Source of the DNA: a virus
Taxonomy: Duplodnaviria > Caudoviricetes
Virus record (IMG/VR): IMGVR_UViG_3300025018_000091
DNA length: 64,000 bases
Reading direction: 5' to 3' (one strand)
Notes under the pieces: generated by a model
What the model was told of the DNA's origin: nothing
Seen by the model: only the letters and a program-made list of their open reading frames with translations
The model's database searches: none
Program-made: the position numbers and the translations under genes
Part shown: positions 1 through 64,000 of the stretch, piece after piece
Numbering within the stretch: position 1 is the first letter of the stretch
Layout: the number at the start of each line of letters is the position of its first letter

Positions 1-784
1 ATTCTATATAATATGTATTAGATGTAGGTAAATGACCATAAGTATTGGATATTATTCCCCCAAATAGATATATTCTTTCATTTATATAACCTAAAGATGA
101 CCCATATAATGGTGAAGGAAGTTTTCTACTATGTGTGTTCCAGATTAATGGTTGATCAACAGTAGCATAATATACATAATCTACTGGCTCATTAATAGTA
201 TGACCACCAAATAGATAAATATAACCATCGGATCCTGTTAATACTAACTGTGAATGGTATAGCTCTTGGGGCAAAATAGATCCATGATTGGTCCAATCTA
301 ACGGATCTGTTAGTGGTGCAGAGTATACAGTGTCTGTTGCAACTCCATTATTTCCACCAAATAGATAAACTCTGTCATATATAATGGCAACTTGTGCTCC
401 ATACAATGGAGTTGGAAGAGTTGCGTCAGTATCTATCCACTCTGTTGGACGACCTGTCGATGCTCTATAGATTTTATCTGATATTTTTCCTCCAAAAAGA
501 TAAATATATCCATCTATAATAGCTAAATGAGAATCTTTAAGAGTACTTGGAAGCTGAGTATAGGTAGTGCGCCAATCAGTTGGTTTAGGAAAATTAAAAT
601 CTACTGGTCCTGTACCTGCTGGAATTGCATATGCCACAACATCTACAAATAGATTTGTTCCTCCCCTAGATCCAGTATAATAATATCCATCATAGTCAGG
701 ATAACCGTCTACCACCCATGTTCTATATTCAACTGGAGACGAATCAACATCTCTCCCTAACATTTTAAAGGATATGCTTGTCAT
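1..784 (-). CDS. Kelch-like beta-propeller repeat protein, N-terminal part only (runs off the window start)
   Basis: Open frame from ATG at 784 (MTSISFKMLG...) with four repeated (I/V)YLFGG motifs about 45-50 aa apart; not in the ORF track because there is no stop in the window. Confidence 0.7.
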   Translation of the reverse strand, partial: MTSISFKMLGRDVDSSPVEYRTWVVDGYPDYDGYYYTGSRGGTNLFVDVVAYAIPAGTGPVDFNFPKPTDWRTTYTQLPSTLKDSHLAIIDGYIYLFGGKISDKIYRASTGRPTEWIDTDATLPTPLYGAQVAIIYDRVYLFGGNNGVATDTVYSAPLTDPLDWTNHGSILPQELYHSQLVLTGSDGYIYLFGGHTINEPVDYVYYATVDQPLIWNTHSRKLPSPLYGSSLGYINERIYLFGGIISNTYGHLPTSNTYYIE

Positions 785-812
785 CACATTAATGTGACAA
801 TATTACATATCT

Positions 813-3371
813 TTAATACTTGTCTTTTCTAGTTTGTGTAGCAATATCCCATAATTGATCTGTACTCATTCCAGCGTATTGTTTATTCTGCTTATAGACA
901 AGAAATAACTCAGATTTAGAACGCGTTATGGCAACATACCAAAGATTTGCTTCCTCTCCCTCAACTCCAGGACCATAACGATATGTACTTACTAATACAA
1001 ATACTCTGTCTCGTTCCATTCCCTTCGCTTTATGGGTAGTTGAAAAGATAACTTTATTATTATCATCACCATCATTGAACAATTTTTCAATTGTTTCTTT
1101 CAAATCTTTGATTGTTAAAGTACCTTCACACAAATTTAATAAACATTCTGCCTTATCAACACAAATATCTGTACTCTTTTTCTCAGAAAGTAACCTTTCA
1201 ATCTCTTGTTCTCTCCAAGAATTTACATAAGCAATGAATTTATTTATTGTTTTTGCTTTAGACTTCTTAATAAAATACAAAAGATTAGCTCTAACATCTT
1301 TTCCTTGGATGTTGGCAGGGATTCCCGCTCTTAAAAATGCCATGCAGTGTTTAACTAATGGAGCGTTTGTTCTAGATAGAACAAAATCGCCAGCTTTAGC
1401 TAGTTTTTGAAGTTCATGCACTTGAATATCATGAATGATTCCTTCAGGTGCAGTCTCTGCAGCTTCAATATCTGGTACAACTTGCTGAGCCATTGTAACA
1501 ATTTTCTTTGGACACCTATATGTAATAGATAATGGAAGTGTTTTTGCCTTCAACTTATTGATAAAATTAGGTATAGCCTCGCTATCAGCACCCCTAAATT
1601 GATAGATAGAATTATGACTTAAAATGCCATTTCCAATAAAATTAGCAGAATCTTCTACTTCTAAATCATAAAATACACCCTTATTATTTTTTATATCAAT
1701 TATTGTTTCTTCTGATAATTTACCATCATTATTGCAATATACTTTCATACCGACATGTAATCCTGATGCAGTTATTAAATAAGGATTCCTCCCCAAAATA
1801 GATAACCTCTCATTTATTTCAGCTCCAGTTAATGTTCGTAACATTGTTGCAAATATTATTGCTTCATTATAGTTAGCAAAATATTTTCTGATTCTAGAAT
1901 TTTTGCCTTTAGAAAAATGTATTTTATTAGCACGTAATAATTCATCAATTTTATTATCTTTCCATTCTAATGTAACTTGAGTATTCTTTTTTGAATGTGC
2001 ATTAACTCTAATTGTATGTTTATTGGTATTAGAGTTTGATGATACAATCCAATGCGGATATTGTTTACTTAGTTTTTTATCTTCTAATAAACGAAAACCA
2101 TTTCTCCCAAAATAATCAAACACCTTATTTATTCTATCCTGATTTAATCCTCTATTAGTACCATTAAATACACAAGTGGGTATTCCATATGTTAAAGAAT
2201 ATAATTCCTCAAAAAACAAAGCCTCTTCATTTGTTTCAACAATATCAAGAACCCATAATTTTTCTGCATTTTCCGACCTAGCACGTAGACCAAAAGGATA
2301 TTTAGAATCTTTCCATGTATTAGTTTTACCAACTCTATACCCCAAATCACGCCTATACATTAAGTATACAATGTATTGATTATTGAGTTCTGGATAAGAT
2401 GCCCATATTTTATGGTTTGGCGACATTAATAACTTTTTACCAGATTGTGTAGTTATCTCACGCCCAAAACTCCATAATGATAATTGCTTATTAACAATTT
2501 TTTTGTAATCTAATTTACCATTGTTAAAACACAATATACTATCACCAACATTACAATCTTTTATTGAAACAGATTTTCCTAAAATATCTATTTTAGTATT
2601 TTCATCTACACATTGGGCAGGATCGCCTACAGCAATGATTCTTCCGCCAGGTTTACATGCAGACATAACCATTACCATTTGTGCAGTATTAAGATCCTGC
2701 GCTTCATCTACAAAGACAGTATCAAATTTTCCAACATTTAAATGATATACGAATGGAAACCATATCATATCATCAAAATCAATGACTTGTTTAGTTTCTT
2801 TACATCTACCAAGAGCCTTAATAACATGTTCAATAAACTTTTCACGAGTTAATTCGAAGATTTCAATGCCAAATTTATCAATTAAATCTCCAATTTTGGA
2901 CGGAGTATCAAATAAAAATCCTTTACATAGTGAAACACACTTGCAAATACTCATATTAAGTTCCCATAAATCATGATCATCACCAATAATTGATGATACA
3001 ATAGTAGAACATTTCTTATTTTCTAGTACAACTTCTCCAAAACTTTGCTTAATAGCTCTAAAGCCAAGCGAATGAAGAGTCATCACGTCTATGTAGGACG
3101 GTGCTCGTTGTTTTAATTCATCGGCAATAGCTTTATTGAAGGCAACCATAAGCGTTTTCTTGCCTCTTGGTAGATATTTGAAACCTTCAACAATAGTAGA
3201 AGTCTTACCAGAGCCAGCTCTAGCGATAACTACAGTGTGATCTGTTCCGTATTTGATATCTCTAAAAATATCCTTTTGTAATTCAGACCAATTACGCTTA
3301 GGATTTGCCTTAACAATGTGAGAGTTGTCTGGTTTTTTAGGTGGAAACTTATTAGTTTTCTTCGGCGGCAT
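813..3371 (-). CDS. UvrD/Rep-like superfamily 1 helicase containing an intein
   Basis: Walker A ARAGSGKT, motif II VDEAQD, motif III GDPAQ/SIY split by the intein, C-terminal STTHKAKGME and YVAITRS. Confidence 0.92.
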   Translation of the reverse strand: MPPKKTNKFPPKKPDNSHIVKANPKRNWSELQKDIFRDIKYGTDHTVVIARAGSGKTSTIVEGFKYLPRGKKTLMVAFNKAIADELKQRAPSYIDVMTLHSLGFRAIKQSFGEVVLENKKCSTIVSSIIGDDHDLWELNMSICKCVSLCKGFLFDTPSKIGDLIDKFGIEIFELTREKFIEHVIKALGRCKETKQVIDFDDMIWFPFVYHLNVGKFDTVFVDEAQDLNTAQMVMVMSACKPGGRIIAVGDPAQCVDENTKIDILGKSVSIKDCNVGDSILCFNNGKLDYKKIVNKQLSLWSFGREITTQSGKKLLMSPNHKIWASYPELNNQYIVYLMYRRDLGYRVGKTNTWKDSKYPFGLRARSENAEKLWVLDIVETNEEALFFEELYSLTYGIPTCVFNGTNRGLNQDRINKVFDYFGRNGFRLLEDKKLSKQYPHWIVSSNSNTNKHTIRVNAHSKKNTQVTLEWKDNKIDELLRANKIHFSKGKNSRIRKYFANYNEAIIFATMLRTLTGAEINERLSILGRNPYLITASGLHVGMKVYCNNDGKLSEETIIDIKNNKGVFYDLEVEDSANFIGNGILSHNSIYQFRGADSEAIPNFINKLKAKTLPLSITYRCPKKIVTMAQQVVPDIEAAETAPEGIIHDIQVHELQKLAKAGDFVLSRTNAPLVKHCMAFLRAGIPANIQGKDVRANLLYFIKKSKAKTINKFIAYVNSWREQEIERLLSEKKSTDICVDKAECLLNLCEGTLTIKDLKETIEKLFNDGDDNNKVIFSTTHKAKGMERDRVFVLVSTYRYGPGVEGEEANLWYVAITRSKSELFLVYKQNKQYAGMSTDQLWDIATQTRKDKY
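1611..2612 (-). mobile_element. Intein (334 aa) with probable homing endonuclease domain, inserted in helicase motif III
   Basis: Starts CVDENT right after GDPAQ and ends NGILSHN before S; removal restores GDPAQSIYQFRGAD. Confidence 0.92.
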
Positions 3372-3459
3372 CTTGTTCCTTCTTATTATGTTCTATCATA
3401 TGAGAAATATATCCATAATTAATGAGTAATTGGATTACACTATCGATCTCTATACATAA

Positions 3460-4377
3460 TTATATTCTCCTTGGAAAGAAAAGATATGATGTTCTATTAT
3501 AAAGCTGGCTATCTAACTCTATTAATCTATCAAAATCTTCAACAGAATAAAAATCTTTATCAATTCCTTTAAGACCTAACTCTGCACCAAACAATGCACC
3601 AACAATGGCGGCTGTTGTATCTGTATCTCCACCAGCTCTAATAGCGGTTCTAACTGCATCTGTATAATTATCAAACTTTAAATAACAATAAATGGCAGCG
3701 GGAACAGTTTCTCTTACATTAGCTCTAGTTCCCAAAATCTTTAAAGCTTGGTCTGGTTTAATATGTTCAGAATCAATTAATGATCCTAGGCTATAAATAG
3801 TGTTCTTTACCTTACAATCGGGTAAATGAATACAGATTTTCTCTAACAAATTATCTGTATCATGATTTACAGCATATGCGGCAGCTAATGCAATGGTAAT
3901 TGCCCCCGCTTCAGCATCTTCTGATACGTGGGTAATAGCACTATCCATCTTAGCAATACTAACTAATGACTTAATATCATTACGGAAATATACGCCAAAA
4001 GGGGCTGCTCGCATAGCGGTACCATTACCATATGAGCCTGCAATACCAGATTCACTCCAATGTTTACCAGAATCAAGATTTTGCATTGCCATTAGAGTGG
4101 TTTTACCATAACCCCTGGCTAAACCAGACTTAATCCATGCTAAATAGCGCTGGGCAAGATCATCCGGGTTAAATCCTGAGTTAATAATTAGAGACTCAGC
4201 AACTACAATACTCATCTGAGTGTCGTCTGAATACTGCCCTGGCTTCAATTTATGATGTTCACTACCTAAATAAGTTGTGCCATCCCAATCCATAAGCTCT
4301 TTATTGTTGACTAATTTTGTCTCAAATGGTACGCCAAGCGCATCCCCAATAGCAGTTCCCAATAATACATTACTCAT
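3460..4377 (-). CDS. ADP-ribosylglycohydrolase (ARH/DraG family), copy 1
   Basis: GTAIGDALG, YSDDTQM, GNGTAMR and GGDTDTTAAIVGAL motifs. Confidence 0.93.
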   Translation of the reverse strand: MSNVLLGTAIGDALGVPFETKLVNNKELMDWDGTTYLGSEHHKLKPGQYSDDTQMSIVVAESLIINSGFNPDDLAQRYLAWIKSGLARGYGKTTLMAMQNLDSGKHWSESGIAGSYGNGTAMRAAPFGVYFRNDIKSLVSIAKMDSAITHVSEDAEAGAITIALAAAYAVNHDTDNLLEKICIHLPDCKVKNTIYSLGSLIDSEHIKPDQALKILGTRANVRETVPAAIYCYLKFDNYTDAVRTAIRAGGDTDTTAAIVGALFGAELGLKGIDKDFYSVEDFDRLIELDSQLYNRTSYLFFPRRI

Positions 4378-4381
4378 ATAA

Positions 4382-4777
4382 TTACCTTACGCGCTTCTTT
4401 CCGCTTTCTATGGTTTTTAAATACTCTTGATTCGTGTTAGGATCAATTTTCACAACATAATTGCTCTCTTTAAAAGAAATTTCAACTATTAAGTGTATTG
4501 GAATCGCTATTGTAGTGGCTTTTTCTTCATATGTCACAAACCCAGTACTATGATATAAATCAAGTAATGAACTAATATTTGGTTTTGAAATACGTGGGCT
4601 TATACTATTATCAGAAAACCTCTGAAAATAATAGCTTCCACACTTAACAATTTTTACTGTATTTAATGAATTCGAAGATGGTGATGTTACATATGTAATA
4701 GTTATATCTAATCTACCCACATCAATATCAAAACGCTCATCTATTAGTGTTTCTGCTGGTTCTCTATATGGACTCAT
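4382..4777 (-). CDS. Hypothetical protein
   Basis: 131 aa ORF, co-oriented and tightly packed. Confidence 0.6.
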   Translation of the reverse strand: MSPYREPAETLIDERFDIDVGRLDITITYVTSPSSNSLNTVKIVKCGSYYFQRFSDNSISPRISKPNISSLLDLYHSTGFVTYEEKATTIAIPIHLIVEISFKESNYVVKIDPNTNQEYLKTIESGKKRVR

Positions 4778-4922
4778 AATACTTAAATCTTTCTAACATC
4801 TAAATTTTCTCTCTCAACTACAATCCAATGTGCCTTACATTCTTTGTTAAAGCACCAACAATGATAATGAGACCCTTCCAGATTACATATTATATTGCGT
4901 TTAAACCAATAATGTTTAACTA

Positions 4923-5102
4923 TTACTCTACTAAAAGGTGTACATAATTCTTTTTGTGTCGTTTAGTTTTATCCCAACTATTTGAATAAACATTACAAAC
5001 TGGACAACACTGAGTTTCTTCACCATATACAAATAAAACTCTTTCAGATTTATCCTGTGGTATCTCTGGAAGAATAGCTGGCGTGCGATAAGGATCGTCC
5101 AT
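4923..5102 (-). CDS. Small hypothetical protein (MDDPYRTPA..., CxxC)
   Basis: 59 aa ORF read by eye, below the ORF-track cutoff. Confidence 0.5.
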   Translation of the reverse strand: MDDPYRTPAILPEIPQDKSERVLFVYGEETQCCPVCNVYSNSWDKTKRHKKNYVHLLVE

Positions 5103-5108
5103 AATTAA

Positions 5109-5672
5109 TCACAAATAGCCTTCCAATAACATAGCAATAACAAATGCATGACCCATAGTTTTAATAGGATCATTAATCACTTGCTGGAAAGAATAACCTA
5201 GAACCCTATGATTATAACCATCAAAGTCCCACAAGTAAAGGTCTCCCGGCTCCTCGGACATCTTTTTTAATTGTTGAAATGCGGAAGTTTTTTGAACGGC
5301 TTTAGCATAAAGGGGAATATAAATCTCTTTTCGAGCATCTATATATCCAAGCTTCTTGCCATCCCAATAAGAATACATCGGTTTAGCCCCTTTGCCCATT
5401 GGATATCTAACTGCTCTCACAGAATCCCAGCCATCTTTAGCCCATTTAAAATATCTTTCACCCGGCTCTTTATCATCTTCAGCATAATATTCATATACTT
5501 TACTATATTGCCAAGCGTTTTCAACATTCTTTGAAACATAACCATTATACAAATCAACAGGTCCACAGAAAAATGGGCTTAATCCACTACTCCAATTCTT
5601 AGAATGTGATGTAGTGTTTATTGTAATGGCTGTTTCAGGAACGGGATAATGTGGTCCAGTTACATAAATCAT
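5109..5672 (-). CDS. DUF6939-like protein, probably NADAR superfamily
   Basis: VENAWQYSKV, ARKEIYIPLY, LWDFD and GHAFVIAMLL resemble NADAR-fold motifs. Confidence 0.5.
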   Translation of the reverse strand: MIYVTGPHYPVPETAITINTTSHSKNWSSGLSPFFCGPVDLYNGYVSKNVENAWQYSKVYEYYAEDDKEPGERYFKWAKDGWDSVRAVRYPMGKGAKPMYSYWDGKKLGYIDARKEIYIPLYAKAVQKTSAFQQLKKMSEEPGDLYLWDFDGYNHRVLGYSFQQVINDPIKTMGHAFVIAMLLEGYL

Positions 5673-5766
5673 TGTTATATACCTTGTGTCGGCTAAGTTT
5701 ACCTAATAAGTTATTAGATTCTAAATTTTCCCGGACACCAAACACTGTAAAACACTTGGAGTTATT

Positions 5767-6642
5767 ATGACAATTCATAATCCTGGCACAAAAGTGCCTA
5801 CATATTCACCATTATGGACAGCCGGAACTAAATTACCTCGTGATAGAGTTACTATGAATGCTTGGGCTCGTTCATTTTATGCTTTAAATCCCGATGTTAA
5901 TAGAATTATAAATCAACATGCACTTTTATTAACTAGCATCTATGAAATAGAAAAGGGAGAATCTAAAGAAACTAATGACTTCTGTAAAGAACAATTAGAA
6001 GATTTAAAATTTCCAAACTTAATTGAAACAATTATTAGAGAATATCTCATCATAGGGGAAGTTTTTCTTTATCTAGAACTAAACAAGAAAGAAAATAAGT
6101 GGAATAATGTTTATATACAAAATCCAGATTATATCTTAATAAAGAAAGATAGCATTAATGGTGAAGAAGCTGCTTTCTTAAGACCAGATGAAAATTTAAG
6201 ACGTATTTGTGTTTCTAATAAACCAGAAGATATTGAAACTTGTAAATTATTACCAAAATCAGTAGTTAAATCAGTTAAAAATGGCGAAAACATATCTATG
6301 CAACCATATAATTTTTGGTATATGATCTATAAATTATCACCATATGATATCAGAGGAAACTCATTTATATTACCACTATTCAATATACTTAGAAAAGAAA
6401 TATTGTCAGATGAAGAAAATCAAATTATTAGAAGTTCTTTAGGGGACATTATGTTTTTTAATGGTAAAGGAATTACTAAAGACGTTTTAATGACAAGGTA
6501 TCTAATAATTATACAACAATTAGAAAACTGGTTTAATCATAAACTATTAGAGCCAGTGGTGGAACTTAGAAACTTAAATGATAAATTACCACAAGTCAAA
6601 TTTAACAAAGACAGATTAAGAAAGTATATCGAACAGATTTAG
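5767..6642 (+). CDS. Short, divergent portal-protein-like paralog
   Basis: REYLIIGEVFLYLE, IQNPDYILIK and KLSPYDIRGNSFILPLF resemble large-phage portal segments; only 291 aa. Confidence 0.55.
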   Translation: MTIHNPGTKVPTYSPLWTAGTKLPRDRVTMNAWARSFYALNPDVNRIINQHALLLTSIYEIEKGESKETNDFCKEQLEDLKFPNLIETIIREYLIIGEVFLYLELNKKENKWNNVYIQNPDYILIKKDSINGEEAAFLRPDENLRRICVSNKPEDIETCKLLPKSVVKSVKNGENISMQPYNFWYMIYKLSPYDIRGNSFILPLFNILRKEILSDEENQIIRSSLGDIMFFNGKGITKDVLMTRYLIIIQQLENWFNHKLLEPVVELRNLNDKLPQVKFNKDRLRKYIEQI

Positions 6643-6643
6643 A

Positions 6644-7940
6644 CTATTTCTTAATCCACTCATAAAATTCCAACATACATTTATAACATAAATCATAAGA
6701 TCGTTCTCCGCCAGCGCTTTCGCCTAAAGGACCAGTTACTCGATCTCTACAATATAGGTGTAATTCCCCGCTATAAAAAGGATTGCCCATTGGGTGACTT
6801 CTATCATCTTCTGCACCACATTTGTCACAAATTAAAATTTCTACTTTAGGAATTATCTTCTTCATTTTTTCTTTTTAGCTTCAAATTTGATTATTTCAGG
6901 AATGTCTTTTGCATTAAGAATAGTCTCACAATTACAAGCCATACAGATTACAGCATATAGCTCCCAACCAGGATCATGCCAATCACCATTTTCTCCAGAA
7001 TATTGAAGATCATGTGTTTCAACCTCTAATACTGTTTGACAATGATTACAAATAATATCTTTTTTCCATAATTTAGGATCAACTGCATACTTTTTTATCT
7101 TCATCTTCTAGATCTTTCACAGCAACATCATATCCAGTTTCGATAGTACCTGGAAATGCTTTAATTGCTTTATCTAATTTAACTTCTTGTAAGATCCACC
7201 ACCCAAAATCATCAAGCTTTTCTTTAAGTTTTTCTTTATCTTCGTCTTTACAATCTAAAAAGAATGTAAGCTCTAATTTAAGCGCTAATTTATCTTCCAT
7301 AATATTCTTCCGCAGTAGGTTTTCTTTTAATCTCTAACCTAAGTAATTTGGGAATCAATTTCTCAACAATATAGAAACGCTTACTACAAACAGCACAATG
7401 AACAAAATAACTATCGTTATCACGTTGCCCGCTGGCTAAATAGCAAATGTCATTTTTATCGAGTTCGAGATCCGAATCACATTGGTCACAATGATATTTA
7501 TAAGACCAATCACTAATATCTATTTTATTAAGCACCTTCATTTGACACCTTCTTAATAATAAGTGTGCAAGATGAATCATATTTTTCGAAATATTCATCA
7601 ATCTTTTTGGCTGTTTTCTCATTAACCCACAGTTGGAGTTTATTGCCACATTGATCTTCTACAATACGTAGATATTTCTTAACTATAGGATAATGAGAAC
7701 AATAGTCAAACTCAGGTTTTTTCTTACATAAATGTGCCATAATTATCTCTTAGGAATATAGTCTTCGATAGGAATAGGCTTTGCTCCGTTTATGTTTTCC
7801 CAATAGCCACTACGACAATCATAACCATCGATCCAGCGTCTATTTTTTGTACAATCACAAACTAAAACTGGACCAGCGTCATGTCTGCTATCATAGTAAC
7901 ATGGCGTTCCGCAAACAGAACAAAGATAATTCCTACTCAC
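6644..7940 (-). CDS. Cluster of six small overlapping ORFs, mostly CxxC zinc-ribbon proteins
   Basis: ORFs 6644-6865, 6862-7104, 7079-7300, 7290-7649, 7528-7740 and 7743-7940 with overlapping start/stop codons. Confidence 0.6.
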
Positions 7941-8080
7941 TTCTCATCTTCTGTAATAATACTTAGCTGACCACATGCCGCTCCCGCCTCAACTTCAGCA
8001 CAAGTAGCTACAGCAATAGCATATTCAAATCCGTAATCTTCCAACTGTTTCTTAACTTTATTTGTAAATTTCTTATTCAT
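7937..8080 (-). CDS. 47 aa protein carrying the C-terminal GAACGQL motif of RlmN/Cfr enzymes
   Basis: ATG at 8080 preceded by GAGGGG RBS; sequence MNKKF...EAGAACGQLSIITEDEK. Confidence 0.75.
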   Translation of the reverse strand: MNKKFTNKVKKQLEDYGFEYAIAVATCAEVEAGAACGQLSIITEDEK

Positions 8081-8090
8081 GATAATCCCC

Positions 8091-8876
8091 TCAAGCAATG
8101 TTAACACCCTTAACAACCCCCTCACCCATATCATTCTTATCTGACATCGGATTAGGATTAATTGACGATAACTTAATGAAAAACTTATCCGGATCGAATA
8201 TCCTTCTAAGATTTTCAATATCAAAATCAGCCTCATCTACCAAAGTAAGATTTAGCGTAGTCTTTAGATTAGATTTGGTTCTAATTTCACCAAGCCCAGT
8301 AATATTCACTTTCCTATTATAGGGAATTAGAATGTTCCTTCTCTCCTCATCTAAAGAATGAAGTGAGATTTGCAAGGTGATATTGTCTTTTACCCAAGAA
8401 TAGTTAGCATCTTTCACTCCAATAGTAGAAATGTAATGATGTGTACCTGGATACTTAGCGTCAATAATGCGAATTGCCTTTCGAACTGCGGCAACATTCA
8501 AAAATGGCTCACCCATTCTTGTATAATTAATCTTATGCTCTTTGGCATCTGCAAAATTATACTCTGGATTCTGAGCAATAACAAAATCAACTTGTTCTAC
8601 AATCTCTTCAGCGGTTAATGAACGCCATTTCTTTAATTGTCCAGTAGCACAAAACTTACACCTAACAGGACAACCGCTCATACAAGAAACTCCAATCATC
8701 CAACGTTCAGACCTATCTCCAAAATTGGTATCAGTCATAGAGTTTTGATGTCTCCCAACAGCATCTTTGGTATAAAGTGGAAGAAAAGTATCGGTAACTT
8801 CTACTGGGAAATCATCATCTGTTCGTAGAGCATAAACTGTTCCATTAGCAAATGATTTGGACCTTATGATCTTCAT
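8091..8876 (-). CDS. RlmN/Cfr-like radical SAM protein lacking its C-terminal segment
   Basis: SCMSGCPVRCKFCATG (CxxxCxxC), LTAEEIVEQV, RMGEP, ISTIG and LQISLHS. Confidence 0.85.
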   Translation of the reverse strand: MKIIRSKSFANGTVYALRTDDDFPVEVTDTFLPLYTKDAVGRHQNSMTDTNFGDRSERWMIGVSCMSGCPVRCKFCATGQLKKWRSLTAEEIVEQVDFVIAQNPEYNFADAKEHKINYTRMGEPFLNVAAVRKAIRIIDAKYPGTHHYISTIGVKDANYSWVKDNITLQISLHSLDEERRNILIPYNRKVNITGLGEIRTKSNLKTTLNLTLVDEADFDIENLRRIFDPDKFFIKLSSINPNPMSDKNDMGEGVVKGVNIA

Positions 8877-8888
8877 AATTAAATTTCC

Positions 8889-9224
8889 TTAACAAGTAGG
8901 TCTGGTATAACCAAACCCGCGAGAACATAAATCATCATCAATTGGAGGCTTTTTAACCGCTACTTTTTTTACTGTTTTGTTAATAGATACTTCTTCAGAA
9001 TCCATATTGATAATTTCAACCTTGAAAAAGTCCTCATAATCTTTATCATTACCTTTAATAACACCATTCACAAAACTTCTAATTATTTTAGCAAACATTT
9101 CCGGTTTCTTCTTTGCTAAAATTATACCCAGATTACACATTAACTTTTCATTATCTTTAATTTCATCATATAAATCTTTAAAAGATAATTTATCCAAAAG
9201 CTTATTAATTAAAACACTATTCAT
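8889..9224 (-). CDS. Hypothetical protein
   Basis: 111 aa ORF overlapping the next gene. Confidence 0.55.
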   Translation of the reverse strand: MNSVLINKLLDKLSFKDLYDEIKDNEKLMCNLGIILAKKKPEMFAKIIRSFVNGVIKGNDKDYEDFFKVEIINMDSEEVSINKTVKKVAVKKPPIDDDLCSRGFGYTRPTC

Positions 9225-10135
9225 AATAGCACCATATCTTTCCCAAAATTAGTTATCAAGTTATTATCTTGATTAAAAATAAACGCCTTAACATAATCTG
9301 CACTACCAACCAAAACCCGCCTTAGATAAAATGGAACCTCACCTAATTCATTGTAATATGTAAAGTTTTCACACTTACATGACTCTCTATCTTTAGCGAA
9401 TTTCTCGAACAAAAATCCATCTCGTACATATAGCTTAGATGTTATGTCTTCATAATCTATGAATAGATTATCACAAGATTGTGTTTTATTCATAAGCGAT
9501 ACAAATCCAACCTGATAAGCTCCGACTTGAATTGCGAAATCTAAATATCCTCTAAGCTTTTCTGGCGAATCAATAAATCCCTTCATTAGATTACATGATA
9601 AGCTAAAAATCTTAGGTCCCATTTTGAATTCTTTTGCAAGATACGTGATGCTTGGAGTTTTAATTCCAAAAATAACGTTATTTTCTATATCATTATAAGA
9701 ATGTCTAGATATATGAATATCATTAAGAACATAAAAATGTGGTATTGTTCTTAATGATTGTAAATTCATACCATTAGTATTAATTGATACAGGGTATGTG
9801 TCTGCCCCACAAACGTCAGTAATCGTATGCAAAATAGATTCTACTGCATTTAAGTCAGATAATGGTTCACCACCAGTAAGACTGATTCTATTTATTACTT
9901 GTTTTTGATGTAATTCAATAAGACTTATTCTAAACTTATTGATATCAATTCTATCTTTTGAAGTAAATCCAGGACAAAAAGAACAGCGTGCTGGACAATA
10001 TCCAGAAGAATAGATATATAGATTTACTTTGTTATTAGCACAAGAACTGCCGCCCGTTGTAGAACAGACATAATCTCTTATGCTAATATGTTTGCCAAAG
10101 ATCTCCATGATATATTTATAATTCGGCTCTGCCAC
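9221..10135 (-). CDS. Radical SAM protein of unknown function
   Basis: CPARCSFC, ISLTGGEPL and INTNG motifs. Confidence 0.85.
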   Translation of the reverse strand: MAEPNYKYIMEIFGKHISIRDYVCSTTGGSSCANNKVNLYIYSSGYCPARCSFCPGFTSKDRIDINKFRISLIELHQKQVINRISLTGGEPLSDLNAVESILHTITDVCGADTYPVSINTNGMNLQSLRTIPHFYVLNDIHISRHSYNDIENNVIFGIKTPSITYLAKEFKMGPKIFSLSCNLMKGFIDSPEKLRGYLDFAIQVGAYQVGFVSLMNKTQSCDNLFIDYEDITSKLYVRDGFLFEKFAKDRESCKCENFTYYNELGEVPFYLRRVLVGSADYVKAFIFNQDNNLITNFGKDMVLL

Positions 10136-11500
10136 GAATCTTTTCTAATGTATCATCTACAAGAATTTCTCCATTCTCATATACAATCCTCATTACAGAC
10201 TGCGGATGCGAATCTGCAACAATAAGTTTTACTGTCTTATATTCACCATATGGAGTTTTAATCAAGTCCAAACGTCCAGCTTTTGAACGCTTGCCATCAT
10301 CTGTAATAGGATCTTTAAAGACATCAATGGATTCTTCGCCACGATTGATATGACAACATTTCATAGCGAATTTTTGCGTGTCACGATTAATCTGTTGTAG
10401 TAATGCTCCACCCATACCAAACGCGATATTGGTAGCACTAAACCCATTAGCTAATAACGCATCAAGAATCTGCTTAATGGAATCTTCATCAATGCCATCT
10501 CCTTGAAGGATTCTAACATTATTGAGAACCATATAATTCTTAGTGTTAGTTGTAGTTCCAAACTTCTCAGCAAGTAACATAGCCGTTTTCAACACTATCT
10601 CAACAGGATCCCCAGAATCGGGGCGGATTACGACCGTCGCACCGGATTTTATAAGTTCTTCACGCAGTTCCTCGCCCCATAGGTGGGAGCAAGCGTTCCA
10701 CAAATTATAAGAATCCGACACCACTGCAAGAAGCGCGCCAGGTTTCGCAAATTGAGTTAGCATATTACGATATGCTTCTATTTCATTTTCCTTACCCCAT
10801 GATGTAATCGAACTATGTTCTGCGGCTGGGATACTAAAACCTGCCATATCAATGTTATAAAATCGATTTGCGCAAACTACACCCATAACTGTGTCACTTC
10901 CCATGAAGTTAACAAGGTGAGCAGCACCACCAATCATTGCAGATTCTTTGCTTGACACTCCGCGAGAGCCAAAATCATGCAATTTGAAGTTAATTTCTGC
11001 CTTTGGGTCATCAGAGGACTTAACTAAAGCATTAAAAATAATGTTTTTAATTGTATAGCTTCTGGTACAAACTGTAGTTGGATACCAGACATATCTCATT
11101 AGGGATGTTTCAAGCCACGAAACAATCCAAAAAACCTTTGGGTCTGTAGATTCTACAGTGACTAAAACGTTGTGATTGGGCACTTTAGTACCCTCTGGAA
11201 CCGCTCGGATACGAACGGGAAGTTTTCCACCAAGATCCTTGGCTATATACATCCAGCCATCATAGTTGAAAGGCTCTCCATGAGCAGCAAAAAAAACTTT
11301 TGCTTCTTCGACTTCTTCAACCGTAACTCTATGAGACAGATATTCCTTTAGATAATATTGCAATCCGAAAAATACAGTCTCAGGATACTGTCCACCACGA
11401 GATTCGATATAACTAAAAAACTCGTCGTTCCTGCGGGGTATTGCAACCAATGCGAAGCCTTATAAGAATCAGTATCTAAAATAAAATTCATTTTTGACAT
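10116..11500 (-). CDS. nadV: Nicotinamide phosphoribosyltransferase (NAMPT); 1-nt frameshift in the A6 run at 11415-11420
   Basis: True start MSKMNFILDTDSYKASH at 11500 lies in another frame; LHDFGSRG, IPAAEHS, VSDSYN, IRPDSGDP and FGMGGALLQ. Confidence 0.95.
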
Positions 11501-11522
11501 ATTACTCTCCGTATGTTTATAG

Positions 11523-11541
11523 ATTTCCCTCTCTGGGAAAT
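11523..11541 (-). promoter_or_regulatory. Leader hairpin AUUUCCC-AGAGA-GGGAAAU upstream of nadV
   Basis: Perfect 7-bp stem; same AGAGA loop as the nadM leader. Confidence 0.45.
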
Positions 11542-11557
11542 TTTGTTATATACTAAC

Positions 11558-12493
11558 TCACTTGCCATACCCCAATGATTTAAGCACTAACTCTCTTAGA
11601 AGAGCTTCTGCTAATTGGGCAGAATCACTATATCTTAGTGCAGTAGTGATAATTTTTCCACAATAAGAAACTTTAATTGTTTTATACTTACCAGAACTAA
11701 CTTCATAATAACCTTTATATACAGTCCCATCTATTTCAGATTCAACTTCATATGATGATTTCATATTACTCCTAAATTCAACCAGACTATTAATCCAACT
11801 AAAATATTGTTCTACACTAAGATTTCTTTTTGCAAGATTACATATTTTACAACAGGGAACACAGTTATCCATTGTATAGCCAACTAAATTATCAACCCTA
11901 TCAATTCCATTATATTCAAATTCTCGATATTCAAATACAGTCTGCATTTTTAATAGGTTAGATTTTGTCAATCCACAGTAAAAACATGGTTTTAAAATAA
12001 TTTTTTCAAAATCATCTTTACCAATTTCAAAAGATAATTTTCTATTTTTAGCACCATTTTTATATCTGGTATATAATGTAGTTAATGCAACATCTTTTGT
12101 AGGTTTTCTAAATTTTTCAGCTTTTAACTCCTCTTTTTTACACCCGCAACTCTTTACCAAACCTTTTGTAAGATAATAGCTTTTAACTTCAGTAATATTA
12201 CCGCAAATACAATCACAAAGCCAAAGCACCTCACCTCTATCATTTTTAGATAATGCTATTTTTTTTACCGTAAGAAAGCCAAATGTTTTACCAATAAGAT
12301 TCTGCGCCCTTGTTGAACATAAAGTACCACCACAACTAGACGTTCTTCCATTCAAAAGGTCATATGAACTTGTTTTTATTTCTTTTCCACACTCACATTT
12401 GGCTAAAATTCTTTTTCTTGGTGGTAAATCACAATGTATGACCGTAAGTATACCGAATTTTCGCCCAGTTAAATCTATTGGTTTTTTTGGCAC
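11558..12493 (-). CDS. HNH-type free-standing homing endonuclease between nadM and nadV
   Basis: DLTGRKFGILTV and WLCDCICG repeats; NGIDRVDN...GYTMDNCVPCCKICN. Confidence 0.8.
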   Translation of the reverse strand: MPKKPIDLTGRKFGILTVIHCDLPPRKRILAKCECGKEIKTSSYDLLNGRTSSCGGTLCSTRAQNLIGKTFGFLTVKKIALSKNDRGEVLWLCDCICGNITEVKSYYLTKGLVKSCGCKKEELKAEKFRKPTKDVALTTLYTRYKNGAKNRKLSFEIGKDDFEKIILKPCFYCGLTKSNLLKMQTVFEYREFEYNGIDRVDNLVGYTMDNCVPCCKICNLAKRNLSVEQYFSWINSLVEFRSNMKSSYEVESEIDGTVYKGYYEVSSGKYKTIKVSYCGKIITTALRYSDSAQLAEALLRELVLKSLGYGK

Positions 12494-12505
12494 ATCATCT
12501 CCACA

Positions 12506-13522
12506 TTAAAAACGGTTGCAATAATATGCAATAATATGCCAATGATCTTCAAAGAACTCAGCTTCTCTTGTATAGAATTCGCTCAAAGGCATCCACCAAG
12601 CTTTATCTGCATCATCATTACCCTTTACTTGCGGCAATGGTCCAGATTTCAGATTGATAAGAAATGCATGAGTAATTGTTCTGCCTCTTAGAGAACGATC
12701 TGGGTGATCGAAAACTCTTTGGTCAATGATAGCGGAATCTAAATCTTCCTTAGAAACTTTAATACCAGTTTCTTCTTTTAGCTCTCTAATTGCTCCAACC
12801 TTAATCTTTTCATTTTGATTAAGGAACCCGCCAGGTAATGCAATAAGACCTTTGCCTAGATTACCTCTGCGTCTTACAACCAGAACATGCCCACTTTTGA
12901 TAACTACAGAATCAACTGTAACAAAAGTAGGAGGGAAAGGAGCGCCTTCCCAAGCAACAGAATATTGCTTAATGAAGTTATACTCATCTTTCAACTTAGA
13001 AAAAGTTGGAGTATTCTTGAAACTCTCCAGATAATCACCAACTTCTTCAGTTACATATTTCTTATACGCAATATCATGAGTGAAATACAGTCTTCGCAAA
13101 TCTGTTGCATGAGGATATTTATCGATATTCTTCATTGAAATCAATTTCCATTGAGGAAACAATTTCAGATAAAAAGAACTTCGATCATGATCATGACCAA
13201 TGATAGCGATATTGTCAGACCCGTTAGTCTTTTCGTATACCTTTTGCTGCAAATCAGTGAGCCAGAGATTATCATTATATAGATAGTCTCTCATAAAAAT
13301 AGTAGTAACACGCTCATTATCTTCTTTAGATAGAGAGTTACTAATCATTTGGGCGCGCTGATCTGCTGTCCAAGGATTTTTAATGTCTGGAGCCTTGTTG
13401 TGACTCCCAATTACAACAATAACTTTCTCTGCCTGATTAAGAGCTTCTGTTAGCAACTCTTTATGAGCAAGATGAAATGGTTGAAATCTGCCGATAAAAA
13501 TACAATATTCATATAATTTCAT
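12506..13522 (-). CDS. nadM: Bifunctional NMN adenylyltransferase / ADP-ribose pyrophosphatase (NadM-Nudix)
   Basis: IGRFQPFHLAH (HxGH-like motif) and Nudix box GGFLNQNEKIKVGAIRELKEETG. Confidence 0.95.
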   Translation of the reverse strand: MKLYEYCIFIGRFQPFHLAHKELLTEALNQAEKVIVVIGSHNKAPDIKNPWTADQRAQMISNSLSKEDNERVTTIFMRDYLYNDNLWLTDLQQKVYEKTNGSDNIAIIGHDHDRSSFYLKLFPQWKLISMKNIDKYPHATDLRRLYFTHDIAYKKYVTEEVGDYLESFKNTPTFSKLKDEYNFIKQYSVAWEGAPFPPTFVTVDSVVIKSGHVLVVRRRGNLGKGLIALPGGFLNQNEKIKVGAIRELKEETGIKVSKEDLDSAIIDQRVFDHPDRSLRGRTITHAFLINLKSGPLPQVKGNDDADKAWWMPLSEFYTREAEFFEDHWHIIAYYCNRF

Positions 13523-13579
13523 TGAACACTCTCCGTGTACGCTAGTCTCAATTTATAGAGTATTGAGCGACTATTATTA

Positions 13580-13594
13580 CCCTCTCTCTGAGGG
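13580..13594 (-). promoter_or_regulatory. Leader hairpin CCCUC-AGAGA-GAGGG upstream of nadM
   Basis: Perfect 5-bp stem with AGAGA loop, shared with the nadV leader. Confidence 0.45.
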
Positions 13595-13664
13595 CTCAAA
13601 CCTATATATATCAGGTCCTATCTAAATGGCAAGATAGCCATAGCTTTTCCCGCCTTGCACAACT

Positions 13665-13692
13665 AATGTAATTTTTTAAAATGCCGGGTCAA
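13665..13692 (-). promoter_or_regulatory. Sigma70-like promoter TTGACC-N16-TACATT
   Basis: One of nine similar sites in the window. Confidence 0.6.
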
Positions 13693-13789
13693 GTCGCTGG
13701 TAATTTTTAACTAAAGAATAGAAATTTTTTAACATTAAACGGATCTTGCATGGGCTCACCGTACTTAGATATGTTCAGTTTCGTCAAAC

Positions 13790-13820
13790 AAAAAAGGCGA
13801 TGCTTACGCAATCGCCCTTT
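13790..13820 (-). terminator. Rho-independent terminator
   Basis: AAGGGCGAT...ATCGCC hairpin followed by a T run, downstream of ORF 13840-14715. Confidence 0.6.
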
Positions 13821-13839
13821 AATAACTTATAGAATAAAC

Positions 13840-14715
13840 TTAAAATCTACTTATCAATTCCTGTGGAACCCTTCTAAATACCCTATATTTTGGTTGAGTA
13901 TCAATTCGAGGGGTTCCCTTTAAATTAATCATCTTCTTCTGAGCATCTCCTGGGAATCCAGTTTGATCACTATTAGTGTTAGCATAACCCATACTTTCTA
14001 ACTTAGTTTTTAACTCGTCCCACCAAACATACTTTACTCTAAGTGTTGTGGCAAGTTTTGGCTTAGTTAGACCCTTTGCATATGTGATATTTTGACTAAC
14101 ATAACTACCTGCGCCAACTGATGCTAAACTCTTGAAATCAGAAGACAGTCTTCCTTCATCAAGATCAAATGACTCGGAATCACAATCAGAGATTTCATCA
14201 AACCCTCTGCTATCTGCACACTTTGTATCACGGCATATAGATTTATCAACTAAACGCCTACGAGTACGATCATAAGAATTATACTTATAATTTAGACGAA
14301 CAGGTTCTACATAACCTTCTCCAAATACAGCAACAGCAATAATACCACGATCAGATATGTCACCACGAGCATGTAATGCTACACTATTCTCTGCACTAGT
14401 GAAAACAAATGCCGCACCACCATTCTTAGATTCTGGCCAAGCCTTTAATTGTAATGTACCATAAGCATTAACTAACCACATCTGGCTATCAGGATCAGTT
14501 GTGGCAGGATCTCCAGATAAAACATCTGTTCCATCTACAGAAACTTTTACTTGTACTCTATTACCAGAGTTATTCTTAAACTTAATCTCAAACGGCTCAT
14601 CTCCCCAAGCACCAATAGTATCTACACCATCTATTACATATTTCTTTAATGGACGATTTCTATATGTAGGATGTTGACTTATGATTTCTAGAGTGTAATA
14701 TTTTGACTTAAACAT
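13840..14715 (-). CDS. Hypothetical protein with VSVDGTDV and GIIAVAVF motifs
   Basis: 291 aa ORF with AAGGAG RBS. Confidence 0.65.
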   Translation of the reverse strand: MFKSKYYTLEIISQHPTYRNRPLKKYVIDGVDTIGAWGDEPFEIKFKNNSGNRVQVKVSVDGTDVLSGDPATTDPDSQMWLVNAYGTLQLKAWPESKNGGAAFVFTSAENSVALHARGDISDRGIIAVAVFGEGYVEPVRLNYKYNSYDRTRRRLVDKSICRDTKCADSRGFDEISDCDSESFDLDEGRLSSDFKSLASVGAGSYVSQNITYAKGLTKPKLATTLRVKYVWWDELKTKLESMGYANTNSDQTGFPGDAQKKMINLKGTPRIDTQPKYRVFRRVPQELISRF

Positions 14716-14820
14716 TGGCTTGCTCCTTAATTGTTAGCCTCAACAAATTATATATCAGATCTTTCATAGAAATTATCATTTTTTATCAAACATAGCAAAA
14801 TTAATTTCATTGTTTGATAT

Positions 14821-15429
14821 TTAAGATAGTTTTTCGAACAACTTCATATCACCATTGCAGTATAACTTGAGTTTTTCAAGCCAAGCTTTTGATTTAATCT
14901 TGAAACGAACAACTTGATTTTTATTAACTCCCTTACAAACAACGCCTTCAAACGTCATTCCCTTTAGAGTAGAATTTTTTACCTTGTCAACAAAGATAGA
15001 ATTAACTCTTCCTTCAAATAAGACGTTAGGTATATCTAAATGTTGAAATGTTCTAATGAATTCTCTTGGCTCCATCATCCCTCGTTTATAAGGATTTACA
15101 TCAAACAATGTTACTGTTTGAGTTTCATCTTCAATATGTCTTCCAGCAAAAGAATTAGGACCATGATATTCAAAGAAGCATATGACATCACGCCATTTGT
15201 TTTCCTTGAATATCATAGCCAAATCTTCTTCGTATTTTTCTCGAATAATTGGAATTGAATTGCCTAAAGGCTTACTATTCTCATCAATTAGCTGATTTCG
15301 GCTACCGAACTTATAAAAACCTCTTTTAGAGTTCCATTCGGCTCGAATATTATTCCCATCTAGTTTATCAAAAGCATAAATATGGATATCATTTTGAATA
15401 TCCTTTGTGATTGTCGGATACGTTTTCAT
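14821..15429 (-). CDS. ATP-dependent RNA ligase-like nucleotidyltransferase (Rnl2-like)
   Basis: Motif I DKLDGNN, FFEYHG, LFDV, FEGVVCK and RFKIKS. Confidence 0.7.
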   Translation of the reverse strand: MKTYPTITKDIQNDIHIYAFDKLDGNNIRAEWNSKRGFYKFGSRNQLIDENSKPLGNSIPIIREKYEEDLAMIFKENKWRDVICFFEYHGPNSFAGRHIEDETQTVTLFDVNPYKRGMMEPREFIRTFQHLDIPNVLFEGRVNSIFVDKVKNSTLKGMTFEGVVCKGVNKNQVVRFKIKSKAWLEKLKLYCNGDMKLFEKLS

Positions 15430-15638
15430 CTTGTATTTCTTTAATTATGCATCTCTTGATGCAAAATACCTTATAATCTTTATGAAATTTCTTTGTAGCT
15501 TTATTCTCTGCACTTTTTGAGTTTCTAGCTTCTACATTAAAATTACGACGCTCTTCATAATCAAAACCATTGAAACTTTCTCTATCAAATATAATTTCAA
15601 TAAGATATTTCTTCATAACATATCCAAATTAATATTGA

Positions 15639-15917
15639 TTATAGAACACAATATACTTGATCTTCGCGCATAAGCAATAATTTTTGCCCATCCACTGTAA
15701 TTTCTGTAGCCATATTCTTGTTAAAAGCTACAACATCATCAACTGCGATCTCTAGTGGTACAGATACTCCACCAGATGTTAAATGTCCAGACCCAACAGC
15801 AACAACTTTTCCAGTAGATACCTTCTCTTCTGCTGCCACAAGAAATAAACCACTTGGGGTTGTTTCTTCTGCGTCATTTTTACTAACCAAAATCATATTT
15901 CTTACAGGTTTTACCAT
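15639..15917 (-). CDS. groES: Co-chaperonin GroES
   Basis: KPVRNMILV, TPSGLFL, GKVVAVGSG and LLMREDQV. Confidence 0.92.
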   Translation of the reverse strand: MVKPVRNMILVSKNDAEETTPSGLFLVAAEEKVSTGKVVAVGSGHLTSGGVSVPLEIAVDDVVAFNKNMATEITVDGQKLLLMREDQVYCVL

Positions 15918-15942
15918 GTTATTTCTCCTAACAAACAATATA

Positions 15943-16461
15943 TCAATAACTGTTTGATTCAATATTTTTAATTAACTGTTCAAAACAAAACTTAATCTTT
16001 CTTCTCTCGCAATCTTCGTCAAACCTAATATCAAACTCGTAAACATTTTCATAAGGTGAAAAGTCCAACGCTTTGATTTTTAATATCTTACAAGCACTTT
16101 TTATAAGAACATTAGGCACGGCTTGGTCACTTACCAAGCATTCTTCCTTTGCAATATTTAGAATTTTTATTCTTAGATTGCTATAATACAACCGCTTATA
16201 TTTTTCTAATTTATCAGGAGAGAAATTGAAATGTTAACAATATTCAAAGAATGGCTGATTGCCACGTTTGTTATTGCATTCGGCACAAGACACTGTAAGA
16301 TTTGTAGTATTAAATGTACCTCTCTTACTGCCAGGAACAATATGTTCCATTGTAACAGTCTCTAACGTAAGTGGTATATCACAATAACAACAGACTAAAC
16401 CGTCTCTAACAATAACCGACTCTCTAATTCTCTTTTGGCGACGTCTTTCTTGAGCACCCAT
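15943..16461 (-). CDS. HNH-domain protein interrupted by an in-frame TAA at 16234-16236
   Basis: CCYC...TMEHIVP...NLTVSCAECNNKRG; the frame continues past TAA (HFNFSPDKLEKYKRL) into ORF 15943-16191. Confidence 0.65.
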
Positions 16462-16471
16462 AAATATATCC

Positions 16472-17116
16472 TCATCCTAAATGTGATGTATCATTAATAC
16501 AATGCAAACGCCACCCCTTATCTCCAAAAGATAATTCAGTAATAGATGTATTATCTATCTCTATCTTCCATGTAAAACTCTTATCAAACCCCATTACATA
16601 ATGTAATAAACTTTTAATTGTTACGCCGTGAGAAAATACTGCAATACCTAATGGTTTATCCAACCCATACAAATACTCCAACTTATCCTTATTATATAAG
16701 ATTTCTTCTTCTAGCCATTTAGATGCCCTGCGCTCGACCATATTTTGAGATTCACCACCGGGTGGTTTAAATCCCATATTCATATAACCCATTCTTAATA
16801 AGATATCTTTTGTTACAGTTTTACTCCTACTGCACTCGGTCCAATCACCAGCATCATATTCTACTAATTCGGGAACCGTTATTATCTTAGATTCTGGGAA
16901 AACTATTTTTGCAGTATCTAGCGCCCTAATACAAGTAGAAGAAAACACATAATCAAAATAACTATGTACTAGTTTTCTACGCAAACAATCTGCTTGATAT
17001 CTACCATATTCAGTAAGTTTCGTATCGGGTAATTGTCCCATTATATCTGGTTGAATATTAACTTCTGATTCGCCATGACGAATAAGATATAAATTAAAAG
17101 CCATATTATCAAGCAT
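16472..17116 (-). CDS. Histidine phosphatase family protein
   Basis: LIRHGES, SSTCIRALDTA and FSHG. Confidence 0.9.
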   Translation of the reverse strand: MLDNMAFNLYLIRHGESEVNIQPDIMGQLPDTKLTEYGRYQADCLRRKLVHSYFDYVFSSTCIRALDTAKIVFPESKIITVPELVEYDAGDWTECSRSKTVTKDILLRMGYMNMGFKPPGGESQNMVERRASKWLEEEILYNKDKLEYLYGLDKPLGIAVFSHGVTIKSLLHYVMGFDKSFTWKIEIDNTSITELSFGDKGWRLHCINDTSHLG

Positions 17117-17507
17117 CTTGTGTTGTTCTTCCTACTGTAAGATGAAGTCCGAATTGCGGATCTCTTTTTAGCCCATACTTCTCGCGCAAATCATTAAGAT
17201 ATTTACACTTAACATTAAGCCAATAATACTCACCATTATCTCGAACACCTGGTTCATATTCAAATTCAACTATTTTATTAGCATCCATTTTCCATAGATT
17301 ATAATTAGGAATGCGTTCTCCACGAATAATAGAAATATGCGTTCCCCATACAGGTCTAGTAAGTTTGCCCAAATAAGGATATTCACGATAGAATAAACAT
17401 CTATAATATTCAGATATTGAATCATCAGCCATAAGAACAAGCCAACGATCAGAAGATGCAAGATGCGTTCTTGGAGAATATACTAATTTCCCAATTGACT
17501 TAAACAT
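17109..17507 (-). CDS. 2H phosphoesterase-like protein
   Basis: Two HxS/T motifs: THISI and LHLTVG. Confidence 0.7.
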   Translation of the reverse strand: MFKSIGKLVYSPRTHLASSDRWLVLMADDSISEYYRCLFYREYPYLGKLTRPVWGTHISIIRGERIPNYNLWKMDANKIVEFEYEPGVRDNGEYYWLNVKCKYLNDLREKYGLKRDPQFGLHLTVGRTTQDA

Positions 17508-17530
17508 TATTAATTACCAAACTATAATCT

Positions 17531-17824
17531 TTATTCTTCAGCATTAGCTATTTCAGCTAACACTTCACCGTGACAACTCTGTGGCGCACACCAACATCCC
17601 AATATCTTTCCTTTTAATTCTTTCTTTACCGCCTCTAAAAGCCAAGGCGTCGCAAGTAAATAGTTTCTAAAACACTCTATGGCTTCTTCTCTAGTTTCTA
17701 CTTGACATTCTGCTAAAGTTCCACCTCTATGAGAAAATGGATTGCCCCACTTAGATGGTCGTCCTATATAAACATCGTACTTATCTTTTTTACAATGTAC
17801 TACATATTTTGAATACTTACTCAT
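17531..17824 (-). CDS. DUF4326 family protein
   Basis: DVYIGRPSKWGNPF and ELKGKILGCWCAPQSCHGEVL. Confidence 0.9.
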   Translation of the reverse strand: MSKYSKYVVHCKKDKYDVYIGRPSKWGNPFSHRGGTLAECQVETREEAIECFRNYLLATPWLLEAVKKELKGKILGCWCAPQSCHGEVLAEIANAEE

Positions 17825-18258
17825 AAGAATGCTTTTAACTTACCCAATTTATGTAATGCTTTCAATAAAATGCTACAGCTATCCACTATTTTATACACAT
17901 CATCCATTTCAACTATAGAAGTAGCATCAGGATATTTGAAAAACATTATTCGTATTTCTGGAAATATCTTAAATCTAGAATCCGATCCTACATAAATCTC
18001 TTTTTTATCTATGATTTCAGTACTAGATCTCCTAAGATCAAAAATACGCACAGTGACCCTTATCGCTGGCGTATAAAAAAATCCTTTTGAATTAATTGAT
18101 GCAAGATTATATGGAAAAGTTCTAACCTCTAACAAAAAATCATGCATATAGAATTCAAACAAATTGTCTGGTGAAGCTTTAATATATTGAATAGATTGTT
18201 TTTTAAATTTAGATAAATCTAAATTATCACCAAAATCATACCTATATCTATATTGCAT
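17821..18258 (-). CDS. Hypothetical protein
   Basis: 145 aa ORF ending in the recurrent ...LKAF tail. Confidence 0.55.
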   Translation of the reverse strand: MQYRYRYDFGDNLDLSKFKKQSIQYIKASPDNLFEFYMHDFLLEVRTFPYNLASINSKGFFYTPAIRVTVRIFDLRRSSTEIIDKKEIYVGSDSRFKIFPEIRIMFFKYPDATSIVEMDDVYKIVDSCSILLKALHKLGKLKAFL

Positions 18259-18270
18259 AATTCATCAATC

Positions 18271-18344
18271 TGGCTCGGGAACAGAGATTCGGACTCTGAT
18301 TTTACCTGTCGGAAAGGTACGACCTACCATTAGTCGATTCCCGA
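18271..18344 (-). tRNA. tRNA with a Gln-like body but CCG (Arg) anticodon
   Basis: TACCT-TT CCG AC-AGGTA arm, T-loop TCCGAAT, CCA end. Confidence 0.6.
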
Positions 18345-19058
18345 ATTATTCATTTTTGCTATCTTATTAAAACGTTTTCTAACCGCGTTATCACTAATTC
18401 CCAGTATGCGTCCTACTTTAGAAAAACCATAATTATTAACCATTTCAATTAGGTTACTTATTTTATCCCAATCAATTTTGCCTTTACTCTTATTTGAGCA
18501 ACCAATACAACGAATAGAATTATTTTGTATTTCTTGCCCACAATCAATACATAAAGTTTGTTTATTTGCGATTGCAACATTTTTACCAGCATAATTATCT
18601 GTTTGCGCATGACAATTAGGACATAATATTCTTAAATTTTCAATCCTATTATCATTGCTAATACCATTTATATGATCAATTTGTAACGATAGTATCTTAC
18701 CATTCCACTCTGGAGGCAAATCGCACTCATAACATTTATTATCCAATAAACCTTCCTTTAATAATCTTTGTTTTAACTGTCTTCTATCATATGTAGAGCC
18801 TTCTACTAAAATATCAGATAATGATTTGGCTCCATTTGTTAGCCAAGGCATTGGTCTATTTTTATTAGATCCGTTACCAAGCCTAATATGAGAAAAATCT
18901 ATATTTTCTTTTTTCAATCTGGTTTTTAATGCTACATAATTTGCACTAGAAGTACATAATCCAAAGAATTTTAATATATCACTTAATGTATTACTGGTAG
19001 CAACCGTATTTTTTAAATCATCTACTGATGCTGTCCATATTTTATTTCTTCTATTCAT
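18330..19058 (-). CDS. HNH homing endonuclease
   Basis: LQIDHINGISNDNRIENLRILCPNCH; 3' end overlaps a tRNA. Confidence 0.9.
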   Translation of the reverse strand: MNRRNKIWTASVDDLKNTVATSNTLSDILKFFGLCTSSANYVALKTRLKKENIDFSHIRLGNGSNKNRPMPWLTNGAKSLSDILVEGSTYDRRQLKQRLLKEGLLDNKCYECDLPPEWNGKILSLQIDHINGISNDNRIENLRILCPNCHAQTDNYAGKNVAIANKQTLCIDCGQEIQNNSIRCIGCSNKSKGKIDWDKISNLIEMVNNYGFSKVGRILGISDNAVRKRFNKIAKMNNSGID

Positions 19059-19112
19059 TGACCACCAACAGGATAACTATCACCCATGTAATATATCCTG
19101 TTATTAGTAGTT

Positions 19113-19187
19113 TGGCTCGGGGTCAAGGATTCGAACCTTGATTTTATGGGTCAGAGCCACACGTCCTAACCGTTAAACGAACCCCGA
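19113..19187 (-). tRNA. tRNA-Gln(CTG)
   Basis: Cloverleaf, loop CT CTG AC, CCA. Confidence 0.9.
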
Positions 19188-19229
19188 ATAGCTACATAAC
19201 ATGTAATGTTATTGCTATGTAACTTTATA

Positions 19230-19622
19230 TTATTCCAAAAACGGATGCCAGCCTAATGTTTCAGACCAAAAACTGCAAAAATCATGATAGTTTTGAGTGA
19301 CCCTATCTTCCGTATAAGCTTTCTTAAACAAATCTAACTCTTGAAAATATGTATCCTTATCTTTTCTGAAGATATCAATTTGTTTAGACATCATATCTGC
19401 CGCTACTTTGGGCTCCCACTGAATAGCCAGAGCTGATTGTGTCTTAACTCTATGAAGCTCTTCTTTAATCTGTTTTAATTGTTTTTCTTGTGTTTGAAGT
19501 AAATCAAACATAATTTCAAAAGCAGCTGTTAAAGATTTAAAATATTCAATTGGTTCTTTTGTACCAACTGCGCCATTCATTTCATCAATAATTACTTGTG
19601 GGAAATTTACATTAGTAGGCAT
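19230..19622 (-). CDS. Hypothetical protein
   Basis: 130 aa ORF overlapping the tsf stop. Confidence 0.6.
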   Translation of the reverse strand: MPTNVNFPQVIIDEMNGAVGTKEPIEYFKSLTAAFEIMFDLLQTQEKQLKQIKEELHRVKTQSALAIQWEPKVAADMMSKQIDIFRKDKDTYFQELDLFKKAYTEDRVTQNYHDFCSFWSETLGWHPFLE

Positions 19623-20550
19623 CTTTATTCATTGTCCTATATACTGGTTCAACGTGCTCTTCAGCCATTTGTGCAGCTTCATCTGCAAAATTATCAACTG
19701 GCTTATCTATACCTTCACCAACTTGACATCTAATAAAATTAATTAACTGAATCTCTCCACCTAATTTTAGACCTAAGTTACTTACAAGATCGCCAACAGA
19801 TACTTTTGGTGATGTTACAGACTCTTGATTAAGTAAACAAACTTCAGTATACCACTTATTCATCTTACCAAGCATAATCTTTTCATGAGCGGCTTCTGGT
19901 TTATTCATCTCATTAAGCTGAGTTTGAAAAATTGCCTTCTGTCTATTAACAACATCTGGAGATAATTTATAAGGAGATATTGCTAAAGGATTCATTGCAG
20001 CTATTTGAAGCACTAAATTATTTGCAAGCTCAATAAACTCCTGATTAGACGCGGCTTCTTTAGACGGAGCCAACACAGTTAGTATGGCGCCAATCTTTTC
20101 ATTAGTATGAACATAAGAAAATATAGCAGTATTTTCCTTAAACATAGTTTCAACCCACCAACGACGAACTACAATATTCTCTTTTGTCATTGACAATAAC
20201 TCTTGTCTTTGAGATTCAACTAAATCAACAGACCACATAGCATTGCTATTAGCAGCGTTACATAATGAATCTAAACATACATCAACAAAACGCTGAAACT
20301 CTGGCATTTTTGCTACAAAATCTGTAACCGAATTAACCTCAACCATTACAACATGGTTGCCTACACGGCTAATACCAACTACACCTTCAGATGCGGCTCT
20401 ACTTCCAACAGACACTAATTTGCCTTTTGCCTTAATCACATCAACAGCTTTATCTAAATCCCAATTGGTTTCAACTAAAGCGTCTTTACAGTCTTTCATT
20501 CCAGCTTGAGTTAATGCTCTCAAATCTCTAATCATATCAGTATTAGTCAT
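19612..20550 (-). CDS. tsf: Translation elongation factor Ts
   Basis: IRDLRALTQAGMKDCKDAL, RAASEG, EVNSVTDFVA, YVH and FIRCQVGEGI. Confidence 0.92.
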   Translation of the reverse strand: MTNTDMIRDLRALTQAGMKDCKDALVETNWDLDKAVDVIKAKGKLVSVGSRAASEGVVGISRVGNHVVMVEVNSVTDFVAKMPEFQRFVDVCLDSLCNAANSNAMWSVDLVESQRQELLSMTKENIVVRRWWVETMFKENTAIFSYVHTNEKIGAILTVLAPSKEAASNQEFIELANNLVLQIAAMNPLAISPYKLSPDVVNRQKAIFQTQLNEMNKPEAAHEKIMLGKMNKWYTEVCLLNQESVTSPKVSVGDLVSNLGLKLGGEIQLINFIRCQVGEGIDKPVDNFADEAAQMAEEHVEPVYRTMNKDAY

Positions 20551-20569
20551 TGTTACTTCCTTTTACGAC

Positions 20570-20597
20570 AATGTAAATTTTATAAATTGCCAGTCAA
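20570..20597 (-). promoter_or_regulatory. Sigma70-like promoter TTGACT-N16-TACATT upstream of tsf
   Basis: Consensus match. Confidence 0.65.
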
Positions 20598-20917
20598 GTG
20601 GCGTGAATTTTAATTATTCAGCGAAGTCAATTAAAAATTGAGTATCGAGGAACTGGGCACATTCATCACATATAGGACCAAGATACATAGATGCTTTACC
20701 ACTTGAGTGATTTTTACATCTACCTGGACTGTGAGAGCCCATTAGTTTGCAAGAATCCTGCTCACAAGTACATCTTGTGTTCTTTTTATCCTTCTTGGCA
20801 TGTTTAATGACAAGTTGATCGGCTAATTCTATTACTTTTGCTGTAGCAGTTTTCATACCTATATGAAAATATATGCCTAAGTGGAGCGATTAAATCTTTT
20901 CGAAACTATCATTTTAG

Positions 20918-21610
20918 TTGTATATAAATATGCAAGCATCACAAGACACAATTTTTATTGAATTTATTGATAAATTTGAATCTAAAGATAATATAATGTT
21001 AACATGTCCGCAATGTAATAATCACTTTGAAAAGACAAAGCGAGAAATAAGAAATAAAATAATTATACATAAAACAAAAACAATATATTGCTCTTTTAAA
21101 TGTTATCAACAATCACGAATAACGATAAAAAATGTAAATTGCAAACAATGTAATACACTATTTTTAAAAGAAAAATCAAGAATAAAAAAAACTAAAAATA
21201 ATTTTTGTTCAAAAAGTTGCGCAGCAACATATAACAATACCCACAAAACCAAAGGAAATAGAAGATCAAAATTAGAAATTTGGATAGAATCTCAATTAAA
21301 TTCATTATATCCAAAATTACAAATTATATATAATTCTAAAAATATAATTAATTCAGAATTAGATATTTATATTCCATCACTTAGATTGGCTTTTGAACTT
21401 AATGGAATTTTTCATTATGAATCAATTTATGGTAAAGAAAAATTAAAATCTATACAAAATAATGATAATAGAAAATTTCAAGCCTGTTTAGAACAACATA
21501 TTGAATTAGCTATTATTGACACAACACATATGACAAATTTTAAAGAAAAGAAAGCTGTAAAATATCTTGATATTATCACTAATATAATTAATCAATCTAT
21601 ACAAAAATAA
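20918..21610 (+). CDS. Zinc-repeat endonuclease-like protein (CxxC/CSxxC repeats plus PD-(D/E)xK-like domain)
   Basis: FCSKSC repeats; ELDIYIPSLRLAFELNGIFHY. Confidence 0.65.
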   Translation: MYINMQASQDTIFIEFIDKFESKDNIMLTCPQCNNHFEKTKREIRNKIIIHKTKTIYCSFKCYQQSRITIKNVNCKQCNTLFLKEKSRIKKTKNNFCSKSCAATYNNTHKTKGNRRSKLEIWIESQLNSLYPKLQIIYNSKNIINSELDIYIPSLRLAFELNGIFHYESIYGKEKLKSIQNNDNRKFQACLEQHIELAIIDTTHMTNFKEKKAVKYLDIITNIINQSIQK

Positions 21611-21613
21611 TAA

Positions 21614-21745
21614 GACGACAACTCTTTAATAAGATTTTTAACCACTCTCGTGGGCGATGGATATGAACCATCTAATTCGGACTTTTAAATTCCAAAGGAA
21701 TTATTTATCCGAATGTTGACCATGTAATCCTATCAGGCATTCGTC
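21614..21745 (-). ncRNA. Y RNA (YrlA-like) copy Y1
   Basis: 5' GACGAAUGC pairs with 3' UUGUCGUC; GAUAGGAUU/AAUCUUAUU helix; T-arm GAUGG-UUCAUAU-CCAUC followed by a CCAC-GAGA-GUGG hairpin. Confidence 0.8.
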
Positions 21746-21747
21746 TA

Positions 21748-21822
21748 TGGAGCGACCAGTGGGGCTCGAACCCACGACATTCTGCATGGCAAGCAGACAT
21801 TCTACCACTGAATTATGGTCGC
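21748..21822 (-). tRNA. tRNA-Gly(GCC)
   Basis: Cloverleaf, TT GCC AT, CCA. Confidence 0.93.
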
Positions 21823-21847
21823 TTAAAGGCGTCAAAGAATGAAAAGA

Positions 21848-21953
<106 letters not shown>

Positions 21954-21978
21954 GATGTATTCCTTTCGGCATACGCCA

Positions 21979-22053
21979 TGGAGCGGGTGAAGGGATTTGA
22001 ACCCTCAACTTCAAACTTGGAAGGATTGTACTCTACCATTGAGTTACACCCGC
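21979..22053 (-). tRNA. tRNA-Gly(TCC)
   Basis: Cloverleaf, CT TCC AA, CCA. Confidence 0.92.
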
Positions 22054-22150
22054 ACATTACATATAACATTTTATGCCCCAGTTAACCATTTAATATTTTC
22101 AAATCCAACATATTTTTGTATTACTCCATATTGATAGTTAAAAGTTCATA

Positions 22151-22585
22151 TCACTTAGTAAGCTTGTAAATACAAAACTTATTTTTCTTTTCAACTACAA
22201 TCGGCAAATTCAACAAAACATTCCACTGCCCTGTTCCTTTAGAAGTTATTCCTTCTTTCTTAATATCTCTTCTTACTACAATATATGCAGTACCTCCCAC
22301 CTTTAAATAACTTTTAATCGCATTTACAATCTCGTTTACTATTTGTGGCTTAACAACATTTAAAACATAATTGCAAATAATTGTATCATATTGATGATTA
22401 GGTTTTTGTGGAAAATAATATGGATCATATTTGTCTGCTAATAACAAATTAGCATCACTACCACGACCACACCCGTAATCTAAAAGATCTCCTTTTAATA
22501 GATCATTGTCACTAATATATTGTGCCGGTAATGATAATTTATTTCTAGAAATTGCTGTCAAATATGATTTATCATCAAGTTCCAT
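22151..22585 (-). CDS. Class I SAM-dependent methyltransferase
   Basis: LLDYGCGRG, YDPYY and YDTIICNYVLNVV. Confidence 0.88.
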   Translation of the reverse strand: MELDDKSYLTAISRNKLSLPAQYISDNDLLKGDLLDYGCGRGSDANLLLADKYDPYYFPQKPNHQYDTIICNYVLNVVKPQIVNEIVNAIKSYLKVGGTAYIVVRRDIKKEGITSKGTGQWNVLLNLPIVVEKKNKFCIYKLTK

Positions 22586-23054
22586 TATAGCTTCTCTATC
22601 CTCAATAAATAAGGATCTACATAAAAATAACCACGTTTATAATCTGCATAACCTTCTGTTCTATTAAAAGAAGATCGTTTTCCATCACTTCTCTTTGGTG
22701 CATTAGGAAGATTATGCACTGTCTTAATCTGTAAATAAATCTTTATTTCTGGCGAATCTACTGATTGTAACCAATAGTAATAATACTTAAATCCTCACCG
22801 GGAAGATTATTAAAATCTACATAATTACCAAATTTAGATTTAACTTTACTTCTAATATTATTCAATTTAAACTCTATATAAGGACCATGATCCCCATACA
22901 CAATTCGTTCATATCCTTTAAATAATAGAGTCCCAGAAGAAGGCGAATAGAACTCAGTTGAGAAATCTCCCTCTTCAGATAGGTCTAGTTTAGATTCCAA
23001 CTCTTCTTTATCTTGCAATCTATTCTCATAAATTGCGGTTGTTTGAAAAACCAT
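22585..23054 (-). CDS. Hypothetical protein (YGDHGPYIEF ... YADYK); frameshift near 22789-22791
   Basis: A second frame continues KYYYYWLQ...GYADYKRGYFYVDP to TAA at 22585. Confidence 0.6.
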
Positions 23055-23087
23055 ATGTAATACTCAATTATAATCTATTCTGTGGTG

Positions 23088-23162
23088 TGGTGTATGGTGC
23101 AGGATTTGAACCAGCAACCTTCTGCGAGTCGAGCAGACGCACTACCGTTGTGCTAACCATAC
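23088..23162 (-). tRNA. tRNA-Val(GAC), atypical loop
   Basis: Cloverleaf with loop TC GAC TC, CCA. Confidence 0.7.
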
Positions 23163-23351
23163 ATTTATCTCGGAACTTTTTCTTCACTAATACAGCAAGA
23201 ATCTGTTAATGTAAATTGAGACCTGTATTTCTCCCAAGAACATGGTCCGTGATGACCAATTGGCAAATTGCAGCGTAATTTTAAATCAAAAGAGCTGAAA
23301 GGCGCTATAAGCCCACATAAACCGTCATATGATTCTATAGAACTCATTTAG

Positions 23352-23424
23352 TGCGCCGTATGGGACTCGAACCTATAACTTCCACCTTGTAAGGATGGCA
23401 CTCTAACCATTGAGTTAACAGCGC
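23352..23424 (-). tRNA. tRNA-Val(TAC)
   Basis: CT TAC AA; no encoded CCA. Confidence 0.9.
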
Positions 23425-23427
23425 AAA

Positions 23428-23504
23428 TGGTGTCGCTGGTCGGAATCGAACCGGACCTTGGATCGCTTATGAAACGATTGCCATCACCAGATGACTACAG
23501 CGGC
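23428..23504 (-). tRNA. tRNA with CAT anticodon (Met or Ile2)
   Basis: TT CAT AA, CCA. Confidence 0.88.
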
Positions 23505-23540
23505 ATTACGTATGGTATATATCAGATTATTCATATAATG

Positions 23541-23870
23541 TCATGAAAACGCAGCTATCTTATTTACTCTGCGCATTAATTTTTCAGTCTCTTTAGCCAT
23601 TTCATCTGCAAATGGTTTAGCTAATATTAATACCTTATCTAATTTATCGTTTTCTAACCATAATACATCACCATTTTTAATTTCCCTGTCAACAGATGTA
23701 TATCCAAATCCCCAATGTGAACTATATTCAAATATATAAGCGAGAGGATAAACTAAAAGTTTTAGAAAATACCCATTACAACAAACTTCTATTACATATG
23801 GAACCTTACCACAAGTAAAGTGTTGTAAATAAATAGTTTTATAATCAGTATCAGTTGACATATTATTCAT
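23541..23870 (-). CDS. Hypothetical protein
   Basis: 109 aa ORF. Confidence 0.5.
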   Translation of the reverse strand: MNNMSTDTDYKTIYLQHFTCGKVPYVIEVCCNGYFLKLLVYPLAYIFEYSSHWGFGYTSVDREIKNGDVLWLENDKLDKVLILAKPFADEMAKETEKLMRRVNKIAAFS

Positions 23871-24534
23871 ATAAATGAATTAAACTTTTAACCTTATATG
23901 ATCTTCTATGTAATGGAGATAATCCGTACTTACTAATAGCAGAAATATGTGAAGGACTTCCATAACCTACATTCTTTATCCATCCATATTCTGGATGAAG
24001 CTTATCTAAGAAATGCATTAAACCATCACGATAATTCTTCGCAATTATACTCGCCGCCATTACTGTAGGAAATTTTGTGTCAGCCTTAACCTCCGTCTTG
24101 ATAGTGTAAGCACGCAGACTAGGACAGTCAAATTTTAAATTTCCATCAACAATTATTAAAATTGGATTATGCTCGCCCAGCGCATGGAAAACTTCTATAT
24201 ATGCGTCTCGTAATGCTGAAGCTACTCCAATTTGGTCAATAAGAACATTTGATTTCTCGGATATATGAAATGATATTTCATTAGACTCCACCAAATCGCT
24301 TAACTTGCCTCCCATAATTAAACGTTTCTTTTCAGAAAGCTTCTTAGAATCATTAAGACCCTCTAAATTCCAGTCTTCAGGAGCTTTAACTCCACATACA
24401 ACTAATGGTCCGGCTAAGCAACCGTAGCCTACTTCGTCTGCTCCAATAATATTATTCATGTAAATGCTATATTCGTTATTATTAGGATCAATATATACAT
24501 TATTAATTTCTTTAATCATTTCGCCAAGTCGCAA
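23863..24534 (-). CDS. rnhB: Ribonuclease HII
   Basis: GADEVGYG, LNDSKKLSEKKR, IVDG, KADTK, VMAASIIAK and GYG...H. Confidence 0.92.
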   Translation of the reverse strand: MRLGEMIKEINNVYIDPNNNEYSIYMNNIIGADEVGYGCLAGPLVVCGVKAPEDWNLEGLNDSKKLSEKKRLIMGGKLSDLVESNEISFHISEKSNVLIDQIGVASALRDAYIEVFHALGEHNPILIIVDGNLKFDCPSLRAYTIKTEVKADTKFPTVMAASIIAKNYRDGLMHFLDKLHPEYGWIKNVGYGSPSHISAISKYGLSPLHRRSYKVKSLIHLYE

Positions 24535-24774
24535 GTTTAACTACTTCTTCATGAGTAGTATTATTATCTTCACACACCTTATCATAAATCGCCTGCAAGA
24601 CATGAACAACCATTCCGCTTGATAAACTACCATGAATACAATGATCCAATACCTCTAACACTTGAATTGGAGTAGGCGGATTTTTCCACTTACTAATAAG
24701 CGGTTTCATTGTGGCATCTATCTGAGAATCTGGCGCGCTTTGTAACAAATCAATTAGTTCTTTCATATTATTTC

Positions 24775-25533
24775 CTATAATTTAAAACAGGTTTTTTCCA
24801 AAACGCTAAGAACCGAATCCGGTTCACAGCCATATATTCCAGATGCCCAAGCCTGATTACTTTCAATTACTGCCCAACCATCTTCCATAATACCAACATC
24901 CACCACCGATGGTGTAGTTGGCACCACCGCTATTGCTTGGTTAACAAACTTCTCAGCCTCAGCACAATTAGGGTTATGCCAGTGTTTCGGCTCATTAATC
25001 TCGCCATGGTACAAATAACAGCTTACTGTAAGGCATTTGTTACCATCGACGAAACATCTGTACTCTTCTACAAAGTTTACAGGATCAGATATTAATACTG
25101 GCGTTTCAGGTTCTACTACAGGTGGCGGACTAAACTCATGCGCAGTATAAAGCTTAGCATCAAAACATTTATCATCTGCCGGTTTAATAAATCTACTTCC
25201 TTCAAACTCTAAATTACGAGCATCTTTTAATGAGTAAAACTTTACTTCTCTTTTAAGAAATTCATATGGAAATAAAGTTAACCAATGATGCGGATTCCCT
25301 ATTAATCCCCAGTTCATTTGTTGAGATATAACCTCACAAAATGTTTGAGAACCATATGGACAACCGGCAAGATTTGACTCAATAATCTCATCTGGCAATC
25401 TCCAACCAAAATGAGCGCCATGAGTATCCCATCCTCTGGCTCTAGCAACCATTTGCATTGCTAAAATTTCATTATGAAGCCTTCCGGCTCTGGGCTGAGA
25501 GATAAATATCATTTCACATTCCAACATGACCAA
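24775..25533 (-). CDS. ATP-grasp domain protein (DUF4343/R2K-like)
   Basis: RFIKPADDKCF, ISDPV, EEYRCFV, VVDVG and IESN. Confidence 0.75.
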   Translation of the reverse strand: MVMLECEMIFISQPRAGRLHNEILAMQMVARARGWDTHGAHFGWRLPDEIIESNLAGCPYGSQTFCEVISQQMNWGLIGNPHHWLTLFPYEFLKREVKFYSLKDARNLEFEGSRFIKPADDKCFDAKLYTAHEFSPPPVVEPETPVLISDPVNFVEEYRCFVDGNKCLTVSCYLYHGEINEPKHWHNPNCAEAEKFVNQAIAVVPTTPSVVDVGIMEDGWAVIESNQAWASGIYGCEPDSVLSVLEKTCFKL

Positions 25534-25717
25534 CCTGAAACACTTACTGTGTTCTTACAGTTTGAACATTCTATATAAAAAGAAACATCATGTTCACCCA
25601 TAGAATATCCGCTAGACGATTTTACATCCACTCCAGTATATTCTAATTCATAACAACATATAGTACACATTACCTTTTTAGTTTTTAAAGGCTTATCTGA
25701 TACAACTTTAACTGTCA

Positions 25718-26200
25718 TCATAAATCCTTCCTAATACCACAGAAAGCATTAACTGCACGAGAAAGCAGTTCTTCCTTTAAACAAATCTCATCACACAGCA
25801 TCATTCTGTGATATCCAATATCATGAAGCCATGCAATCTCTACAATGTCAGAACAAGAAGGAATTTCACTATCAATAATAGATAGAAGTAATCTAGAACC
25901 AACACAAGCTTCTGGATCTTTATCAATTATCATTCGTAGCGCAGGAACAATATCATGCGGTCTTGGCAATTCAACATACATATCACCACGTGCTGCAACA
26001 AGAACTAAATTCTCTTTCTTCTGAAAAGTAGAAACAAAACGCATTCCTTCAAGGCTTTCAATCTTTAACCACACTTCAGCATCTTGTCCAACCAATTCTT
26101 GGAACTGGTCTACATCAGATTGTTTCTCTACATATGAAAGAAAATACTTTTTGAATCCAGCAGCCTTTACTTGCTCAATCTTCTTGATTTCTTCTGGCAC
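25718..26200 (-). CDS. C-terminal half of a pyruvate-kinase-like TIM barrel (probably truncated)
   Basis: LSYVE, WLKIES and AARGDMYVE; N-terminal half absent. Confidence 0.6.
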   Translation of the reverse strand: MPEEIKKIEQVKAAGFKKYFLSYVEKQSDVDQFQELVGQDAEVWLKIESLEGMRFVSTFQKKENLVLVAARGDMYVELPRPHDIVPALRMIIDKDPEACVGSRLLLSIIDSEIPSCSDIVEIAWLHDIGYHRMMLCDEICLKEELLSRAVNAFCGIRKDL

Positions 26201-26263
26201 GATTGTTTACTTCTAACACTTTATAAGGGTCAAACATAACTCTTCCTGTCTCCTTGTACTGGA

Positions 26264-26291
26264 AATATAATCATTTTTCGCGGCGTGTCAA
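26264..26291 (-). promoter_or_regulatory. Sigma70-like promoter TTGACA-N16-TATATT
   Basis: Consensus match. Confidence 0.65.
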
Positions 26292-26502
26292 CGCTCCGCG
26301 CAATTTATAAAATACGGCAAGAATTTTACTTACCAATAACAAATACTTGTCTACCGATAAGAACCCTTTTCTTACTATTATATGTGTAATCTACAAAGAA
26401 AATACTACCAGGATCTAGTGGTCTAGACTTAATGATTTTATATTCAATCAGTTTGTCTTTATTTTCTAATAATTTAATCAAAACATATCTCCTAAAAATA
26501 GA

Positions 26503-26526
26503 AATGGGCGGTTGGAGCCGCCCATT
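26503..26526 (-). terminator. Probable intrinsic terminator
   Basis: AATGGGCGG/CCGCCCATT 9-bp stem followed by a T-rich tract. Confidence 0.6.
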
Positions 26527-26544
26527 ATACTACATTTATGTTAG

Positions 26545-26904
26545 TTAGTTATATCTTGATATTGTGCTAATATTATGTGTCTCTTCATACTGTTGAATTA
26601 ATCTAATGCAATCAGAAGATTGACTTACAGCATCACCAAAATAAGCATTATCGCATATTTTCATCAAGAAACTCTTAATATGTGGCAATGATGTTCTTTG
26701 TACAGCACCACTCTTAATCGATTCTTCAACTCCCATTTCTAATATATTATCTATCTGATTTTGCATTTGCCAAGTTAACTTGGTAAATTCTCTACAAATA
26801 TTAATAATATCAGAAATGTCAATCGGAATACTATATTCGTCTTCTTTCTCGTGGGTTGGGGTTGGGGTACTTACTCTTAAAACTTCCAATTCATGTGCAG
26901 TCAT
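26545..26904 (-). CDS. Hypothetical protein
   Basis: 119 aa ORF. Confidence 0.55.
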   Translation of the reverse strand: MTAHELEVLRVSTPTPTHEKEDEYSIPIDISDIINICREFTKLTWQMQNQIDNILEMGVEESIKSGAVQRTSLPHIKSFLMKICDNAYFGDAVSQSSDCIRLIQQYEETHNISTISRYN

Positions 26905-27044
26905 GATGCAACTCCATATTTAGAAACTATAATCAGAAAACTTCAATATTTACAGTATATAAGACCTCCTCACAATCAAAATAACCTGTCACTGATATTC
27001 TAAATTATTGGTATTTTTAACGTAATTTCCACACAAATCTATAA

Positions 27045-27374
27045 CTATAAAATAAGTTTATTACTTGACTTTATAGCTTCTTCTAAATTGGAATTAATAA
27101 TCAAATATAAGTCATCAACAGCATAGCCTTTATGGGCAATTCCTATTGAATAGAACTCCTCTGCATAAACATGACATTGAGAACATAATGAAATTCCATT
27201 TTCTTTTACATATCCACCATTCGGTATTTGTGTCCTGGGTGTAATATGATGAGCATCTAACTCTTGTTCTGCTCTATCTTTTGAAGATTTAAACCCACAC
27301 TTAGCGCAACAATACTTGTCTCTCTCAAAACAAGCATCTCTAAATCTTCTTCGTATTTCTTTCTTCTTGGACAT
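27045..27374 (-). CDS. HNH endonuclease
   Basis: CAKC...LDAHHITPR...NGISLCSQCH. Confidence 0.85.
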   Translation of the reverse strand: MSKKKEIRRRFRDACFERDKYCCAKCGFKSSKDRAEQELDAHHITPRTQIPNGGYVKENGISLCSQCHVYAEEFYSIGIAHKGYAVDDLYLIINSNLEEAIKSSNKLIL

Positions 27375-28098
27375 ATTTACTTCTATGAAAACGATGATTC
27401 ACGCCGTCTAATATATTTTGTTTAGCAGATAGTGGTCTTAAATTTTCTAAGCCCCAACACTTCTTAAAATTTTCATCTTGCATTGAAATATATGGTAAAT
27501 CTGATTGTGGAATTATATGATCTAATTGCCAAGTCCAGGTTGATTGATCATTGTCATCCCAAATTTTAGCATTATAGACGCCTTGATTTTTCCAAGTCAT
27601 CCAGGGTTCAAATAATTTTTCTAAATAATCCTTTAATTCATCTATCGAATATAATAAGTTATCTTTAATTGAGCCATTCTTATTAGAAGAAGATAGTTTT
27701 AACATCCTTGAAACTGCTCTTGAAATCAAATTTCTTAATTTGTAAGCAGGGTCTGTATCTCTTCTTATTTTCCTTCTCTTATTTTTTTGAACATTAATTG
27801 AGGACCTGTTCTTATCAAGATACAATTTTTTGTTCTTAGATATAAGTTTTTTGTTTTCTAAGTCAGCTCTATAATCTAAACCATATTTGATTAAACTATC
27901 TTTATTAGCTATATAATAATTTCGCCTGTACTTATTTAAGTCGTCTTTGTGCAAAAGACGATATTTATTATTAGCGTCCTTAGTACAAGGAATACATTTG
28001 CTTGATTTTTTATCAAGTTTTTTATAAAACTCACATAGTGGTTTTAAATCACCACATTTGCCACATACCTTATACCCATCTTGCATATAAATATGCAA
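27340..28098 (-). CDS. HNH-like homing endonuclease
   Basis: N-terminal CxxC; WQLDHIIPQS...LENLRPL. Confidence 0.75.
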   Translation of the reverse strand: MHIYMQDGYKVCGKCGDLKPLCEFYKKLDKKSSKCIPCTKDANNKYRLLHKDDLNKYRRNYYIANKDSLIKYGLDYRADLENKKLISKNKKLYLDKNRSSINVQKNKRRKIRRDTDPAYKLRNLISRAVSRMLKLSSSNKNGSIKDNLLYSIDELKDYLEKLFEPWMTWKNQGVYNAKIWDDNDQSTWTWQLDHIIPQSDLPYISMQDENFKKCWGLENLRPLSAKQNILDGVNHRFHRSKYVQEERNTKKI

Positions 28099-28128
28099 AG
28101 CTATTGATAGATATTCAAAAAAGATATC

Positions 28129-28629
28129 TCACAAAGATATCTCTAATTCATTGTAGATAATATCAAACCCATATTTCTCATATAAAACATGAATAGATGA
28201 CCTTACATCCGAATATTTTGAAGACAAATTTGTGATACAATTCTTCCCATCATGCTCCTCATAAAATATAGATTCAAGTGCGTTTACTCCGCATATCTTT
28301 TCCAGCCTATCTAACTCCATTATCAATACATCTATATTTAGATCTGTTGGAGGAATAGTTTCGTGTGTAATACACGGAATGGTATCAGATACTGATTCTG
28401 TGTGAAAAGTCGAAGTTTCCATTTTTTTTGTACTAATAGCAAAATGTATTAATACTTGATACTTATCAACATAAGATGGTATAAATTCTAAAATTTCTTT
28501 TGATTGCCACAATGTATATACTACAAGTCTATGATACCTGTCTTCTTTAACATCATAAAACCATTCTTTACCTTGAACTAAACATCTAAGATAATTGAGT
28601 GCGTCTTCCATATTCATTATAAATTCCAA
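28129..28629 (-). CDS. Hypothetical protein
   Basis: 166 aa ORF. Confidence 0.55.
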   Translation of the reverse strand: MEFIMNMEDALNYLRCLVQGKEWFYDVKEDRYHRLVVYTLWQSKEILEFIPSYVDKYQVLIHFAISTKKMETSTFHTESVSDTIPCITHETIPPTDLNIDVLIMELDRLEKICGVNALESIFYEEHDGKNCITNLSSKYSDVRSSIHVLYEKYGFDIIYNELEISL

Positions 28630-28940
28630 TCAATTATTGCCTCTTATTCTAGATAAGAGTCTTGATAAAATGCCTTTTTTCGGAGGTTTGCAAGGAGTTT
28701 TAACAGAAGAATGTTTCCTTTTTAACTCTTCAATTAATGCTGCTCTTGCATTATCATCTTTAATTATTAGCATAAAGAGATCTTCTTGAGTTTCTCTTAT
28801 GCGCCGACTTAATCTGCAATTAAACTCATTACGAATAATTGTTGCTTCATGAGTTGAACATGAAGTACAGCTGCATTTGCATCTATCACTATGAACAATT
28901 CCTTCAAAACAATAATGAGAATACATTAATTACCTTACTT

Positions 28941-29034
28941 TGGCGGAAGGTAGAGGATTTGAACCTCTGGACGGGGTTAATCCCGTCAACAGTTTAGCAA
29001 ACTGCCGCATTAAACCAGACTCTGCCAACCTTCC
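28941..29034 (-). tRNA. tRNA-Ser(GCT)
   Basis: TT GCT AA, long variable arm, CCA. Confidence 0.93.
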
Positions 29035-29043
29035 CTGGTTATA

Positions 29044-29966
29044 TTATATCTCGATATTGATAAGTTCTTCATTTAAAGCATTTAGCAGATCAAAATTCTC
29101 TACTGTCTTATAATGATCTGGAATTCCATCTAAACCATAATATGTTCCTGCTAATGCTCCAACAATAGCTGCTGTTGTATCTGTATCTCCACCAGCTCTT
29201 ACCGCCATAATGACAGCATCTTCAAAAGAAGATGTAGCTAATAGACAATAGAGTGTGGCACCTACTGTTTCAGGAACATAACCACTAGTTCCAATAGAAG
29301 CTAGTGCTACCTTAGGATCTATTTTTTCATGAAGAGCTGATTGAACATCTAATAGTTTAGACTTAACAACGCACTCAGGTAACACAGGTATAATCCATCC
29401 TATTAAACTAGATAAAGATATTGTTCCAACCGATCTATCTGATAATATAGCCGTAGCTAAAGCAACAGTACATGATCCTATCTTAGGCTCTAATGAGTTA
29501 TGAGTTATACTGGCATCTTCTATTGCATATTGCATTAGTAATTCTGGTTTGTTTCTATAAACAATACCAATTGGAGATGCCCTCATAGCCGTTCCATTAC
29601 CACCAGATTGTAAGCTAGTTAAACCACTCTCTTGCCAAGTAGCACCTATCTTTAGGTTATTAATAGCTGTAGCTGTAGTTGAGCCAATTCCTCTAGTATT
29701 CTTAGAATCATACCAAGATAAATATTCTTTTGCAACATCTTCTGGATCGAAACCATTTGATTGAATCATACTTTTTGAAAGAGCAATAGTCATTAAAGTA
29801 TCATCTGTATACTGACCAGCTTCACCTTTCCAAAAGTACCACCGGCTTTGAATAAGCCATCCCATTCTGTGAGTGAGGGGCTTATTGCTGCTTTCATTTC
29901 GAATGGATTGCCCAAGGCATCGCCTATTGCGCACCCTACTAATGTTGCTGTTTTGAATTCGGTCAT
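29044..29966 (-). CDS. ADP-ribosylglycohydrolase, copy 2; frameshift in the A4 run at 29832-29835
   Basis: True start MTEFKTATLVGCAIGDALG at 29966; YTDDT, GNGTAMR and GGDTDT. Confidence 0.9.
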
Positions 29967-30271
29967 TTGATCTTCTTAGCTCTAACTGTTTTCTTCTTTG
30001 GAGGGTCTGGTGGTACTGCTGACTTAGCAGTTACTTCTTTACCAAAGACCTCTTCTTCTGATATAACAGTTCCTGCCTCAGAATTCTTAAGAATATCTTC
30101 TTTAATACTATCTCGATGTACTACAAAACTCTCTGTAGCACATTCTTTCTTATTAGGATTATTCTTAAACCATTGGCGAATACCATCATAAGCGTATTGA
30201 GCCTCTGTTGGAGACAACAAATTATATACAATGAATGTCATTTGAATATAGCCTTACTTAATAAAAAATAT

Positions 30272-30359
30272 TGGCGGAAGGAAGAGGTCTCGATCCCCAC
30301 ACCCTTTCAGGTGCCATCTGCTTTCGAGGCAGCGCCAGTACCTTACTGGTTTACCTTCC
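30272..30359 (-). tRNA. tRNA-Ser(CGA)
   Basis: CT CGA AA, long variable arm, CCA. Confidence 0.9.
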
Positions 30360-30806
30360 ATAATGAATTTCGGCATGACAATTAGGACAAAGTAATTCCA
30401 AATTATCCATATCATCATTACCACCATCGCATCTTCTTATTTTATGATGTACTGTAAGAATATCTACATTTGGATAACTACAGTGTTCGCAAAAAGAGCC
30501 GCGCAATGAAACTAACCTTTCTTTTAAGATCCTTCGTGATTTTACTTTGTCTTTTATTGGTCTACCAGGACTCTGCCTATAAGTAGACCCAATCCTTAAC
30601 TTATTAGCACACCCTTTACTACAAGTCTTTTTATTCAAACCACTTTTAAACATTTCTCCGCATATTGAGCATTTAACAAATATAGTATTCCATTTGCTAT
30701 AACACTCAATACTACAAAATACATTTCCGCCTTCTATTTGTTTCGGTCTTCTATAAATACTTTTATTACAAACCTTACAATTACAATTTGGTTTTCGGTT
30801 GATCAT
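30351..30806 (-). CDS. HNH endonuclease
   Basis: FCS repeats; LTVHHK...NLELLCPNCH. Confidence 0.88.
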   Translation of the reverse strand: MINRKPNCNCKVCNKSIYRRPKQIEGGNVFCSIECYSKWNTIFVKCSICGEMFKSGLNKKTCSKGCANKLRIGSTYRQSPGRPIKDKVKSRRILKERLVSLRGSFCEHCSYPNVDILTVHHKIRRCDGGNDDMDNLELLCPNCHAEIHYGR

Positions 30807-30822
30807 ATTTGTGTATATATCA

Positions 30823-30859
30823 TCAACTAACGCAATAAACCAGACTCTACCACGTTTCC
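30823..30859 (-). pseudogene. 5' half of a Ser-type tRNA truncated at the anticodon by the HNH gene
   Basis: GGAAACGTGGTAGAGTCTGGTTTATTGCGTTAGTTGA matches the D arm of the neighbouring tRNA-Ser; no 3' half. Confidence 0.6.
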
Positions 30860-30874
30860 ATAATAATTTTTAAG

Positions 30875-30964
30875 TGGAGGAAGGAATGGGATTCGAACCC
30901 ATGGACGCCTTTCGACGCCACTACCTTTCCAGGGTAGCCAAATAAACCGCTCTTGCACCCTTCC
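30875..30964 (-). tRNA. tRNA-Ser(GGA)
   Basis: CT GGA AA, long variable arm, CCA. Confidence 0.93.
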
Positions 30965-30966
30965 AT

Positions 30967-31041
30967 TGGAGATGTAGATGGGAATCGAACCCATAACATT
31001 AGTTTTGCAGACTAAGCTCTTAACCATTCGAGCACTACGTC
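30967..31041 (-). tRNA. tRNA-Cys(GCA)
   Basis: CT GCA AA, CCA. Confidence 0.92.
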
Positions 31042-31076
31042 ATGTATAGTATATATCAGAAAAGTGATATATCATA

Positions 31077-31799
31077 TTATCTTTTTGATCGAAACACCTT
31101 TACTTTATAAAAAGCGGACCTACTCAATGGATACACACAAAGAATTTCTTCTGAATATACCTCTTCAAAAAATTCAGACTTATCAAGAAGCGTATGTTCG
31201 CGGAATGTTACCACTCGAACCTCTCCGATCAAAGCGATTCTATCCAACATCTCCTGCGTCGTACTCGGACCAAACGAATCATACATATAAAACACCGTCC
31301 CATCGGAGATATCTACATCCAATACATCCGAATGAATCGTTTGAACGTTTTGCAGTCCAAACTATCTTGATAGCTTCCTAGAATCAGCTACCCTTGCCGT
31401 GTCAACTTCAATTCCCCTAACTTGACAATTCGTAATAAGTCCAATAAGGTTAATGAATATCCCACGACCCGAACCTAGATCATAGAATACATCATCTTTA
31501 GATAGATTTAACATCTTGATTGTTGAGACCATAGCCGCAAACTCAGTTGGACCATAGTGTGCATCATCTCTCGGAACCTCTTGTCGTGAATGATTATCTC
31601 CAAACTTGAGTCCACACAAAGCATATAAGTATTTGTATGTTAAATTGTAACCATCATAATCACGAACCAACTGTTCTAGGTGCTTGAGAAGGTTATCACC
31701 TCTTAATTGACCCGAAAGGATTTGATTACGATCTTCTCCTGCTTTGACAATAAGAAGATTTCCAACCTGTATTCTGTGATCAATGTCGTCTTGTGTCAT
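31077..31799 (-). CDS. DOT1-like class I methyltransferase interrupted by an in-frame TAG at 31362-31364
   Basis: HYGPT, DDVFYDLGSGRG and GIEVD; the frame continues FGLQNVQTIHSDVLDVDISDGTVFYMY. Confidence 0.7.
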
Positions 31800-32407
31800 A
31801 TTAATTCAACATATTATTATTTTCAATACTAATTTTTAATGCGGCTTCTGTCATAGGAGAATCAACTCCACAGTTTTTAATAAGAAACCTAGCAACACCA
31901 TGAATAACAGACAGTTTATCTGAATAATCTACATTAGGATAATTCATTACAGCTGACAATGTAGCATATACCTTATCGGCAGCATCCTGATCATCAAAAT
32001 TTACAATTGGTTCAATTAAATTGATTATAGCCTCTGTGGCTCTAGTTACATCACCCATTATATTTCCTTAAGTAAAAGCAAGTAAATCTAAAACTTTTTC
32101 AAATTGTTTCTCAGTATACTTCTTACCTTGAAATGAAAAGATCTTAGCATAAAGATCATATGCTACAATTATCCCAATATTAGTATCAGAAAAGGCTAAT
32201 GTTCTGTAAAGAAAACACATATCCTCTTTTCTTTTATAAACTACAACCATCTGACCTAATTTAGATTCAATTTTGTTCTTTAACGGTACAACTATCTCTG
32301 ATTCCATTATCTATACCGCACATTTTTATTAGTTAATTGGATTTTAGTTAAATCCAATGTTGCAGCTAATACAAAAATAATAATAAGAAAGAAATACAAA
32401 ACTATTA

Positions 32408-32752
32408 TCATAGATCATCAATATCCGTAGCAACGGTAACAGTATCATCAATAGAAGTAGTATCATCAACAGACGTAACAGATGTGGCTTTCTTGGTAGA
32501 CTTTACACCCCTTTGACCCTTTATGACTCCACCATTCTTTCCACGTGTAACATACGCTAAATCAGTATTATGAACATAATGATTTACGAAATGAAGCACA
32601 CTCTTAGGTTCCATTGCTACCATTAGCCCAACAGTTTTGGCAAGTTCCTTGATTTGGATTCTCTCACCGTCACTCATTCCATCTAAAACCTTCTCAGAAG
32701 CATTAAAGATTAACTCTACGCCTTCTAACATATTTTTAATATTTTGACTCAT
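32408..32752 (-). CDS. Hypothetical protein
   Basis: 114 aa ORF behind a sigma70-like promoter (32798-32825). Confidence 0.6.
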   Translation of the reverse strand: MSQNIKNMLEGVELIFNASEKVLDGMSDGERIQIKELAKTVGLMVAMEPKSVLHFVNHYVHNTDLAYVTRGKNGGVIKGQRGVKSTKKATSVTSVDDTTSIDDTVTVATDIDDL

Positions 32753-32840
32753 TTTAATTCTCCAATTTAAATTTTTGGTATTCCAAGAAACACCCTAAAT
32801 CTAAACATTATCCAGCCGTAGTCAAGTACAAAATATTAAA

Positions 32841-33389
32841 TTAAATATCTAATCTTCCTCTAATTTCCTCATGTAATTCTTTATTAGCTAGATTAAAGTT
32901 AGAAAATCTTTTATCTTCAGTGACTTCTTTTATTACTTTCAAGAAAGAAGGTATTTCTACTTTATCATTTATATCCTCTAATTCTATTTCAAGAACTGCC
33001 ATACCTTTTAATGCGCCTTTGAAAACATCTAGCTCAAATAATTGGTCATGATATTCGAATACAAATCTTGTTTTCTCAATAGGGACTTTATCTTCATTTG
33101 CTTTAGTTAGAAGTTTTTCATATATAGCTTTAGAGATTTCCTTTTCTTTTTCTTTATGAACTCCTGGTTCGACAGGTTCTTTTTGATTGAAATGATATAC
33201 TGTATCTGTATCTCCAGTCAATCCTTGAACTGTTTTTCTAACTCTTGCAGCCTGTTCTCCCTTAAGAGAAGTTAGATATGTTTGACTAATTCTTTTAACA
33301 TCTACTAAATTATCAAACATCTCAGATAAAGATGACCAAGACTTAGGAAATTTAACAAGAAATTTGCGTTCCTTTTCTAATTTTTCCAT
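32841..33389 (-). CDS. CYTH domain protein (triphosphate tunnel enzyme)
   Basis: EKERKFLV, IEKTR, FELDVF and VLEIEL. Confidence 0.88.
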   Translation of the reverse strand: MEKLEKERKFLVKFPKSWSSLSEMFDNLVDVKRISQTYLTSLKGEQAARVRKTVQGLTGDTDTVYHFNQKEPVEPGVHKEKEKEISKAIYEKLLTKANEDKVPIEKTRFVFEYHDQLFELDVFKGALKGMAVLEIELEDINDKVEIPSFLKVIKEVTEDKRFSNFNLANKELHEEIRGRLDI

Positions 33390-33416
33390 TTATTTTCCCA
33401 TAATAATAGTTAGATA

Positions 33417-33762
33417 GGAGTAAATCTATAAGCGGAGTCCTGTCTATAAATCGAGACAATCATTAATCTTGGCGAACAATTACTCATTCGCTCCAGCGTC
33501 AACCCGGAAACTCAGACGAGTAGTCCTCAATCATTTCCTGTTCGACTTGCAGCACATAGGGTTTGCAAATGCCACTCATATCACTATGAGTGCGGTAGGC
33601 TCTTACCCTGCCTTTTCAACCTTACCATTTTACTGGCGGTATGTTTTCTGTTGCACTTTCCGTCACCTCACAATGCCTGGGTGTTACCCAGTATGTCACT
33701 CTTTGCTGCTCCGACTTTCCTCATATAACCGCCGGTTATATGCGATTGTCCAATCTACTCCC
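33417..33762 (-). ncRNA. rnpB: RNase P RNA, bacterial class A
   Basis: GAGGAAAGUCGG near the 5' end, GGAAAGUGCAACAGAAA, GGUAAGAGCC, ACAGGACUCCGCUUA near the 3' end, P1 GGAGUAGAU/AUUUACUCC. Confidence 0.93.
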
Positions 33763-33786
33763 GTCTAACAAATCTTCGTATGCCAT

Positions 33787-33814
33787 AATATAATCACTTC
33801 AATCGCGATGTCAA
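33787..33814 (-). promoter_or_regulatory. Sigma70-like promoter TTGACA-N16-TATATT upstream of rnpB
   Basis: Consensus match. Confidence 0.65.
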
Positions 33815-33969
33815 TAACATGTGTTTTTTAAAAATTAAAACGTTGAAAATCTCTACAAAAATCCGAGAAAAATCATATTATTTGCGACACATGTACCAGT
33901 ATATTATTGAGGTAACCATGGTCGCATTACTAGTTGCATTAACTATTGTTGTTTGTTTATCAATAGAAA

Positions 33970-34488
33970 TTATTCTTCCCAAACATCACAAAGATAATCA
34001 ATAAAAAAATCAAAAGAAATTGGTGCAAATGCATATTTTCTTTTGTAATATTCACTATCTACTGCTTGCTGACTATCCATCTTATCAATTAATTTCAATT
34101 GAAGTTGACGGCTATACTTTCCAGCACAATTCCTAGAACAAAATGGACCAGCTTTGCCTTTTTTAGCCTTATCTCTAATTAATCTTGGACTTCTTTCAAA
34201 TGGTTTCCCGCACCAAGCACATTCAAATTTTACTTTTTTAACTCTTCGAGTATCATCAGCAGAATGTTGATCCCTAGGAACTATTCTTAGGTTTTTTAGA
34301 TCATTATTATCAATATTACTATCGATATGATCTACAGTTTCTAGATTAGGATCTAGTTTTCTGCCTAATTGTAATTCAAGAATCCACTTTGGATAAGATA
34401 CGGTACGACGTTTGCCATTGCGTTCAACCACAATTACGATTTGTCTACCATCTTTTCTCTTATATGGACCAAAAACCTTCATACACAA
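33970..34488 (-). CDS. HNH endonuclease
   Basis: ETVDHIDSNIDNNDLKNL; FCSRNC. Confidence 0.85.
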   Translation of the reverse strand: MCMKVFGPYKRKDGRQIVIVVERNGKRRTVSYPKWILELQLGRKLDPNLETVDHIDSNIDNNDLKNLRIVPRDQHSADDTRRVKKVKFECAWCGKPFERSPRLIRDKAKKGKAGPFCSRNCAGKYSRQLQLKLIDKMDSQQAVDSEYYKRKYAFAPISFDFFIDYLCDVWEE

Positions 34489-34501
34489 TATGGGATTATA
34501 T

Positions 34502-35356
34502 TCACCAATCTGGATAATTTATAGGATCCTTATTAGTAGGAGACCATTTTAGAACCTTATCCTTGAGGTGCTTTGGAATTTTATTCCAATAAGCCAGCTC
34601 ACCAGAAGATAACTTTCGATCTTTACGAGCAACCATATTATAACCAAATGGTCTCTTCCAAATGTCCTTAATACCAATAACATTCCCTTCTTTATCCAAA
34701 ATATCTTCCTTAGTTAGATAAAGGTATTCAAGACTACTATATCCATAATTATAATGATATCCGGTTCTCCATTGGTACTTCCATTTTTCATGGTCACTAC
34801 CACGATGTTTCTTACTTTTAATCACTGGGACGAACCAATATGGTTTACCATCTACTAATCCAATAATTTTACCTCCAAGCCAATTGGTTAGCTCTTTAGT
34901 ATTAAACTTTGGAAGTTTTTCTTTCTTAGGTCTGGTCTTCCTGCGTTGAAGAACACCATTGTCATCTACATAGAAATCCCAACTAAAATATGAATATTTA
35001 TGACAAGAAGGATCTGGATAAATATCTACGCTATTCCTAATAATATTTTTAATTTCTCTATCATCAGTAGTTGAGACTACTTTTAGTTTAGCTACTAATT
35101 GAGAATGAACTTGATTCCAGGGTTCTCCAACATGAGAGTTTAACCAACGACGAATGGGACGCCAATAACCTGACCAATAACTTCCTCCCCACATAGGTTC
35201 TTTTTTTGCAATATCATATGATAGGGGTGCATCATCATCTATTTTAGCGCGAGTACAAAACTCACGTTCACTCAATCTTACTTGACGAGTAGTATATTTT
35301 TGTCTATGTTTATCCCAACCACTATCGGCACCATTATCTCTATGTGTTCTCGACAT
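34502..35356 (-). CDS. Hypothetical protein
   Basis: 284 aa, GGAGA RBS; RRWLNSHVGEPWNQVHSQL and FYVDDNGVL motifs. Confidence 0.65.
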   Translation of the reverse strand: MSRTHRDNGADSGWDKHRQKYTTRQVRLSEREFCTRAKIDDDAPLSYDIAKKEPMWGGSYWSGYWRPIRRWLNSHVGEPWNQVHSQLVAKLKVVSTTDDREIKNIIRNSVDIYPDPSCHKYSYFSWDFYVDDNGVLQRRKTRPKKEKLPKFNTKELTNWLGGKIIGLVDGKPYWFVPVIKSKKHRGSDHEKWKYQWRTGYHYNYGYSSLEYLYLTKEDILDKEGNVIGIKDIWKRPFGYNMVARKDRKLSSGELAYWNKIPKHLKDKVLKWSPTNKDPINYPDW

Positions 35357-35670
35357 ATATCATCTCCAAGTAATTAACATTAGTCTTACTAACACCGTAT
35401 TGCCCTGCTTACTCGATGGGGCGCGGCGACCTTCACTGAAATACAAATATAGTTTTAATTCTATTTATCGCTTTGTCTTGATCAAAATTAGCGAAATCAA
35501 ATAAATCTATATTCATTACTAATTTCTTTTCTTTAAAATTAAATATAACTCTATGTTCTAAATCAGTTTCATACACTTTTATTTCGGTTATTATATGACT
35601 ATCAACATAAGATTTAGTTATAGAATATTTACGATTTTCTTCGTAAAGATTCACACACTCTCTATCAATC

Positions 35671-36852
35671 TTAATTATAGGCTCCCATAATATCAAATCT
35701 ATCTTCTAATTTCTGAATATAAGCAGCTCTACCCGACTCTAATTCCTCTTCAAAATCTTCAGAAAGCCAATGTTTAGGAATTTCATATAATTCCCACTCA
35801 TCACCATTCTTCATAAGAATAATCATATCTTTAGTGTCTCTAAGACGAGGATAGTATTCAATTGTTAATGCAATAGAATCATGATAAACTGCCTTATCAA
35901 AAGAACCAACCTCTCCCTCATCAGCGCCTGGAAAATACCAAGTTCGATATTTCAAACTAAAAATTTTACAAATCTGCTGGGCTATATAAGTAATCCTATT
36001 ATGTAACAGGACATCATATTGACTTAATTTCTTGATAACTTCAGTGCGCTTTTCAAAAAACTCTTCATTTAACGGACTAACTTTACCAAAATCGTTCATT
36101 AACATTCTCCATGACAAAATGCATGTTGTATTTTCCCAGCGAAGCTGACCACTACAAATCCCTTAAAAGTATCTCCATCATCAACGGCTTCAGAAGCAAA
36201 CCTAAATTGTAGTGCCTGTTCGTTCATAGACTTAACACCCTCAAGTCTCCAGTTCTCAGGCTTTATTACCTCTAATTTAAGGAAGTCAACCATTCCACCA
36301 ACCTCTTCAAGCAACTCACCATAATCTCCATATGGAGCTATATTAATCATATCTTCAATAACAATATCCACATTATCATTAATGTAATCTGCTAGACGCT
36401 CATACATCTGATTAAAAGATAATCCAAGTTTTTCTTGCACTTTCTTTTCAATATCTTCAGCCTCATCCTCTTTTGTTATTTCTAAATCATTATATGACTC
36501 AATCATAATCTGTAGATTCCTTTTTATAAAAATCGTATAATGCTTGGTAATCTTTCTTAAAAACTTTCTTTGTGTCTTTAATCATTTGTTTTAAAATTTC
36601 TTTTTCTTCTTTCACATCTACGAAATCTACTTTTGTTTCTTTGGTATATTGTTCTTGCTGCCTAATCTCTCTAAAAGCAGCGGCTAAAGCGAATTGTTGA
36701 TAATCCATCCCAGCTATTACATCTGGGATACTAGGTTTTTCCCTTTTAACTTCCTCTAAATAAGAAGCGAAATCTTCTAGACAAACAGTTCTATTTTTTA
36801 CATAGTTCTCTCTATCTGTTATTCTATCTGGATCTTCCTTCTTCTTTTTCAT
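35671..36852 (-). CDS. Three overlapping hypothetical ORFs (35671-36117, 36099-36506, 36499-36852)
   Basis: Co-oriented acidic ORFs with overlapping ends. Confidence 0.55.
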
Positions 36853-37481
36853 CGAAAACTATAAGCCTTTTTTGTAATAGAAACAATATCACTAATATTT
36901 GCCATAGCTCCAATTCCAGTTGTCCCACAAGCCAATTTCTTAGAAATAGGCTCAACTAAAACAAATAGCCTCTTAGAAATTCCCGGAGAAACCCGTTCCA
37001 TATATCTGTGGAAATCAACATCACCATTTTTATAAAAACGATACATGTGTGTAAGTTCTTCTATATTACGATATGTTGCCGGATGATTCCACATATCAGT
37101 ATTCATTGCGGGAGCAACTACAATAGGCTTCTCTGCTTTCCATGCTCTAATTGTAGATGTCAATAGATTGTCAGACATTCCATGAGCAATCTTTGCTAGG
37201 GTGTTGGCTGTCAACGGTGCCACTACCAACACGTCTGCCCAATCTTTTAAATAGATATGAGGGATCATCATGGACCCGTCGTCGTTGACGCGCTCATACT
37301 TAATAGGAAATTCGTCTTGGTCGTGCCATGTGGGGCAATGATATGCTTCATCATCTACAAAATGTTTTGCAGAATCGGTCATAACAACATTAACTTCATG
37401 ACCATCATTCTGAAAAGCCATCACCATTTTAGGCGTAAGCTTTGCAGCAATGCTACCAGTAACTCCTAATAGAACTTTCAC
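36849..37481 (-). CDS. coaC: Phosphopantothenoylcysteine decarboxylase (HFCD flavoprotein, CoaC)
   Basis: VLLGVTGSIAA, HIYLKDWAD, APLTANTLAKIAHG, APAMNTDMW and KLACGTTGIGAM. Confidence 0.9.
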   Translation of the reverse strand: MKVLLGVTGSIAAKLTPKMVMAFQNDGHEVNVVMTDSAKHFVDDEAYHCPTWHDQDEFPIKYERVNDDGSMMIPHIYLKDWADVLVVAPLTANTLAKIAHGMSDNLLTSTIRAWKAEKPIVVAPAMNTDMWNHPATYRNIEELTHMYRFYKNGDVDFHRYMERVSPGISKRLFVLVEPISKKLACGTTGIGAMANISDIVSITKKAYSFR

Positions 37482-38191
37482 GGCTTCTCCCCTATAAAAA
37501 ATAACGTGTCATATAATCTTTTTGGCAAATCATTCCTATTACACCCAGAAAGATGATCTACTCCATTTTTATTGGAAACAATAAAAGCCCTATCTTTTGA
37601 CCATTCCAAACAATTTGCCACTATAATATCTGCACCTGAATGATGCATACTTTTTGTTGCAATATCCGCTAACTCTTCATCAGTCATTCCAACTTGAAGC
37701 TTGAACTTCACAAGCTTGCCTTTGAAGCCCCATGGATTACGAATCTTATCAATAATCTTTTCAGTAGGAACTAACTTCAAAAACAACTCATTAGCTGATG
37801 AAGAAATCTTCTTAGAAGAATCTATTTTCTCCATTCCAAAATATCCTTTTGAATTAGGAATATAAGTTCCCTCAACTTTATAGTCACTTACTGCCGCAGA
37901 ATGAATAACAACATCATAATCATTTGATATAATTTGTTCTTCCATTAAAGCACACAGCTCATCATATGTTTTATATGGAAGTATATTAATGTGCCTTATA
38001 TTTTCAACTAAATGATGATGTGGATTAGATGTAATTAACGTAACTTCATTTTGAAAATGAGAATCAATAGGCGCCTTATAACAAAAATATCTTGCTAATT
38101 CAGCTCCAGTTCTACCTTTAAAGATATTAGAAATACATCTTACCTTATCAATCATTACATTAGTAGAACCGGCAGTTATTAATATTTTCAT
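37478..38191 (-). CDS. coaB: Phosphopantothenate-cysteine ligase (CoaB)
   Basis: ILITAGST...DKVRCISN...GRTG, IHSAAVSDY and LVKFKL. Confidence 0.88.
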   Translation of the reverse strand: MKILITAGSTNVMIDKVRCISNIFKGRTGAELARYFCYKAPIDSHFQNEVTLITSNPHHHLVENIRHINILPYKTYDELCALMEEQIISNDYDVVIHSAAVSDYKVEGTYIPNSKGYFGMEKIDSSKKISSSANELFLKLVPTEKIIDKIRNPWGFKGKLVKFKLQVGMTDEELADIATKSMHHSGADIIVANCLEWSKDRAFIVSNKNGVDHLSGCNRNDLPKRLYDTLFFIGEKP

Positions 38192-38493
38192 GGTTTTCCT
38201 CTACTCCTACGTAATCTATCTTTATTCTTTTTAATTGTTACCTTACCGCCAGGATCTTGTTTAGAAATAAACTTAACCATCTTAGCAAAGACTTCATTGG
38301 TCATTAAAACTTCTGGAGTATTGTATTTCTCTTCTAATTCCTTATTGGAAAAACAAGCATGGATTGCTTTGTGGCAATCTCTACAAATTGTCTCTGTAGT
38401 TTTGCCACCCCTAGAACGCGGGACCATATGATGATCTGAAGGATAATAATTAAGTCTTTCGCATATTGGACATATCAAAAAAGAATCATCCAT
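38188..38493 (-). CDS. Small HNH protein
   Basis: CPIC...SDHHMVPRSRGG...ICRDCHKAIH. Confidence 0.85.
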   Translation of the reverse strand: MDDSFLICPICERLNYYPSDHHMVPRSRGGKTTETICRDCHKAIHACFSNKELEEKYNTPEVLMTNEVFAKMVKFISKQDPGGKVTIKKNKDRLRRSRGKP

Positions 38494-38494
38494 T

Positions 38495-39328
38495 TTATTT
38501 AAGATTTGGTAAATGTAAATCTAGTTCATATCGAACTAACATATCAATTTGAATAACTAATCTTAATGGTAATGTAACTAGAAAACGAGGAGCAGAACCT
38601 AAAAAGTTCATAAGTTTCTTTTCTTCGTACCCCATTAGCGCATCTAACACTGATGTGTTGCGTTTCCTAATATCATCTAATTGCGTAGAATAATGAGGGT
38701 GCAATGATATCATATCTAAAACGCGAGAATCCTCATCAGAATTACTAGTACCAACACCTATTCCTTCTTTAATAAGAAAATCATAGACCAATGACTGAGT
38801 TTCAATATTAAACCTTTCATCTATAAGTTTTCTTATATTAGACTGACTATTAAGAGCATCTCTTAACTTATAGGCATGTTCTAGACATTTATAATAAAGA
38901 TTTAAATTCAAAGACCTATTTTTATATTCTTTCATATAATTAAGATCAATTGATTGCTCTTCAGTAATATCCAATGGGGTAGCATTGTCGCTATTTTTTA
39001 TAAAATCATCAAGAATATCTCGTAAATCTCCAACAGATATATCGTGAGTGTCATAATCTCTTGCTAATAGTAATTGTCCGTTATACATATGAAAATATGG
39101 AACAAGTATAGGAGTATTGCTCTGTTGTTTTATTTTTTGTAATTGTGCATCATGCATTAGCAAATACATAAATAATTTAATATCCCCACGTTTCCCGCTT
39201 GTAGTATGTGGGTTACTTGGTCTCATAGGTAATTCTTCTAGAAGTTTACACCAAGCCTCCTCAATACTTACCGGTACATCAGCCTTTTTAATATCATCTA
39301 ATAGTTCTTGATCATCAATCATAGACAT
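38495..39328 (-). CDS. Hypothetical protein
   Basis: 277 aa ORF. Confidence 0.6.
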   Translation of the reverse strand: MSMIDDQELLDDIKKADVPVSIEEAWCKLLEELPMRPSNPHTTSGKRGDIKLFMYLLMHDAQLQKIKQQSNTPILVPYFHMYNGQLLLARDYDTHDISVGDLRDILDDFIKNSDNATPLDITEEQSIDLNYMKEYKNRSLNLNLYYKCLEHAYKLRDALNSQSNIRKLIDERFNIETQSLVYDFLIKEGIGVGTSNSDEDSRVLDMISLHPHYSTQLDDIRKRNTSVLDALMGYEEKKLMNFLGSAPRFLVTLPLRLVIQIDMLVRYELDLHLPNLK

Positions 39329-39362
39329 TAAATTTTCCCTTTTATAATATAGAATACAAATG

Positions 39363-39437
39363 TGGCAGGGATGCTAGGTGCTGCCCCTAATTTTGCGGAT
39401 TCAAAGTCCACGGTCCTAGCTGATGAACGACATCCCC
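39363..39437 (-). tRNA. tRNA-Gln(TTG)
   Basis: CT TTG AA, CCA. Confidence 0.88.
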
Positions 39438-39703
39438 ATTTTTAAATACTTAACTTCAATCCAACTATCAAACATATATGGTGGAATCCATATAGTGATA
39501 ACTCCGGTTTCTTTATTAAAAGAAACCGCTTTTAATTCATTAGATCGCGGTATACTAATGATCGAAACTACATCTTCTATGTTTGTATATGCAGCAGCTA
39601 TATTGTAATAATAACCAACTGCCCATGGTGGTATATAGAAGTTTTCTTTTATCAAATTTAATTCAGGTTTAATAACCGCAGGTATACGATATGGACTTTC
39701 CAT
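39416..39703 (-). CDS. Hypothetical protein (MESPYRIPA...)
   Basis: 95 aa ORF behind promoter 39710-39737. Confidence 0.55.
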   Translation of the reverse strand: MESPYRIPAVIKPELNLIKENFYIPPWAVGYYYNIAAAYTNIEDVVSIISIPRSNELKAVSFNKETGVITIWIPPYMFDSWIEVKYLKMGMSFIS

Positions 39704-39771
39704 ACACCTAAATTAACCATGAAAAATAGCGCGTCAAGTATCTGCTCAATTTAATAATTTAATATCCATTT

Positions 39772-39847
39772 TGGTGGGCTATACAGGTAACGCTCCTGTG
39801 TTTACTCCATATCAGAGAGTCGTCGTAAACTTTTGGACCAATAGCCC
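39772..39847 (-). tRNA. tRNA-Ile(GAT)
   Basis: CT GAT AT, CCA. Confidence 0.85.
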
Positions 39848-39893
39848 ATTGTCAATGCTCGCTACAACCTTTAACGTATGGACCAAGCAATGC

Positions 39894-39969
39894 TGGTAGC
39901 AGAGACGGGAATTGCACACCGTGACCTCCTGGGTATGAACCAGACGAGCTGCTTCTGTTCTACTCTGCA
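39894..39969 (-). tRNA. tRNA-Met(CAT), initiator-like
   Basis: TT CAT AC, 1:72 mismatch, CCA. Confidence 0.82.
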
Positions 39970-39980
39970 ATAACTTTCAA

Positions 39981-40565
39981 TTAATAAGGATACTTCTTCA
40001 TAACCTCATCATCTGTAGGTACGTCTTTATTAACCTTATATAGCGCTCTTGAGATTCTAGAAACGCTTATTCTTTCACCTTTAATACATCTACCAGTATC
40101 ATAAATAGATAAGCCTGATAGTATTCCATACTTCCTGCAACCGTTCATACTTCGATGCATTGCATGGATACCTGCTAACAAACACTTTTGTCTATCAGCA
40201 ATAAGCTCTGGTCCAGTCCAACCTTCTTTGGTTTTTCCTCGACCAATATTCATAGACATCATACACCAACTAGCTCCATTATCTCCTCGTTTTTTACCAG
40301 TAACAATCTCCTGTCTATAACCACCAGTTTCTTCTGATGATATTATTGCAACCAAAGCTGCTTCTTGCGCTCTTGCCCATTTACCACCAAACCATGGTGT
40401 ATGTGATGGATCATATACAATCAATTGTATATGACCCACTACTTCATTAACGTACTCAATGTGAGCAGCTTGAAGTGCTTCATCATTTGGATGCATTCTC
40501 TCTGGAGTAAAATTACCCAAGATAATAGATACCAACCAAATACGTAGTATTTGTACAGCAGTCAT
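39981..40565 (-). CDS. Secreted lysozyme/transglycosylase-like protein
   Basis: N-terminal hydrophobic segment; ALVAIISSEET followed by GDNGASWCMM. Confidence 0.45.
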   Translation of the reverse strand: MTAVQILRIWLVSIILGNFTPERMHPNDEALQAAHIEYVNEVVGHIQLIVYDPSHTPWFGGKWARAQEAALVAIISSEETGGYRQEIVTGKKRGDNGASWCMMSMNIGRGKTKEGWTGPELIADRQKCLLAGIHAMHRSMNGCRKYGILSGLSIYDTGRCIKGERISVSRISRALYKVNKDVPTDDEVMKKYPY

Positions 40566-40645
40566 TATACTCTCCTATTAAAATCAACTAATTAAATTTA
40601 TTTAATTAATCTACAGTATGAAGTATAAATGACTAAATATTGGCA

Positions 40646-40721
40646 TGGTGGTACATACTAGAGTTGAACTAGTATTTGCTGTTTATCAGACAACCGTCTT
40701 AGACCGTTGGACCAATGTACC
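40646..40721 (-). tRNA. tRNA-Ile(GAT)
   Basis: CT GAT AA, CCA. Confidence 0.9.
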
Positions 40722-40727
40722 ATAGAA

Positions 40728-40891
40728 GAAACAACTAAAATTTGAGTGATAGCATGCCTTTCGGCATCATCGCGTCTACCATTCCGCCACAATCTCAGAC
40801 CTCTCGGCACGTAGAGAAAGGAGGGATTCGAACCCTCATAACTGTTAAGTTAATGATTTTTCTAAATGTAATCACTACAGGCATTTGTTTC
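40728..40891 (-). ncRNA. Y RNA (YrlA-like) copy Y2, circularly permuted tRNA module
   Basis: GAAACAAAUGC/UUGUUUC; AGUGAU/AUCACU; T-arm GAGGG-UUCGAAU-CCCUC precedes D-arm GGCGGAAUGGUAGACGC. Confidence 0.85.
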
Positions 40892-40892
40892 A

Positions 40893-40968
40893 TGGTGGTG
40901 CCCCTCGGGATCGAACCGAGATATCAGGATCTTCAGTCCCGCGCATGAGCCATCACTGCCAGAGCACC
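40893..40968 (-). tRNA. tRNA-Phe(GAA)
   Basis: CT GAA GA, CCA. Confidence 0.92.
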
Positions 40969-40990
40969 ATGAAGTCATTTATACGAAAGA

Positions 40991-41066
40991 TGGTGGTACC
41001 TACTGGATTTGAACCAGTGACGCCAAGTTCTTCAGACTTGCGCTCTGCCAACTGAGCTAAGGTACC
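40991..41066 (-). tRNA. tRNA-Phe(GAA)
   Basis: CT GAA GA, CCA. Confidence 0.93.
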
Positions 41067-41162
41067 ATTGGTGGGGCATATTAGGAATCGGAGCCCCCGT
41101 CCCGAACATTGTTGTCATCCAACATCTCATATCGTAAGATATGATTTAATAATGTTGGCGTC

Positions 41163-42077
41163 CTAAATTTTAGTAAAATCTGCTGTGCTTCCAAAATCTA
41201 CATAAACATAATTACCATAAGTGTCTTGCATTATATTATCTGGATTCGCCTCAAAATCCCAAGGATCTAATCCAAGTTCACTCATCAATGTTTCTTTTAA
41301 GTTTTTAACTTTAACCGGATCTTTATTACCTTTAATTGGAAATACCCTGTCAGCAATATAATATGCTATCCATATTGGATTAGCAAATGAAGACACATCA
41401 CCAACTAATAACTTTTGACCTACCCTTACAGCTATTCCAGAATTATAAACATTGGTTATATGCTCTGACTTAATTGATTCCAATCCCTTAAGAAAAGAAA
41501 GAACCTTATCTTTTTTATTATCTGGTAACAAAAAGAACTTAATTATTTTATTATTACCATAATCATAAACTTCGCCTTCTGCACCCGCGCCAAGCATTTC
41601 CCCATGAGGAATTTGAACACCCAAAGATTTTTCAACTATATCTAATAAATCTGTATCATTAGATCTAAAACTATTATATAGTTCATCTAATTTCATTTCC
41701 CTTACAGGATTTTCATAAGATGTGCTCATCTCATCCATCTCTTTTAATTTATCAAGATTAGAAATGAACCTATCTAAATCAAATAAGGTTGCATTTAATG
41801 TTCTATCTACAACCCCTTTAACTCCTTGAATTAATATTAATTCAAGGAGTTAAAGGGGTTGTATTGTATTATAGATGTTCCATCCTTGAGTTTCAAAAAA
41901 GAGTATATATATTCGCCGGAAGAATCATTTATAAAATCTGAATCTGTAAATACAAAATTATATCCTTTGTATTGAGAACCATTTCCTTCTTTGACTTGTT
42001 GGGCAAAATTATCTAAATCACTAGAGGCTAATGCTAAAAAAATACTCTGCTTGTTTTAATAAACTAACTGCGCGCAT
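41163..42077 (-). CDS. Protein kinase-like protein; N-terminal third disrupted by an A7 frameshift and a perfect palindrome
   Basis: LGAGAEGEVY, KIIKFF, DFEANPDNIM and YVDFG; ATG 42077 (MRAVSLLKQAEYF) is in the kinase frame. Confidence 0.7.
41808..41863. repeat. Perfect 56-bp palindrome without a loop
   Basis: TACAACCCCTTTAACTCCTTGAATTAAT followed by its exact reverse complement. Confidence 0.95.
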
Positions 42078-42510
42078 AATATAATGGCGTGTTATTAATA
42101 ATTGACTGTACCAGTTTCACTCCTGGCATGGTGTACCTTTCCCAACTATTTCAGGGCGTTACTGTGACGAATTTCACCATAAAGGAATAGCCATCAGATG
42201 CCAGTCAATTCCAGCGCTTCAATCGAGGTCGGTTCCTCGTACCATAACAGTCATGGGTATACTATTGGACTTGCACCAATTCTTCACCTCGGGAAAGAGG
42301 GAGTGCTTACTACTTACACTAATATATACTTGATATGTACCTCGGATTTGCACCGAAACTGACGGCTCAGCCGTTATGCAGCTCTTACATCAATACATAT
42401 GCCTTATCTACTTACTGAGTCGGACTCAAATAATATATAAGTTTATGATGTCTGTACACAACAAATATAAACTTGGGGTTCCCTATTCGAATATTCTACG
42501 GAAGTAGATT

Positions 42511-42587
42511 TGGTTGGACAGGTGGGAGTTGAACCCACTTCTAGATGTTTATAAGACATCCCTCCATGACCGATTGAGTTCTGTCCA
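42511..42587 (-). tRNA. tRNA-Ile(TAT)
   Basis: GATGT-CT TAT AA-ACATC, CCA. Confidence 0.88.
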
Positions 42588-42599
42588 ATGATCATTTTA

Positions 42600-42676
42600 T
42601 GGTCGTATAGGTGGGAATCGAACCCGACTTCTAACTGCTTGTAAAACAATCCTCCATACCAATTGAGTTCTATACG
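42600..42676 (-). tRNA. tRNA-Val(TAC)
   Basis: TT TAC AA, CCA; body is a paralog of the adjacent Ile(TAT). Confidence 0.85.
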
Positions 42677-42680
42677 ATAA

Positions 42681-42755
42681 TGGCACCCCTGAGCGGAATC
42701 GAACCGCCCTCAATAGCGTGACAAGCTACCCGCCTCACCAGATGCGTACAAGGGT
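42681..42755 (-). tRNA. tRNA-Asp(GTC)
   Basis: TT GTC AC, CCA. Confidence 0.92.
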
Positions 42756-43041
42756 ATTCTAAGCATGAATAAAACCATGCCAGAGGTTATACATTATATG
42801 TGCCATCTATCATAGATTTCAAAGTAGTTAATACTTCAATCTTACTAGGATAGCTGACAACAAATGTATTATGCTCATAACTAGCAATTCCAACATATTT
42901 TTGTGTTCGATTGTTATGACTCAACGTTATATCATAATCACACTTATTATACCAATCTAGTATTTCTAGCTTATTCATACATTCTCCATGTTAGATAAAT
43001 CTTTAGTATAAGATAATATGCATTGTTAATTACAAACAATT

Positions 43042-43117
43042 TGGTGGGACCAGAGGGATTTGAACCCTCATCAAACAGATTAAGAGTCTGCTATGTTTCC
43101 ATTGACACCATAGTCCC
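43042..43117 (-). tRNA. tRNA-Lys(CTT)
   Basis: CT CTT AA, CCA. Confidence 0.92.
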
Positions 43118-43271
43118 ATACAATTACTACAAGTTCGTTGGCAACAGCGCTTCTTCGCTTCTCTACCTGTCTTATTGAGTTCATCAATTGTGCAACTTAC
43201 ACCAAGTAATTGCAAACACACGATACATCAGAGGCTGGTTAAACTATCACTTGAGTATCTTAGCGTGTCAG

Positions 43272-43342
43272 CGGAACTAGGGGGAATCGAACCCCCGCTT
43301 ATAGATCGACAATCTACAGTCCTACCATTAAACGATAGCTCC
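43272..43342 (-). tRNA. tRNA-Asp(GTC)
   Basis: TT GTC GA; no encoded CCA. Confidence 0.88.
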
Positions 43343-43344
43343 TA

Positions 43345-43449
43345 ATATCAGACAAAATATGTAAACATAAGGGAACCATCCCGTCAAGTTGGAATCGAAC
43401 CAAACTAGTTGTTGATTTGGTACAATGTAATGCTTACTGCATTCTGATA
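43345..43449 (-). ncRNA. Y RNA copy Y3
   Basis: AUAUCAGAAUGC/UUGUCUGAUAU; GUAAGCAU/AUGUUUAC; T-arm UUGG-UUCGAUU-CCAA. Confidence 0.8.
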
Positions 43450-43525
43450 TGGTGGGACCAGAGGGGGTCGAACCCTCACCGAACAGATTAAGAGTCTGGC
43501 ATGCTCCCATTAACACCACGGTCCC
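43450..43525 (-). tRNA. tRNA-Lys(CTT)
   Basis: CT CTT AA, CCA. Confidence 0.92.
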
Positions 43526-43650
43526 ATTCGATTACGCTGGAGTCGGCAATAGCAGATCTTTACTATATCTCTCTCCAGTCCTAGAGTCAAGGTCTAGGCG
43601 CTCTTACGCTACATAACCAAGGCTGTTTTATTCGAAGTCAACAACCTTTT

Positions 43651-43690
43651 TAGTAGGAAAGGGTGGATTTGAACCACCTTTTACTTTCCC
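43651..43690 (-). ncRNA. tRNA minihelix (acceptor stem plus T arm only)
   Basis: GGGAAAG-UAAAA-GGUGG-UUCAAAU-CCACC-CUUUCCU-A. Confidence 0.65.
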
Positions 43691-43693
43691 ATA

Positions 43694-43920
43694 ATAAACG
43701 ACAAAAATTTGCTAAGACACCGGCACATTGATGGTCTTTTCAGATTACATCCGTTCGCCCCGCACTTTTGAGTCAGTGACTCTCTAGAAGACAGCATTAC
43801 CTGTTACCTTCGACTTATGAATATTACTATTCAAATTAGCGCCATCGCGTAATTCCTCACGGAATCAGTAGCTACCTTAGGGTCATTATTGATATGTAGT
43901 CCTAACTTGCATTCGTTTAT
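43694..43920 (-). ncRNA. Long Y RNA copy Y4 (227 nt) with a non-tRNA internal domain
   Basis: AUAAACGAAUGC/UUGUCGUUUAU; GUUAGGAC/GUCUUAGC; GGACUACAU; internal GNRA hairpins. Confidence 0.75.
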
Positions 43921-43997
43921 GGCTCCCGCACTAGGGTTTTCACCTAGAACCTCGCACCCTAATCTGGGTGGTACTCTGTATTTTGAGCTATACGGAA
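43920..43997 (-). ncRNA. tRNA-like element with a 6-nt anticodon loop
   Basis: D arm UAGCUCAAAAUACAGAGU, CACCC-AGAUUA-GGGUG, T arm CUAGG/CCUAG, GCCA. Confidence 0.6.
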
Positions 43998-44157
43998 TGG
44001 TCAACGGAAAAGGATTCGAACCTTTGACTACCCAGCACACTCAGAGTAACTATCATCGTCCTCAACATAATATATCGATCTATCATATTTGGTGTCGAAT
44101 AATCTTTAAACTAAATGCTTCTACTACTTGGTGCTCTGACCTCTGAGCTATCCGTCG
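43998..44157 (-). ncRNA. tRNA with about 90 nt inserted in the anticodon loop
   Basis: CGACGGA/UCCGUUG acceptor, canonical D and T arms, ACCA. Confidence 0.7.
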
Positions 44158-44162
44158 ATAAA

Positions 44163-44292
44163 GTAACAACAAGGATTTGAAGAGACTAGTTGTACTAGCG
44201 CCAGCTTCCCCATATAGTGGGGAATAAAGGAATCGGACCTTAATCGTTTATTGTATCAAAATAAAATGTAATCCCTTACATGCATTTGTTAC
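44163..44292 (-). ncRNA. Y RNA copy Y5
   Basis: GUAACAAAUGC/UUGUUAC; AAGGGAU/AUCCUU; T-arm AAGG-UCCGAUU-CCUU; UUCCCCA/UGGGGAA hairpin. Confidence 0.8.
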
Positions 44293-44293
44293 G

Positions 44294-44376
44294 TGGTTTC
44301 CCCGCTAGGATTTGCACCTAGATTTTCTACTTAGTACGTACTTAAATAGATGTCCTAATTATTAGACGACAGAAAA
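44294..44376 (-). ncRNA. tRNA-like element whose anticodon loop is a self-complementary 15-nt hairpin
   Basis: UCUAU-UUAAGUACGUACUAA-GUAGA; D and T arms intact; CCA. Confidence 0.6.
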
Positions 44377-44452
44377 ATACAATGCTTCTTCCTGGCTTCT
44401 ATTCCAGAATCTTCGCCCTAAGCGAGATAATAATTTATACTAAAAAAGCATT

Positions 44453-44529
44453 TGGTGCTTCCGTTCGCCTTTCGATAGCGAAATCTCCCAGGTTCATTCC
44501 GGGCGTTTTACCATTTAAACTACAGAAAC
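44453..44529 (-). ncRNA. tRNA-like element with aberrant anticodon and T loops
   Basis: GUUUCUG/CGGAAGC acceptor, D arm, CCCGG-AAUGAAC-CUGGG, 9-nt T loop, ACCA. Confidence 0.55.
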
Positions 44530-44531
44530 AT

Positions 44532-44676
44532 AAGTGACAAGAAATATAAAGATTTTATTCGGCGCCCTGCACTTTTTCCTTTCGGACCACTTGTGCTATG
44601 ATTAGCTTTCACTAACCAGCAGGATTCGATACCTGCACCATCGGACATTTTTGATGTAATCCTTATTGCATTCACT
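44532..44676 (-). ncRNA. Y RNA copy Y6
   Basis: AAGUGAAUGC/UUGUCACUU; AUAAGGAUU/AAUCUUUAU; T-like arm GCAGG/CCUGC. Confidence 0.8.
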
Positions 44677-44763
44677 TGGCTCTCAGGGCTGGATTCGAAC
44701 CAACGGTGCATTTCTACGGCGGATTAACAATCCGCTGCCTTGACCTGACTAGGCTACCTGAGA
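44677..44763 (-). tRNA. tRNA-Asn(GTT) with a long variable arm
   Basis: GCGGA-TT GTT AA-TCCGC; extra arm CGUAGAAAUGCAC; CCA. Confidence 0.82.
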
Positions 44764-45083
44764 ATATTATACTCAATAAAAGACTCATTAAATATTGACA
44801 CATTTAGTGGAACTAACAACACTCCTTCATGAATCTCGGCATGACAATTATTACAAACTAAGATGCACTTTCGTAATTCAATTACGATTTTATTCCAACT
44901 TTTAGGACTTCCTCTAACTGCTCCCAAACCAAATTCTTTTTTAGAAGGATCTAAATGATGTAAAGATAATGCAGAAGAACATTTATTATATCCACAGAAG
45001 CAACATTTACCTCCCATTGCAAGTATAATTCTCTCTTTTGTGCGTTTTCTCCAACGCTTAACTTTCTCAGATTGCTTACTCAT
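44754..45083 (-). CDS. HNH endonuclease
   Basis: CCFCG...LSLHHLDPSKKEF...CILVCNNCHAEIH. Confidence 0.88.
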   Translation of the reverse strand: MSKQSEKVKRWRKRTKERIILAMGGKCCFCGYNKCSSALSLHHLDPSKKEFGLGAVRGSPKSWNKIVIELRKCILVCNNCHAEIHEGVLLVPLNVSIFNESFIEYNILR

Positions 45084-45097
45084 ACTTAGATATATAG

Positions 45098-45168
45098 CGA
45101 CCCCCCTCGGACTTGAACCGAGATTCGAAACTTAACAGGCTCCCGTTCTACCTTTGAACTAAAGGGTC
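45098..45168 (-). tRNA. tRNA-Asn(GTT)
   Basis: CT GTT AA. Confidence 0.85.
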
Positions 45169-45173
45169 AATTA

Positions 45174-45456
45174 TTGATGACAAAATTTGTAAAGATAATG
45201 GCTTTATCTTAAGTAACACTGACGTGCCTCAAGAGCCATAGTGTAAGTATCCCCTCAACACCATATGGAATGTAATTTATCCATTAACATCTTTTGGAAT
45301 ATACAATTAATACTCACTGCATATTTATGAGACATATAGTTTTCTAACGGGTTTACCATTCATTATGTTTCGGAATGGCGGGCATTTCTTATAAATAAGC
45401 ATTACCCATTTATTATCGGTTGTTGTATTTATGTAATCCTTACATGCATTCATCAA
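45174..45456 (-). ncRNA. Long Y RNA copy Y7 (283 nt) with a non-tRNA internal domain
   Basis: UUGAUGAAUGC/UUGUCAUCAA; UGUAAGGAU/AUCUUUACA; GGAUUACAU. Confidence 0.75.
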
Positions 45457-45532
45457 TGGTGGGACCGGAGGGAATTGAACCCTCAACTTTCTGGTTAAAA
45501 GCCAGCTACTCTGCCAATTGAGTTACGGACCC
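45457..45532 (-). tRNA. tRNA-Lys(TTT)
   Basis: CT TTT AA, CCA. Confidence 0.93.
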
Positions 45533-45761
45533 GATTTGCGGATATCATCCGCAAGGGAAACTATTTTTTAGTTGTTTGTTTGGTACTCTTAGAACTCTTG
45601 CTAGAGTTTTTATTGAGTTTTCGCCAACATGGTCGGCAATATTTACCGCCAAGTGAACGAGCAATCTCACATGCTTTACACATAGTTCACCTCCTCTCAT
45701 TGAGTGGAGGTCACTAACTGTCAACTAAATAAACCATGAATTCTCCTTGAATAGAATTATT

Positions 45762-45906
45762 GTAGCAACGAAAATTTGTGAGACTATTTTTAACGTGTGC
45801 TGCCGCTACACTAACCCAAGATATAAAGTAAATTGGTCTTGGGTGCGGGAATCGGACCCGCCCTTCGTGCGCCCAATGCAATGTAATCCCAACATGCATT
45901 TGCTAC
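45762..45906 (-). ncRNA. Y RNA copy Y8 with a full permuted tRNA module
   Basis: GUAGCAAAUGC/UUGCUAC; T arm GCGGG/CCCGC; closed acceptor ACCCAAGA/UCUUGGGU; then D arm UAGUGUAGCGGCAGCAC. Confidence 0.87.
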
Positions 45907-45907
45907 T

Positions 45908-45982
45908 TGGTGGTCTCACTAGGACTTTCACCTAGACCGCCTCCTGAAATGGAGGTATTCATAAAACTTAAACTACAAGACC
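45908..45982 (-). ncRNA. tRNA-like element with a 6-nt anticodon loop
   Basis: GGUCUUG/UGAGACC acceptor, CCUCC-AUUUCA-GGAGG, CUAGG/CCUAG, ACCA. Confidence 0.6.
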
Positions 45983-45983
45983 A

Positions 45984-46081
45984 TGACGCTATAAACTTAT
46001 TTATTTGGTAGCGTCAGCGGGACTCGGACCCACAACCTCGTTCTTATAAATGAAATGTAATCCCTACAAGCATTTGCTATA
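45984..46081 (-). ncRNA. Y RNA copy Y9, 5' part only (closing strand not found)
   Basis: AUAGCAAAUGCUUGUAGGGAUUACAU, T arm GUGGG/CCCGC, UGACGCUA/UAGCGUCA hairpin. Confidence 0.65.
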
Positions 46082-46154
46082 TGGTCGCGAGACTGTGGGA
46101 TGAGCACAGATTTCCACCCTAAAAGTGGCGAGCTATCATTTACTCCATCTCGCA
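46082..46154 (-). tRNA. Candidate ochre suppressor tRNA (anticodon TTA)
   Basis: CCAC-TT TTA GG-GTGG; all stems pair; non-canonical T loop CTCATCC; ACCA. Confidence 0.5.
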
Positions 46155-46155
46155 A

Positions 46156-46227
46156 TGGATGCGGAGGCAAGAATTGAACTTGCAGAATCTAGCTTATGAG
46201 ACTAGGTTGGGACCGTCTCTCCCCGCT
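46156..46227 (-). tRNA. tRNA-Met(CAT)
   Basis: CT CAT AA, 1:72 mismatch, CCA. Confidence 0.82.
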
Positions 46228-46252
46228 ATAAAATAATGTATGATATACATCA

Positions 46253-46326
46253 TGGTGGAGCGTAGGGGTTACCCTCCCCTTCTTCTGCGGTGCAAGCGCA
46301 GCGTATTCGTATCCTACTCACGCCCC
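46253..46326 (-). tRNA. tRNA-Ala(TGC)
   Basis: CT TGC AC, G3-U70 pair, CCA. Confidence 0.88.
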
Positions 46327-46385
46327 ATATTATCTATGCATATAGTGGAATAAAATTAACTTGCACAAAATAGGAAAACTCCACT

Positions 46386-46880
46386 ATGGCTAAAACGAAA
46401 ACTAACTGTTTAAATTGTAACAAAGAAATTTATGTTGAAAACAAAGAAATTAAAAGAGGTTTTGGAAAATTTTGTAATTCCAAATGTTCTAGTGAACATA
46501 GAATTCGTAATAAACCAAAATTGCTAGATAATGTAAATTGTGCCCTATGCAATAAATCTTTTCATATGACCGAAAGTAAAAAAAAGTTATCAAAATCTGG
46601 ATTATATTTTTGTTGTCGAACACATAAAGATGAAGCACAACGCATTGGTGGTATAAAAGAAATTATGCCGCTACATTATGGCACCGCCAAACCAGACAAT
46701 TCTCGTTCTTATAGAAGAATAGCTTTCAATGAAAAAGCTAAAATGTGTGAAAGATGTGGATATGATCAACACGAAGCTGCGATAATTGTTCACCACAAAG
46801 ATAGCAACAGAGACAATAATAATCTAGATAATCTTGAAATATTGTGTGCTAATTGTCACGCTATAGAACATTGGAGCTGA
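46386..46880 (+). CDS. HNH endonuclease
   Basis: FCNSKC repeats; IIVHHKDSNRDNNNLDNLEILCANCH. Confidence 0.88.
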   Translation: MAKTKTNCLNCNKEIYVENKEIKRGFGKFCNSKCSSEHRIRNKPKLLDNVNCALCNKSFHMTESKKKLSKSGLYFCCRTHKDEAQRIGGIKEIMPLHYGTAKPDNSRSYRRIAFNEKAKMCERCGYDQHEAAIIVHHKDSNRDNNNLDNLEILCANCHAIEHWS

Positions 46881-46903
46881 TGCCCGTGGAACTACATCTC
46901 ATT

Positions 46904-46977
46904 TGGTGACGCATAGGAGAGTCGAACTCCTCTTCGTAGATTGAAAGCCTAATGTCCTACCGATAGACGAACGCGCC
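46904..46977 (-). tRNA. tRNA-Glu(TTC)
   Basis: CT TTC AA, CCA. Confidence 0.9.
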
Positions 46978-46983
46978 ATAACT

Positions 46984-47059
46984 ATGATAAAATCACCGGA
47001 GTTGCGCCGGATATTGTCCTCACGAACAATATTGAATACCATCGACCCTAATTCTATCA
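46984..47059 (-). ncRNA. tRNA-like element with an extended anticodon arm capped by GUGA
   Basis: UGAUAGAAU/AUUUUAUCA, UAUUGUUC-GUGA-GGACAAUA, CCGG-CGCAACU-CCGG. Confidence 0.5.
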
Positions 47060-47064
47060 ATTTG

Positions 47065-47137
47065 TCAGAGAGAGAGGATTTGAACCTCCACCACATGGAT
47101 CCAAACCATGGACGCTACCAGATTACGCTACTCCCTG
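47065..47137 (-). tRNA. tRNA-Pro(TGG)
   Basis: TT TGG AT. Confidence 0.9.
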
Positions 47138-47247
47138 ATTGAGTCGCCCTAAGAGATATGTTCTAAACTAACTCCTTGGGCGGATTAGGTTTAGCCAATC
47201 AATCTCTATTATTCCCAAACCTATGCGGGCTGAACATAGGTCTTTCG

Positions 47248-47323
47248 TGGTCGGAATGAGAAGACTCGAACTTCCGATACCTTGTACCCAAAACAAGTGC
47301 CATAGCCACTAGGCGACATTCCG
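47248..47323 (-). tRNA. tRNA-Pro(TGG)
   Basis: TT TGG GT, CCA. Confidence 0.92.
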
Positions 47324-47424
47324 ATATACTTCTGCTCTCCAACTTTCTGTTACGCTTCAAAAGTAAAAGGTAACTTCTATTAATAAGTATCGTACGTTAG
47401 ACTTGGAATTAAGTACGTATACTT

Positions 47425-47508
47425 TGGTGGGGACGGTAGGATTCGAACCTACATTGCTCAAGACGGCATCTTTATCGGATGCTGAGAGACCCATCTCTCT
47501 TCGCCCCC
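47425..47508 (-). tRNA. Class II tRNA with atypical loop CG ATA AA
   Basis: GCATC/GATGC stem, long variable arm, canonical T arm, CCA. Confidence 0.6.
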
Positions 47509-47550
47509 ATTGGATATTAAATTATCAGCGATCAAGACGTCCCATGACGT

Positions 47551-47639
47551 TGGTGCCGCCTGGTGGAATCGAACCACATAGCCACTCGGGGCGCCTGATT
47601 TACAGTCAGGAGATCCTCCCAGGAATCTAGTCAGTCGGC
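47551..47639 (-). tRNA. tRNA-Tyr(GTA)
   Basis: CT GTA AA, long variable arm, CCA. Confidence 0.9.
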
Positions 47640-47803
47640 ATTATATTTTGAATTGAATGTATTTATCTCCTAAAGTTATAGAATTTTTAGTTATTAAAGG
47701 TACTGAAACTACATAATTATTACTAATAAAGTAATAAATTGCTGCCGCCAACCCTACATCTCCCTGTTTTTTAGTATTTACTTGATTAAACATGAGACAA
47801 TAT

Positions 47804-47871
47804 TAACTGACAAAATATAGTGTAGATGTTTTTGGTCAAATATCAATGTAATCCACACAAGCATTCAGTTA
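47804..47871 (-). ncRNA. Minimal Y RNA copy Y10 (stem module only)
   Basis: UAACUGAAUGC/UUGUCAGUUA; GUGUGGAU/AUCUACAC. Confidence 0.75.
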
Positions 47872-47961
47872 TAGTAAAATTAAACGAATTTAATCGAATA
47901 ACTTTATATCGAACCCTACCAATATTACAGCATACAAATATTGATGATACTTAGGAGTAAT

Positions 47962-48613
47962 ATGAGGCAAGGTAAAATAGCATCTATCACAAACGAAGAA
48001 TTAACAACCCTTATACAAAACAATATATCATTGAAAAACGTTTTGTTATTTTTAAATCTACATCCGAGTAGTGGAAAATAGAAGATTAAAACAAAAATTA
48101 GAACAAGAGAATATCAATTACGATCATATCAAAAATGGTTCGGGATACGATCCCTCCAAAATACATACATTTAGAAAGCATGTATCATTGAATGATGTTC
48201 TTACTCTAAACTCTTCTTATAGTCCAAGATTACTTAAGAAGCGTCTTATAAAAGAAGGTTTATTATTCAACTATTGTAATGTATGTAATATACAGCCACT
48301 TTGGAATAATCTACCACTTCAATTACAGTTAGATCATATCAATGGTAACAATAGAGATAATAGGTTGGAAAATCTAAGATTATTATGCCCTAATTGTCAT
48401 TCCCAGACAGACACATTCGCTGCCAAAAATAAAATCAAAAAGAACAAACCTACAAAAATAGTACAACCACGAAAAACAAAGATAACTTGGCCAGATGACA
48501 ATGAGTTGCTAGATTTAGTAACAAACTCAAATTTTGTTCAAGTTGCCGCAACACTTGGTGTAAGTGATAATGCTATTAGAAAAAGATTAAAAAGAGCGGG
48601 GCTAATCAAATAA
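47962..48613 (+). CDS. HNH homing endonuclease; frameshift in the A4 run at 48075-48078
   Basis: Paralog of 18330-19058 including the upstream-frame N-terminus MRQGKIASIT; LQLDHINGNNRDNRLENLRLLCPNCH. Confidence 0.88.
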
Positions 48614-48619
48614 TTAGCT

Positions 48620-48691
48620 TGGCAGGTGTGGTAGGTAACGATCCCACTAGTAGAAGTTTTGGAGGCTTCCCTCTCACCTTGAGTCACACCC
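48620..48691 (-). tRNA. tRNA-Trp(CCA)
   Basis: CT CCA AA, CCA. Confidence 0.85.
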
Positions 48692-48877
48692 AAATAATTA
48701 CTATAATTGTAACTTATAATAATCATTCGATAAATTTCGGATTCATTATAAAATAAATCTAAGTGATTTTGGACGTCACTTACATCCCTATTTACCTAGA
48801 GGAAAATAACGATTCCCCTAATCTCTATGCATCGATGCATACTTTGTTAATTAATGTTACACTTAATTAACAAAGCT

Positions 48878-48990
48878 TGGTGCGGAAGGTTGGAATTAAA
48901 CCAACAACCTTCGGGTTAATCATTTAAACTCTAGTGTCGACGTTATCCATCAACTCAAGTCCCGGCGCTCCTTCTTCAAGCCGCTTCCAC
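48878..48990 (-). ncRNA. Met-like tRNA with about 38 extra nt (a hairpin) in the anticodon loop
   Basis: GUGGAAG/CUUCCGC acceptor, D arm GCUU/GAGC, CGGG/CCCG stem, insert helix GUUGAUG/CGUCGAC, T arm, ACCA. Confidence 0.7.
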
Positions 48991-48993
48991 ATA

Positions 48994-49058
48994 AAGGTAA
49001 CAAAAAGTGTAAAGATTGTTTTTTTAATGGTTAGATGTAATCCTTACGGCATTTACCT
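48994..49058 (-). ncRNA. Minimal Y RNA copy Y11
   Basis: AAGGUAAAUGC/UUGUUACCUU; GUAAGGAUU/AAUCUUUAC. Confidence 0.75.
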
Positions 49059-49134
49059 TGGTAGGAAAGGTTGGACTTCAACCAACGTCCTGACAACCTT
49101 TACGTTGCCTGCTCTTTCTCTGAGCTACTTCCCT
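49059..49134 (-). ncRNA. tRNA-like element with a 6-bp anticodon stem and 6-nt loop
   Basis: D arm GCUC/GAGC, GGCAAC-GUAAAG-GUUGUC, T arm, ACCA. Confidence 0.6.
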
Positions 49135-49390
49135 ATATAATCAAACGAGATAATTAATCCTACTATCTATATATCAATATGCCTAAAAGTTTTATCCAGT
49201 TGTTATTTTTATTACAAGACCACCATTTATTATCAAATTAAGTCTTATTGGTCTCCAATCTTGAGTAAGCATATATGAGTTGCCATCTCTCTCAGCAACA
49301 CGAAAATTTATGTTTTTCTCTTTTAAAGTCGCTATTACATCCTCTTCTTTTTTCATAAGAAGACTCCCTATATCAACTCCAACATCTACC

Positions 49391-49493
49391 ATTGTAACCT
49401 CTTCTCACCGCCTGTCAAGCCCAGCGTTTTTCTTTTTTAACACCGCGCCCCGTTGCGTACACCATACTATAACACCGCCTCTCCGCCCGTCAA
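49391..49493 (-). promoter_or_regulatory. Tandem sigma70-like promoters heading the RNA array: TTGACA-N16-TACAAT (49391-49418) and TTGACG-N16-TATAGT (49466-49493)
   Basis: Near-consensus hexamers in a GC-rich context. Confidence 0.75.
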
Positions 49494-49543
49494 CCCCTCG
49501 CTATTTTTTTAAAAAGCCGCCGATAATATTTAGACATAAATCT

Positions 49544-50171
49544 ATGGAACTAAAAGAAATATTATCAAAGGTAGCACAATACGAGGCTCTAACTAAAAAG
49601 ATAGATCCAAACAAATATATTGTTTATACGCATGGAGTTGCCGGTAATGATAGGTTCTATATAAAATACAGAAACAAAACTGTTTGTACAATTAGTGTTT
49701 CCGCGATTAATCCGCAAATCAATGAAGTGATGGGATTTTTTTTCAACATCTCCTATCGCTGCTGCCATAGGAATGGCACTGTTAAACAAATATAAAACTC
49801 CATTAATTCCAGATCAAGAATCATTAACCGGAGACTCGTATCGAGTTTTAACTGCTTATTTCGATAGATATAAAAACGATCCTACATTAATTAGGAAGAT
49901 ATATCCTGATAAACCACTCACTCCATTTAATGCAGTATTCATGCACAATCCAGCTTTAGATAGCTTATCATCTAATATAGAAATAGTTGATATAAATAAT
50001 CAACCATTCGATAGGGCTCAAAGTTTCATACAAGATAGTGAACGTATATTCCAACAAACATATAATGTTGAAAATGCAATACCTATAAGTAACGATAATG
50101 AACTTGACTCTATCTATTCAAAATTAGATGATACAGATGAATCCGGTGAGCCATTGAAATCTGAAGTTTAA
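49544..50171 (+). CDS. Two overlapping hypothetical ORFs (49544-49795, 49773-50171)
   Basis: Plus-strand pair diverging from the array promoters. Confidence 0.5.
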
Positions 50172-50394
50172 TCGTGTGCCGACCACGCTTCTTGACAACA
50201 AACATCACCTTTATAATTCAAAGCCATAGTAAATAATTGTTCAAGTTCCAACTTAAGTTGGTCCAACTCCGCTTTCATTCTATCTCCGGTGCGCCTACCA
50301 AGATAGCCTGACTCATCCGCTGAACTCATATTTGAAGTTAATTCAATAATACGATCAACAATTTGATGATGCCTGGTCCACATCTCTTGCTTAG

Positions 50395-50911
50395 TCATTG
50401 TGTCCTCATCTTCTTAGCTAACGCCTCCTCAACATAAGGCGGAACAAACTTACTCACATCTCCACCAAACTTGTAGATTTGTTTAACCATAGACGAAGAC
50501 ACGACTGCCAATTTAGGATCCGTTGGAATGAATACTGTCTCAATTTTCGGCGCTAAAACTTTATTAATGCCAGCCAAATTAATTTCATATTCGAAATCTG
50601 AAACAGATCTAATTCCACGAATTAATATCTTCGCCATATGTTCTCTAGCAAAATCAGTTAACAACTTATCAAACGCTATAGCGTAAACAGAAGTTGGTAT
50701 ATATGGTGGCTTATCAGGATCTCCAAACTCACTTACTAAGAATTTAGTAATTAATTCCTGTCTTTCCTTAACAGAAAATAAAGGAGTTTTTCCTGGGTTA
50801 ATACCAATTCCCATAATCAATGTATCACAAAACTTCAAACTCCTATTGAAGATATCAATGTGACCATTCGTAATCGGATCAAAAAGATCCTGCGTAGATT
50901 GCAGTCACCAT
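50395..50911 (-). CDS. coaD: Phosphopantetheine adenylyltransferase (CoaD); frameshift in the A5 run at 50881-50885
   Basis: MVTAIYAGSF then DPITNGH in the adjacent frame; KTPLFSVKER, LIRGIRSVSDFEYE and VSSSMVK. Confidence 0.92.
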
Positions 50912-50952
50912 TTATATTAACCTTTCTTATCAGGTTCCGGAATAAACTAATC

Positions 50953-51660
50953 TTACTTTCCAAAATGTTTTTTATAAATAGAATAGAAATCGTCAGATGA
51001 TAAGTTACTACCAGTATCATGCATTGGTGCGAGATCATCTAAATCAATGTGAGACCAATCTACTGGAAAAGTAATCTTTCCCACAGTATCATCATTAACC
51101 CCTGGGTACTGACCAAACCCTAACAAATTCTTTTGTTTTATCTTATGTGTACTAATCTTCCATTTACCACCGCTATTACCACTAATACACTTAAACTCTT
51201 CATAATCATCATCAGATACTTCATATACTCTTCCGATATGTCGCCACCAAGATGTCTCTGGCTTTCCTGGTTGACTCCTATCAAAAATAATAAGATCACC
51301 AACCTTAATAGTATAAGATAAATCAAGCACATCTTTGATAGGTTTCCACAATCCTTTACTTTCAAGGTCAGCAACAATCTCTACTACACCAAGTCTACAT
51401 TCATGTGGCTTTTCTTCTCCAGGTAATAGAGAATTTAACATACAAAATGAAGCACTCGCCGCACACCAATTACCTTTGGTAAAATGTAGATTAACTTCTT
51501 TACCCTTGATCTTTCTAGTACAAATACTGAAGTATTCTCTAATTCTTGGAGAAGTATACGAACCCGGTTTGTCTTCTTGTACGCCGTTATTTAATTCATT
51601 TTCAGCAAATGCCACACAGCGTTCACCTAAACTTAATAGAGGATTCTGCCACTTACTCAT
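50953..51660 (-). CDS. CHAP/NlpC-P60-like cysteine peptidase (possible cell-wall hydrolase)
   Basis: NWCAASAS, GDLIIF, HIGRV and ISGNS. Confidence 0.65.
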   Translation of the reverse strand: MSKWQNPLLSLGERCVAFAENELNNGVQEDKPGSYTSPRIREYFSICTRKIKGKEVNLHFTKGNWCAASASFCMLNSLLPGEEKPHECRLGVVEIVADLESKGLWKPIKDVLDLSYTIKVGDLIIFDRSQPGKPETSWWRHIGRVYEVSDDDYEEFKCISGNSGGKWKISTHKIKQKNLLGFGQYPGVNDDTVGKITFPVDWSHIDLDDLAPMHDTGSNLSSDDFYSIYKKHFGK

Positions 51661-51865
51661 CTCATTCCTTCAATTTACTATTCATCTTCATTTGCATTCA
51701 AAGTTATAGTTCCAGTGCCTTTGAAATCAGAATATAATCCGCCTTTTTCAAGACCACATCTAATACACTTTCCATTTGCCAATAGATATGTACTATTGAA
51801 TCCTTGTTGATAAGTTAGTACCAAATCCCATTTGTGCCCTATACAAAGACAGATTAATTCTTTAA

Positions 51866-52489
51866 TCATTTTCCCTTACCAAAAAATCCAGACTTAGAAG
51901 GTCCACTCATACGATATCTCTTCATAGACTTAGAGACGTCTTGATATAAGCTGCGAGTCCCTGCTGGTGTTGGCATATAATCCATCGTATTATGTTGTGC
52001 AACACCTATTGAAGCTCCTTCTGCCATAGAATCAATATTGGCTCCCATGAAAACAAATTCCCACTTATAAACATCTTGTTGATGTTCAACCATAGATTTA
52101 ATCTGTTCCTTAGAAAATTCTACACTAGAGTTCTCTTCGCCATCTGTAATGACCAAGAAGATAACCTTAGAAGGGCGTTCATCCTCTTCCATTGTAGCCA
52201 ACTTAGCACCAACAGAATTAATGGTTTTACCCAATGCATCTAACAAAGCAGTACCACCTGCCGCTCTATATGTAGAAGAATCTAAATCAGAAATATCTGC
52301 TAATACCTTACAGTCATGTACCAAAGTATAATCTATACTGAATATTGCTAGAGTCAATACTGCTTCACCGGGCACATCTCTTTGGTCGGCTAGAAACTGA
52401 TTGAATCCACCAATAGTGTCGGATGTCAATCTTTGCATAGAACCACTTCTATCTATAACTACATTAATTGAGGTAAAATTTTCTTTCAT
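51866..52489 (-). CDS. von Willebrand factor A domain protein
   Basis: VIDRSGSM, GGTALLDA and ITDGEENSS. Confidence 0.92.
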   Translation of the reverse strand: MKENFTSINVVIDRSGSMQRLTSDTIGGFNQFLADQRDVPGEAVLTLAIFSIDYTLVHDCKVLADISDLDSSTYRAAGGTALLDALGKTINSVGAKLATMEEDERPSKVIFLVITDGEENSSVEFSKEQIKSMVEHQQDVYKWEFVFMGANIDSMAEGASIGVAQHNTMDYMPTPAGTRSLYQDVSKSMKRYRMSGPSKSGFFGKGK

Positions 52490-52521
52490 AATCGCTCCGT
52501 GGCTAGTGTTTAGTAACTGTA

Positions 52522-52908
52522 CTATATCAGTTTAAAACTTAATTTCTCTTGATGAGATAATTGTTTAATTTTGTATTCGAGCTTCATTGCTTCAGATTTT
52601 GTGGCGCAAAGATAATAAGAAACAATCCTAACTGGTCGTCTGGCTCTTGTATATTTTGCGCCCTTTCCATTATTGTGGATTTTTATTCTTTTCGCTAGAT
52701 TATTCGTAGCTCCCGTATATAATGTCCCATCGGCACATAATACAATATATGCTGCCCATTGTATTCCAATCTCAATAAGCTCTCGGCATGACTTGCAATA
52801 ATGCTGTTTTTTATCACAAGCAATTGCCATGGTCCTGCATTCACCTTGACCACAATTTAAACAAGGTGCATCACAGTAAGTATCATGTTCCCATGCAGTA
52901 TTCATCAC
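52522..52908 (-). CDS. GIY-YIG nuclease (UPF0213-like)
   Basis: YIVLCADGTLYTGATNNLAKRIKIHN.GKGAKYTR. Confidence 0.9.
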   Translation of the reverse strand: MMNTAWEHDTYCDAPCLNCGQGECRTMAIACDKKQHYCKSCRELIEIGIQWAAYIVLCADGTLYTGATNNLAKRIKIHNNGKGAKYTRARRPVRIVSYYLCATKSEAMKLEYKIKQLSHQEKLSFKLI

Positions 52909-53756
52909 ACACCAAACACTTGTTTGAAAGTCGTATATATTGGCGTACCTTCTCTTGAATCATACACTGCAAAACATACATGACCAAAATCAGGGATATC
53001 AACCAATGCTTGCTTGAAAGCATTGGCTACCATATCTGGATCATTTCCAAACGCCCCACATCCCCATGCTCCAAGAATTATATTCTCATGTTGATAAAGT
53101 CTGGCAATATGTAGAATTTTCAATATCCTATTATAAATAACAGAATATAAAACCTTTTCATCTATATCCTCCATTGACCTTACGTTTGGGGCAGGTGCTG
53201 AAATTATAGATAAATAATATGGATTTTCAAGGAACTGATTATATTCATCCCTAAAGAAAGGAACATTGGGAGAATAGATTATATTATCTGTATAGAATGT
53301 ATCATCACAAAGAATGTTCTCATTATAGAACACAGGCTTACGTTTAGTACAAACATATAATCCAGAACGCCTACAAAGGTCTTCTTCTTGAGCAACCGCT
53401 CCAGATAAAAAGCCGCCGCCAACATTACGAGCAGAAGCAAAATTCAATGCCACTATATCTTTTTTATTATCAGCAAGCAAACGAACCGCTGCTTGTGTGG
53501 TTGTTTCATTTACAACATCTACGATAGGGGCTGTCACGCTGGCTACAGGCGAAGTAGGTTGAGCATAAATGGCAGGAGTTACATCCTGAAATAGTTTGGT
53601 ATGATCAATAGCTTCATCCAAAGCAAAAGAAATGTCAACAATATTTCCGCTTGGTGCAATATATTGTTTATGTTTTAATACATCTAGCGTATCTTTTGCG
53701 AGGGAAACATTCTTTGTCCTAGCATTCATTAATGCAACACCATCACGTTTAATCAT
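52905..53756 (-). CDS. TIGR02452 family macrodomain (bacterial PARG-like)
   Basis: LNFASARNVGGGF, AQEEDLCRRS and ILGAWGCGAFGND. Confidence 0.92.
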   Translation of the reverse strand: MIKRDGVALMNARTKNVSLAKDTLDVLKHKQYIAPSGNIVDISFALDEAIDHTKLFQDVTPAIYAQPTSPVASVTAPIVDVVNETTTQAAVRLLADNKKDIVALNFASARNVGGGFLSGAVAQEEDLCRRSGLYVCTKRKPVFYNENILCDDTFYTDNIIYSPNVPFFRDEYNQFLENPYYLSIISAPAPNVRSMEDIDEKVLYSVIYNRILKILHIARLYQHENIILGAWGCGAFGNDPDMVANAFKQALVDIPDFGHVCFAVYDSREGTPIYTTFKQVFGV

Positions 53757-53936
53757 TTAATGTCACTTTCTATATCACGAATCGAATATGATGAATTAAA
53801 TCCTGGTTGTGGATGTAGTTTATTGCGCTCTAATAATTCATCTAATTTCTTTTCACAAGATGTCTTAGATTTAGATGCAAAGACAGGATAAGAATACCAG
53901 CACTCACCAATATCTTCGAATAATAAATATATCATT

Positions 53937-54107
53937 TGGTGCATCCCCCAAGATTCGAACTTCGGCAGATAAAATCCATTATAAACATCATGTGGTTGCG
54001 ATCCACAATATAGTTTATAGCTTCAATTAAAGGTTCAGTTAATCACCAGAAACATTAATCTTGATAATCGCCGCGCGATCAATTATCTATAATGCCTGAA
54101 AAGACAC
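53937..54107 (-). ncRNA. Candidate tRNA/tmRNA-like RNA (171 nt)
   Basis: 3' UUCGAAU T-loop, ...GGAUGC-ACCA; wobble-rich acceptor with G3-U70; internal hairpins. Confidence 0.4.
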
Positions 54108-54319
54108 ATATAGATAATCATCCTCCACACCAACCACAACCACCAGGAATATACCCACATTTTTTACAAAGTGTTCTTTTACAATGCCCACAATGACTGT
54201 ATGGTGTCCCAGTTATAAGTTCGTGGCATGACGAACATTTATAGTTCAATTGGCATGAAGAACAGTTATTATTCAATAACCAAACTTTGGTAATTTGTTT
54301 AACAAACCAATCCAAAATT

Positions 54320-54997
54320 TCATTTCTCTGCATATTTATTTCCTAATTTGGAACAAGATTTGCATTGTGTTGATTTATCATTCAATAAATCAAATGCCGA
54401 TACAATCGCTTCTTTATCACATTCGCAACGGCAATTGTATTTGTTACAACCATCAACTTTACTAATAATTGTCCAAGAATTGAACTTATCACCAACATTA
54501 AGATAAGTTCGTTTCTTTGGTGTAGTGAAAGCTTTCAGCGGCTCCCAGCCTTCTGATATTCTATCTTTTGCCAAAGTATATTGAATATTATATATTTCAC
54601 ACCACTCTACCATTGGTTTGGTTTCAGAACCAATGGTAATTAATTTGGTGGTCCTACGATTGCGAGCCTGCTGTTTATCAGTTGCCCAGCGACAATTATC
54701 AGGAGAATAATTCCCATCACTATCGATCCTATCAATAGAATGTTTGGCAGATGGCTTGAGCCCCATATCTTGATGGAAATTATCAAATCCATCAACACCA
54801 AGCCACCTATCACAAACAGTTATTCCTCTACCACCATAATTCTCATAAAAAGGAGTTTGTGGATAATAACACCTACGTATCATATGATACCAAGCATTAT
54901 ATTCTTTAGTCCTTGAATTTGAATATTTGTACTTAAATCTTGAGGGAAGATTAAAGTTTAATCTGCTCGATTGTGTTGACCCATAAGTCTGCATCAT
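54320..54997 (-). CDS. HNH-type homing endonuclease
   Basis: YGGRGITVCDRW, SIDRIDSDGNYSPDNCRWAT.KQQARN. Confidence 0.88.
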   Translation of the reverse strand: MMQTYGSTQSSRLNFNLPSRFKYKYSNSRTKEYNAWYHMIRRCYYPQTPFYENYGGRGITVCDRWLGVDGFDNFHQDMGLKPSAKHSIDRIDSDGNYSPDNCRWATDKQQARNRRTTKLITIGSETKPMVEWCEIYNIQYTLAKDRISEGWEPLKAFTTPKKRTYLNVGDKFNSWTIISKVDGCNKYNCRCECDKEAIVSAFDLLNDKSTQCKSCSKLGNKYAEK

Positions 54998-56522
54998 TTC
55001 CGTACTCCATGAACTTATATATCACGTCAAATACAGAATCGCCGAATCCTCCAATGTTAAGCACGTCATTTCTCGAATGAGCTTGCGTAGTTGCTCCTGG
55101 TTGAATATCAATGCAAACTAGCTTTGCATTTGGGTTGTTTTTCTTAAACTTCTGCCAAGCATACATAGTAGCAGTGCTACGATAACGTCCAGAATCAACC
55201 CAAGACTCGTTATCTGAAACATAAATCACTAGGTCTCCCTTAGCTCCTTCACGATTCAGTTGTTCTAATGGAAGTGAACAGCTAGTTCCACCACCACCAA
55301 ACTTAGCTAGATAAGCTGCATTTGTCATGATAGAATCCATAGGATTCATCTTAGCATTATGCACCCTAGTATCGAAAGGCATAACTCTTGCTTCTGGGTT
55401 CTTACGCAAGATTGCTGCCGCAACCAAAGCTGCAACATCTACACAAGTCGTCTTTGAAGTCACCGTTGAACGGTATCCCGTTACTGGAGAAGCCATCGAA
55501 CCTGAAACGTCTACCATTACATAGACTTTCCCATTGATTTCAGGAATGTTCTCACAAGCTACTTCCGCAGCCTTTTGCAAAGCCATGTTTAACTTCATAG
55601 GAACCTTCTCATCAATGTTTTTGAAAGCCGTGAACAACTGATATGGGAATACCTTTGCTCTACGAATCTGCTCTGGATCTGCCAACTTATCTGCCAAAAC
55701 AGAAACCAACTTAGTATCTTCCAACACACCGTGGCGTGCGAAAGTATTCAAATTCATTCTGACCTGAGTCCAAGTTGCATTGTCAGCAATCTTCTTCCAG
55801 TGTTCCTTTGTTAGAGGCAAAGCAGTCAACATCTGGAAAGGAACGTTAGGGATCTCTCCCTTCATATCCTTCTTGAAGGCTTGGAACTGACGAACCAATG
55901 GGCATAGATCTTTTCTATTATACTCCTTGTCAAGCAAGTAAGCATACATAGCATTTCTATTCTTGTTCGTTGGACGAGGGTGTACCAACTTGATAATATC
56001 TTCTAGCGAAGGATCATTACCAACATTAGCCTTAAACAACTGCTCATCAGTCAACCCCTCAAGATAAGCCTGTATTAACTTCTTTGGACGAGTACCCAAA
56101 GACTTACGTCCCGTTGCTCCAGAACGAACAATCTGCACAAAATTGCGCACCATCTTTGGATTGTCAATGACCTTTGGAAAAATCTTCGAAAGGAGTTCTG
56201 GCGCTCTACCTGCAACCAAAGCTGCAAGAACAGCAGGCATATCCTTCATAAGTCCCTTCTGTCTCGAATACACTGCCAACTTTGCCAAGAACTCAGGACT
56301 AACCTTCTTGGAAAGTTCAAGTACCTTATTCAACTGATCCTTATCAGAAGCATAATACGTACCGTTAAGACAACCAGTCATTGCATACTGCGCAAGCGCA
56401 GCTTTATCACTCAACTTATAAGCCTGTCCTCCAGCTTCATTCACCGTATCGGCTGCTCTCACAACCTTAACTGAAGTTGACTTGCTGTTTGACTTGTTTG
56501 AGAATAGGTTCTTAGATGCCAT
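54951..56522 (-). CDS. rsr: Ro60/TROVE domain RNA-binding protein with C-terminal vWA domain
   Basis: NEAGGQAY, LAKLAVYSRQKGLMKD, VRMNLNTFARHG, VFPYQL and MIDAS VDVSGSM. Confidence 0.93.
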   Translation of the reverse strand: MASKNLFSNKSNSKSTSVKVVRAADTVNEAGGQAYKLSDKAALAQYAMTGCLNGTYYASDKDQLNKVLELSKKVSPEFLAKLAVYSRQKGLMKDMPAVLAALVAGRAPELLSKIFPKVIDNPKMVRNFVQIVRSGATGRKSLGTRPKKLIQAYLEGLTDEQLFKANVGNDPSLEDIIKLVHPRPTNKNRNAMYAYLLDKEYNRKDLCPLVRQFQAFKKDMKGEIPNVPFQMLTALPLTKEHWKKIADNATWTQVRMNLNTFARHGVLEDTKLVSVLADKLADPEQIRRAKVFPYQLFTAFKNIDEKVPMKLNMALQKAAEVACENIPEINGKVYVMVDVSGSMASPVTGYRSTVTSKTTCVDVAALVAAAILRKNPEARVMPFDTRVHNAKMNPMDSIMTNAAYLAKFGGGGTSCSLPLEQLNREGAKGDLVIYVSDNESWVDSGRYRSTATMYAWQKFKKNNPNAKLVCIDIQPGATTQAHSRNDVLNIGGFGDSVFDVIYKFMEYGNDADLWVNTIEQIKL

Positions 56523-56884
56523 GATAGACTCCTTTTATTTGAAATATGGTTTCAACAATTACGACCTCAACGCCGTGTCGCAACAATATGTACACGATTT
56601 GCGCGGCGTCAAACCCGATCCGAATTTTATTTAATACGCAAAGCAATAAATGCTTCAATACGTAAATGAAATACGCTCACTCATTTAATCCTCCTTCTAA
56701 CACGAATATAAATAGTCATAACAAAAGAATGCCAACTCTTCTGTTCGTAACTATTTATATATCAATATTGATAGAAGTTTTGATTAAATCATTCCTCGGG
56801 AGGAAGAAAAAATATATTCTCGACAGAAATACTGTCAAGCTGATTTTAACTGACGAAACCAAACCCCTTGTTATATATTATAAC

Positions 56885-57562
56885 ATGAAATGTAAATTAT
56901 GTTTAATTGATAAACAAGTAGACGAATTTTATTTAGTCAACAAAACGAAAAATTATCGTGATAATACTTGTAAAAAATGCAGAAAACAAAACGCAAAATC
57001 CTATAAGGAAAAACATAAAGAAGAATATTGCGCATACTACAAACAATATAGACAGAAAAATAAAAGTAAAAAGATAGAAAATGATAAAGAATACTACAAA
57101 GACAATTCTAATAAAATCAAAACCAGAGTGTCAAAATATAAAGAATTACATAATGAAGAAATTAAAACATGGTATGCAAAATATAGGTATACATCTAATG
57201 GTCGTTATTCTATAGCAAAAGCCCAGGCTAAAAGGAAAGGTAAATTATTTAATCTGACAAAAGAAGAATACGCACTAGAAATAAATAAACCATGTTATTA
57301 TTGTAACAATATTTTAGGCGTACAAACTAAAACATCTATAGGTTTAGATAGATTAGATAATAATCGTGGATATGAAAAAGACAACGTTGTTTCTTGCTGT
57401 AATGTTTGCAATACAATTAAAAATCAATATCTAACAGATAAAGAAACTTTAGCTGCAGTAAAACTTATATCACTAATAAGAATTAGTAATTTGGAGAATA
57501 AAAACGATGTCCTTCAACAGATATTGAATCTACTTGGTTTGGAGAAATGCGAAATTGTCTAA
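56885..57562 (+). CDS. HNH-like homing endonuclease
   Basis: CKLC...CKKC; PCYYC...GLDRLDNNRGYEKDNVVSCCNVCN. Confidence 0.8.
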   Translation: MKCKLCLIDKQVDEFYLVNKTKNYRDNTCKKCRKQNAKSYKEKHKEEYCAYYKQYRQKNKSKKIENDKEYYKDNSNKIKTRVSKYKELHNEEIKTWYAKYRYTSNGRYSIAKAQAKRKGKLFNLTKEEYALEINKPCYYCNNILGVQTKTSIGLDRLDNNRGYEKDNVVSCCNVCNTIKNQYLTDKETLAAVKLISLIRISNLENKNDVLQQILNLLGLEKCEIV

Positions 57563-58034
57563 ATGAACCAACAGGACACATACGACGCAACCTATCCTTA
57601 GCCACAGTCAAAGGCTTACGATTCTTGGTCTTATGAATTCCTGGCATAAGGATCTTCTTATGAACAACCAATCCATATAGATGGATAGTATTAGATTCTT
57701 CATGAAGTTTCACTCCCTTAATGTAAGTTCCATTTGAATCAGTAAAACGACGATAGGCATCGTCAACCTCTTCAATAGGAGTTGTCTCAATACGGTCCAA
57801 TGAATTCATAAAGCTGGCTAGACACTCTTCTTTTGCCTGCGCCTCTAGTTCATCAGCAGGGACCAGTGCTTCCAATTTTGCAATGCTTCGAAGCAAAGCA
57901 TTCTTGTAGCTCATATGAAAAACAATACTAAAATCAGAAACCTCACCACTCTCAGAACGATAACCCTTCAAAGTCAGAAAGGTAGAAGAAGTTCGAAGCT
58001 TTCCCAATTCTGCAACAAATTGTTGTTGATCCAT
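57483..58034 (-). CDS. Hypothetical protein
   Basis: 183 aa ORF with AAAGGA RBS. Confidence 0.65.
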   Translation of the reverse strand: MDQQQFVAELGKLRTSSTFLTLKGYRSESGEVSDFSIVFHMSYKNALLRSIAKLEALVPADELEAQAKEECLASFMNSLDRIETTPIEEVDDAYRRFTDSNGTYIKGVKLHEESNTIHLYGLVVHKKILMPGIHKTKNRKPLTVAKDRLRRMCPVGSFRQFRISPNQVDSISVEGHRFYSPNY

Positions 58035-58469
58035 AATAACTTTCCTTTAATGGTTAATTTGCAGACGATCCTATTCGTCAGCCTCATATACAGGCTTGCC
58101 CCGCTCACTCGATGGGGCGAGCAATTTGGCACGAATATTGCATCAATCTCTTAATACTTTACAATAGCCACCACAGGGGCATTCCAAATCTACTTTATCT
58201 TCTTGTACCTTTTTAATATCATCCTCATCATCAAACTCCACAGATAATATAGTTTCACACTCTTCACATTTAAAAAGGAATTTTCGCATTTGAGTAAACA
58301 TAATCAAATGCTTATAGATTCGTAGTTCTTAATTTATAAGATATATTTATGGCTAAATAACGGTAAATATATTTACAGAAATGAAATTTCTTAACTTTAA
58401 TACTATAGCAAGGACATTAAGACTTATTGTGCTAGAGCTACATAATATGGCTGATATATTTACTGAACG

Positions 58470-59630
58470 TTAATCTTCTAAATATGAAGCTAAAAAGATC
58501 ATACCTAATACACACCAATCCATATTAGGGTTATTTAATAATTCTTTTACAGTATAAACTTCAATAAATGTTCTTTCTGTATCAGATTCTACACCATGAA
58601 CAATTCCCTTCTGAGACTTAAACCACTTCATTTCATCTTCAGTTAGTTCAACTGAATAAAAATATGATCTGTGTGATGATAGTGTTGCACATAGTTGACG
58701 AGACTGATGGAACTTAAGTCTATCTGGTTCTACTGCAAAACCTGTCTCTTCTAATACTTCTTCTGCTGCTACTACCTTTGGATGCTCTGTTTTCTTAGAA
58801 GATCCTCCGACTAACTCTCGAACAAATCCATCTTCAGATACTGATGGTGTTCTGAATTCTTTTACTATTATTAGTTCCGAATCCTCTAACTTATCTTCTC
58901 TCTTCCATAATAGAATAGAAGAAATGTCTGGTCTAGCCAGAACAAATTCATTTGTCTTATGACGGTCTTCGTCTTTAATATAAATATCCGCCTTTAAAAT
59001 CCACATAAATACAAAGCTTTTATGCCCCGGTCTAAATGAATATAAAACTTTAGCACCATCTAATCTGTTACCAGCTTTAGTCTGCGCATTATACCAAGAT
59101 TGAAATGAATCTAATTTCCAAATATACAGCGGAACAAAACGCTCACCACCAGCACGTTCCTCTCCCTTACCCAACATATCCATTGCATTAGTAAGAGTCT
59201 CAGTTAAAGAATCACCTATAGGAACATTATATTTCTCAGAATAATTCAATAGATATCTATTCTTTGGAGCATCTTCTGGGGCACCGAACACAATCTTTCC
59301 AGACTCACACCACATACCAAACTCAACATTTGTAGTAAATGCTGGCATTGTTTCTAAATCTCTTGGCACCCAGAATACAATACAATCTGCTATATTAAGA
59401 TGTTCTTCTTCCCACTCTATAATTTTTTCGTAATCAAAAGATTCATCAAACTTATTATCATTATTCTCTGGACAAAAAATAACACCATCATATCCCTTAT
59501 CACTTAAGATCTGTATTGCATCTTTTCGCCACGACTCTATATCTTGCCCAGATCTTACAGATGGTCCAGCCAAAAATATACTTTTATTAATTGTTTTTGG
59601 TAATTCATCATTATAATAAATGATTTGCAT
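58470..59630 (-). CDS. Nucleoside 2-deoxyribosyltransferase-like domain fused to a Nudix hydrolase
   Basis: SIFLAGP, SWR, EWEEEHL, TTNVEFG; Nudix-like ELVGG...AAEEVLEETG. Confidence 0.8.
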   Translation of the reverse strand: MQIIYYNDELPKTINKSIFLAGPSVRSGQDIESWRKDAIQILSDKGYDGVIFCPENNDNKFDESFDYEKIIEWEEEHLNIADCIVFWVPRDLETMPAFTTNVEFGMWCESGKIVFGAPEDAPKNRYLLNYSEKYNVPIGDSLTETLTNAMDMLGKGEERAGGERFVPLYIWKLDSFQSWYNAQTKAGNRLDGAKVLYSFRPGHKSFVFMWILKADIYIKDEDRHKTNEFVLARPDISSILLWKREDKLEDSELIIVKEFRTPSVSEDGFVRELVGGSSKKTEHPKVVAAEEVLEETGFAVEPDRLKFHQSRQLCATLSSHRSYFYSVELTEDEMKWFKSQKGIVHGVESDTERTFIEVYTVKELLNNPNMDWCVLGMIFLASYLED

Positions 59631-59662
59631 AATTATCTCCTATGGAGGATATATAACATAGT

Positions 59663-60217
59663 ATGAGTATTTGTTCCAAATGTAATTTAGAAAAATCCTA
59701 TAATGATTTTTATGATCGAGGTGATGGTAAGAAAAAGAAAATATGTAAAGTGTGCGACAACAAAACCAAACATGATTACTATTTAAAACATAAAGAAGAA
59801 ATCAAAAATAAAACTCATATATGGTATCAGAAAAATAAGCACAAAAGAAAACTTGTAAACAAGCAATATCAAAAAACTGTTAAAGGAAGATTAGTTCAAT
59901 TGATGAGACAGGCTAAAAACAGAGCTTTAAAAAATAATTTGTTATATGATTTAGACATTAAATTTTTATTAGAACTTTGGAACAAACAAAACGGAAAATG
60001 TATTCTTACTGGAATTGATTTTATTTTAGAACGTAGCGAAATTTATAATTCTGAACCATTTGCTCCTTCAATAGATAAAATCAATCCTAAATTAGGATAC
60101 ACAAAAGATAATGTTCGTTTAGTTTGTGTTGCTATTAATTACGCTCTTAATGAATTTGGTGAAGATATTTTTAAACAAATATGTAAAGCCTATTTACGAA
60201 ATAAATATATTATCTAA
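59663..60217 (+). CDS. HNH-like endonuclease
   Basis: CSKC...CKVC; KCILTG...PSIDKINPKLGYTKDNVRLVC. Confidence 0.8.
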   Translation: MSICSKCNLEKSYNDFYDRGDGKKKKICKVCDNKTKHDYYLKHKEEIKNKTHIWYQKNKHKRKLVNKQYQKTVKGRLVQLMRQAKNRALKNNLLYDLDIKFLLELWNKQNGKCILTGIDFILERSEIYNSEPFAPSIDKINPKLGYTKDNVRLVCVAINYALNEFGEDIFKQICKAYLRNKYII

Positions 60218-60486
60218 TAAATCATCATCTTCAGCGCAGTTTATACCGTACTTAGTTAAGGTATAACCTCTCTGAGAAAATCTCTCTACAAAATCTTTTT
60301 GCTGTAAATAAGAAATTATACTATCTATTACACTTATTTTATCTTCGTCTTCAGATATTTCTATTGGAATACTTTCGATATATTCTTTATCGAATCCAAA
60401 AAAATCTGGTCTATTATCTTCTTCATATTCCTTATAAATATGCTTGATAACAATTTTACAATTATCATTCAATTTACAATTTTTCA

Positions 60487-61386
60487 TTATATTATCCTTA
60501 AACAATTGGGGCTAAACCATATTCTTTCTTTAGCCCTATTAGATTTACCTCTATCATTTCCTAGGTTAGCTAAACCACCATTGGTCTGCCACGAATGAAC
60601 CTTCCATGTATCTGGAATACGATGGTCTCCATCATATCCACACAATACAATTCGAAGGCGAGGGTTGTTTCCATTGTCTATTGCCCACTTACATACTTCA
60701 TTAAAGATATTTCCGTCTTCATTGTAGACTTGATCTCGTTTATTTAAATCGTATGGAGGATCTAAAAACACTCCAGTGATATCCTTTGGTCCTAATCCTT
60801 TATTGCCATACGTAACTGACGGAGTAACTACTCTAGACCAGTCACCACAGCATACTCTAACCCTTCTAGTACGTTTTTGTAGCTTCGTAAACCAATCTAA
60901 TATATTGTTTGATAGACCATGTATCCCACCACCAGCAGAGGATAGTAGGGGCGCGGAATTTAACCCCTTAGAATTTAGCCAATTATTTCCAATTGATGCT
61001 CCCATGCCCCAAACCCAGTATCCAGCAATCTTTGAATCAAAAAAATCAGGATTCATATCTAATTTAGTTTTGAATTCCTCAGTCGCAGCAGATAGTAACC
61101 ATCTCTGTCGAGCATGCAAATCAGTTTCATTTACAGGATAATCAGCATATTTAACTACACTGTGAGGATCATTTGATACTGCTCTCCAGAAATTACATAT
61201 AAAACAATCTTTATCATTAACTGTTTCTATTTTAGAAATTTGTGGGTTGGCTAATAATACGGCTAAAGATCCTGCAAATGGTTCAACATAATTAGATACG
61301 TCGCCCAGTCCTGACCAAATTATCTTTGCTACACGCCTTTTACCACCAAAGTATGGATAAGGGGATTTTATATCTGATGTATTCAT
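60487..61386 (-). CDS. DNA adenine methyltransferase (D12 class)
   Basis: PYFGGK, YVEPFAGS, ND and FLDPPY. Confidence 0.9.
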   Translation of the reverse strand: MNTSDIKSPYPYFGGKRRVAKIIWSGLGDVSNYVEPFAGSLAVLLANPQISKIETVNDKDCFICNFWRAVSNDPHSVVKYADYPVNETDLHARQRWLLSAATEEFKTKLDMNPDFFDSKIAGYWVWGMGASIGNNWLNSKGLNSAPLLSSAGGGIHGLSNNILDWFTKLQKRTRRVRVCCGDWSRVVTPSVTYGNKGLGPKDITGVFLDPPYDLNKRDQVYNEDGNIFNEVCKWAIDNGNNPRLRIVLCGYDGDHRIPDTWKVHSWQTNGGLANLGNDRGKSNRAKERIWFSPNCLRII

Positions 61387-61450
61387 AAAAGCGTATATAT
61401 CTTATAGTAATAATATCGAATACTTTCGAAATAATTTCAAGGTAAAGTAT

Positions 61451-63586
61451 ATGATCTGGCTAACCAAACTACTAAAGAATATTGATGGCTTCTACACTAA
61501 AGCTACTGGTGATGTAAATCTTGCCGAAACCCGCGAGCAGATGAAGGCAAGATTACGTGAAGAGGCTTTAAGAGAAAGAGAGTTAGAAAAAGAGCAAGAA
61601 TTAAAACAGCAAGAAACATTTGAAATCCAAGAGCAAAAACAAAATGATGCAGAATCTGTTGGAAGAAAAGCATTACAAAAATTAAATTCAATAAATATAC
61701 CAGATCCGCTTCATGAAGATTTTAATCATTTTATGAGAGTATATACTGAGATATTTACTTTGGTTAATGATCTAAAACCAAATATGGTAAGTGAAAAATT
61801 AAATGAAGCTTATCAAGCTGCGTCTAATATAAAAAATGAAACTACATCTTATGAAGATGATATTAAAACATTTGAAGAAAAAGCTACTAAATTAGCTCAA
61901 TTCGCCAAGCATCATATAGTTTTAGCAGTTGATAGATTATTAAATAATCCTTATTTAAGAAAAAGTAAAACGGCAGAAGATGCCGCTAAAGAGTTGTCTG
62001 GACAAGAAGATCCTACATCCCCAATGTGGCAAGATTATAATGTTAGTGCATTAGAATTTGTTGAATTGATTGATGCTCTTGGTGAGGATGCACAAGAAAC
62101 AGCTATATATGCTTTAGGAGGAATAGAACAAATTGTAACATTAGTTCAAGCTGATTTCAAAGAGGATGAGGATAGGCGTACAAATATGGAGGGTGAGGGA
62201 CTTGGTGAAGCAATTCAACAAGGATTCCGCCCAATGCAAGATAAGCAACAGGCTGTAAACAGGGCAGTTAGCACGTTTAAAGCAAACTGTAGAGAAGCCT
62301 TAAGATTTGAAAAAAATAATAATTTTCACGAACATATTGCATCTGCCAGAATATGGGCGGCTCAACGTAAAAGATACGAAGAAGCATTAAAAGCAGACCC
62401 AGTAAGACACGCAAAACAATTAGAAAAAAATAGAAAAAATTCTGCTCGTTATAGAGAGCGAATGGTTATAATTGGTGGTATCAAAGAGGCTTGGGATACA
62501 GCTACTACACCAACTGATAGAAACAAAGTATTTAGCGAACTGAAAAGCTTTTATAGAAATAAACTCTATACTAGAGGACTCGATGGAGAAGCTCTTAGAG
62601 CAGCTGAAGCTATGTTACCTCCACCAGAAGAATTGTTAAAGAAAAGTTTTAATGAACTTGATAAGTATAATAAATCATTAGTAAAAACTAAAGAAAAAAT
62701 AAATATAAGGAATAGAGAAAGTAAAACTAATCGTGGAATAGTAGATTTAGCTACAATAGTATTTGGTCAAAAAATTAATAGCAGACCCAGTGACATGAAA
62801 AGAACTAAACAAACTAAAGAATTATTTAGAGCTAAATTAGCATCGTATGAAAATACACAATTAGTAAAATACAATCGTGATATAGAATTAGCTCACGAAA
62901 AGATAATGAATGCCACAAATACTATGGATAAAGTTAAAGCAGAAATGGAATTAAATAATGCTAAAGCTAATCTTGCTAAAGCTGAATCTGCTATTAAAGA
63001 TCAATTAGACCCAGTTGAAAAAGTAAGATACCATGTGAAAAAATTAAAAGAAATACAAAAGATGGTTAAGGAACTAATCAAGATGGGTATCATAGATAAT
63101 AATGGATTAGTACAGCCAGAAAGAGCCCCATTAGTTAAAATAGTTGTTGATCAAGGATATCAATTATTAAGTGAATATCCATTTCAAGATATGGTAGAGG
63201 CAACAGTAGGTAAAGAATTACTTGATAAACTATCCCAATTAATTTCTGATAATCCAGAAGAAACTCAGGAAGAAACTCAAGAATATAATATTGAAGAATT
63301 AACTCCACCCGATATAGATCTCACTGAGAAACTTTCAGTTCTAAAGACAGGACCTATTATGAATAAGAAATCTCGTAAAAAATTATTACAAAAAATTGAA
63401 AAACAAGCTCTGCAAAAGACATCTATTCAGACTATATTGGATAGAGCGGCTCCTGTTGATATGAATCTGCCCAGCAAAGAATATGCTAGACAAGTATTTC
63501 GTTCTATAACTAATGCTGTTGCAGATACTATTGATGATGATTTTGATAGATTAATCGCAGAATTAGAAGCTGAAGATCAGCAATAA
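61451..63586 (+). CDS. Large coiled-coil hypothetical protein
   Basis: 711 aa helical, charged ORF. Confidence 0.7.
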   Translation: MIWLTKLLKNIDGFYTKATGDVNLAETREQMKARLREEALRERELEKEQELKQQETFEIQEQKQNDAESVGRKALQKLNSINIPDPLHEDFNHFMRVYTEIFTLVNDLKPNMVSEKLNEAYQAASNIKNETTSYEDDIKTFEEKATKLAQFAKHHIVLAVDRLLNNPYLRKSKTAEDAAKELSGQEDPTSPMWQDYNVSALEFVELIDALGEDAQETAIYALGGIEQIVTLVQADFKEDEDRRTNMEGEGLGEAIQQGFRPMQDKQQAVNRAVSTFKANCREALRFEKNNNFHEHIASARIWAAQRKRYEEALKADPVRHAKQLEKNRKNSARYRERMVIIGGIKEAWDTATTPTDRNKVFSELKSFYRNKLYTRGLDGEALRAAEAMLPPPEELLKKSFNELDKYNKSLVKTKEKINIRNRESKTNRGIVDLATIVFGQKINSRPSDMKRTKQTKELFRAKLASYENTQLVKYNRDIELAHEKIMNATNTMDKVKAEMELNNAKANLAKAESAIKDQLDPVEKVRYHVKKLKEIQKMVKELIKMGIIDNNGLVQPERAPLVKIVVDQGYQLLSEYPFQDMVEATVGKELLDKLSQLISDNPEETQEETQEYNIEELTPPDIDLTEKLSVLKTGPIMNKKSRKKLLQKIEKQALQKTSIQTILDRAAPVDMNLPSKEYARQVFRSITNAVADTIDDDFDRLIAELEAEDQQ

Positions 63587-64000
63587 TCTTTAAGATAATC
63601 AATTAGATGTTGAGTTACATTTTCAATTGATTTAAAGATATATACTGTATTTTTGGAACCCAAAACTTTCATTGAATCAGATTTCTCACCAGGAATCTTA
63701 AAGTTATATTCTAACCATCTAGATTTCGGCAACATGCTGGCTGATGATAACCAGAAGCAATAGTCTCTCATAACTGAGATACCAATTGATTCATAATCTT
63801 GAACATCAGAGTTCCCGTCAGTTCTATTAAGAAATACAACTACATCGGTATTATAATCAAATAGTCTACAGAAATCTCTTGGATTAAAGATTCCATCTAT
63901 AATCCAATTGTATCTTAAGCCATTTAATTTCTCTATAGAAGAGATAGATGCATAAACATTATTTGTAATGATATCTGGATTATCTTTTAATCTATTTGTA

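What the first reader, a model, noticed from the sequence alone, without database searches (positions are those of the whole stretch)
40646..49134. tRNA punctuation: Y RNAs are bracketed by tRNA or tRNA-shaped elements, and the phage encodes its own RNase P RNA
Seen in sequence: ten of the 11 Y RNAs start 0-3 nt after the CCA of an upstream tRNA or tRNA-like element. Seven end 3-7 nt before the next acceptor stem (e.g. 40728/40721, 43345/43342, 43694/43690, 44163/44157, 44532/44529, 45174/45168, 48994/48990). One spacer is a bare minihelix (43651-43690). Established: RNase P and 3'-processing nucleases recognise the acceptor/T-arm, and minihelices are RNase P substrates. Inference: a polycistronic transcript from the promoters at 49391-49493 is cut at these cloverleaves to release mature Y RNAs, resembling mitochondrial tRNA punctuation.
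Basis: partly seen in the sequence, partly recalled or inferred. Interest (0 to 1): 0.8.

Follow-up and report, generated by a model that had tools for sequence, protein, structure and literature searches.

The report
tRNA-flanked Y RNAs in phage array
In this huge phage from groundwater, a family of small Ro60-partner RNAs (Y RNAs) sits wedged between tRNA genes or tRNA-shaped dummies with only 0-7 bases to spare, so the cell's tRNA-trimming enzymes probably cut them free; related phages, one of them cultured, share the layout, but no RNA data yet show the cuts.

Summary
The minus strand carries 10 complete and 1 partial YrlA-like Y RNAs. All share a terminal stem that covaries, and a Ro60 gene lies at 54951-56522. 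Ten of the 11 begin -1 to 3 nt after an encoded CCA of a tRNA or tRNA-shaped element (chance about 6.5% per site, p about 1e-11). Seven end 2-6 nt before the next acceptor stem. The minihelix at 43651-43690 and a full-length class A RNase P RNA (33413-33761, 278 bits) are real.

The layout recurs in four related huge-phage contigs (22 of 27 Y RNAs), in cultured Myxococcus phage Mx1 and in a GC-rich 252-kb contig. U occupies position -1 at 34 of 41 tRNA or tRNA-like 5' ends, which is the bacterial RNase P preference. The dummy tRNA before the first Y RNA keeps its acceptor, D and T arms and CCA across genomes, while its anticodon loop drifts between 6 and 10 nt.

Processing is still inferred, since no usable RNA data exist. 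Several transcription units are likelier than one, and the enzyme that makes the 5' cut is unidentified. One relative (G001) has Y RNAs without tRNA flanks.

Two earlier first-reader notes of this scan cover the same stretch. Verdict: a new variant of tRNA-guided RNA processing, interest 0.68.

The parts
49391..49493 (-). Two sigma-70-type promoter-like sites upstream of the array (TTGACG-16-TATAGT and TTGACA-16-TACAAT)
   Evidence: 10/12 and 11/12 matches; the extended motif TTGACRGGCGG is exact only at these two sites
49059..49134 (-). tRNA-shaped element tl49134, ends ACCA, 6-nt anticodon loop (non-decoding); directly precedes Ya
   Evidence: (42.8 bits); conserved as a cloverleaf with compensatory changes in 5 genomes while its anticodon loop is 6, 7, 8 or 10 nt
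48994..49058 (-). Ya, short Y RNA (about 65 nt, no tRNA-like module)
   Evidence: 69.1 bits, E 9e-12; gap 0 after CCA and 4 nt before tl48990
48878..48990 (-). tRNA-shaped element with an inserted arm, ends ACCA
48620..48691 (-). tRNA-shaped element, ends GCCA
47804..47871 (-). Yb, short Y RNA; the only copy without an upstream tRNA; its upstream 40 nt are conserved in G001
   Evidence: (63.1 bits)
46082..46326 (-). Three tandem tRNA-shaped elements (46326-46253, Ala-UGC-like with G3:U70; 46226-46156; 46154-46082), each ending in CCA
   Evidence: missed by ARAGORN and by the Rfam tRNA model
45983..46079 (-). Yc, partial Y RNA: 5' strand, T arm and acceptor-like hairpin with CCA, but no 3' strand of its own
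   Evidence: 21.4 bits, E 0.097
45908..45982 (-). tRNA-shaped element tl45982, 6-nt anticodon loop, ends ACCA
   Evidence: (35.3 bits)
45762..45906 (-). Yd, YrlA-like Y RNA with an internal permuted tRNA-like domain whose acceptor hairpin carries NCCA
   Evidence: (Rfam YrlA, full model, 28.9 bits)
45457..45532 (-). tRNA-Lys(UUU), encoded CCA
   Evidence: 65.9 bits
45173..45456 (-). Ye, long Y RNA (about 284 nt)
   Evidence: gap 0-1 after CCA; 4-6 nt before tRNA-Asn
45097..45168 (-). tRNA-Asn(GUU), no encoded CCA
44677..44763 (-). tRNA-Asn(GUU) with long variable arm, encoded CCA; its 5' end overlaps the stop of the HNH ORF 44754-45083 by 10 nt
44532..44676 (-). Yf, YrlA-like Y RNA
   Evidence: the minimum-free-energy fold gives stem, loop, stem and three arms
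44454..44529 (-). tRNA-shaped element, ends ACCA
44293..44380 (-). tRNA-shaped element tl44380 (T arm paralogous to those of tl45982 and tl43997), ends ACCA
44163..44292 (-). Yg, YrlA-like Y RNA
43998..44157 (-). tRNA-Thr(UGU)-like gene with an 86-nt insert in the anticodon loop, ends ACCA
   Evidence: ARAGORN intron mode
43920..43997 (-). tRNA-shaped element tl43997, 6-nt anticodon loop, ends GCCA
43694..43919 (-). Yh, long Y RNA
43651..43690 (-). Bare acceptor/T-arm minihelix (7 + 5 bp, T loop UUCAAAU), followed by ACUA
43562..43590 (-). Internal promoter-like site (TTGACT-17-TATAGT) just upstream of tRNA-Lys
   Evidence: 10/12
43450..43525 (-). tRNA-Lys(CUU), encoded CCA
43345..43449 (-). 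Yi, Y RNA (about 105 nt); orthologues at 81-82% identity in G002 (tRNA-flanked) and G001 (not tRNA-flanked)
43271..43342 (-). tRNA-Asp(GUC), no encoded CCA
40893..40968 (-). tRNA-Phe(GAA), encoded CCA
40728..40891 (-). Yj, YrlA-like Y RNA
   Evidence: (43.3 bits)
40646..40721 (-). tRNA-Ile(GAU), encoded CCA
21613..21822 (-). tRNA-Gly(GCC) 21822-21748 followed after 1 nt by Yk (21746-21613); Yk's stem is followed by a U-rich tract
33413..33761 (-). Bacterial class A RNase P RNA, full length, with P4 strands and the GGU (CCA-binding) motif
   Evidence: 278.2 bits against a gathering score of 100
33787..33814 (-). Promoter-like site (TTGACA-16-TATATT) about 25 nt upstream of the RNase P RNA
   Evidence: 11/12
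54951..56522 (-). Ro60 orthologue (TROVE + Ro60 vWA), the presumed protein partner of the Y RNAs

Best explanation
The Y RNAs are made as parts of long tRNA/Y RNA/mRNA precursors, probably from several promoters, and the tRNA maturation machinery cuts them out.

Step 1 (inferred). RNase P, host or phage-encoded RNA together with a host protein subunit, cleaves at the 5' end of the tRNA or tRNA-shaped element that follows a Y RNA. That leaves a 2-6 nt trailer, which 3'-to-5' exonucleases can trim back to the terminal stem.

Step 2 (inferred, enzyme unknown). An endonuclease of RNase Z/BN or RNase E type frees the 3' CCA end of the upstream tRNA. The same cut creates the Y RNA 5' end. Many bacteria lack a 5'-to-3' trimming activity, so the Y RNA has to abut the cut. 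This would explain why the 5' gap (-1 to 3 nt) is tighter than the 3' gap (2-7 nt).

Step 3 (inferred). tRNA-shaped elements that no longer decode are retained as processing handles. They keep the acceptor stem, D arm, T arm and CCA, which include the acceptor/T-arm/CCA features RNase P reads, while their anticodon loops drift.

Shown here: the anatomy, its statistics and its conservation. Not shown: any RNA end.
For: 1. In the window, 10 of 11 Y RNAs start -1 to 3 nt after an encoded CCA (p 1.4e-11), and 7 of 11 end 2-6 nt before the next acceptor stem.
2. The same junctions occur in relatives whose Ro60 is 68-71% identical: CCA-adjacent starts in G002 7/8, G003 7/8, G004 4/5 and G005 4/6. 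Pooled with the window this is 32 of 38 (p 2e-32, copies not independent).
3. The layout also appears in cultured Myxococcus phage Mx1, whose tRNAs encode no CCA: tRNA-like|Y|tRNA with gaps of 3 and 1 nt, and tRNA-Ile followed by a Y RNA after 3 nt. A GC-rich 252-kb contig has tRNA-Gly|Y|tRNA-Thr with gaps of 1 and 4 nt.
4. The 5' gaps (median 1) are tighter than the 3' gaps (median 4), Mann-Whitney p 8e-9. They are also tighter than tRNA-to-tRNA spacers in the same array, which run 2-110 nt (p 4e-4).
5. Five upstream elements are canonical tRNAs, which need a free CCA end to be charged (established tRNA biology). A cut at those junctions is therefore required if they function as tRNAs.
6. U occupies position -1 at 34 of 41 tRNA or tRNA-like 5' ends against a 32.5% background (p 4e-11), and at 6 of the 7 that follow a Y RNA. 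U(-1) is the known bacterial RNase P leader preference (own knowledge).
7. The element before the first Y RNA is conserved as a cloverleaf with compensatory changes and CCA, while its anticodon loop is 6, 7, 8 or 10 nt.
8. No terminator-like site lies between the Y RNAs.
9. A full-length RNase P RNA with the GGU motif is present in the window and in G002-G004.
10. In other IMG/VR phage tRNA arrays, the RNase P RNA gene itself lies 0-4 nt from flanking tRNAs. This is an independent case of a non-tRNA RNA set tightly between tRNAs.
Against: - There are no RNA end data.
- Yb in the window and all six Y RNAs of relative G001 lack an upstream tRNA. One of the G001 copies is an 81%-identical orthologue of Yi. 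Other routes to a Y RNA 5' end must therefore exist.
- Four of the 11 window Y RNAs have no tRNA within 7 nt downstream.
- Two HNH genes lie on the opposite strand inside the array, and extra promoter-like sites argue against one precursor.
- No RNase Z or RnpA gene was found in five related contigs, so the 5' cutter is unknown and the phage RNase P RNA would depend on a host protein.
- Three tl-Y units (tl45982-Yd, tl44380-Yg, tl43997-Yh) share a T arm and look like tandem duplicates, so not all junctions are independent.
- Only 2 of 4 three-domain segments fold modularly in a plain minimum-free-energy prediction.
Confidence: 0.6

Rival explanations
1. Composite RNAs. At least where the upstream element is a non-decoding tRNA shape (Ya, Yc, Yd, Yg, Yh), the element and the Y RNA stay joined and act as one molecule. 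This would be a linear arrangement of the YrlA plan: a tRNA-like domain plus a Ro60-binding stem.
For: The short Y RNAs (Ya type) lack an internal tRNA-like module, yet in five genomes they are always preceded, with 0-1 nt between, by a conserved non-decoding cloverleaf. YrlA RNAs are defined by a tRNA-like domain joined to a Ro60-binding stem (PMC4201824).
Against: The same 0-3 nt junction follows canonical tRNAs, which need a free CCA end. The non-decoding elements keep an encoded NCCA, which a permanently fused domain would not need. Most long Y RNAs already have their own internal tRNA-like domain.
Confidence: 0.15
2. Legacy of how the array grew. tRNA-Y units spread by tandem duplication and by shuffling driven by homing endonucleases. 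The tight spacing would be inherited and have no role in processing, and each Y RNA or small group would have its own promoter and end.
For: Three tl-Y units are evident paralogues. Four HNH genes lie in or near the arrays. G001 carries four tandem copies of a Yb-type unit with a 142-nt period. Promoter-like matches are somewhat above the shuffled expectation, 55 against 37.6 +/- 6.8.
Against: At least 8 different upstream elements precede Y RNAs in the window. Junctions persist at 0-3 nt in genomes where sequences have diverged to about 60-80% and in Mx1 and a GC-rich phage. tRNA-to-tRNA spacers in the same arrays are not held that tight. No terminator-like sites occur between units.
Confidence: 0.12
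3. Reverse logic. The Y RNAs serve the tRNAs. Ro60 would bind a Y stem inside the precursor and bring a 3'-to-5' exonuclease such as PNPase to the neighbouring pre-tRNA. It would help trim or quality-control the phage's many unusual tRNAs before the Y RNA is released or degraded.
For: In D. radiodurans, Y RNA tethers Ro60 to PNPase (PMC4201824), and a phage Ro60-Yrl-PNPase complex forms in vitro (PMC12135203). Many tRNAs here are structurally aberrant, with odd T loops, 6-nt anticodon loops and inserts.
Against: Nothing in the sequence speaks for this specifically. Y RNAs exist without tRNA neighbours in G001. Arrays with an RNase P RNA but no TROVE hit exist, including two virtually complete genomes, so large arrays do not need Ro60.
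Confidence: 0.05

Closest known systems
Mitochondrial tRNA punctuation model (animal mtDNA; RNase P and RNase Z cut at tRNAs to release the flanking RNAs) - own knowledge
   Same: Genes for other RNAs abut tRNA genes with almost no spacer. Cloverleaves would act as cleavage marks. mRNAs are interleaved as well: the HNH ORF 44754-45083 even overlaps the next tRNA by 10 nt.
   Different: A bacterial-type phage system with an RNA-based class A RNase P. CCA is encoded. Probably several promoters. The RNAs released are Y RNAs. Some marks are dedicated non-decoding tRNA shapes or a bare minihelix. No experimental evidence here.
Phage T4 tRNA region with the small stable RNAs RNAC and RNAD (PMC3014915)
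   Same: Small non-tRNA RNAs of a phage are transcribed from the tRNA gene region.
   Different: T4 has two such RNAs of unknown role, and no Ro60, RNase P RNA gene or tRNA-shaped dummies. Here there are 11 members of one recognisable family, with a partner protein gene nearby.
[quoted passage not shown] 2014, PMC4201824)
   Same: Terminal Ro60-binding stem with the AAUGC motif. Internal permuted tRNA-like domain (T arm, acceptor-like hairpin, D arm). Ro60 gene on the same strand. Phage Y RNAs are already known (mycobacteriophages, CcrColossus, Bacillus phage G, per PMC12135203).
   Different: In M. smegmatis, RNase P cuts inside the Y RNA. Here tRNAs outside the Y RNA would define its ends. 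Known cases have 1-2 Y RNAs within 4 kb of Ro60. Here 11 copies lie 6-33 kb away inside a tRNA array. All score below the Rfam gathering threshold.
tRNA-like 3' end formation: MALAT1/mascRNA (RNase P), plant tRNA-snoRNA and MHV68 tRNA-miRNA transcripts (RNase Z), plant mitochondrial t-elements (PMC1920247) - otherwise own knowledge
   Same: A tRNA or tRNA-like fold next to another RNA recruits tRNA-processing enzymes, which define that RNA's end. Non-decoding tRNA-like elements (t-elements, mascRNA) serve as signals.
   Different: Those are eukaryotic or organellar systems with one or two junctions each. Here both ends of many RNAs are bracketed in a phage.
Other long or structured RNAs embedded in tRNA arrays, e.g. 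GOLLD in Mycobacterium tRNA arrays (cited in PMC9569102, ref. 61)
   Same: Non-coding RNAs co-located with mobile tRNA arrays.
   Different: No tight, regular junction geometry has been reported there, as far as the held papers show.

Membership tests
YrlA-type Y RNA (Rfam RF02553; Chen et al. 2014) | 5' and 3' ends pair into a stem that carries the conserved Ro60-binding sequence (AAUGC side) | tested here: met
   11 copies share the 5' motif. 10 have a matching 3' strand. 6 of 7 terminal pairs covary. The Rfam alignment places AAUGC and both stem strands correctly.
YrlA-type Y RNA (Rfam RF02553; Chen et al. 2014) | Score at or above the curated Rfam gathering threshold (69 bits) | tested here: not met
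   The best copy scores 28.9 bits and the others are not listed. I therefore treat these as YrlA-like, a divergent subfamily, not as curated members.
YrlA-type Y RNA (Rfam RF02553; Chen et al. 2014) | Internal tRNA-like domain (T arm, acceptor-like hairpin, D arm) | tested here: met
   Present in Yc, Yd, Yf, Yg, Yj and Yk and partly in Yi. Absent from the short Ya and Yb.
YrlA-type Y RNA (Rfam RF02553; Chen et al. 2014) | Encoded close to a Ro60 (TROVE) gene (within 4 kb in the defining survey) | tested here: inconclusive
   Ro60 lies at 54951-56522 on the same strand, but the nearest Y RNA is 5.9 kb away and the farthest 33 kb.
YrlA-type Y RNA (Rfam RF02553; Chen et al. 2014) | Bound by Ro60 in vivo | not testable with these tools
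   Needs co-immunoprecipitation or gel-shift assays.
tRNA punctuation (tRNA-guided release of flanking RNAs) | Released RNAs abut tRNA or tRNA-like structures with little or no spacer on both sides | tested here: met
   5' side in 10 of 11 copies, 3' side in 7 of 11, and both sides in 7 of 11. Repeated in relatives, Mx1 and a GC-rich phage.
tRNA punctuation (tRNA-guided release of flanking RNAs) | tRNAs and flanking RNAs are co-transcribed in one precursor | tested here: inconclusive
   All lie on the same strand with no terminator-like sites between them. One 222-nt contig from an RNA library spans tRNA-Asn and 94 nt of Yf, but a contig cannot prove a transcript and DNA carry-over is possible.
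tRNA punctuation (tRNA-guided release of flanking RNAs) | Mature ends of the released RNAs coincide with RNase P and 3'-processing cleavage sites | not testable with these tools
   No raw RNA reads are available.
Bacterial RNase P RNA, class A (Rfam RF00010) | Full-length match above the gathering score, with the P4 core and the L15 GGU motif | tested here: met
   278.2 bits against 100, model positions 1-367. GAGGAAAGUC and ACAGGAC..GCUUA (the P4 strands) and CCGGGUU are present.
Bacterial RNase P RNA, class A (Rfam RF00010) | Works with an RnpA protein subunit; catalytic activity | tested here: inconclusive
   No PF00825 match in five related contigs and none among 40 window ORFs scanned. 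The window's own genome is not held. Activity needs an assay.

The most novel reading that the evidence does not exclude
Large phages have turned the tRNA fold into a general-purpose RNA-processing mark. Non-decoding tRNA shapes and minihelices are kept only to direct host and phage RNase P and 3'-end nucleases. Whole sets of non-tRNA RNAs are then excised from tRNA arrays: here a library of 11 different Y RNAs for a phage Ro60, and in other phages the RNase P RNA itself. The phage-encoded ribozyme would supply the extra cleavage capacity. Many 'pseudo-tRNAs' in phage genomes would then be processing signals rather than decayed genes.
Probability: 0.4. Interest if true: 0.8.

Novelty: new variant of a known kind. 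Interest (0 to 1): 0.68.

Why it matters
If the inferred cuts are real, three things follow.
1. It explains how a phage can make many different Y RNAs without a promoter and terminator for each, and it gives bacterial Y RNA biogenesis, which is poorly understood, a concrete and testable route.
2. It gives a function to tRNA-shaped elements that gene finders either miss or call pseudo-tRNAs.
3. It gives a reason for phages to carry an RNase P ribozyme gene. I found no mention of such a gene in the held literature, yet it recurs in IMG/VR phage tRNA arrays.

The same arrangement is present in the cultured Myxococcus phage Mx1, so the idea can be tested at the bench now.

Tried and rejected
- Megablast of the array, and blastn of the RNase P RNA, against 50,697 GenBank phage records found nothing.
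- No whole genome is held for this window.
- Scanning IMG/VR for the 14-base Y RNA 5' motif was non-specific, giving single chance hits. It was replaced by a Ro60-based search.
- Sequencing runs: no RNA holder was listed for the 2.8-kb stretch.
- With a 1.8-kb query, one estuary metatranscriptome run held 5% of the words. When laid, it gave a single 222-nt contig, 97% alike, covering tRNA-Asn and the first 94 nt of Yf across the junction at 44677. I do not count it as evidence of a precursor. A contig shows no single transcript, DNA may be present in the library, and it comes from a relative.
- Plain minimum-free-energy folding of four tRNA-Y-tRNA segments gave modular folds in only two. This is uninformative either way.
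- No RnpA or RNase Z was found in five related contigs. These are fragments or incomplete genomes, so absence is not proven.
- No TROVE was found in five RNase P-bearing contigs.
- MAFFT and RNAalifold recovered only the terminal stem. The second stem is visible by eye and in single folds but could not be aligned across copies.
- Supplementary tables of Chen et al. 2014, and two Wolin reviews, were not available. I could not check whether tRNA adjacency of phage Y RNAs was noted there.
- I considered that the tRNA-like elements are decoys for anticodon nucleases. I rejected this as the main reading because their anticodon loops are the least conserved part.

Full report
**What the window is.** The window is AT-rich (about 33% GC). 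It has no near match among 50,697 GenBank phage records, and no whole genome is held for it. The one public run that holds the stretch in full is a 2017 aquifer metagenome, which may be its source. Its relatives are IMG/VR contigs of 267-359 kb. Earlier notes of this scan describe virion genes elsewhere in the same genome (not checked here). The window encodes EF-Ts, NAD salvage enzymes and ADP-ribose erasers. It also encodes a Ro60 orthologue (TROVE plus Ro60-vWA) at 54951-56522 on the minus strand.

**RNA genes.**
- ARAGORN finds 29 tRNAs, all on the minus strand.
- Rfam adds three more tRNAs and a full-length bacterial class A RNase P RNA at 33413-33761 (278 bits against a gathering score of 100).
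- The RNase P RNA has both P4 strands and the CCGGGUU stretch that holds the GGU motif, which pairs with tRNA CCA ends.
- It has its own strong promoter-like site about 25 nt upstream.

**The Y RNA family.** A 5' motif (RAATGC, 3-10 nt, then WTACAT) occurs 11 times, always on the minus strand. For ten copies, the 5-8 nt before the motif are complementary to a stretch 57-285 nt downstream. That stretch follows a U-rich CAAAUUUUUG-like motif.
- In an alignment of ten short and medium copies from six genomes, six of the seven terminal-stem pairs show double compensatory changes.
- A covariance model built from that alignment recovers all eleven window copies, and every window hit is on that strand. 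It finds 5-8 more in each relative.
- Copy Yd aligns to Rfam YrlA over the entire model: AAUGC, both stems, T arm, acceptor-like hairpin and D arm. Its score is 28.9 bits, below the curated cut-off.
- These are therefore YrlA-like Y RNAs of a divergent subfamily. Their central modules are highly variable. Two copies (Ya, Yb) are minimal stems of about 65 nt.
- Yc is only a 5' half. It has no 3' strand of its own and can pair only with the 3' strand of Yd.

**The junctions.** Ten of the eleven Y RNAs begin -1 to 3 nt after the A of an encoded CCA. Yb is the exception. A random position in this array has such a CCA 6.5% of the time, so 10 of 11 gives p = 1.4e-11.

The upstream elements fall into two groups.
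- Five are ordinary tRNAs: Lys-UUU, Asn-GUU, Lys-CUU, Phe-GAA and Gly-GCC.
- Five are tRNA-shaped elements. Without constraints they fold into cloverleaves with a 7-bp acceptor stem, a 7-nt T loop and an NCCA tail. Gene finders miss them or flag them as odd.

Three of the shaped elements (49134, 45982, 43997) have 6-nt anticodon loops. The spacer at 43651-43690 is indeed a bare acceptor/T-arm minihelix. Not every 'tRNA-like' element is a dummy, however.
- 46326-46253 has a UGC anticodon loop and a G3:U70 pair (Ala identity).
- 39437-39363 reads as Gln-UUG.
- 44157-43998 is called tRNA-Thr(UGU) with an 86-nt insert when introns are allowed.

**Comparative evidence.** Ro60 (68-77% identical) led to eight related IMG/VR loci, and I fetched the arrays of five of them.

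| Genome | Y RNAs starting -1 to 3 nt after a CCA |
|---|---|
| Window | 10 of 11 |
| G002 | 7 of 8 |
| G003 | 7 of 8 |
| G004 | 4 of 5 |
| G005 | 4 of 6 |
| G001 | 0 of 6 |

- In G002-G005, 16 Y RNAs end 2-7 nt before the next tRNA.
- The window and G002-G005 together give 32 of 38 (nominal p 2e-32, though the copies are related).
- The 5' gaps (median 1, range -1 to 3) are tighter than the 3' gaps (median 4, range 2-7; p 8e-9). They are also tighter than tRNA-to-tRNA spacers in the window (2-110 nt, p 4e-4).
- The tRNA-shaped element before the first short Y RNA is conserved in five genomes. It shows compensatory changes in the acceptor and T stems, a nearly invariant D arm and an invariant CCA. 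Its anticodon loop is 6, 7, 8 or 10 nt long. This is the pattern expected of an element kept for its shape, not for decoding.
- The closest GenBank Ro60 (52.7% identity) belongs to the cultured Myxococcus phage Mx1.
- In the Mx1 tRNA array, a YrlA-like RNA (32 bits) lies between a tRNA-like element and a tRNA, with 3 and 1 nt to spare. A second Y RNA starts 3 nt after tRNA-Ile. Mx1 tRNAs encode no CCA, so the Y RNAs there start just after the discriminator.
- The Mx1 genome paper does not mention these RNAs, and one of them is annotated as a hypothetical protein.
- A GC-rich (58%) 252-kb contig has tRNA-Gly, Y RNA and tRNA-Thr with gaps of 1 and 4 nt.
- In Streptomyces phage Paradiddles, a YrlA-like hit lies 16 nt after a tRNA, which is looser.

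**Counter-examples.** Relative G001 has the closest Ro60 (77%). It has four tandem Yb-type units and two Yi-type copies that are not preceded by tRNAs. It has few tRNAs in that region, and no RNase P RNA was detected in it. One of those copies is 81% identical to Yi, which is tRNA-flanked in the window and in G002. tRNA flanking is therefore usual but not obligatory.

**Signs of RNase P use.** The base before the first acceptor nucleotide is U at 34 of 41 tRNA and tRNA-like starts, against a 32.5% background (p 4e-11). It is U at 6 of the 7 that follow a Y RNA. U(-1) is the leader preference of bacterial RNase P (own knowledge). Twenty-six of 30 ARAGORN tRNAs, and all ten Y-preceding elements, encode CCA, which matches the GGU motif of the phage RNase P RNA.
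- RNase P RNA is also present in G002, G003 and G004, downstream of their arrays.
- No RnpA and no RNase Z were found in the five related contigs. Four of the five (not the G005 fragment) carry two CCA-adding/poly(A) polymerase-type genes.

**A wider pattern.** An exact-motif scan of IMG/VR for the class A core found 15 viral contigs. Thirteen were confirmed as RNase P RNA at 248-295 bits. At least nine sit inside dense tRNA arrays of 8-27 tRNAs per locus. In seven of these arrays the RNase P RNA gene lies 0-4 nt from a flanking tRNA, for example L151 with 2 nt on either side. No TROVE match was found in the five of those records that were searched. Two of them are virtually complete 340-369 kb genomes. 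The phage RNase P gene therefore goes with large tRNA arrays, not with Y RNAs. Tight tRNA flanking is seen for a second kind of non-tRNA RNA as well.

**Mechanism.** The best reading has three inferred parts.
- Y RNAs are co-transcribed with tRNAs. RNase P cleavage at the next tRNA(-like) 5' end sets their 3' side, followed by limited exonucleolytic trimming.
- The endonucleolytic cut that frees the upstream tRNA's 3' end sets their 5' side.
- The tighter 5' spacing fits a cell that can trim 3' trailers but not 5' leaders.

At five junctions the cut is close to a logical necessity, because the upstream genes are normal tRNAs that need a free CCA end. What remains inference is the precursor itself, every cleavage, the identity of the 5' cutter, and the use of the phage ribozyme rather than the host's.

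Two HNH genes (46386-46880, 48071-48613) lie on the other strand, and further promoter-like sites exist, for example 43562-43590. No terminator-like sites separate the units.

**Rival readings.**
- tRNA-like/Y RNA chimeras that stay joined, for the non-decoding elements.
- A mere legacy of tandem duplication. Three tl-Y units are paralogues.
- Y RNAs that recruit Ro60 and exonucleases to neighbouring pre-tRNAs.

**Novelty.** tRNA-guided release of neighbouring RNAs is well known. Examples are mitochondrial punctuation, plant mitochondrial t-elements (PMC1920247) and MALAT1/mascRNA (own knowledge). T4 transcribes two small RNAs from its tRNA region (PMC3014915). Phage Y RNAs and Ro60 are also known (PMC4201824, PMC12135203), and RNase P cuts inside M. 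smegmatis YrlA (PMC4201824). I found no paper in the held library that describes any of the following:
- Y RNAs bracketed by tRNAs;
- non-decoding tRNA shapes as spacers in phage arrays;
- a phage-encoded RNase P RNA.

This absence is not proof, because key reviews and supplements were not available. I rate the finding a new variant of a known kind. The anatomy is solid and the mechanism is untested.

Noticed in passing
L138, L141, L143, L146, L147, L149, L151 (IMG/VR contigs): Class A RNase P RNA genes (255-277 bits) lie inside dense phage tRNA arrays, only 0-4 nt from a flanking tRNA (e.g. L151: tRNA 6254-6327, RNase P 6330-6684, tRNA 6687-6770). In the five RNase P-bearing records searched (including L143, L146, L147 and L151) no TROVE gene was found; two of them are virtually complete 340-369 kb genomes. 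Phage-encoded RNase P RNA seems recurrent and, in the held literature, undescribed.
   Followed up: partly
L136 8134-8700 (Myxococcus phage Mx1, OR576727.2 about 45096-45660): The cultured phage Mx1 has at least two unannotated YrlA-like Y RNAs set tightly between tRNAs. One overlaps an annotated 'hypothetical protein' CDS (locus 8562-8684). The region also holds a tmRNA (9684-10061) and several tRNA-like hits that are not annotated.
   Followed up: partly
window 21885-21978 (-): One nt after the CCA of tRNA-Gly(UCC), a Y RNA-type 5' motif (ATGC..GGAATACAT) runs straight into a tRNA-like element (Rfam tRNA, 38.9 bits) and then a run of about 40 A. This may be a twelfth, differently built Y-like RNA (model hit E 0.012).
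   Followed up: partly
window 43998-44157 (-): A tRNA-Thr(UGU)-like gene has an 86-nt insert in the anticodon loop. That is too short for a typical group I intron, and its nature is unknown.
   Followed up: no
window 46082-46326 and 39363-39437 (-): These divergent tRNAs were missed by ARAGORN and by the Rfam tRNA model. One is Ala-UGC-like with G3:U70 and an odd T loop (AGGGUAA). One has a possible UUA anticodon, which would read the UAA stop codon. One is Gln-UUG-like. Phage tRNA counts from standard tools are probably too low here.
   Followed up: partly
window 45762-45906 and 45983-46079 (-): The internal permuted tRNA-like domains of Yd and Yc have a 7-8 bp acceptor-like hairpin whose loop begins with NCCA. 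This resembles M. smegmatis YrlA, which RNase P cuts and which then carries CCA, so these Y RNAs may also be nicked internally.
   Followed up: no
window 44754-44763 (-): The HNH endonuclease ORF 44754-45083 ends 10 nt inside tRNA-Asn (44763-44677). RNase P cleavage at the tRNA 5' end would remove its stop codon.
   Followed up: no
L131 3900-5800 (G001): The relative with the closest Ro60 has four tandem Yb-type Y RNA units (142-nt period), two Yi-type copies behind a repeated leader of about 110 nt that contains TTGATA-18-TACAAT, and microsatellite-like repeats. It has no tRNA flanks and no RNase P RNA hit. It is a natural contrast case for how Y RNA ends are made.
   Followed up: partly
window 49165-49181 (-) and L131 about 5553-5569, 5411-5427, 5269-5285: The motif GGCATATTGATATATAG stands before the first tRNA-like element of the window's array and before Yb-type repeat units in G001. 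It may be a shared promoter or processing element.
   Followed up: no
window 41900-42510 (-) and 41812-41859: About 600 nt between tRNA-Ile and the next ORF have no ORF and no Rfam match but several strong local hairpins, including a tRNA-like T arm at 42334-42399. A perfect 20-bp palindrome lies at 41812-41859.
   Followed up: no
window 44297-44386: In the probable source metagenome, a low-depth variant contig skips 88 nt that correspond to the tRNA-shaped element tl44380. A co-occurring strain may lack this spacer element.
   Followed up: no
window 36849-38191, 50395-50838, 9221-13522, 52905-53756, 3460-4377: The window carries split Dfp (flavoprotein and DFP domains) and a cytidylyltransferase-like gene (CoA pathway?), NAMPT plus NMNAT-Nudix (NAD salvage), a microbial PARG and an ADP-ribosylglycohydrolase, as well as an intein-containing UvrD-like helicase (813-3371) and EF-Ts (19612-20550).
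   Followed up: no

Follow-up and report, generated by a model that had tools for sequence, protein, structure and literature searches.

We report that two long Y-like RNAs of a jumbo phage, Y4 and Y7, carry cargos other than tRNA within a shared Ro60-type handle. Comparison within the Y4 family suggests that the Y4 cargo is a circularly permuted version of the junction of helices H67 to H70 of 23S rRNA, and modelling indicates, with good confidence, that Y7 is an RNA with three pseudoknots; both identities, the rRNA mimic and the triple-pseudoknot chain, had been missed in the original prediction. The overall explanation that we consider reasonably likely is that the array would supply the Ro60 ring with RNAs that have one docking stem in common and display different folded modules.

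The 64,000-nt stretch of DNA analysed here (the window) is part of the genome of an AT-rich and tRNA-rich phage and has 29 tRNA calls. Relatives of this phage are represented by contigs of up to 480 kb, and a search among cultured phages gave no close relative. The window encodes at least 11 Y-like RNAs, marked by a common 5' motif and all on the same strand, most of which begin a few bases past the 3' end of a tRNA; a CGAA-type 5' handle motif has been described before (PMC4201824). A Ro60 gene is located on the same strand, 9.5-11 kb upstream of Y4 and Y7. The cargos of the array are varied (tRNA-like, anticodon-loop-like and rRNA-like), and apparent anticodon loops are present in relatives. 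Y8 is the sole RNA in the window that resembles the Rfam YrlA family, with 28.9 bits against a cut-off of 69. Several HNH and GIY-YIG genes lie near the array in the phage. Promoter and terminator scans stayed at the chance level. The features referred to below are as follows:

54951..56522, minus strand: Ro60/Rsr gene with TROVE and vWA_Ro60 domains, the product being the presumed binding partner
48996..49057, minus strand: Y11, bare-stem Y-like RNA, 62 nt
47805..47868, minus strand: Y10, bare-stem Y-like RNA, 64 nt
45176..45454, minus strand: Y7 RNA, 279 nt, with handle, A-rich leader, hairpin, three predicted abutting pseudoknots and 3' helices
43697..43917, minus strand: Y4 RNA, 221 nt, with Ro60-type handle and putative mimic of the 23S rRNA H67-H70 junction

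The boundaries of Y4 and Y7 were taken as the ends that close both handle helices. As in Y RNAs, the 5' and 3' ends of each pair to a long bulged stem of two helices with many two-sided changes; the inner helix has a pairing probability of 0.9-1.0 in both RNAs and the outer one of 0.4-0.6. Pairing probabilities and covariation thus bear out the proposal that the handle helices closing Y4 and Y7 are those seen throughout the array. Within the Y4 class the CGAAUG core does not vary, the first G of the GNCGAAN(0-1)G motif being lost in the window Y4, and the Y7 class has UGAAUG together with a matching change in the partner strand. Judged by folding energy alone, Y7 has z = -3.2 and Y4 z = -1.2, the latter being non-significant.

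The observation behind the original prediction, i.e. long Y RNAs with non-tRNA cargo next to bare stems, is confirmed. The two long predicted RNAs hold up, but the 227 and 283 nt first assigned to them include a few flanking bases. Similarly, Y10 and Y11 are bare stems as claimed, but they are shorter than the 68 and 65 nt given and both are positioned outside 43694-45456. The bare-stem class is common, with 55 distinct such RNAs in the fetched loci, and hairpin-only partners beside YrlA have been described (PMC4201824). The inserts of Y4 and Y7 lack a T-arm, as had been noted; the tRNA-like domain with T and D arms that characterizes YrlA was not found in either, and searches for tRNA and YrlA gave no match. 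On the basis of the handle and the Ro60 gene, Y4 and Y7 would therefore class as Y RNAs in the broad sense and not as YrlA.

Y4 homologues (L033, L074, L081 and L100) were obtained by extracting handle-closed RNAs near Ro60 genes, leaving the cargo sequence unused, and further members were identified by pattern scans, in phages and in ten bacterial MAGs, most of which belong to Myxococcota or Deltaproteobacteria, with one labelled as Hyphomicrobiaceae. The parts of the window Y4, from its 5' end, are:

43895..43917, minus strand: 5' handle strand with the CGAAUG motif, the inner-stem strand and a conserved ACA tail
43871..43894, minus strand: block resembling the H69 3' half, the C1925-G1929 triloop and the H70 5' strand, with 14/18 identity to 1917-1934 and exact in bacterial homologues
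43850..43870, minus strand: variable GNRA hairpin at the H71 position, the first of two hairpins predicted originally
43837..43849, minus strand: putative equivalents of the H70 3' strand and the H67 3' strand, with an invariant A.G opposition in the H70 part
43768..43836, minus strand: variable insert, a hairpin of 14-69 nt depending on the member, that caps the H67-like helix and contains the second of those hairpins
43721..43767, minus strand: putative equivalent of the H67 5' strand, one-base linker (U1834 position) and helix like the H68 base with a 2-nt bulge per strand and a variable hairpin cap, matched by register and pairing
43697..43720, minus strand: 3' handle strand

Over 29-30 nt at its start, the L100 cargo is 100% identical to E. 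coli 23S rRNA (7 copies per genome), in a region that covers helix 69 together with the 5' strand of helix 70. In four Myxococcota 23S genes, the top score of a profile built from five members that were found without the rRNA block was at 1917-1934, with 27 bits compared to shuffled maxima near 7 (0 of 200 shuffles). The register was set on Myxococcota 23S genes because both E. coli records contain errors immediately 5' of H69. Scanning with the 3' blocks alone gave 11 matches, i.e. four known members, three new ones (two distinct) and four chance matches, and the new members, L285 and L286/L287, also have the handle and the H69-H70 block. For the window Y4 by itself, the 14/18 match at H69-H70 is reached by shuffles and its rRNA likeness is non-significant, and hence the claim of rRNA mimicry rests on the family. 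Since the sequence match of the H67 and H68 equivalents to 23S is likewise non-significant, we infer these from structure: the order of helices and the positions of bulges agree with the Rfam 23S consensus (H67, U1834, H68 base, H69 and triloop). The H68-like helix consists of three pairs, a 2-nt 5' bulge, two to three pairs and an AA 3' bulge, after which the RNA re-enters the handle. The circular order of the helices is that of the ribosome, opened between 1905 and 1906 where the handle is inserted.

The Y4 positions 1918, 1919, 1921, 1924, 1927, 1928 and 1930-1933 are invariant, and other pairs covary. Specifically, C1925-G1929 is replaced by U-A in four members, an H70 C-G pair by U-A in L128 and L129 (L269 has the same change), and one pair in the H68-like helix is A-U in nine members and G-C in five. 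The remaining H70 pairs are putative assignments, as the Rfam consensus shows these positions as unpaired. The A1932.G1968 opposition, invariant in the Y4 family, is a sheared pair in rRNA (PMC4665369). In a MAFFT alignment of 14 Y4-type RNAs, 97.9% of the cells pair compared to 27-47% in slid controls, 54 cells change on both sides, and 0 of 500 shuffles equal either count. The pairing structure was derived from these same 14 sequences, which gives it an advantage over the slid controls, and kinship among them can inflate the counts. The family departs from 23S rRNA in that several pairs are flipped, the equivalent of A1970 is absent and the C1833-G1972 pair is lost; in the phage members, the tip of the H69 loop (1911-1916) is shorter or altered. 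Two other readings of the H68-like helix, as the decoding site of 16S rRNA and as H68 in inverted orientation, were discarded: its register is set by the A-U/G-C covariation, and it is the direct one of H68 that fits. Nor did Y4 correspond to a 23S gene or pseudogene, as it is not collinear, with a match of 18-30 nt only and the other parts permuted and interrupted. Taken together, these comparisons suggest that the Y4 family very probably copies the H69-H70 region, and probably the whole H67-H70 junction. The two GNRA hairpins pointed out originally are both present in the predicted Y4 fold, but they belong to the variable parts, separate from the conserved cargo.

The Y4 family is present in related phages and in bacteria, mostly Myxococcota, and Ro60 is encoded in every carrier genome checked. 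Several bacterial copies reside within Ro60-tRNA-Y arrays while five stand alone, and in 5/5 of the genomes with stand-alone copies a Ro60 of the same subfamily is encoded elsewhere; some bacterial chromosomal copies are found in housekeeping contexts. In a sample of 41 genomes, nine were Ro60-positive and all three Y4 carriers were among these nine, one of the three being the seed genome and the MAGs being incomplete.

Homologues of Y7 with the same outer helix were identified in about ten phage contigs. The proposed units of the window Y7 are:

45332..45378, minus strand: pseudoknot A with stems of 6 and 5 bp and a long loop rich in A, two-sided changes, 10 members
45299..45331, minus strand: pseudoknot B with stems of 3 and 6 bp, fully paired in 9/9 members, with CUG/CAG in some and CUC/GAG in others
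45269..45298, minus strand: pseudoknot C with stems of 4 and 5 bp, fully paired in 9/9 members
45231..45271, minus strand: possible fourth pseudoknot or hairpin with GGUGU/ACACU, overlapping the end of pseudoknot C, seen in the window sequence only

The pseudoknot-chain score of the window insert exceeds those of all 60 of 60 shuffles, and it is individually significant in only about half of the Y7 members. The three units have a constant order with 0-nt gaps, and B and C show several pair types; the loop lengths were fitted per sequence, and the pairing counts thus lean favourable. The units are dissimilar to each other, i.e. they are not repeats, and the neighbours of Y7 are tRNAs. We consider it quite probable that Y7 folds as modelled. 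Of the two helices first described in Y7, CCAUUC/GAAUGG is stem 1 of a pseudoknot, and GGUGU/ACACU was recovered within the possible fourth unit.

With respect to what the cargos might do, our analysis supports the handle-plus-cargo design put forward originally; this architecture has, however, been published for Y RNAs, which combine a Ro60-binding module with an effector module (bioRxiv 10.1101/312249). A Y RNA with rRNA-like or multi-pseudoknot cargo was not found in the mostly open-access literature searched; within it, the rRNA-mimic cargo is new and the modularity is not. An antisense guide, a ribozyme and a protein-binding aptamer had been suggested as cargo. The longest complements within the window are 11-12 nt, equal to those of shuffles, which gives a guide no support, and the Rfam search gave no match to a known ribozyme or riboswitch; a protein-binding, aptamer-like cargo is the only one of the three ideas that would fit. 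The alternative that the inserts are small ORFs was not borne out either: there was no conserved frame, and no conserved tag frame ending in alanines, in 12 Y4-type and 10 Y7-type RNAs. One Y4 frame ending in NYAMALI looked like a tmRNA tag, but it is not conserved.

The order of the parts in Y7 (A-rich leader, hairpin, three abutting pseudoknots and closing helix) agrees with the pk2-pk4 arc of tmRNA, the handle replacing the tRNA-like domain, and an RNA of this kind could titrate proteins that bind or cleave tmRNA. This would suit the theme of mimics of translation RNAs, and L008, L031 and L201 show short local likeness to E. coli pk2 and pk3. However, similarity to 66 bacterial and 4 related-phage tmRNAs is at the chance level, and an origin of Y7 from tmRNA was rejected on these grounds. 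Rfam has no tmRNA match at Y7, ARAGORN found no tmRNA over the window, and neither detected the alanine tRNA-like domain at Y7; three-frame translations of 10 Y7-type RNAs gave no conserved tag frame, and the pseudoknots of tmRNA are larger than those of Y7. Related phages encode a separate full tmRNA. A two-piece tmRNA was discarded upon inspection, as G is the discriminator base in the tRNA-like RNAs next to Y7 and these are without the G.U alanine pair. We therefore regard imitation of the tmRNA arc as doubtful. Less probable still is that Y7 is a pseudo-antitoxin with type III antitoxin-like pseudoknots neutralising ToxN, CptN or TenpN, for which the pseudo-ToxI of PhiTE is a precedent (PMC3475682). 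The units of 30-47 nt are of antitoxin size (H-type units of ~35-50 nt), and one unit in L008 has a ToxI-type U and UUAAGU loop (p = 0.026 uncorrected). Yet this likeness is seen in 1 of 11 members, the window copy being without it, and the match at Y7 is non-significant overall, so that an origin from ToxI was likewise rejected. Moreover, the Y7 units are not mutual repeats, and they abut and lack the single-stranded tails that a type III toxin mainly binds (PMC13682666).

As to Y4, the likeliest role of the cargo would be to bind a host factor that recognises the corresponding region of the ribosome. The Y RNAs would be cut from a tRNA-punctuated transcript, bound and stabilised by the phage Ro60, and Y4 would then bind a host protein that recognises the H67-H70 junction of the 50S subunit. 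It is plausible, though we put it forward tentatively, that Y4 is a decoy which sequesters a ribosome-targeting toxin or defence factor and so keeps translation running during infection; Y7 may act likewise on a pseudoknot-binding protein, and the bare stems may be gates or stabilisers of Ro60. We favour a decoy over a tether because the array shows many different look-alikes of translation RNAs and because jumbo phages, a subset of which carry TROVE, are known to offset attacks on translation and invest in its protection (PMC7824862). Our literature search for an anti-phage toxin linked to H69 found none. MazF-mt6 cuts the H70/H71 loop, and this loop is not kept in Y4, which counts against the proposed explanation.

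As a tether, Y4 would bring an enzyme of 50S assembly, modification, repair or decay to the Ro60 ring and onto damaged rRNA. Tethering is an established mode of Y RNAs, as for Yrn1 and PNPase (bioRxiv 10.1101/312249), a phage Ro60 and its Yrl RNAs bind host PNPase (PMC12135203), and anti-defence is less expected for the chromosomal copies in bacteria. Nevertheless, a general nuclease tether needs no near-exact rRNA sequence, and the variety of cargos in one array suits many different targets, leaving this a possible but weaker candidate than the decoy. The invariant 1918, 1919, 1921 and 1930-1933 fall in the region of bridges B2b and B2c, which are formed by H67, H69 and H71 (PMC4665369), and Y4 might thus be a small-scale 50S interface able to dock on free 30S subunits. 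Such docking would bring Ro60 there or block subunit joining. The H69 loop tip, which forms bridge B2a, decays in the phage members and H71 is replaced; since neither is retained, we judge docking improbable. Finally, the exact block in bacterial members coincides with the I-CeuI site, and the HNH and GIY-YIG genes are nearby, as if Y4 were a fragment of an rRNA gene that had been captured and is now decaying, or a site for a homing endonuclease maintained at the DNA level, lacking RNA function. Against this, the parts are permuted with variable hairpins between them, the unit is always within a handle, and pairs covary as the sequence changes, making such an origin very remote.

More broadly, we suggest with some reservation that Ro60 in these phages and in myxobacteria could act as a platform displaying a library of RNA mimics, where Y4 would be a trans-acting 50S-interface miniature, a decoy or probe of a ribosome-targeting toxin or factor, and Y7 a second class of non-tRNA mimic. 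Published bacterial Y RNAs mimic tRNA, and Y4 and Y7 would widen the imitation past tRNA. A permuted four-helix 23S junction in a Y RNA would show a ribosomal surface retained by selection, and Y4 might be used as a small natural bait to find the protein recognising this surface; should this be a defence nuclease, the system would represent RNA-based counter-defence aimed at the ribosome itself. The Y4 family may also serve as a minimal natural model for the H67-H70 region, which folds late.

Compared to 23S domain IV H67-71 (RF02541), Y4 has the H69 3' strand, the C1925-G1929 triloop, the H70 pairs with the A.G, the H67 stub and the double-bulged H68 base in the same circular order. It differs in being opened at 1905/1906, with H71 and the distal H67 and H68 as variable hairpins, and in its ~200 nt lying outside any rRNA operon, without the A1970 equivalent and, in phages, with a degenerate H69 loop. 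Y7 as modelled resembles tmRNA (RF00023) in its layout, with the leader, the hairpin and three abutting H-type pseudoknots within a closing helix, but has no tRNA-like domain, conserved tag frame or significant sequence likeness. With ToxI, CptI, TenpI and the PhiTE pseudo-ToxI (PMC3475682, PMC8860590, PMC13682666) it has tandem small H-type pseudoknots and A-rich loops in common, and the PhiTE RNA is likewise a case of phage RNA mimicry, there as counter-defence; unlike type III antitoxins, the Y7 units are dissimilar and tail-less, are enclosed by a Ro60 handle and do not precede a toxin gene. The closest relatives are the YrlA and YrlB RNAs with Rsr/Ro60 (RF02553; PMC4201824; bioRxiv 10.1101/312249; Thermus phage phiLo Yrl1/Yrl2, PMC12135203), which have the terminal bulged stem with a CGAA-type motif, a nearby Ro60 gene on the same strand, the modularity of handle and effector, short hairpin-only partners and a mimicked RNA that is circularly permuted (tRNA in YrlA; by our comparison, the 23S junction in Y4). 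The differences are that the predicted effectors, a 23S junction in Y4 and a pseudoknot chain in Y7, are not tRNA, that neither RNA scores on RF02553, and that one window has at least 11 handle RNAs instead of two.

The tRNA-rich minus-strand array that carries the Y-like RNAs, together with the gene for their presumed partner Ro60, is flanked by several protein genes and is interspersed with HNH or HNH-like ORFs, two of the three being on the opposite strand. The features discussed here are (window coordinates):

36849-38191, CoaBC-like gene, flanking
50395-50838, CoaD-like gene, flanking
51866-52489, vWA-like ORF (judged by eye), flanking
52905-53756, PARG-family ADP-ribose hydrolase, flanking
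44754-45083, 46386-46880 and 48071-48613, HNH or HNH-like ORFs
43920-43995, 44295-44380, 45908-45982 and 49059-49134, degenerate tRNA-like spacers
44380-44530 and 45540-45760, hairpin-rich non-coding stretches between tRNAs
44533-44676, Y6
45975-46077, Y9

The degenerate spacers have odd T-loops or anticodon loops and precede several Y RNAs; in relatives, a tRNA-like element with a variable anticodon loop immediately follows the Y7-type RNA (closing stem, or handle, plus pseudoknots A, B and C). Y9 comprises a 5' handle, a T-arm and a closed acceptor stem that passes straight into the degenerate tRNA at 45908-45982, and no 3' handle strand was found for it. Neither Rfam matches nor Y handles were detected in the two hairpin-rich stretches.

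Among Y7-type RNAs, those at L007:19277, L033:17838 and L047:20862 (loci of related phages or bacteria) carry an internal second copy of the handle-like GAAUGC hairpin in the 5' domain, and pseudoknot C is present twice in that of L007. Divergent Y4-type RNAs (handle plus mimic of the 23S rRNA H67-H70 junction) at L125:3714 and L119:210 have kept the H69-H70 block, with the H68-like part lost or rearranged. Hairpins of further handle RNAs (L119:11714; L120:5348 and 4598, minus strand) contain anticodon-loop-like sequences (Lys CUU, Leu, Phe), which might act as decoys for anticodon nucleases. A 142-bp tandem repeat at L001:14624-15100 carries four near-identical bare-stem Y RNAs, suggesting copy-number expansion.

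A search of five records of related jumbo phages showed that each encodes a full-length tmRNA of its own, far from the Y array (L354-L357; records G482, G001, G004 and G002). Finally, Y6 represents a distinct class resembling YrlA, the bacterial Y RNA with a tRNA-like effector domain, but its counterpart of the D-loop holds an additional, inserted hairpin; this class was seen again in several phages (L037:18003, L046:15921, L047:20441 and L201:9994-10141).
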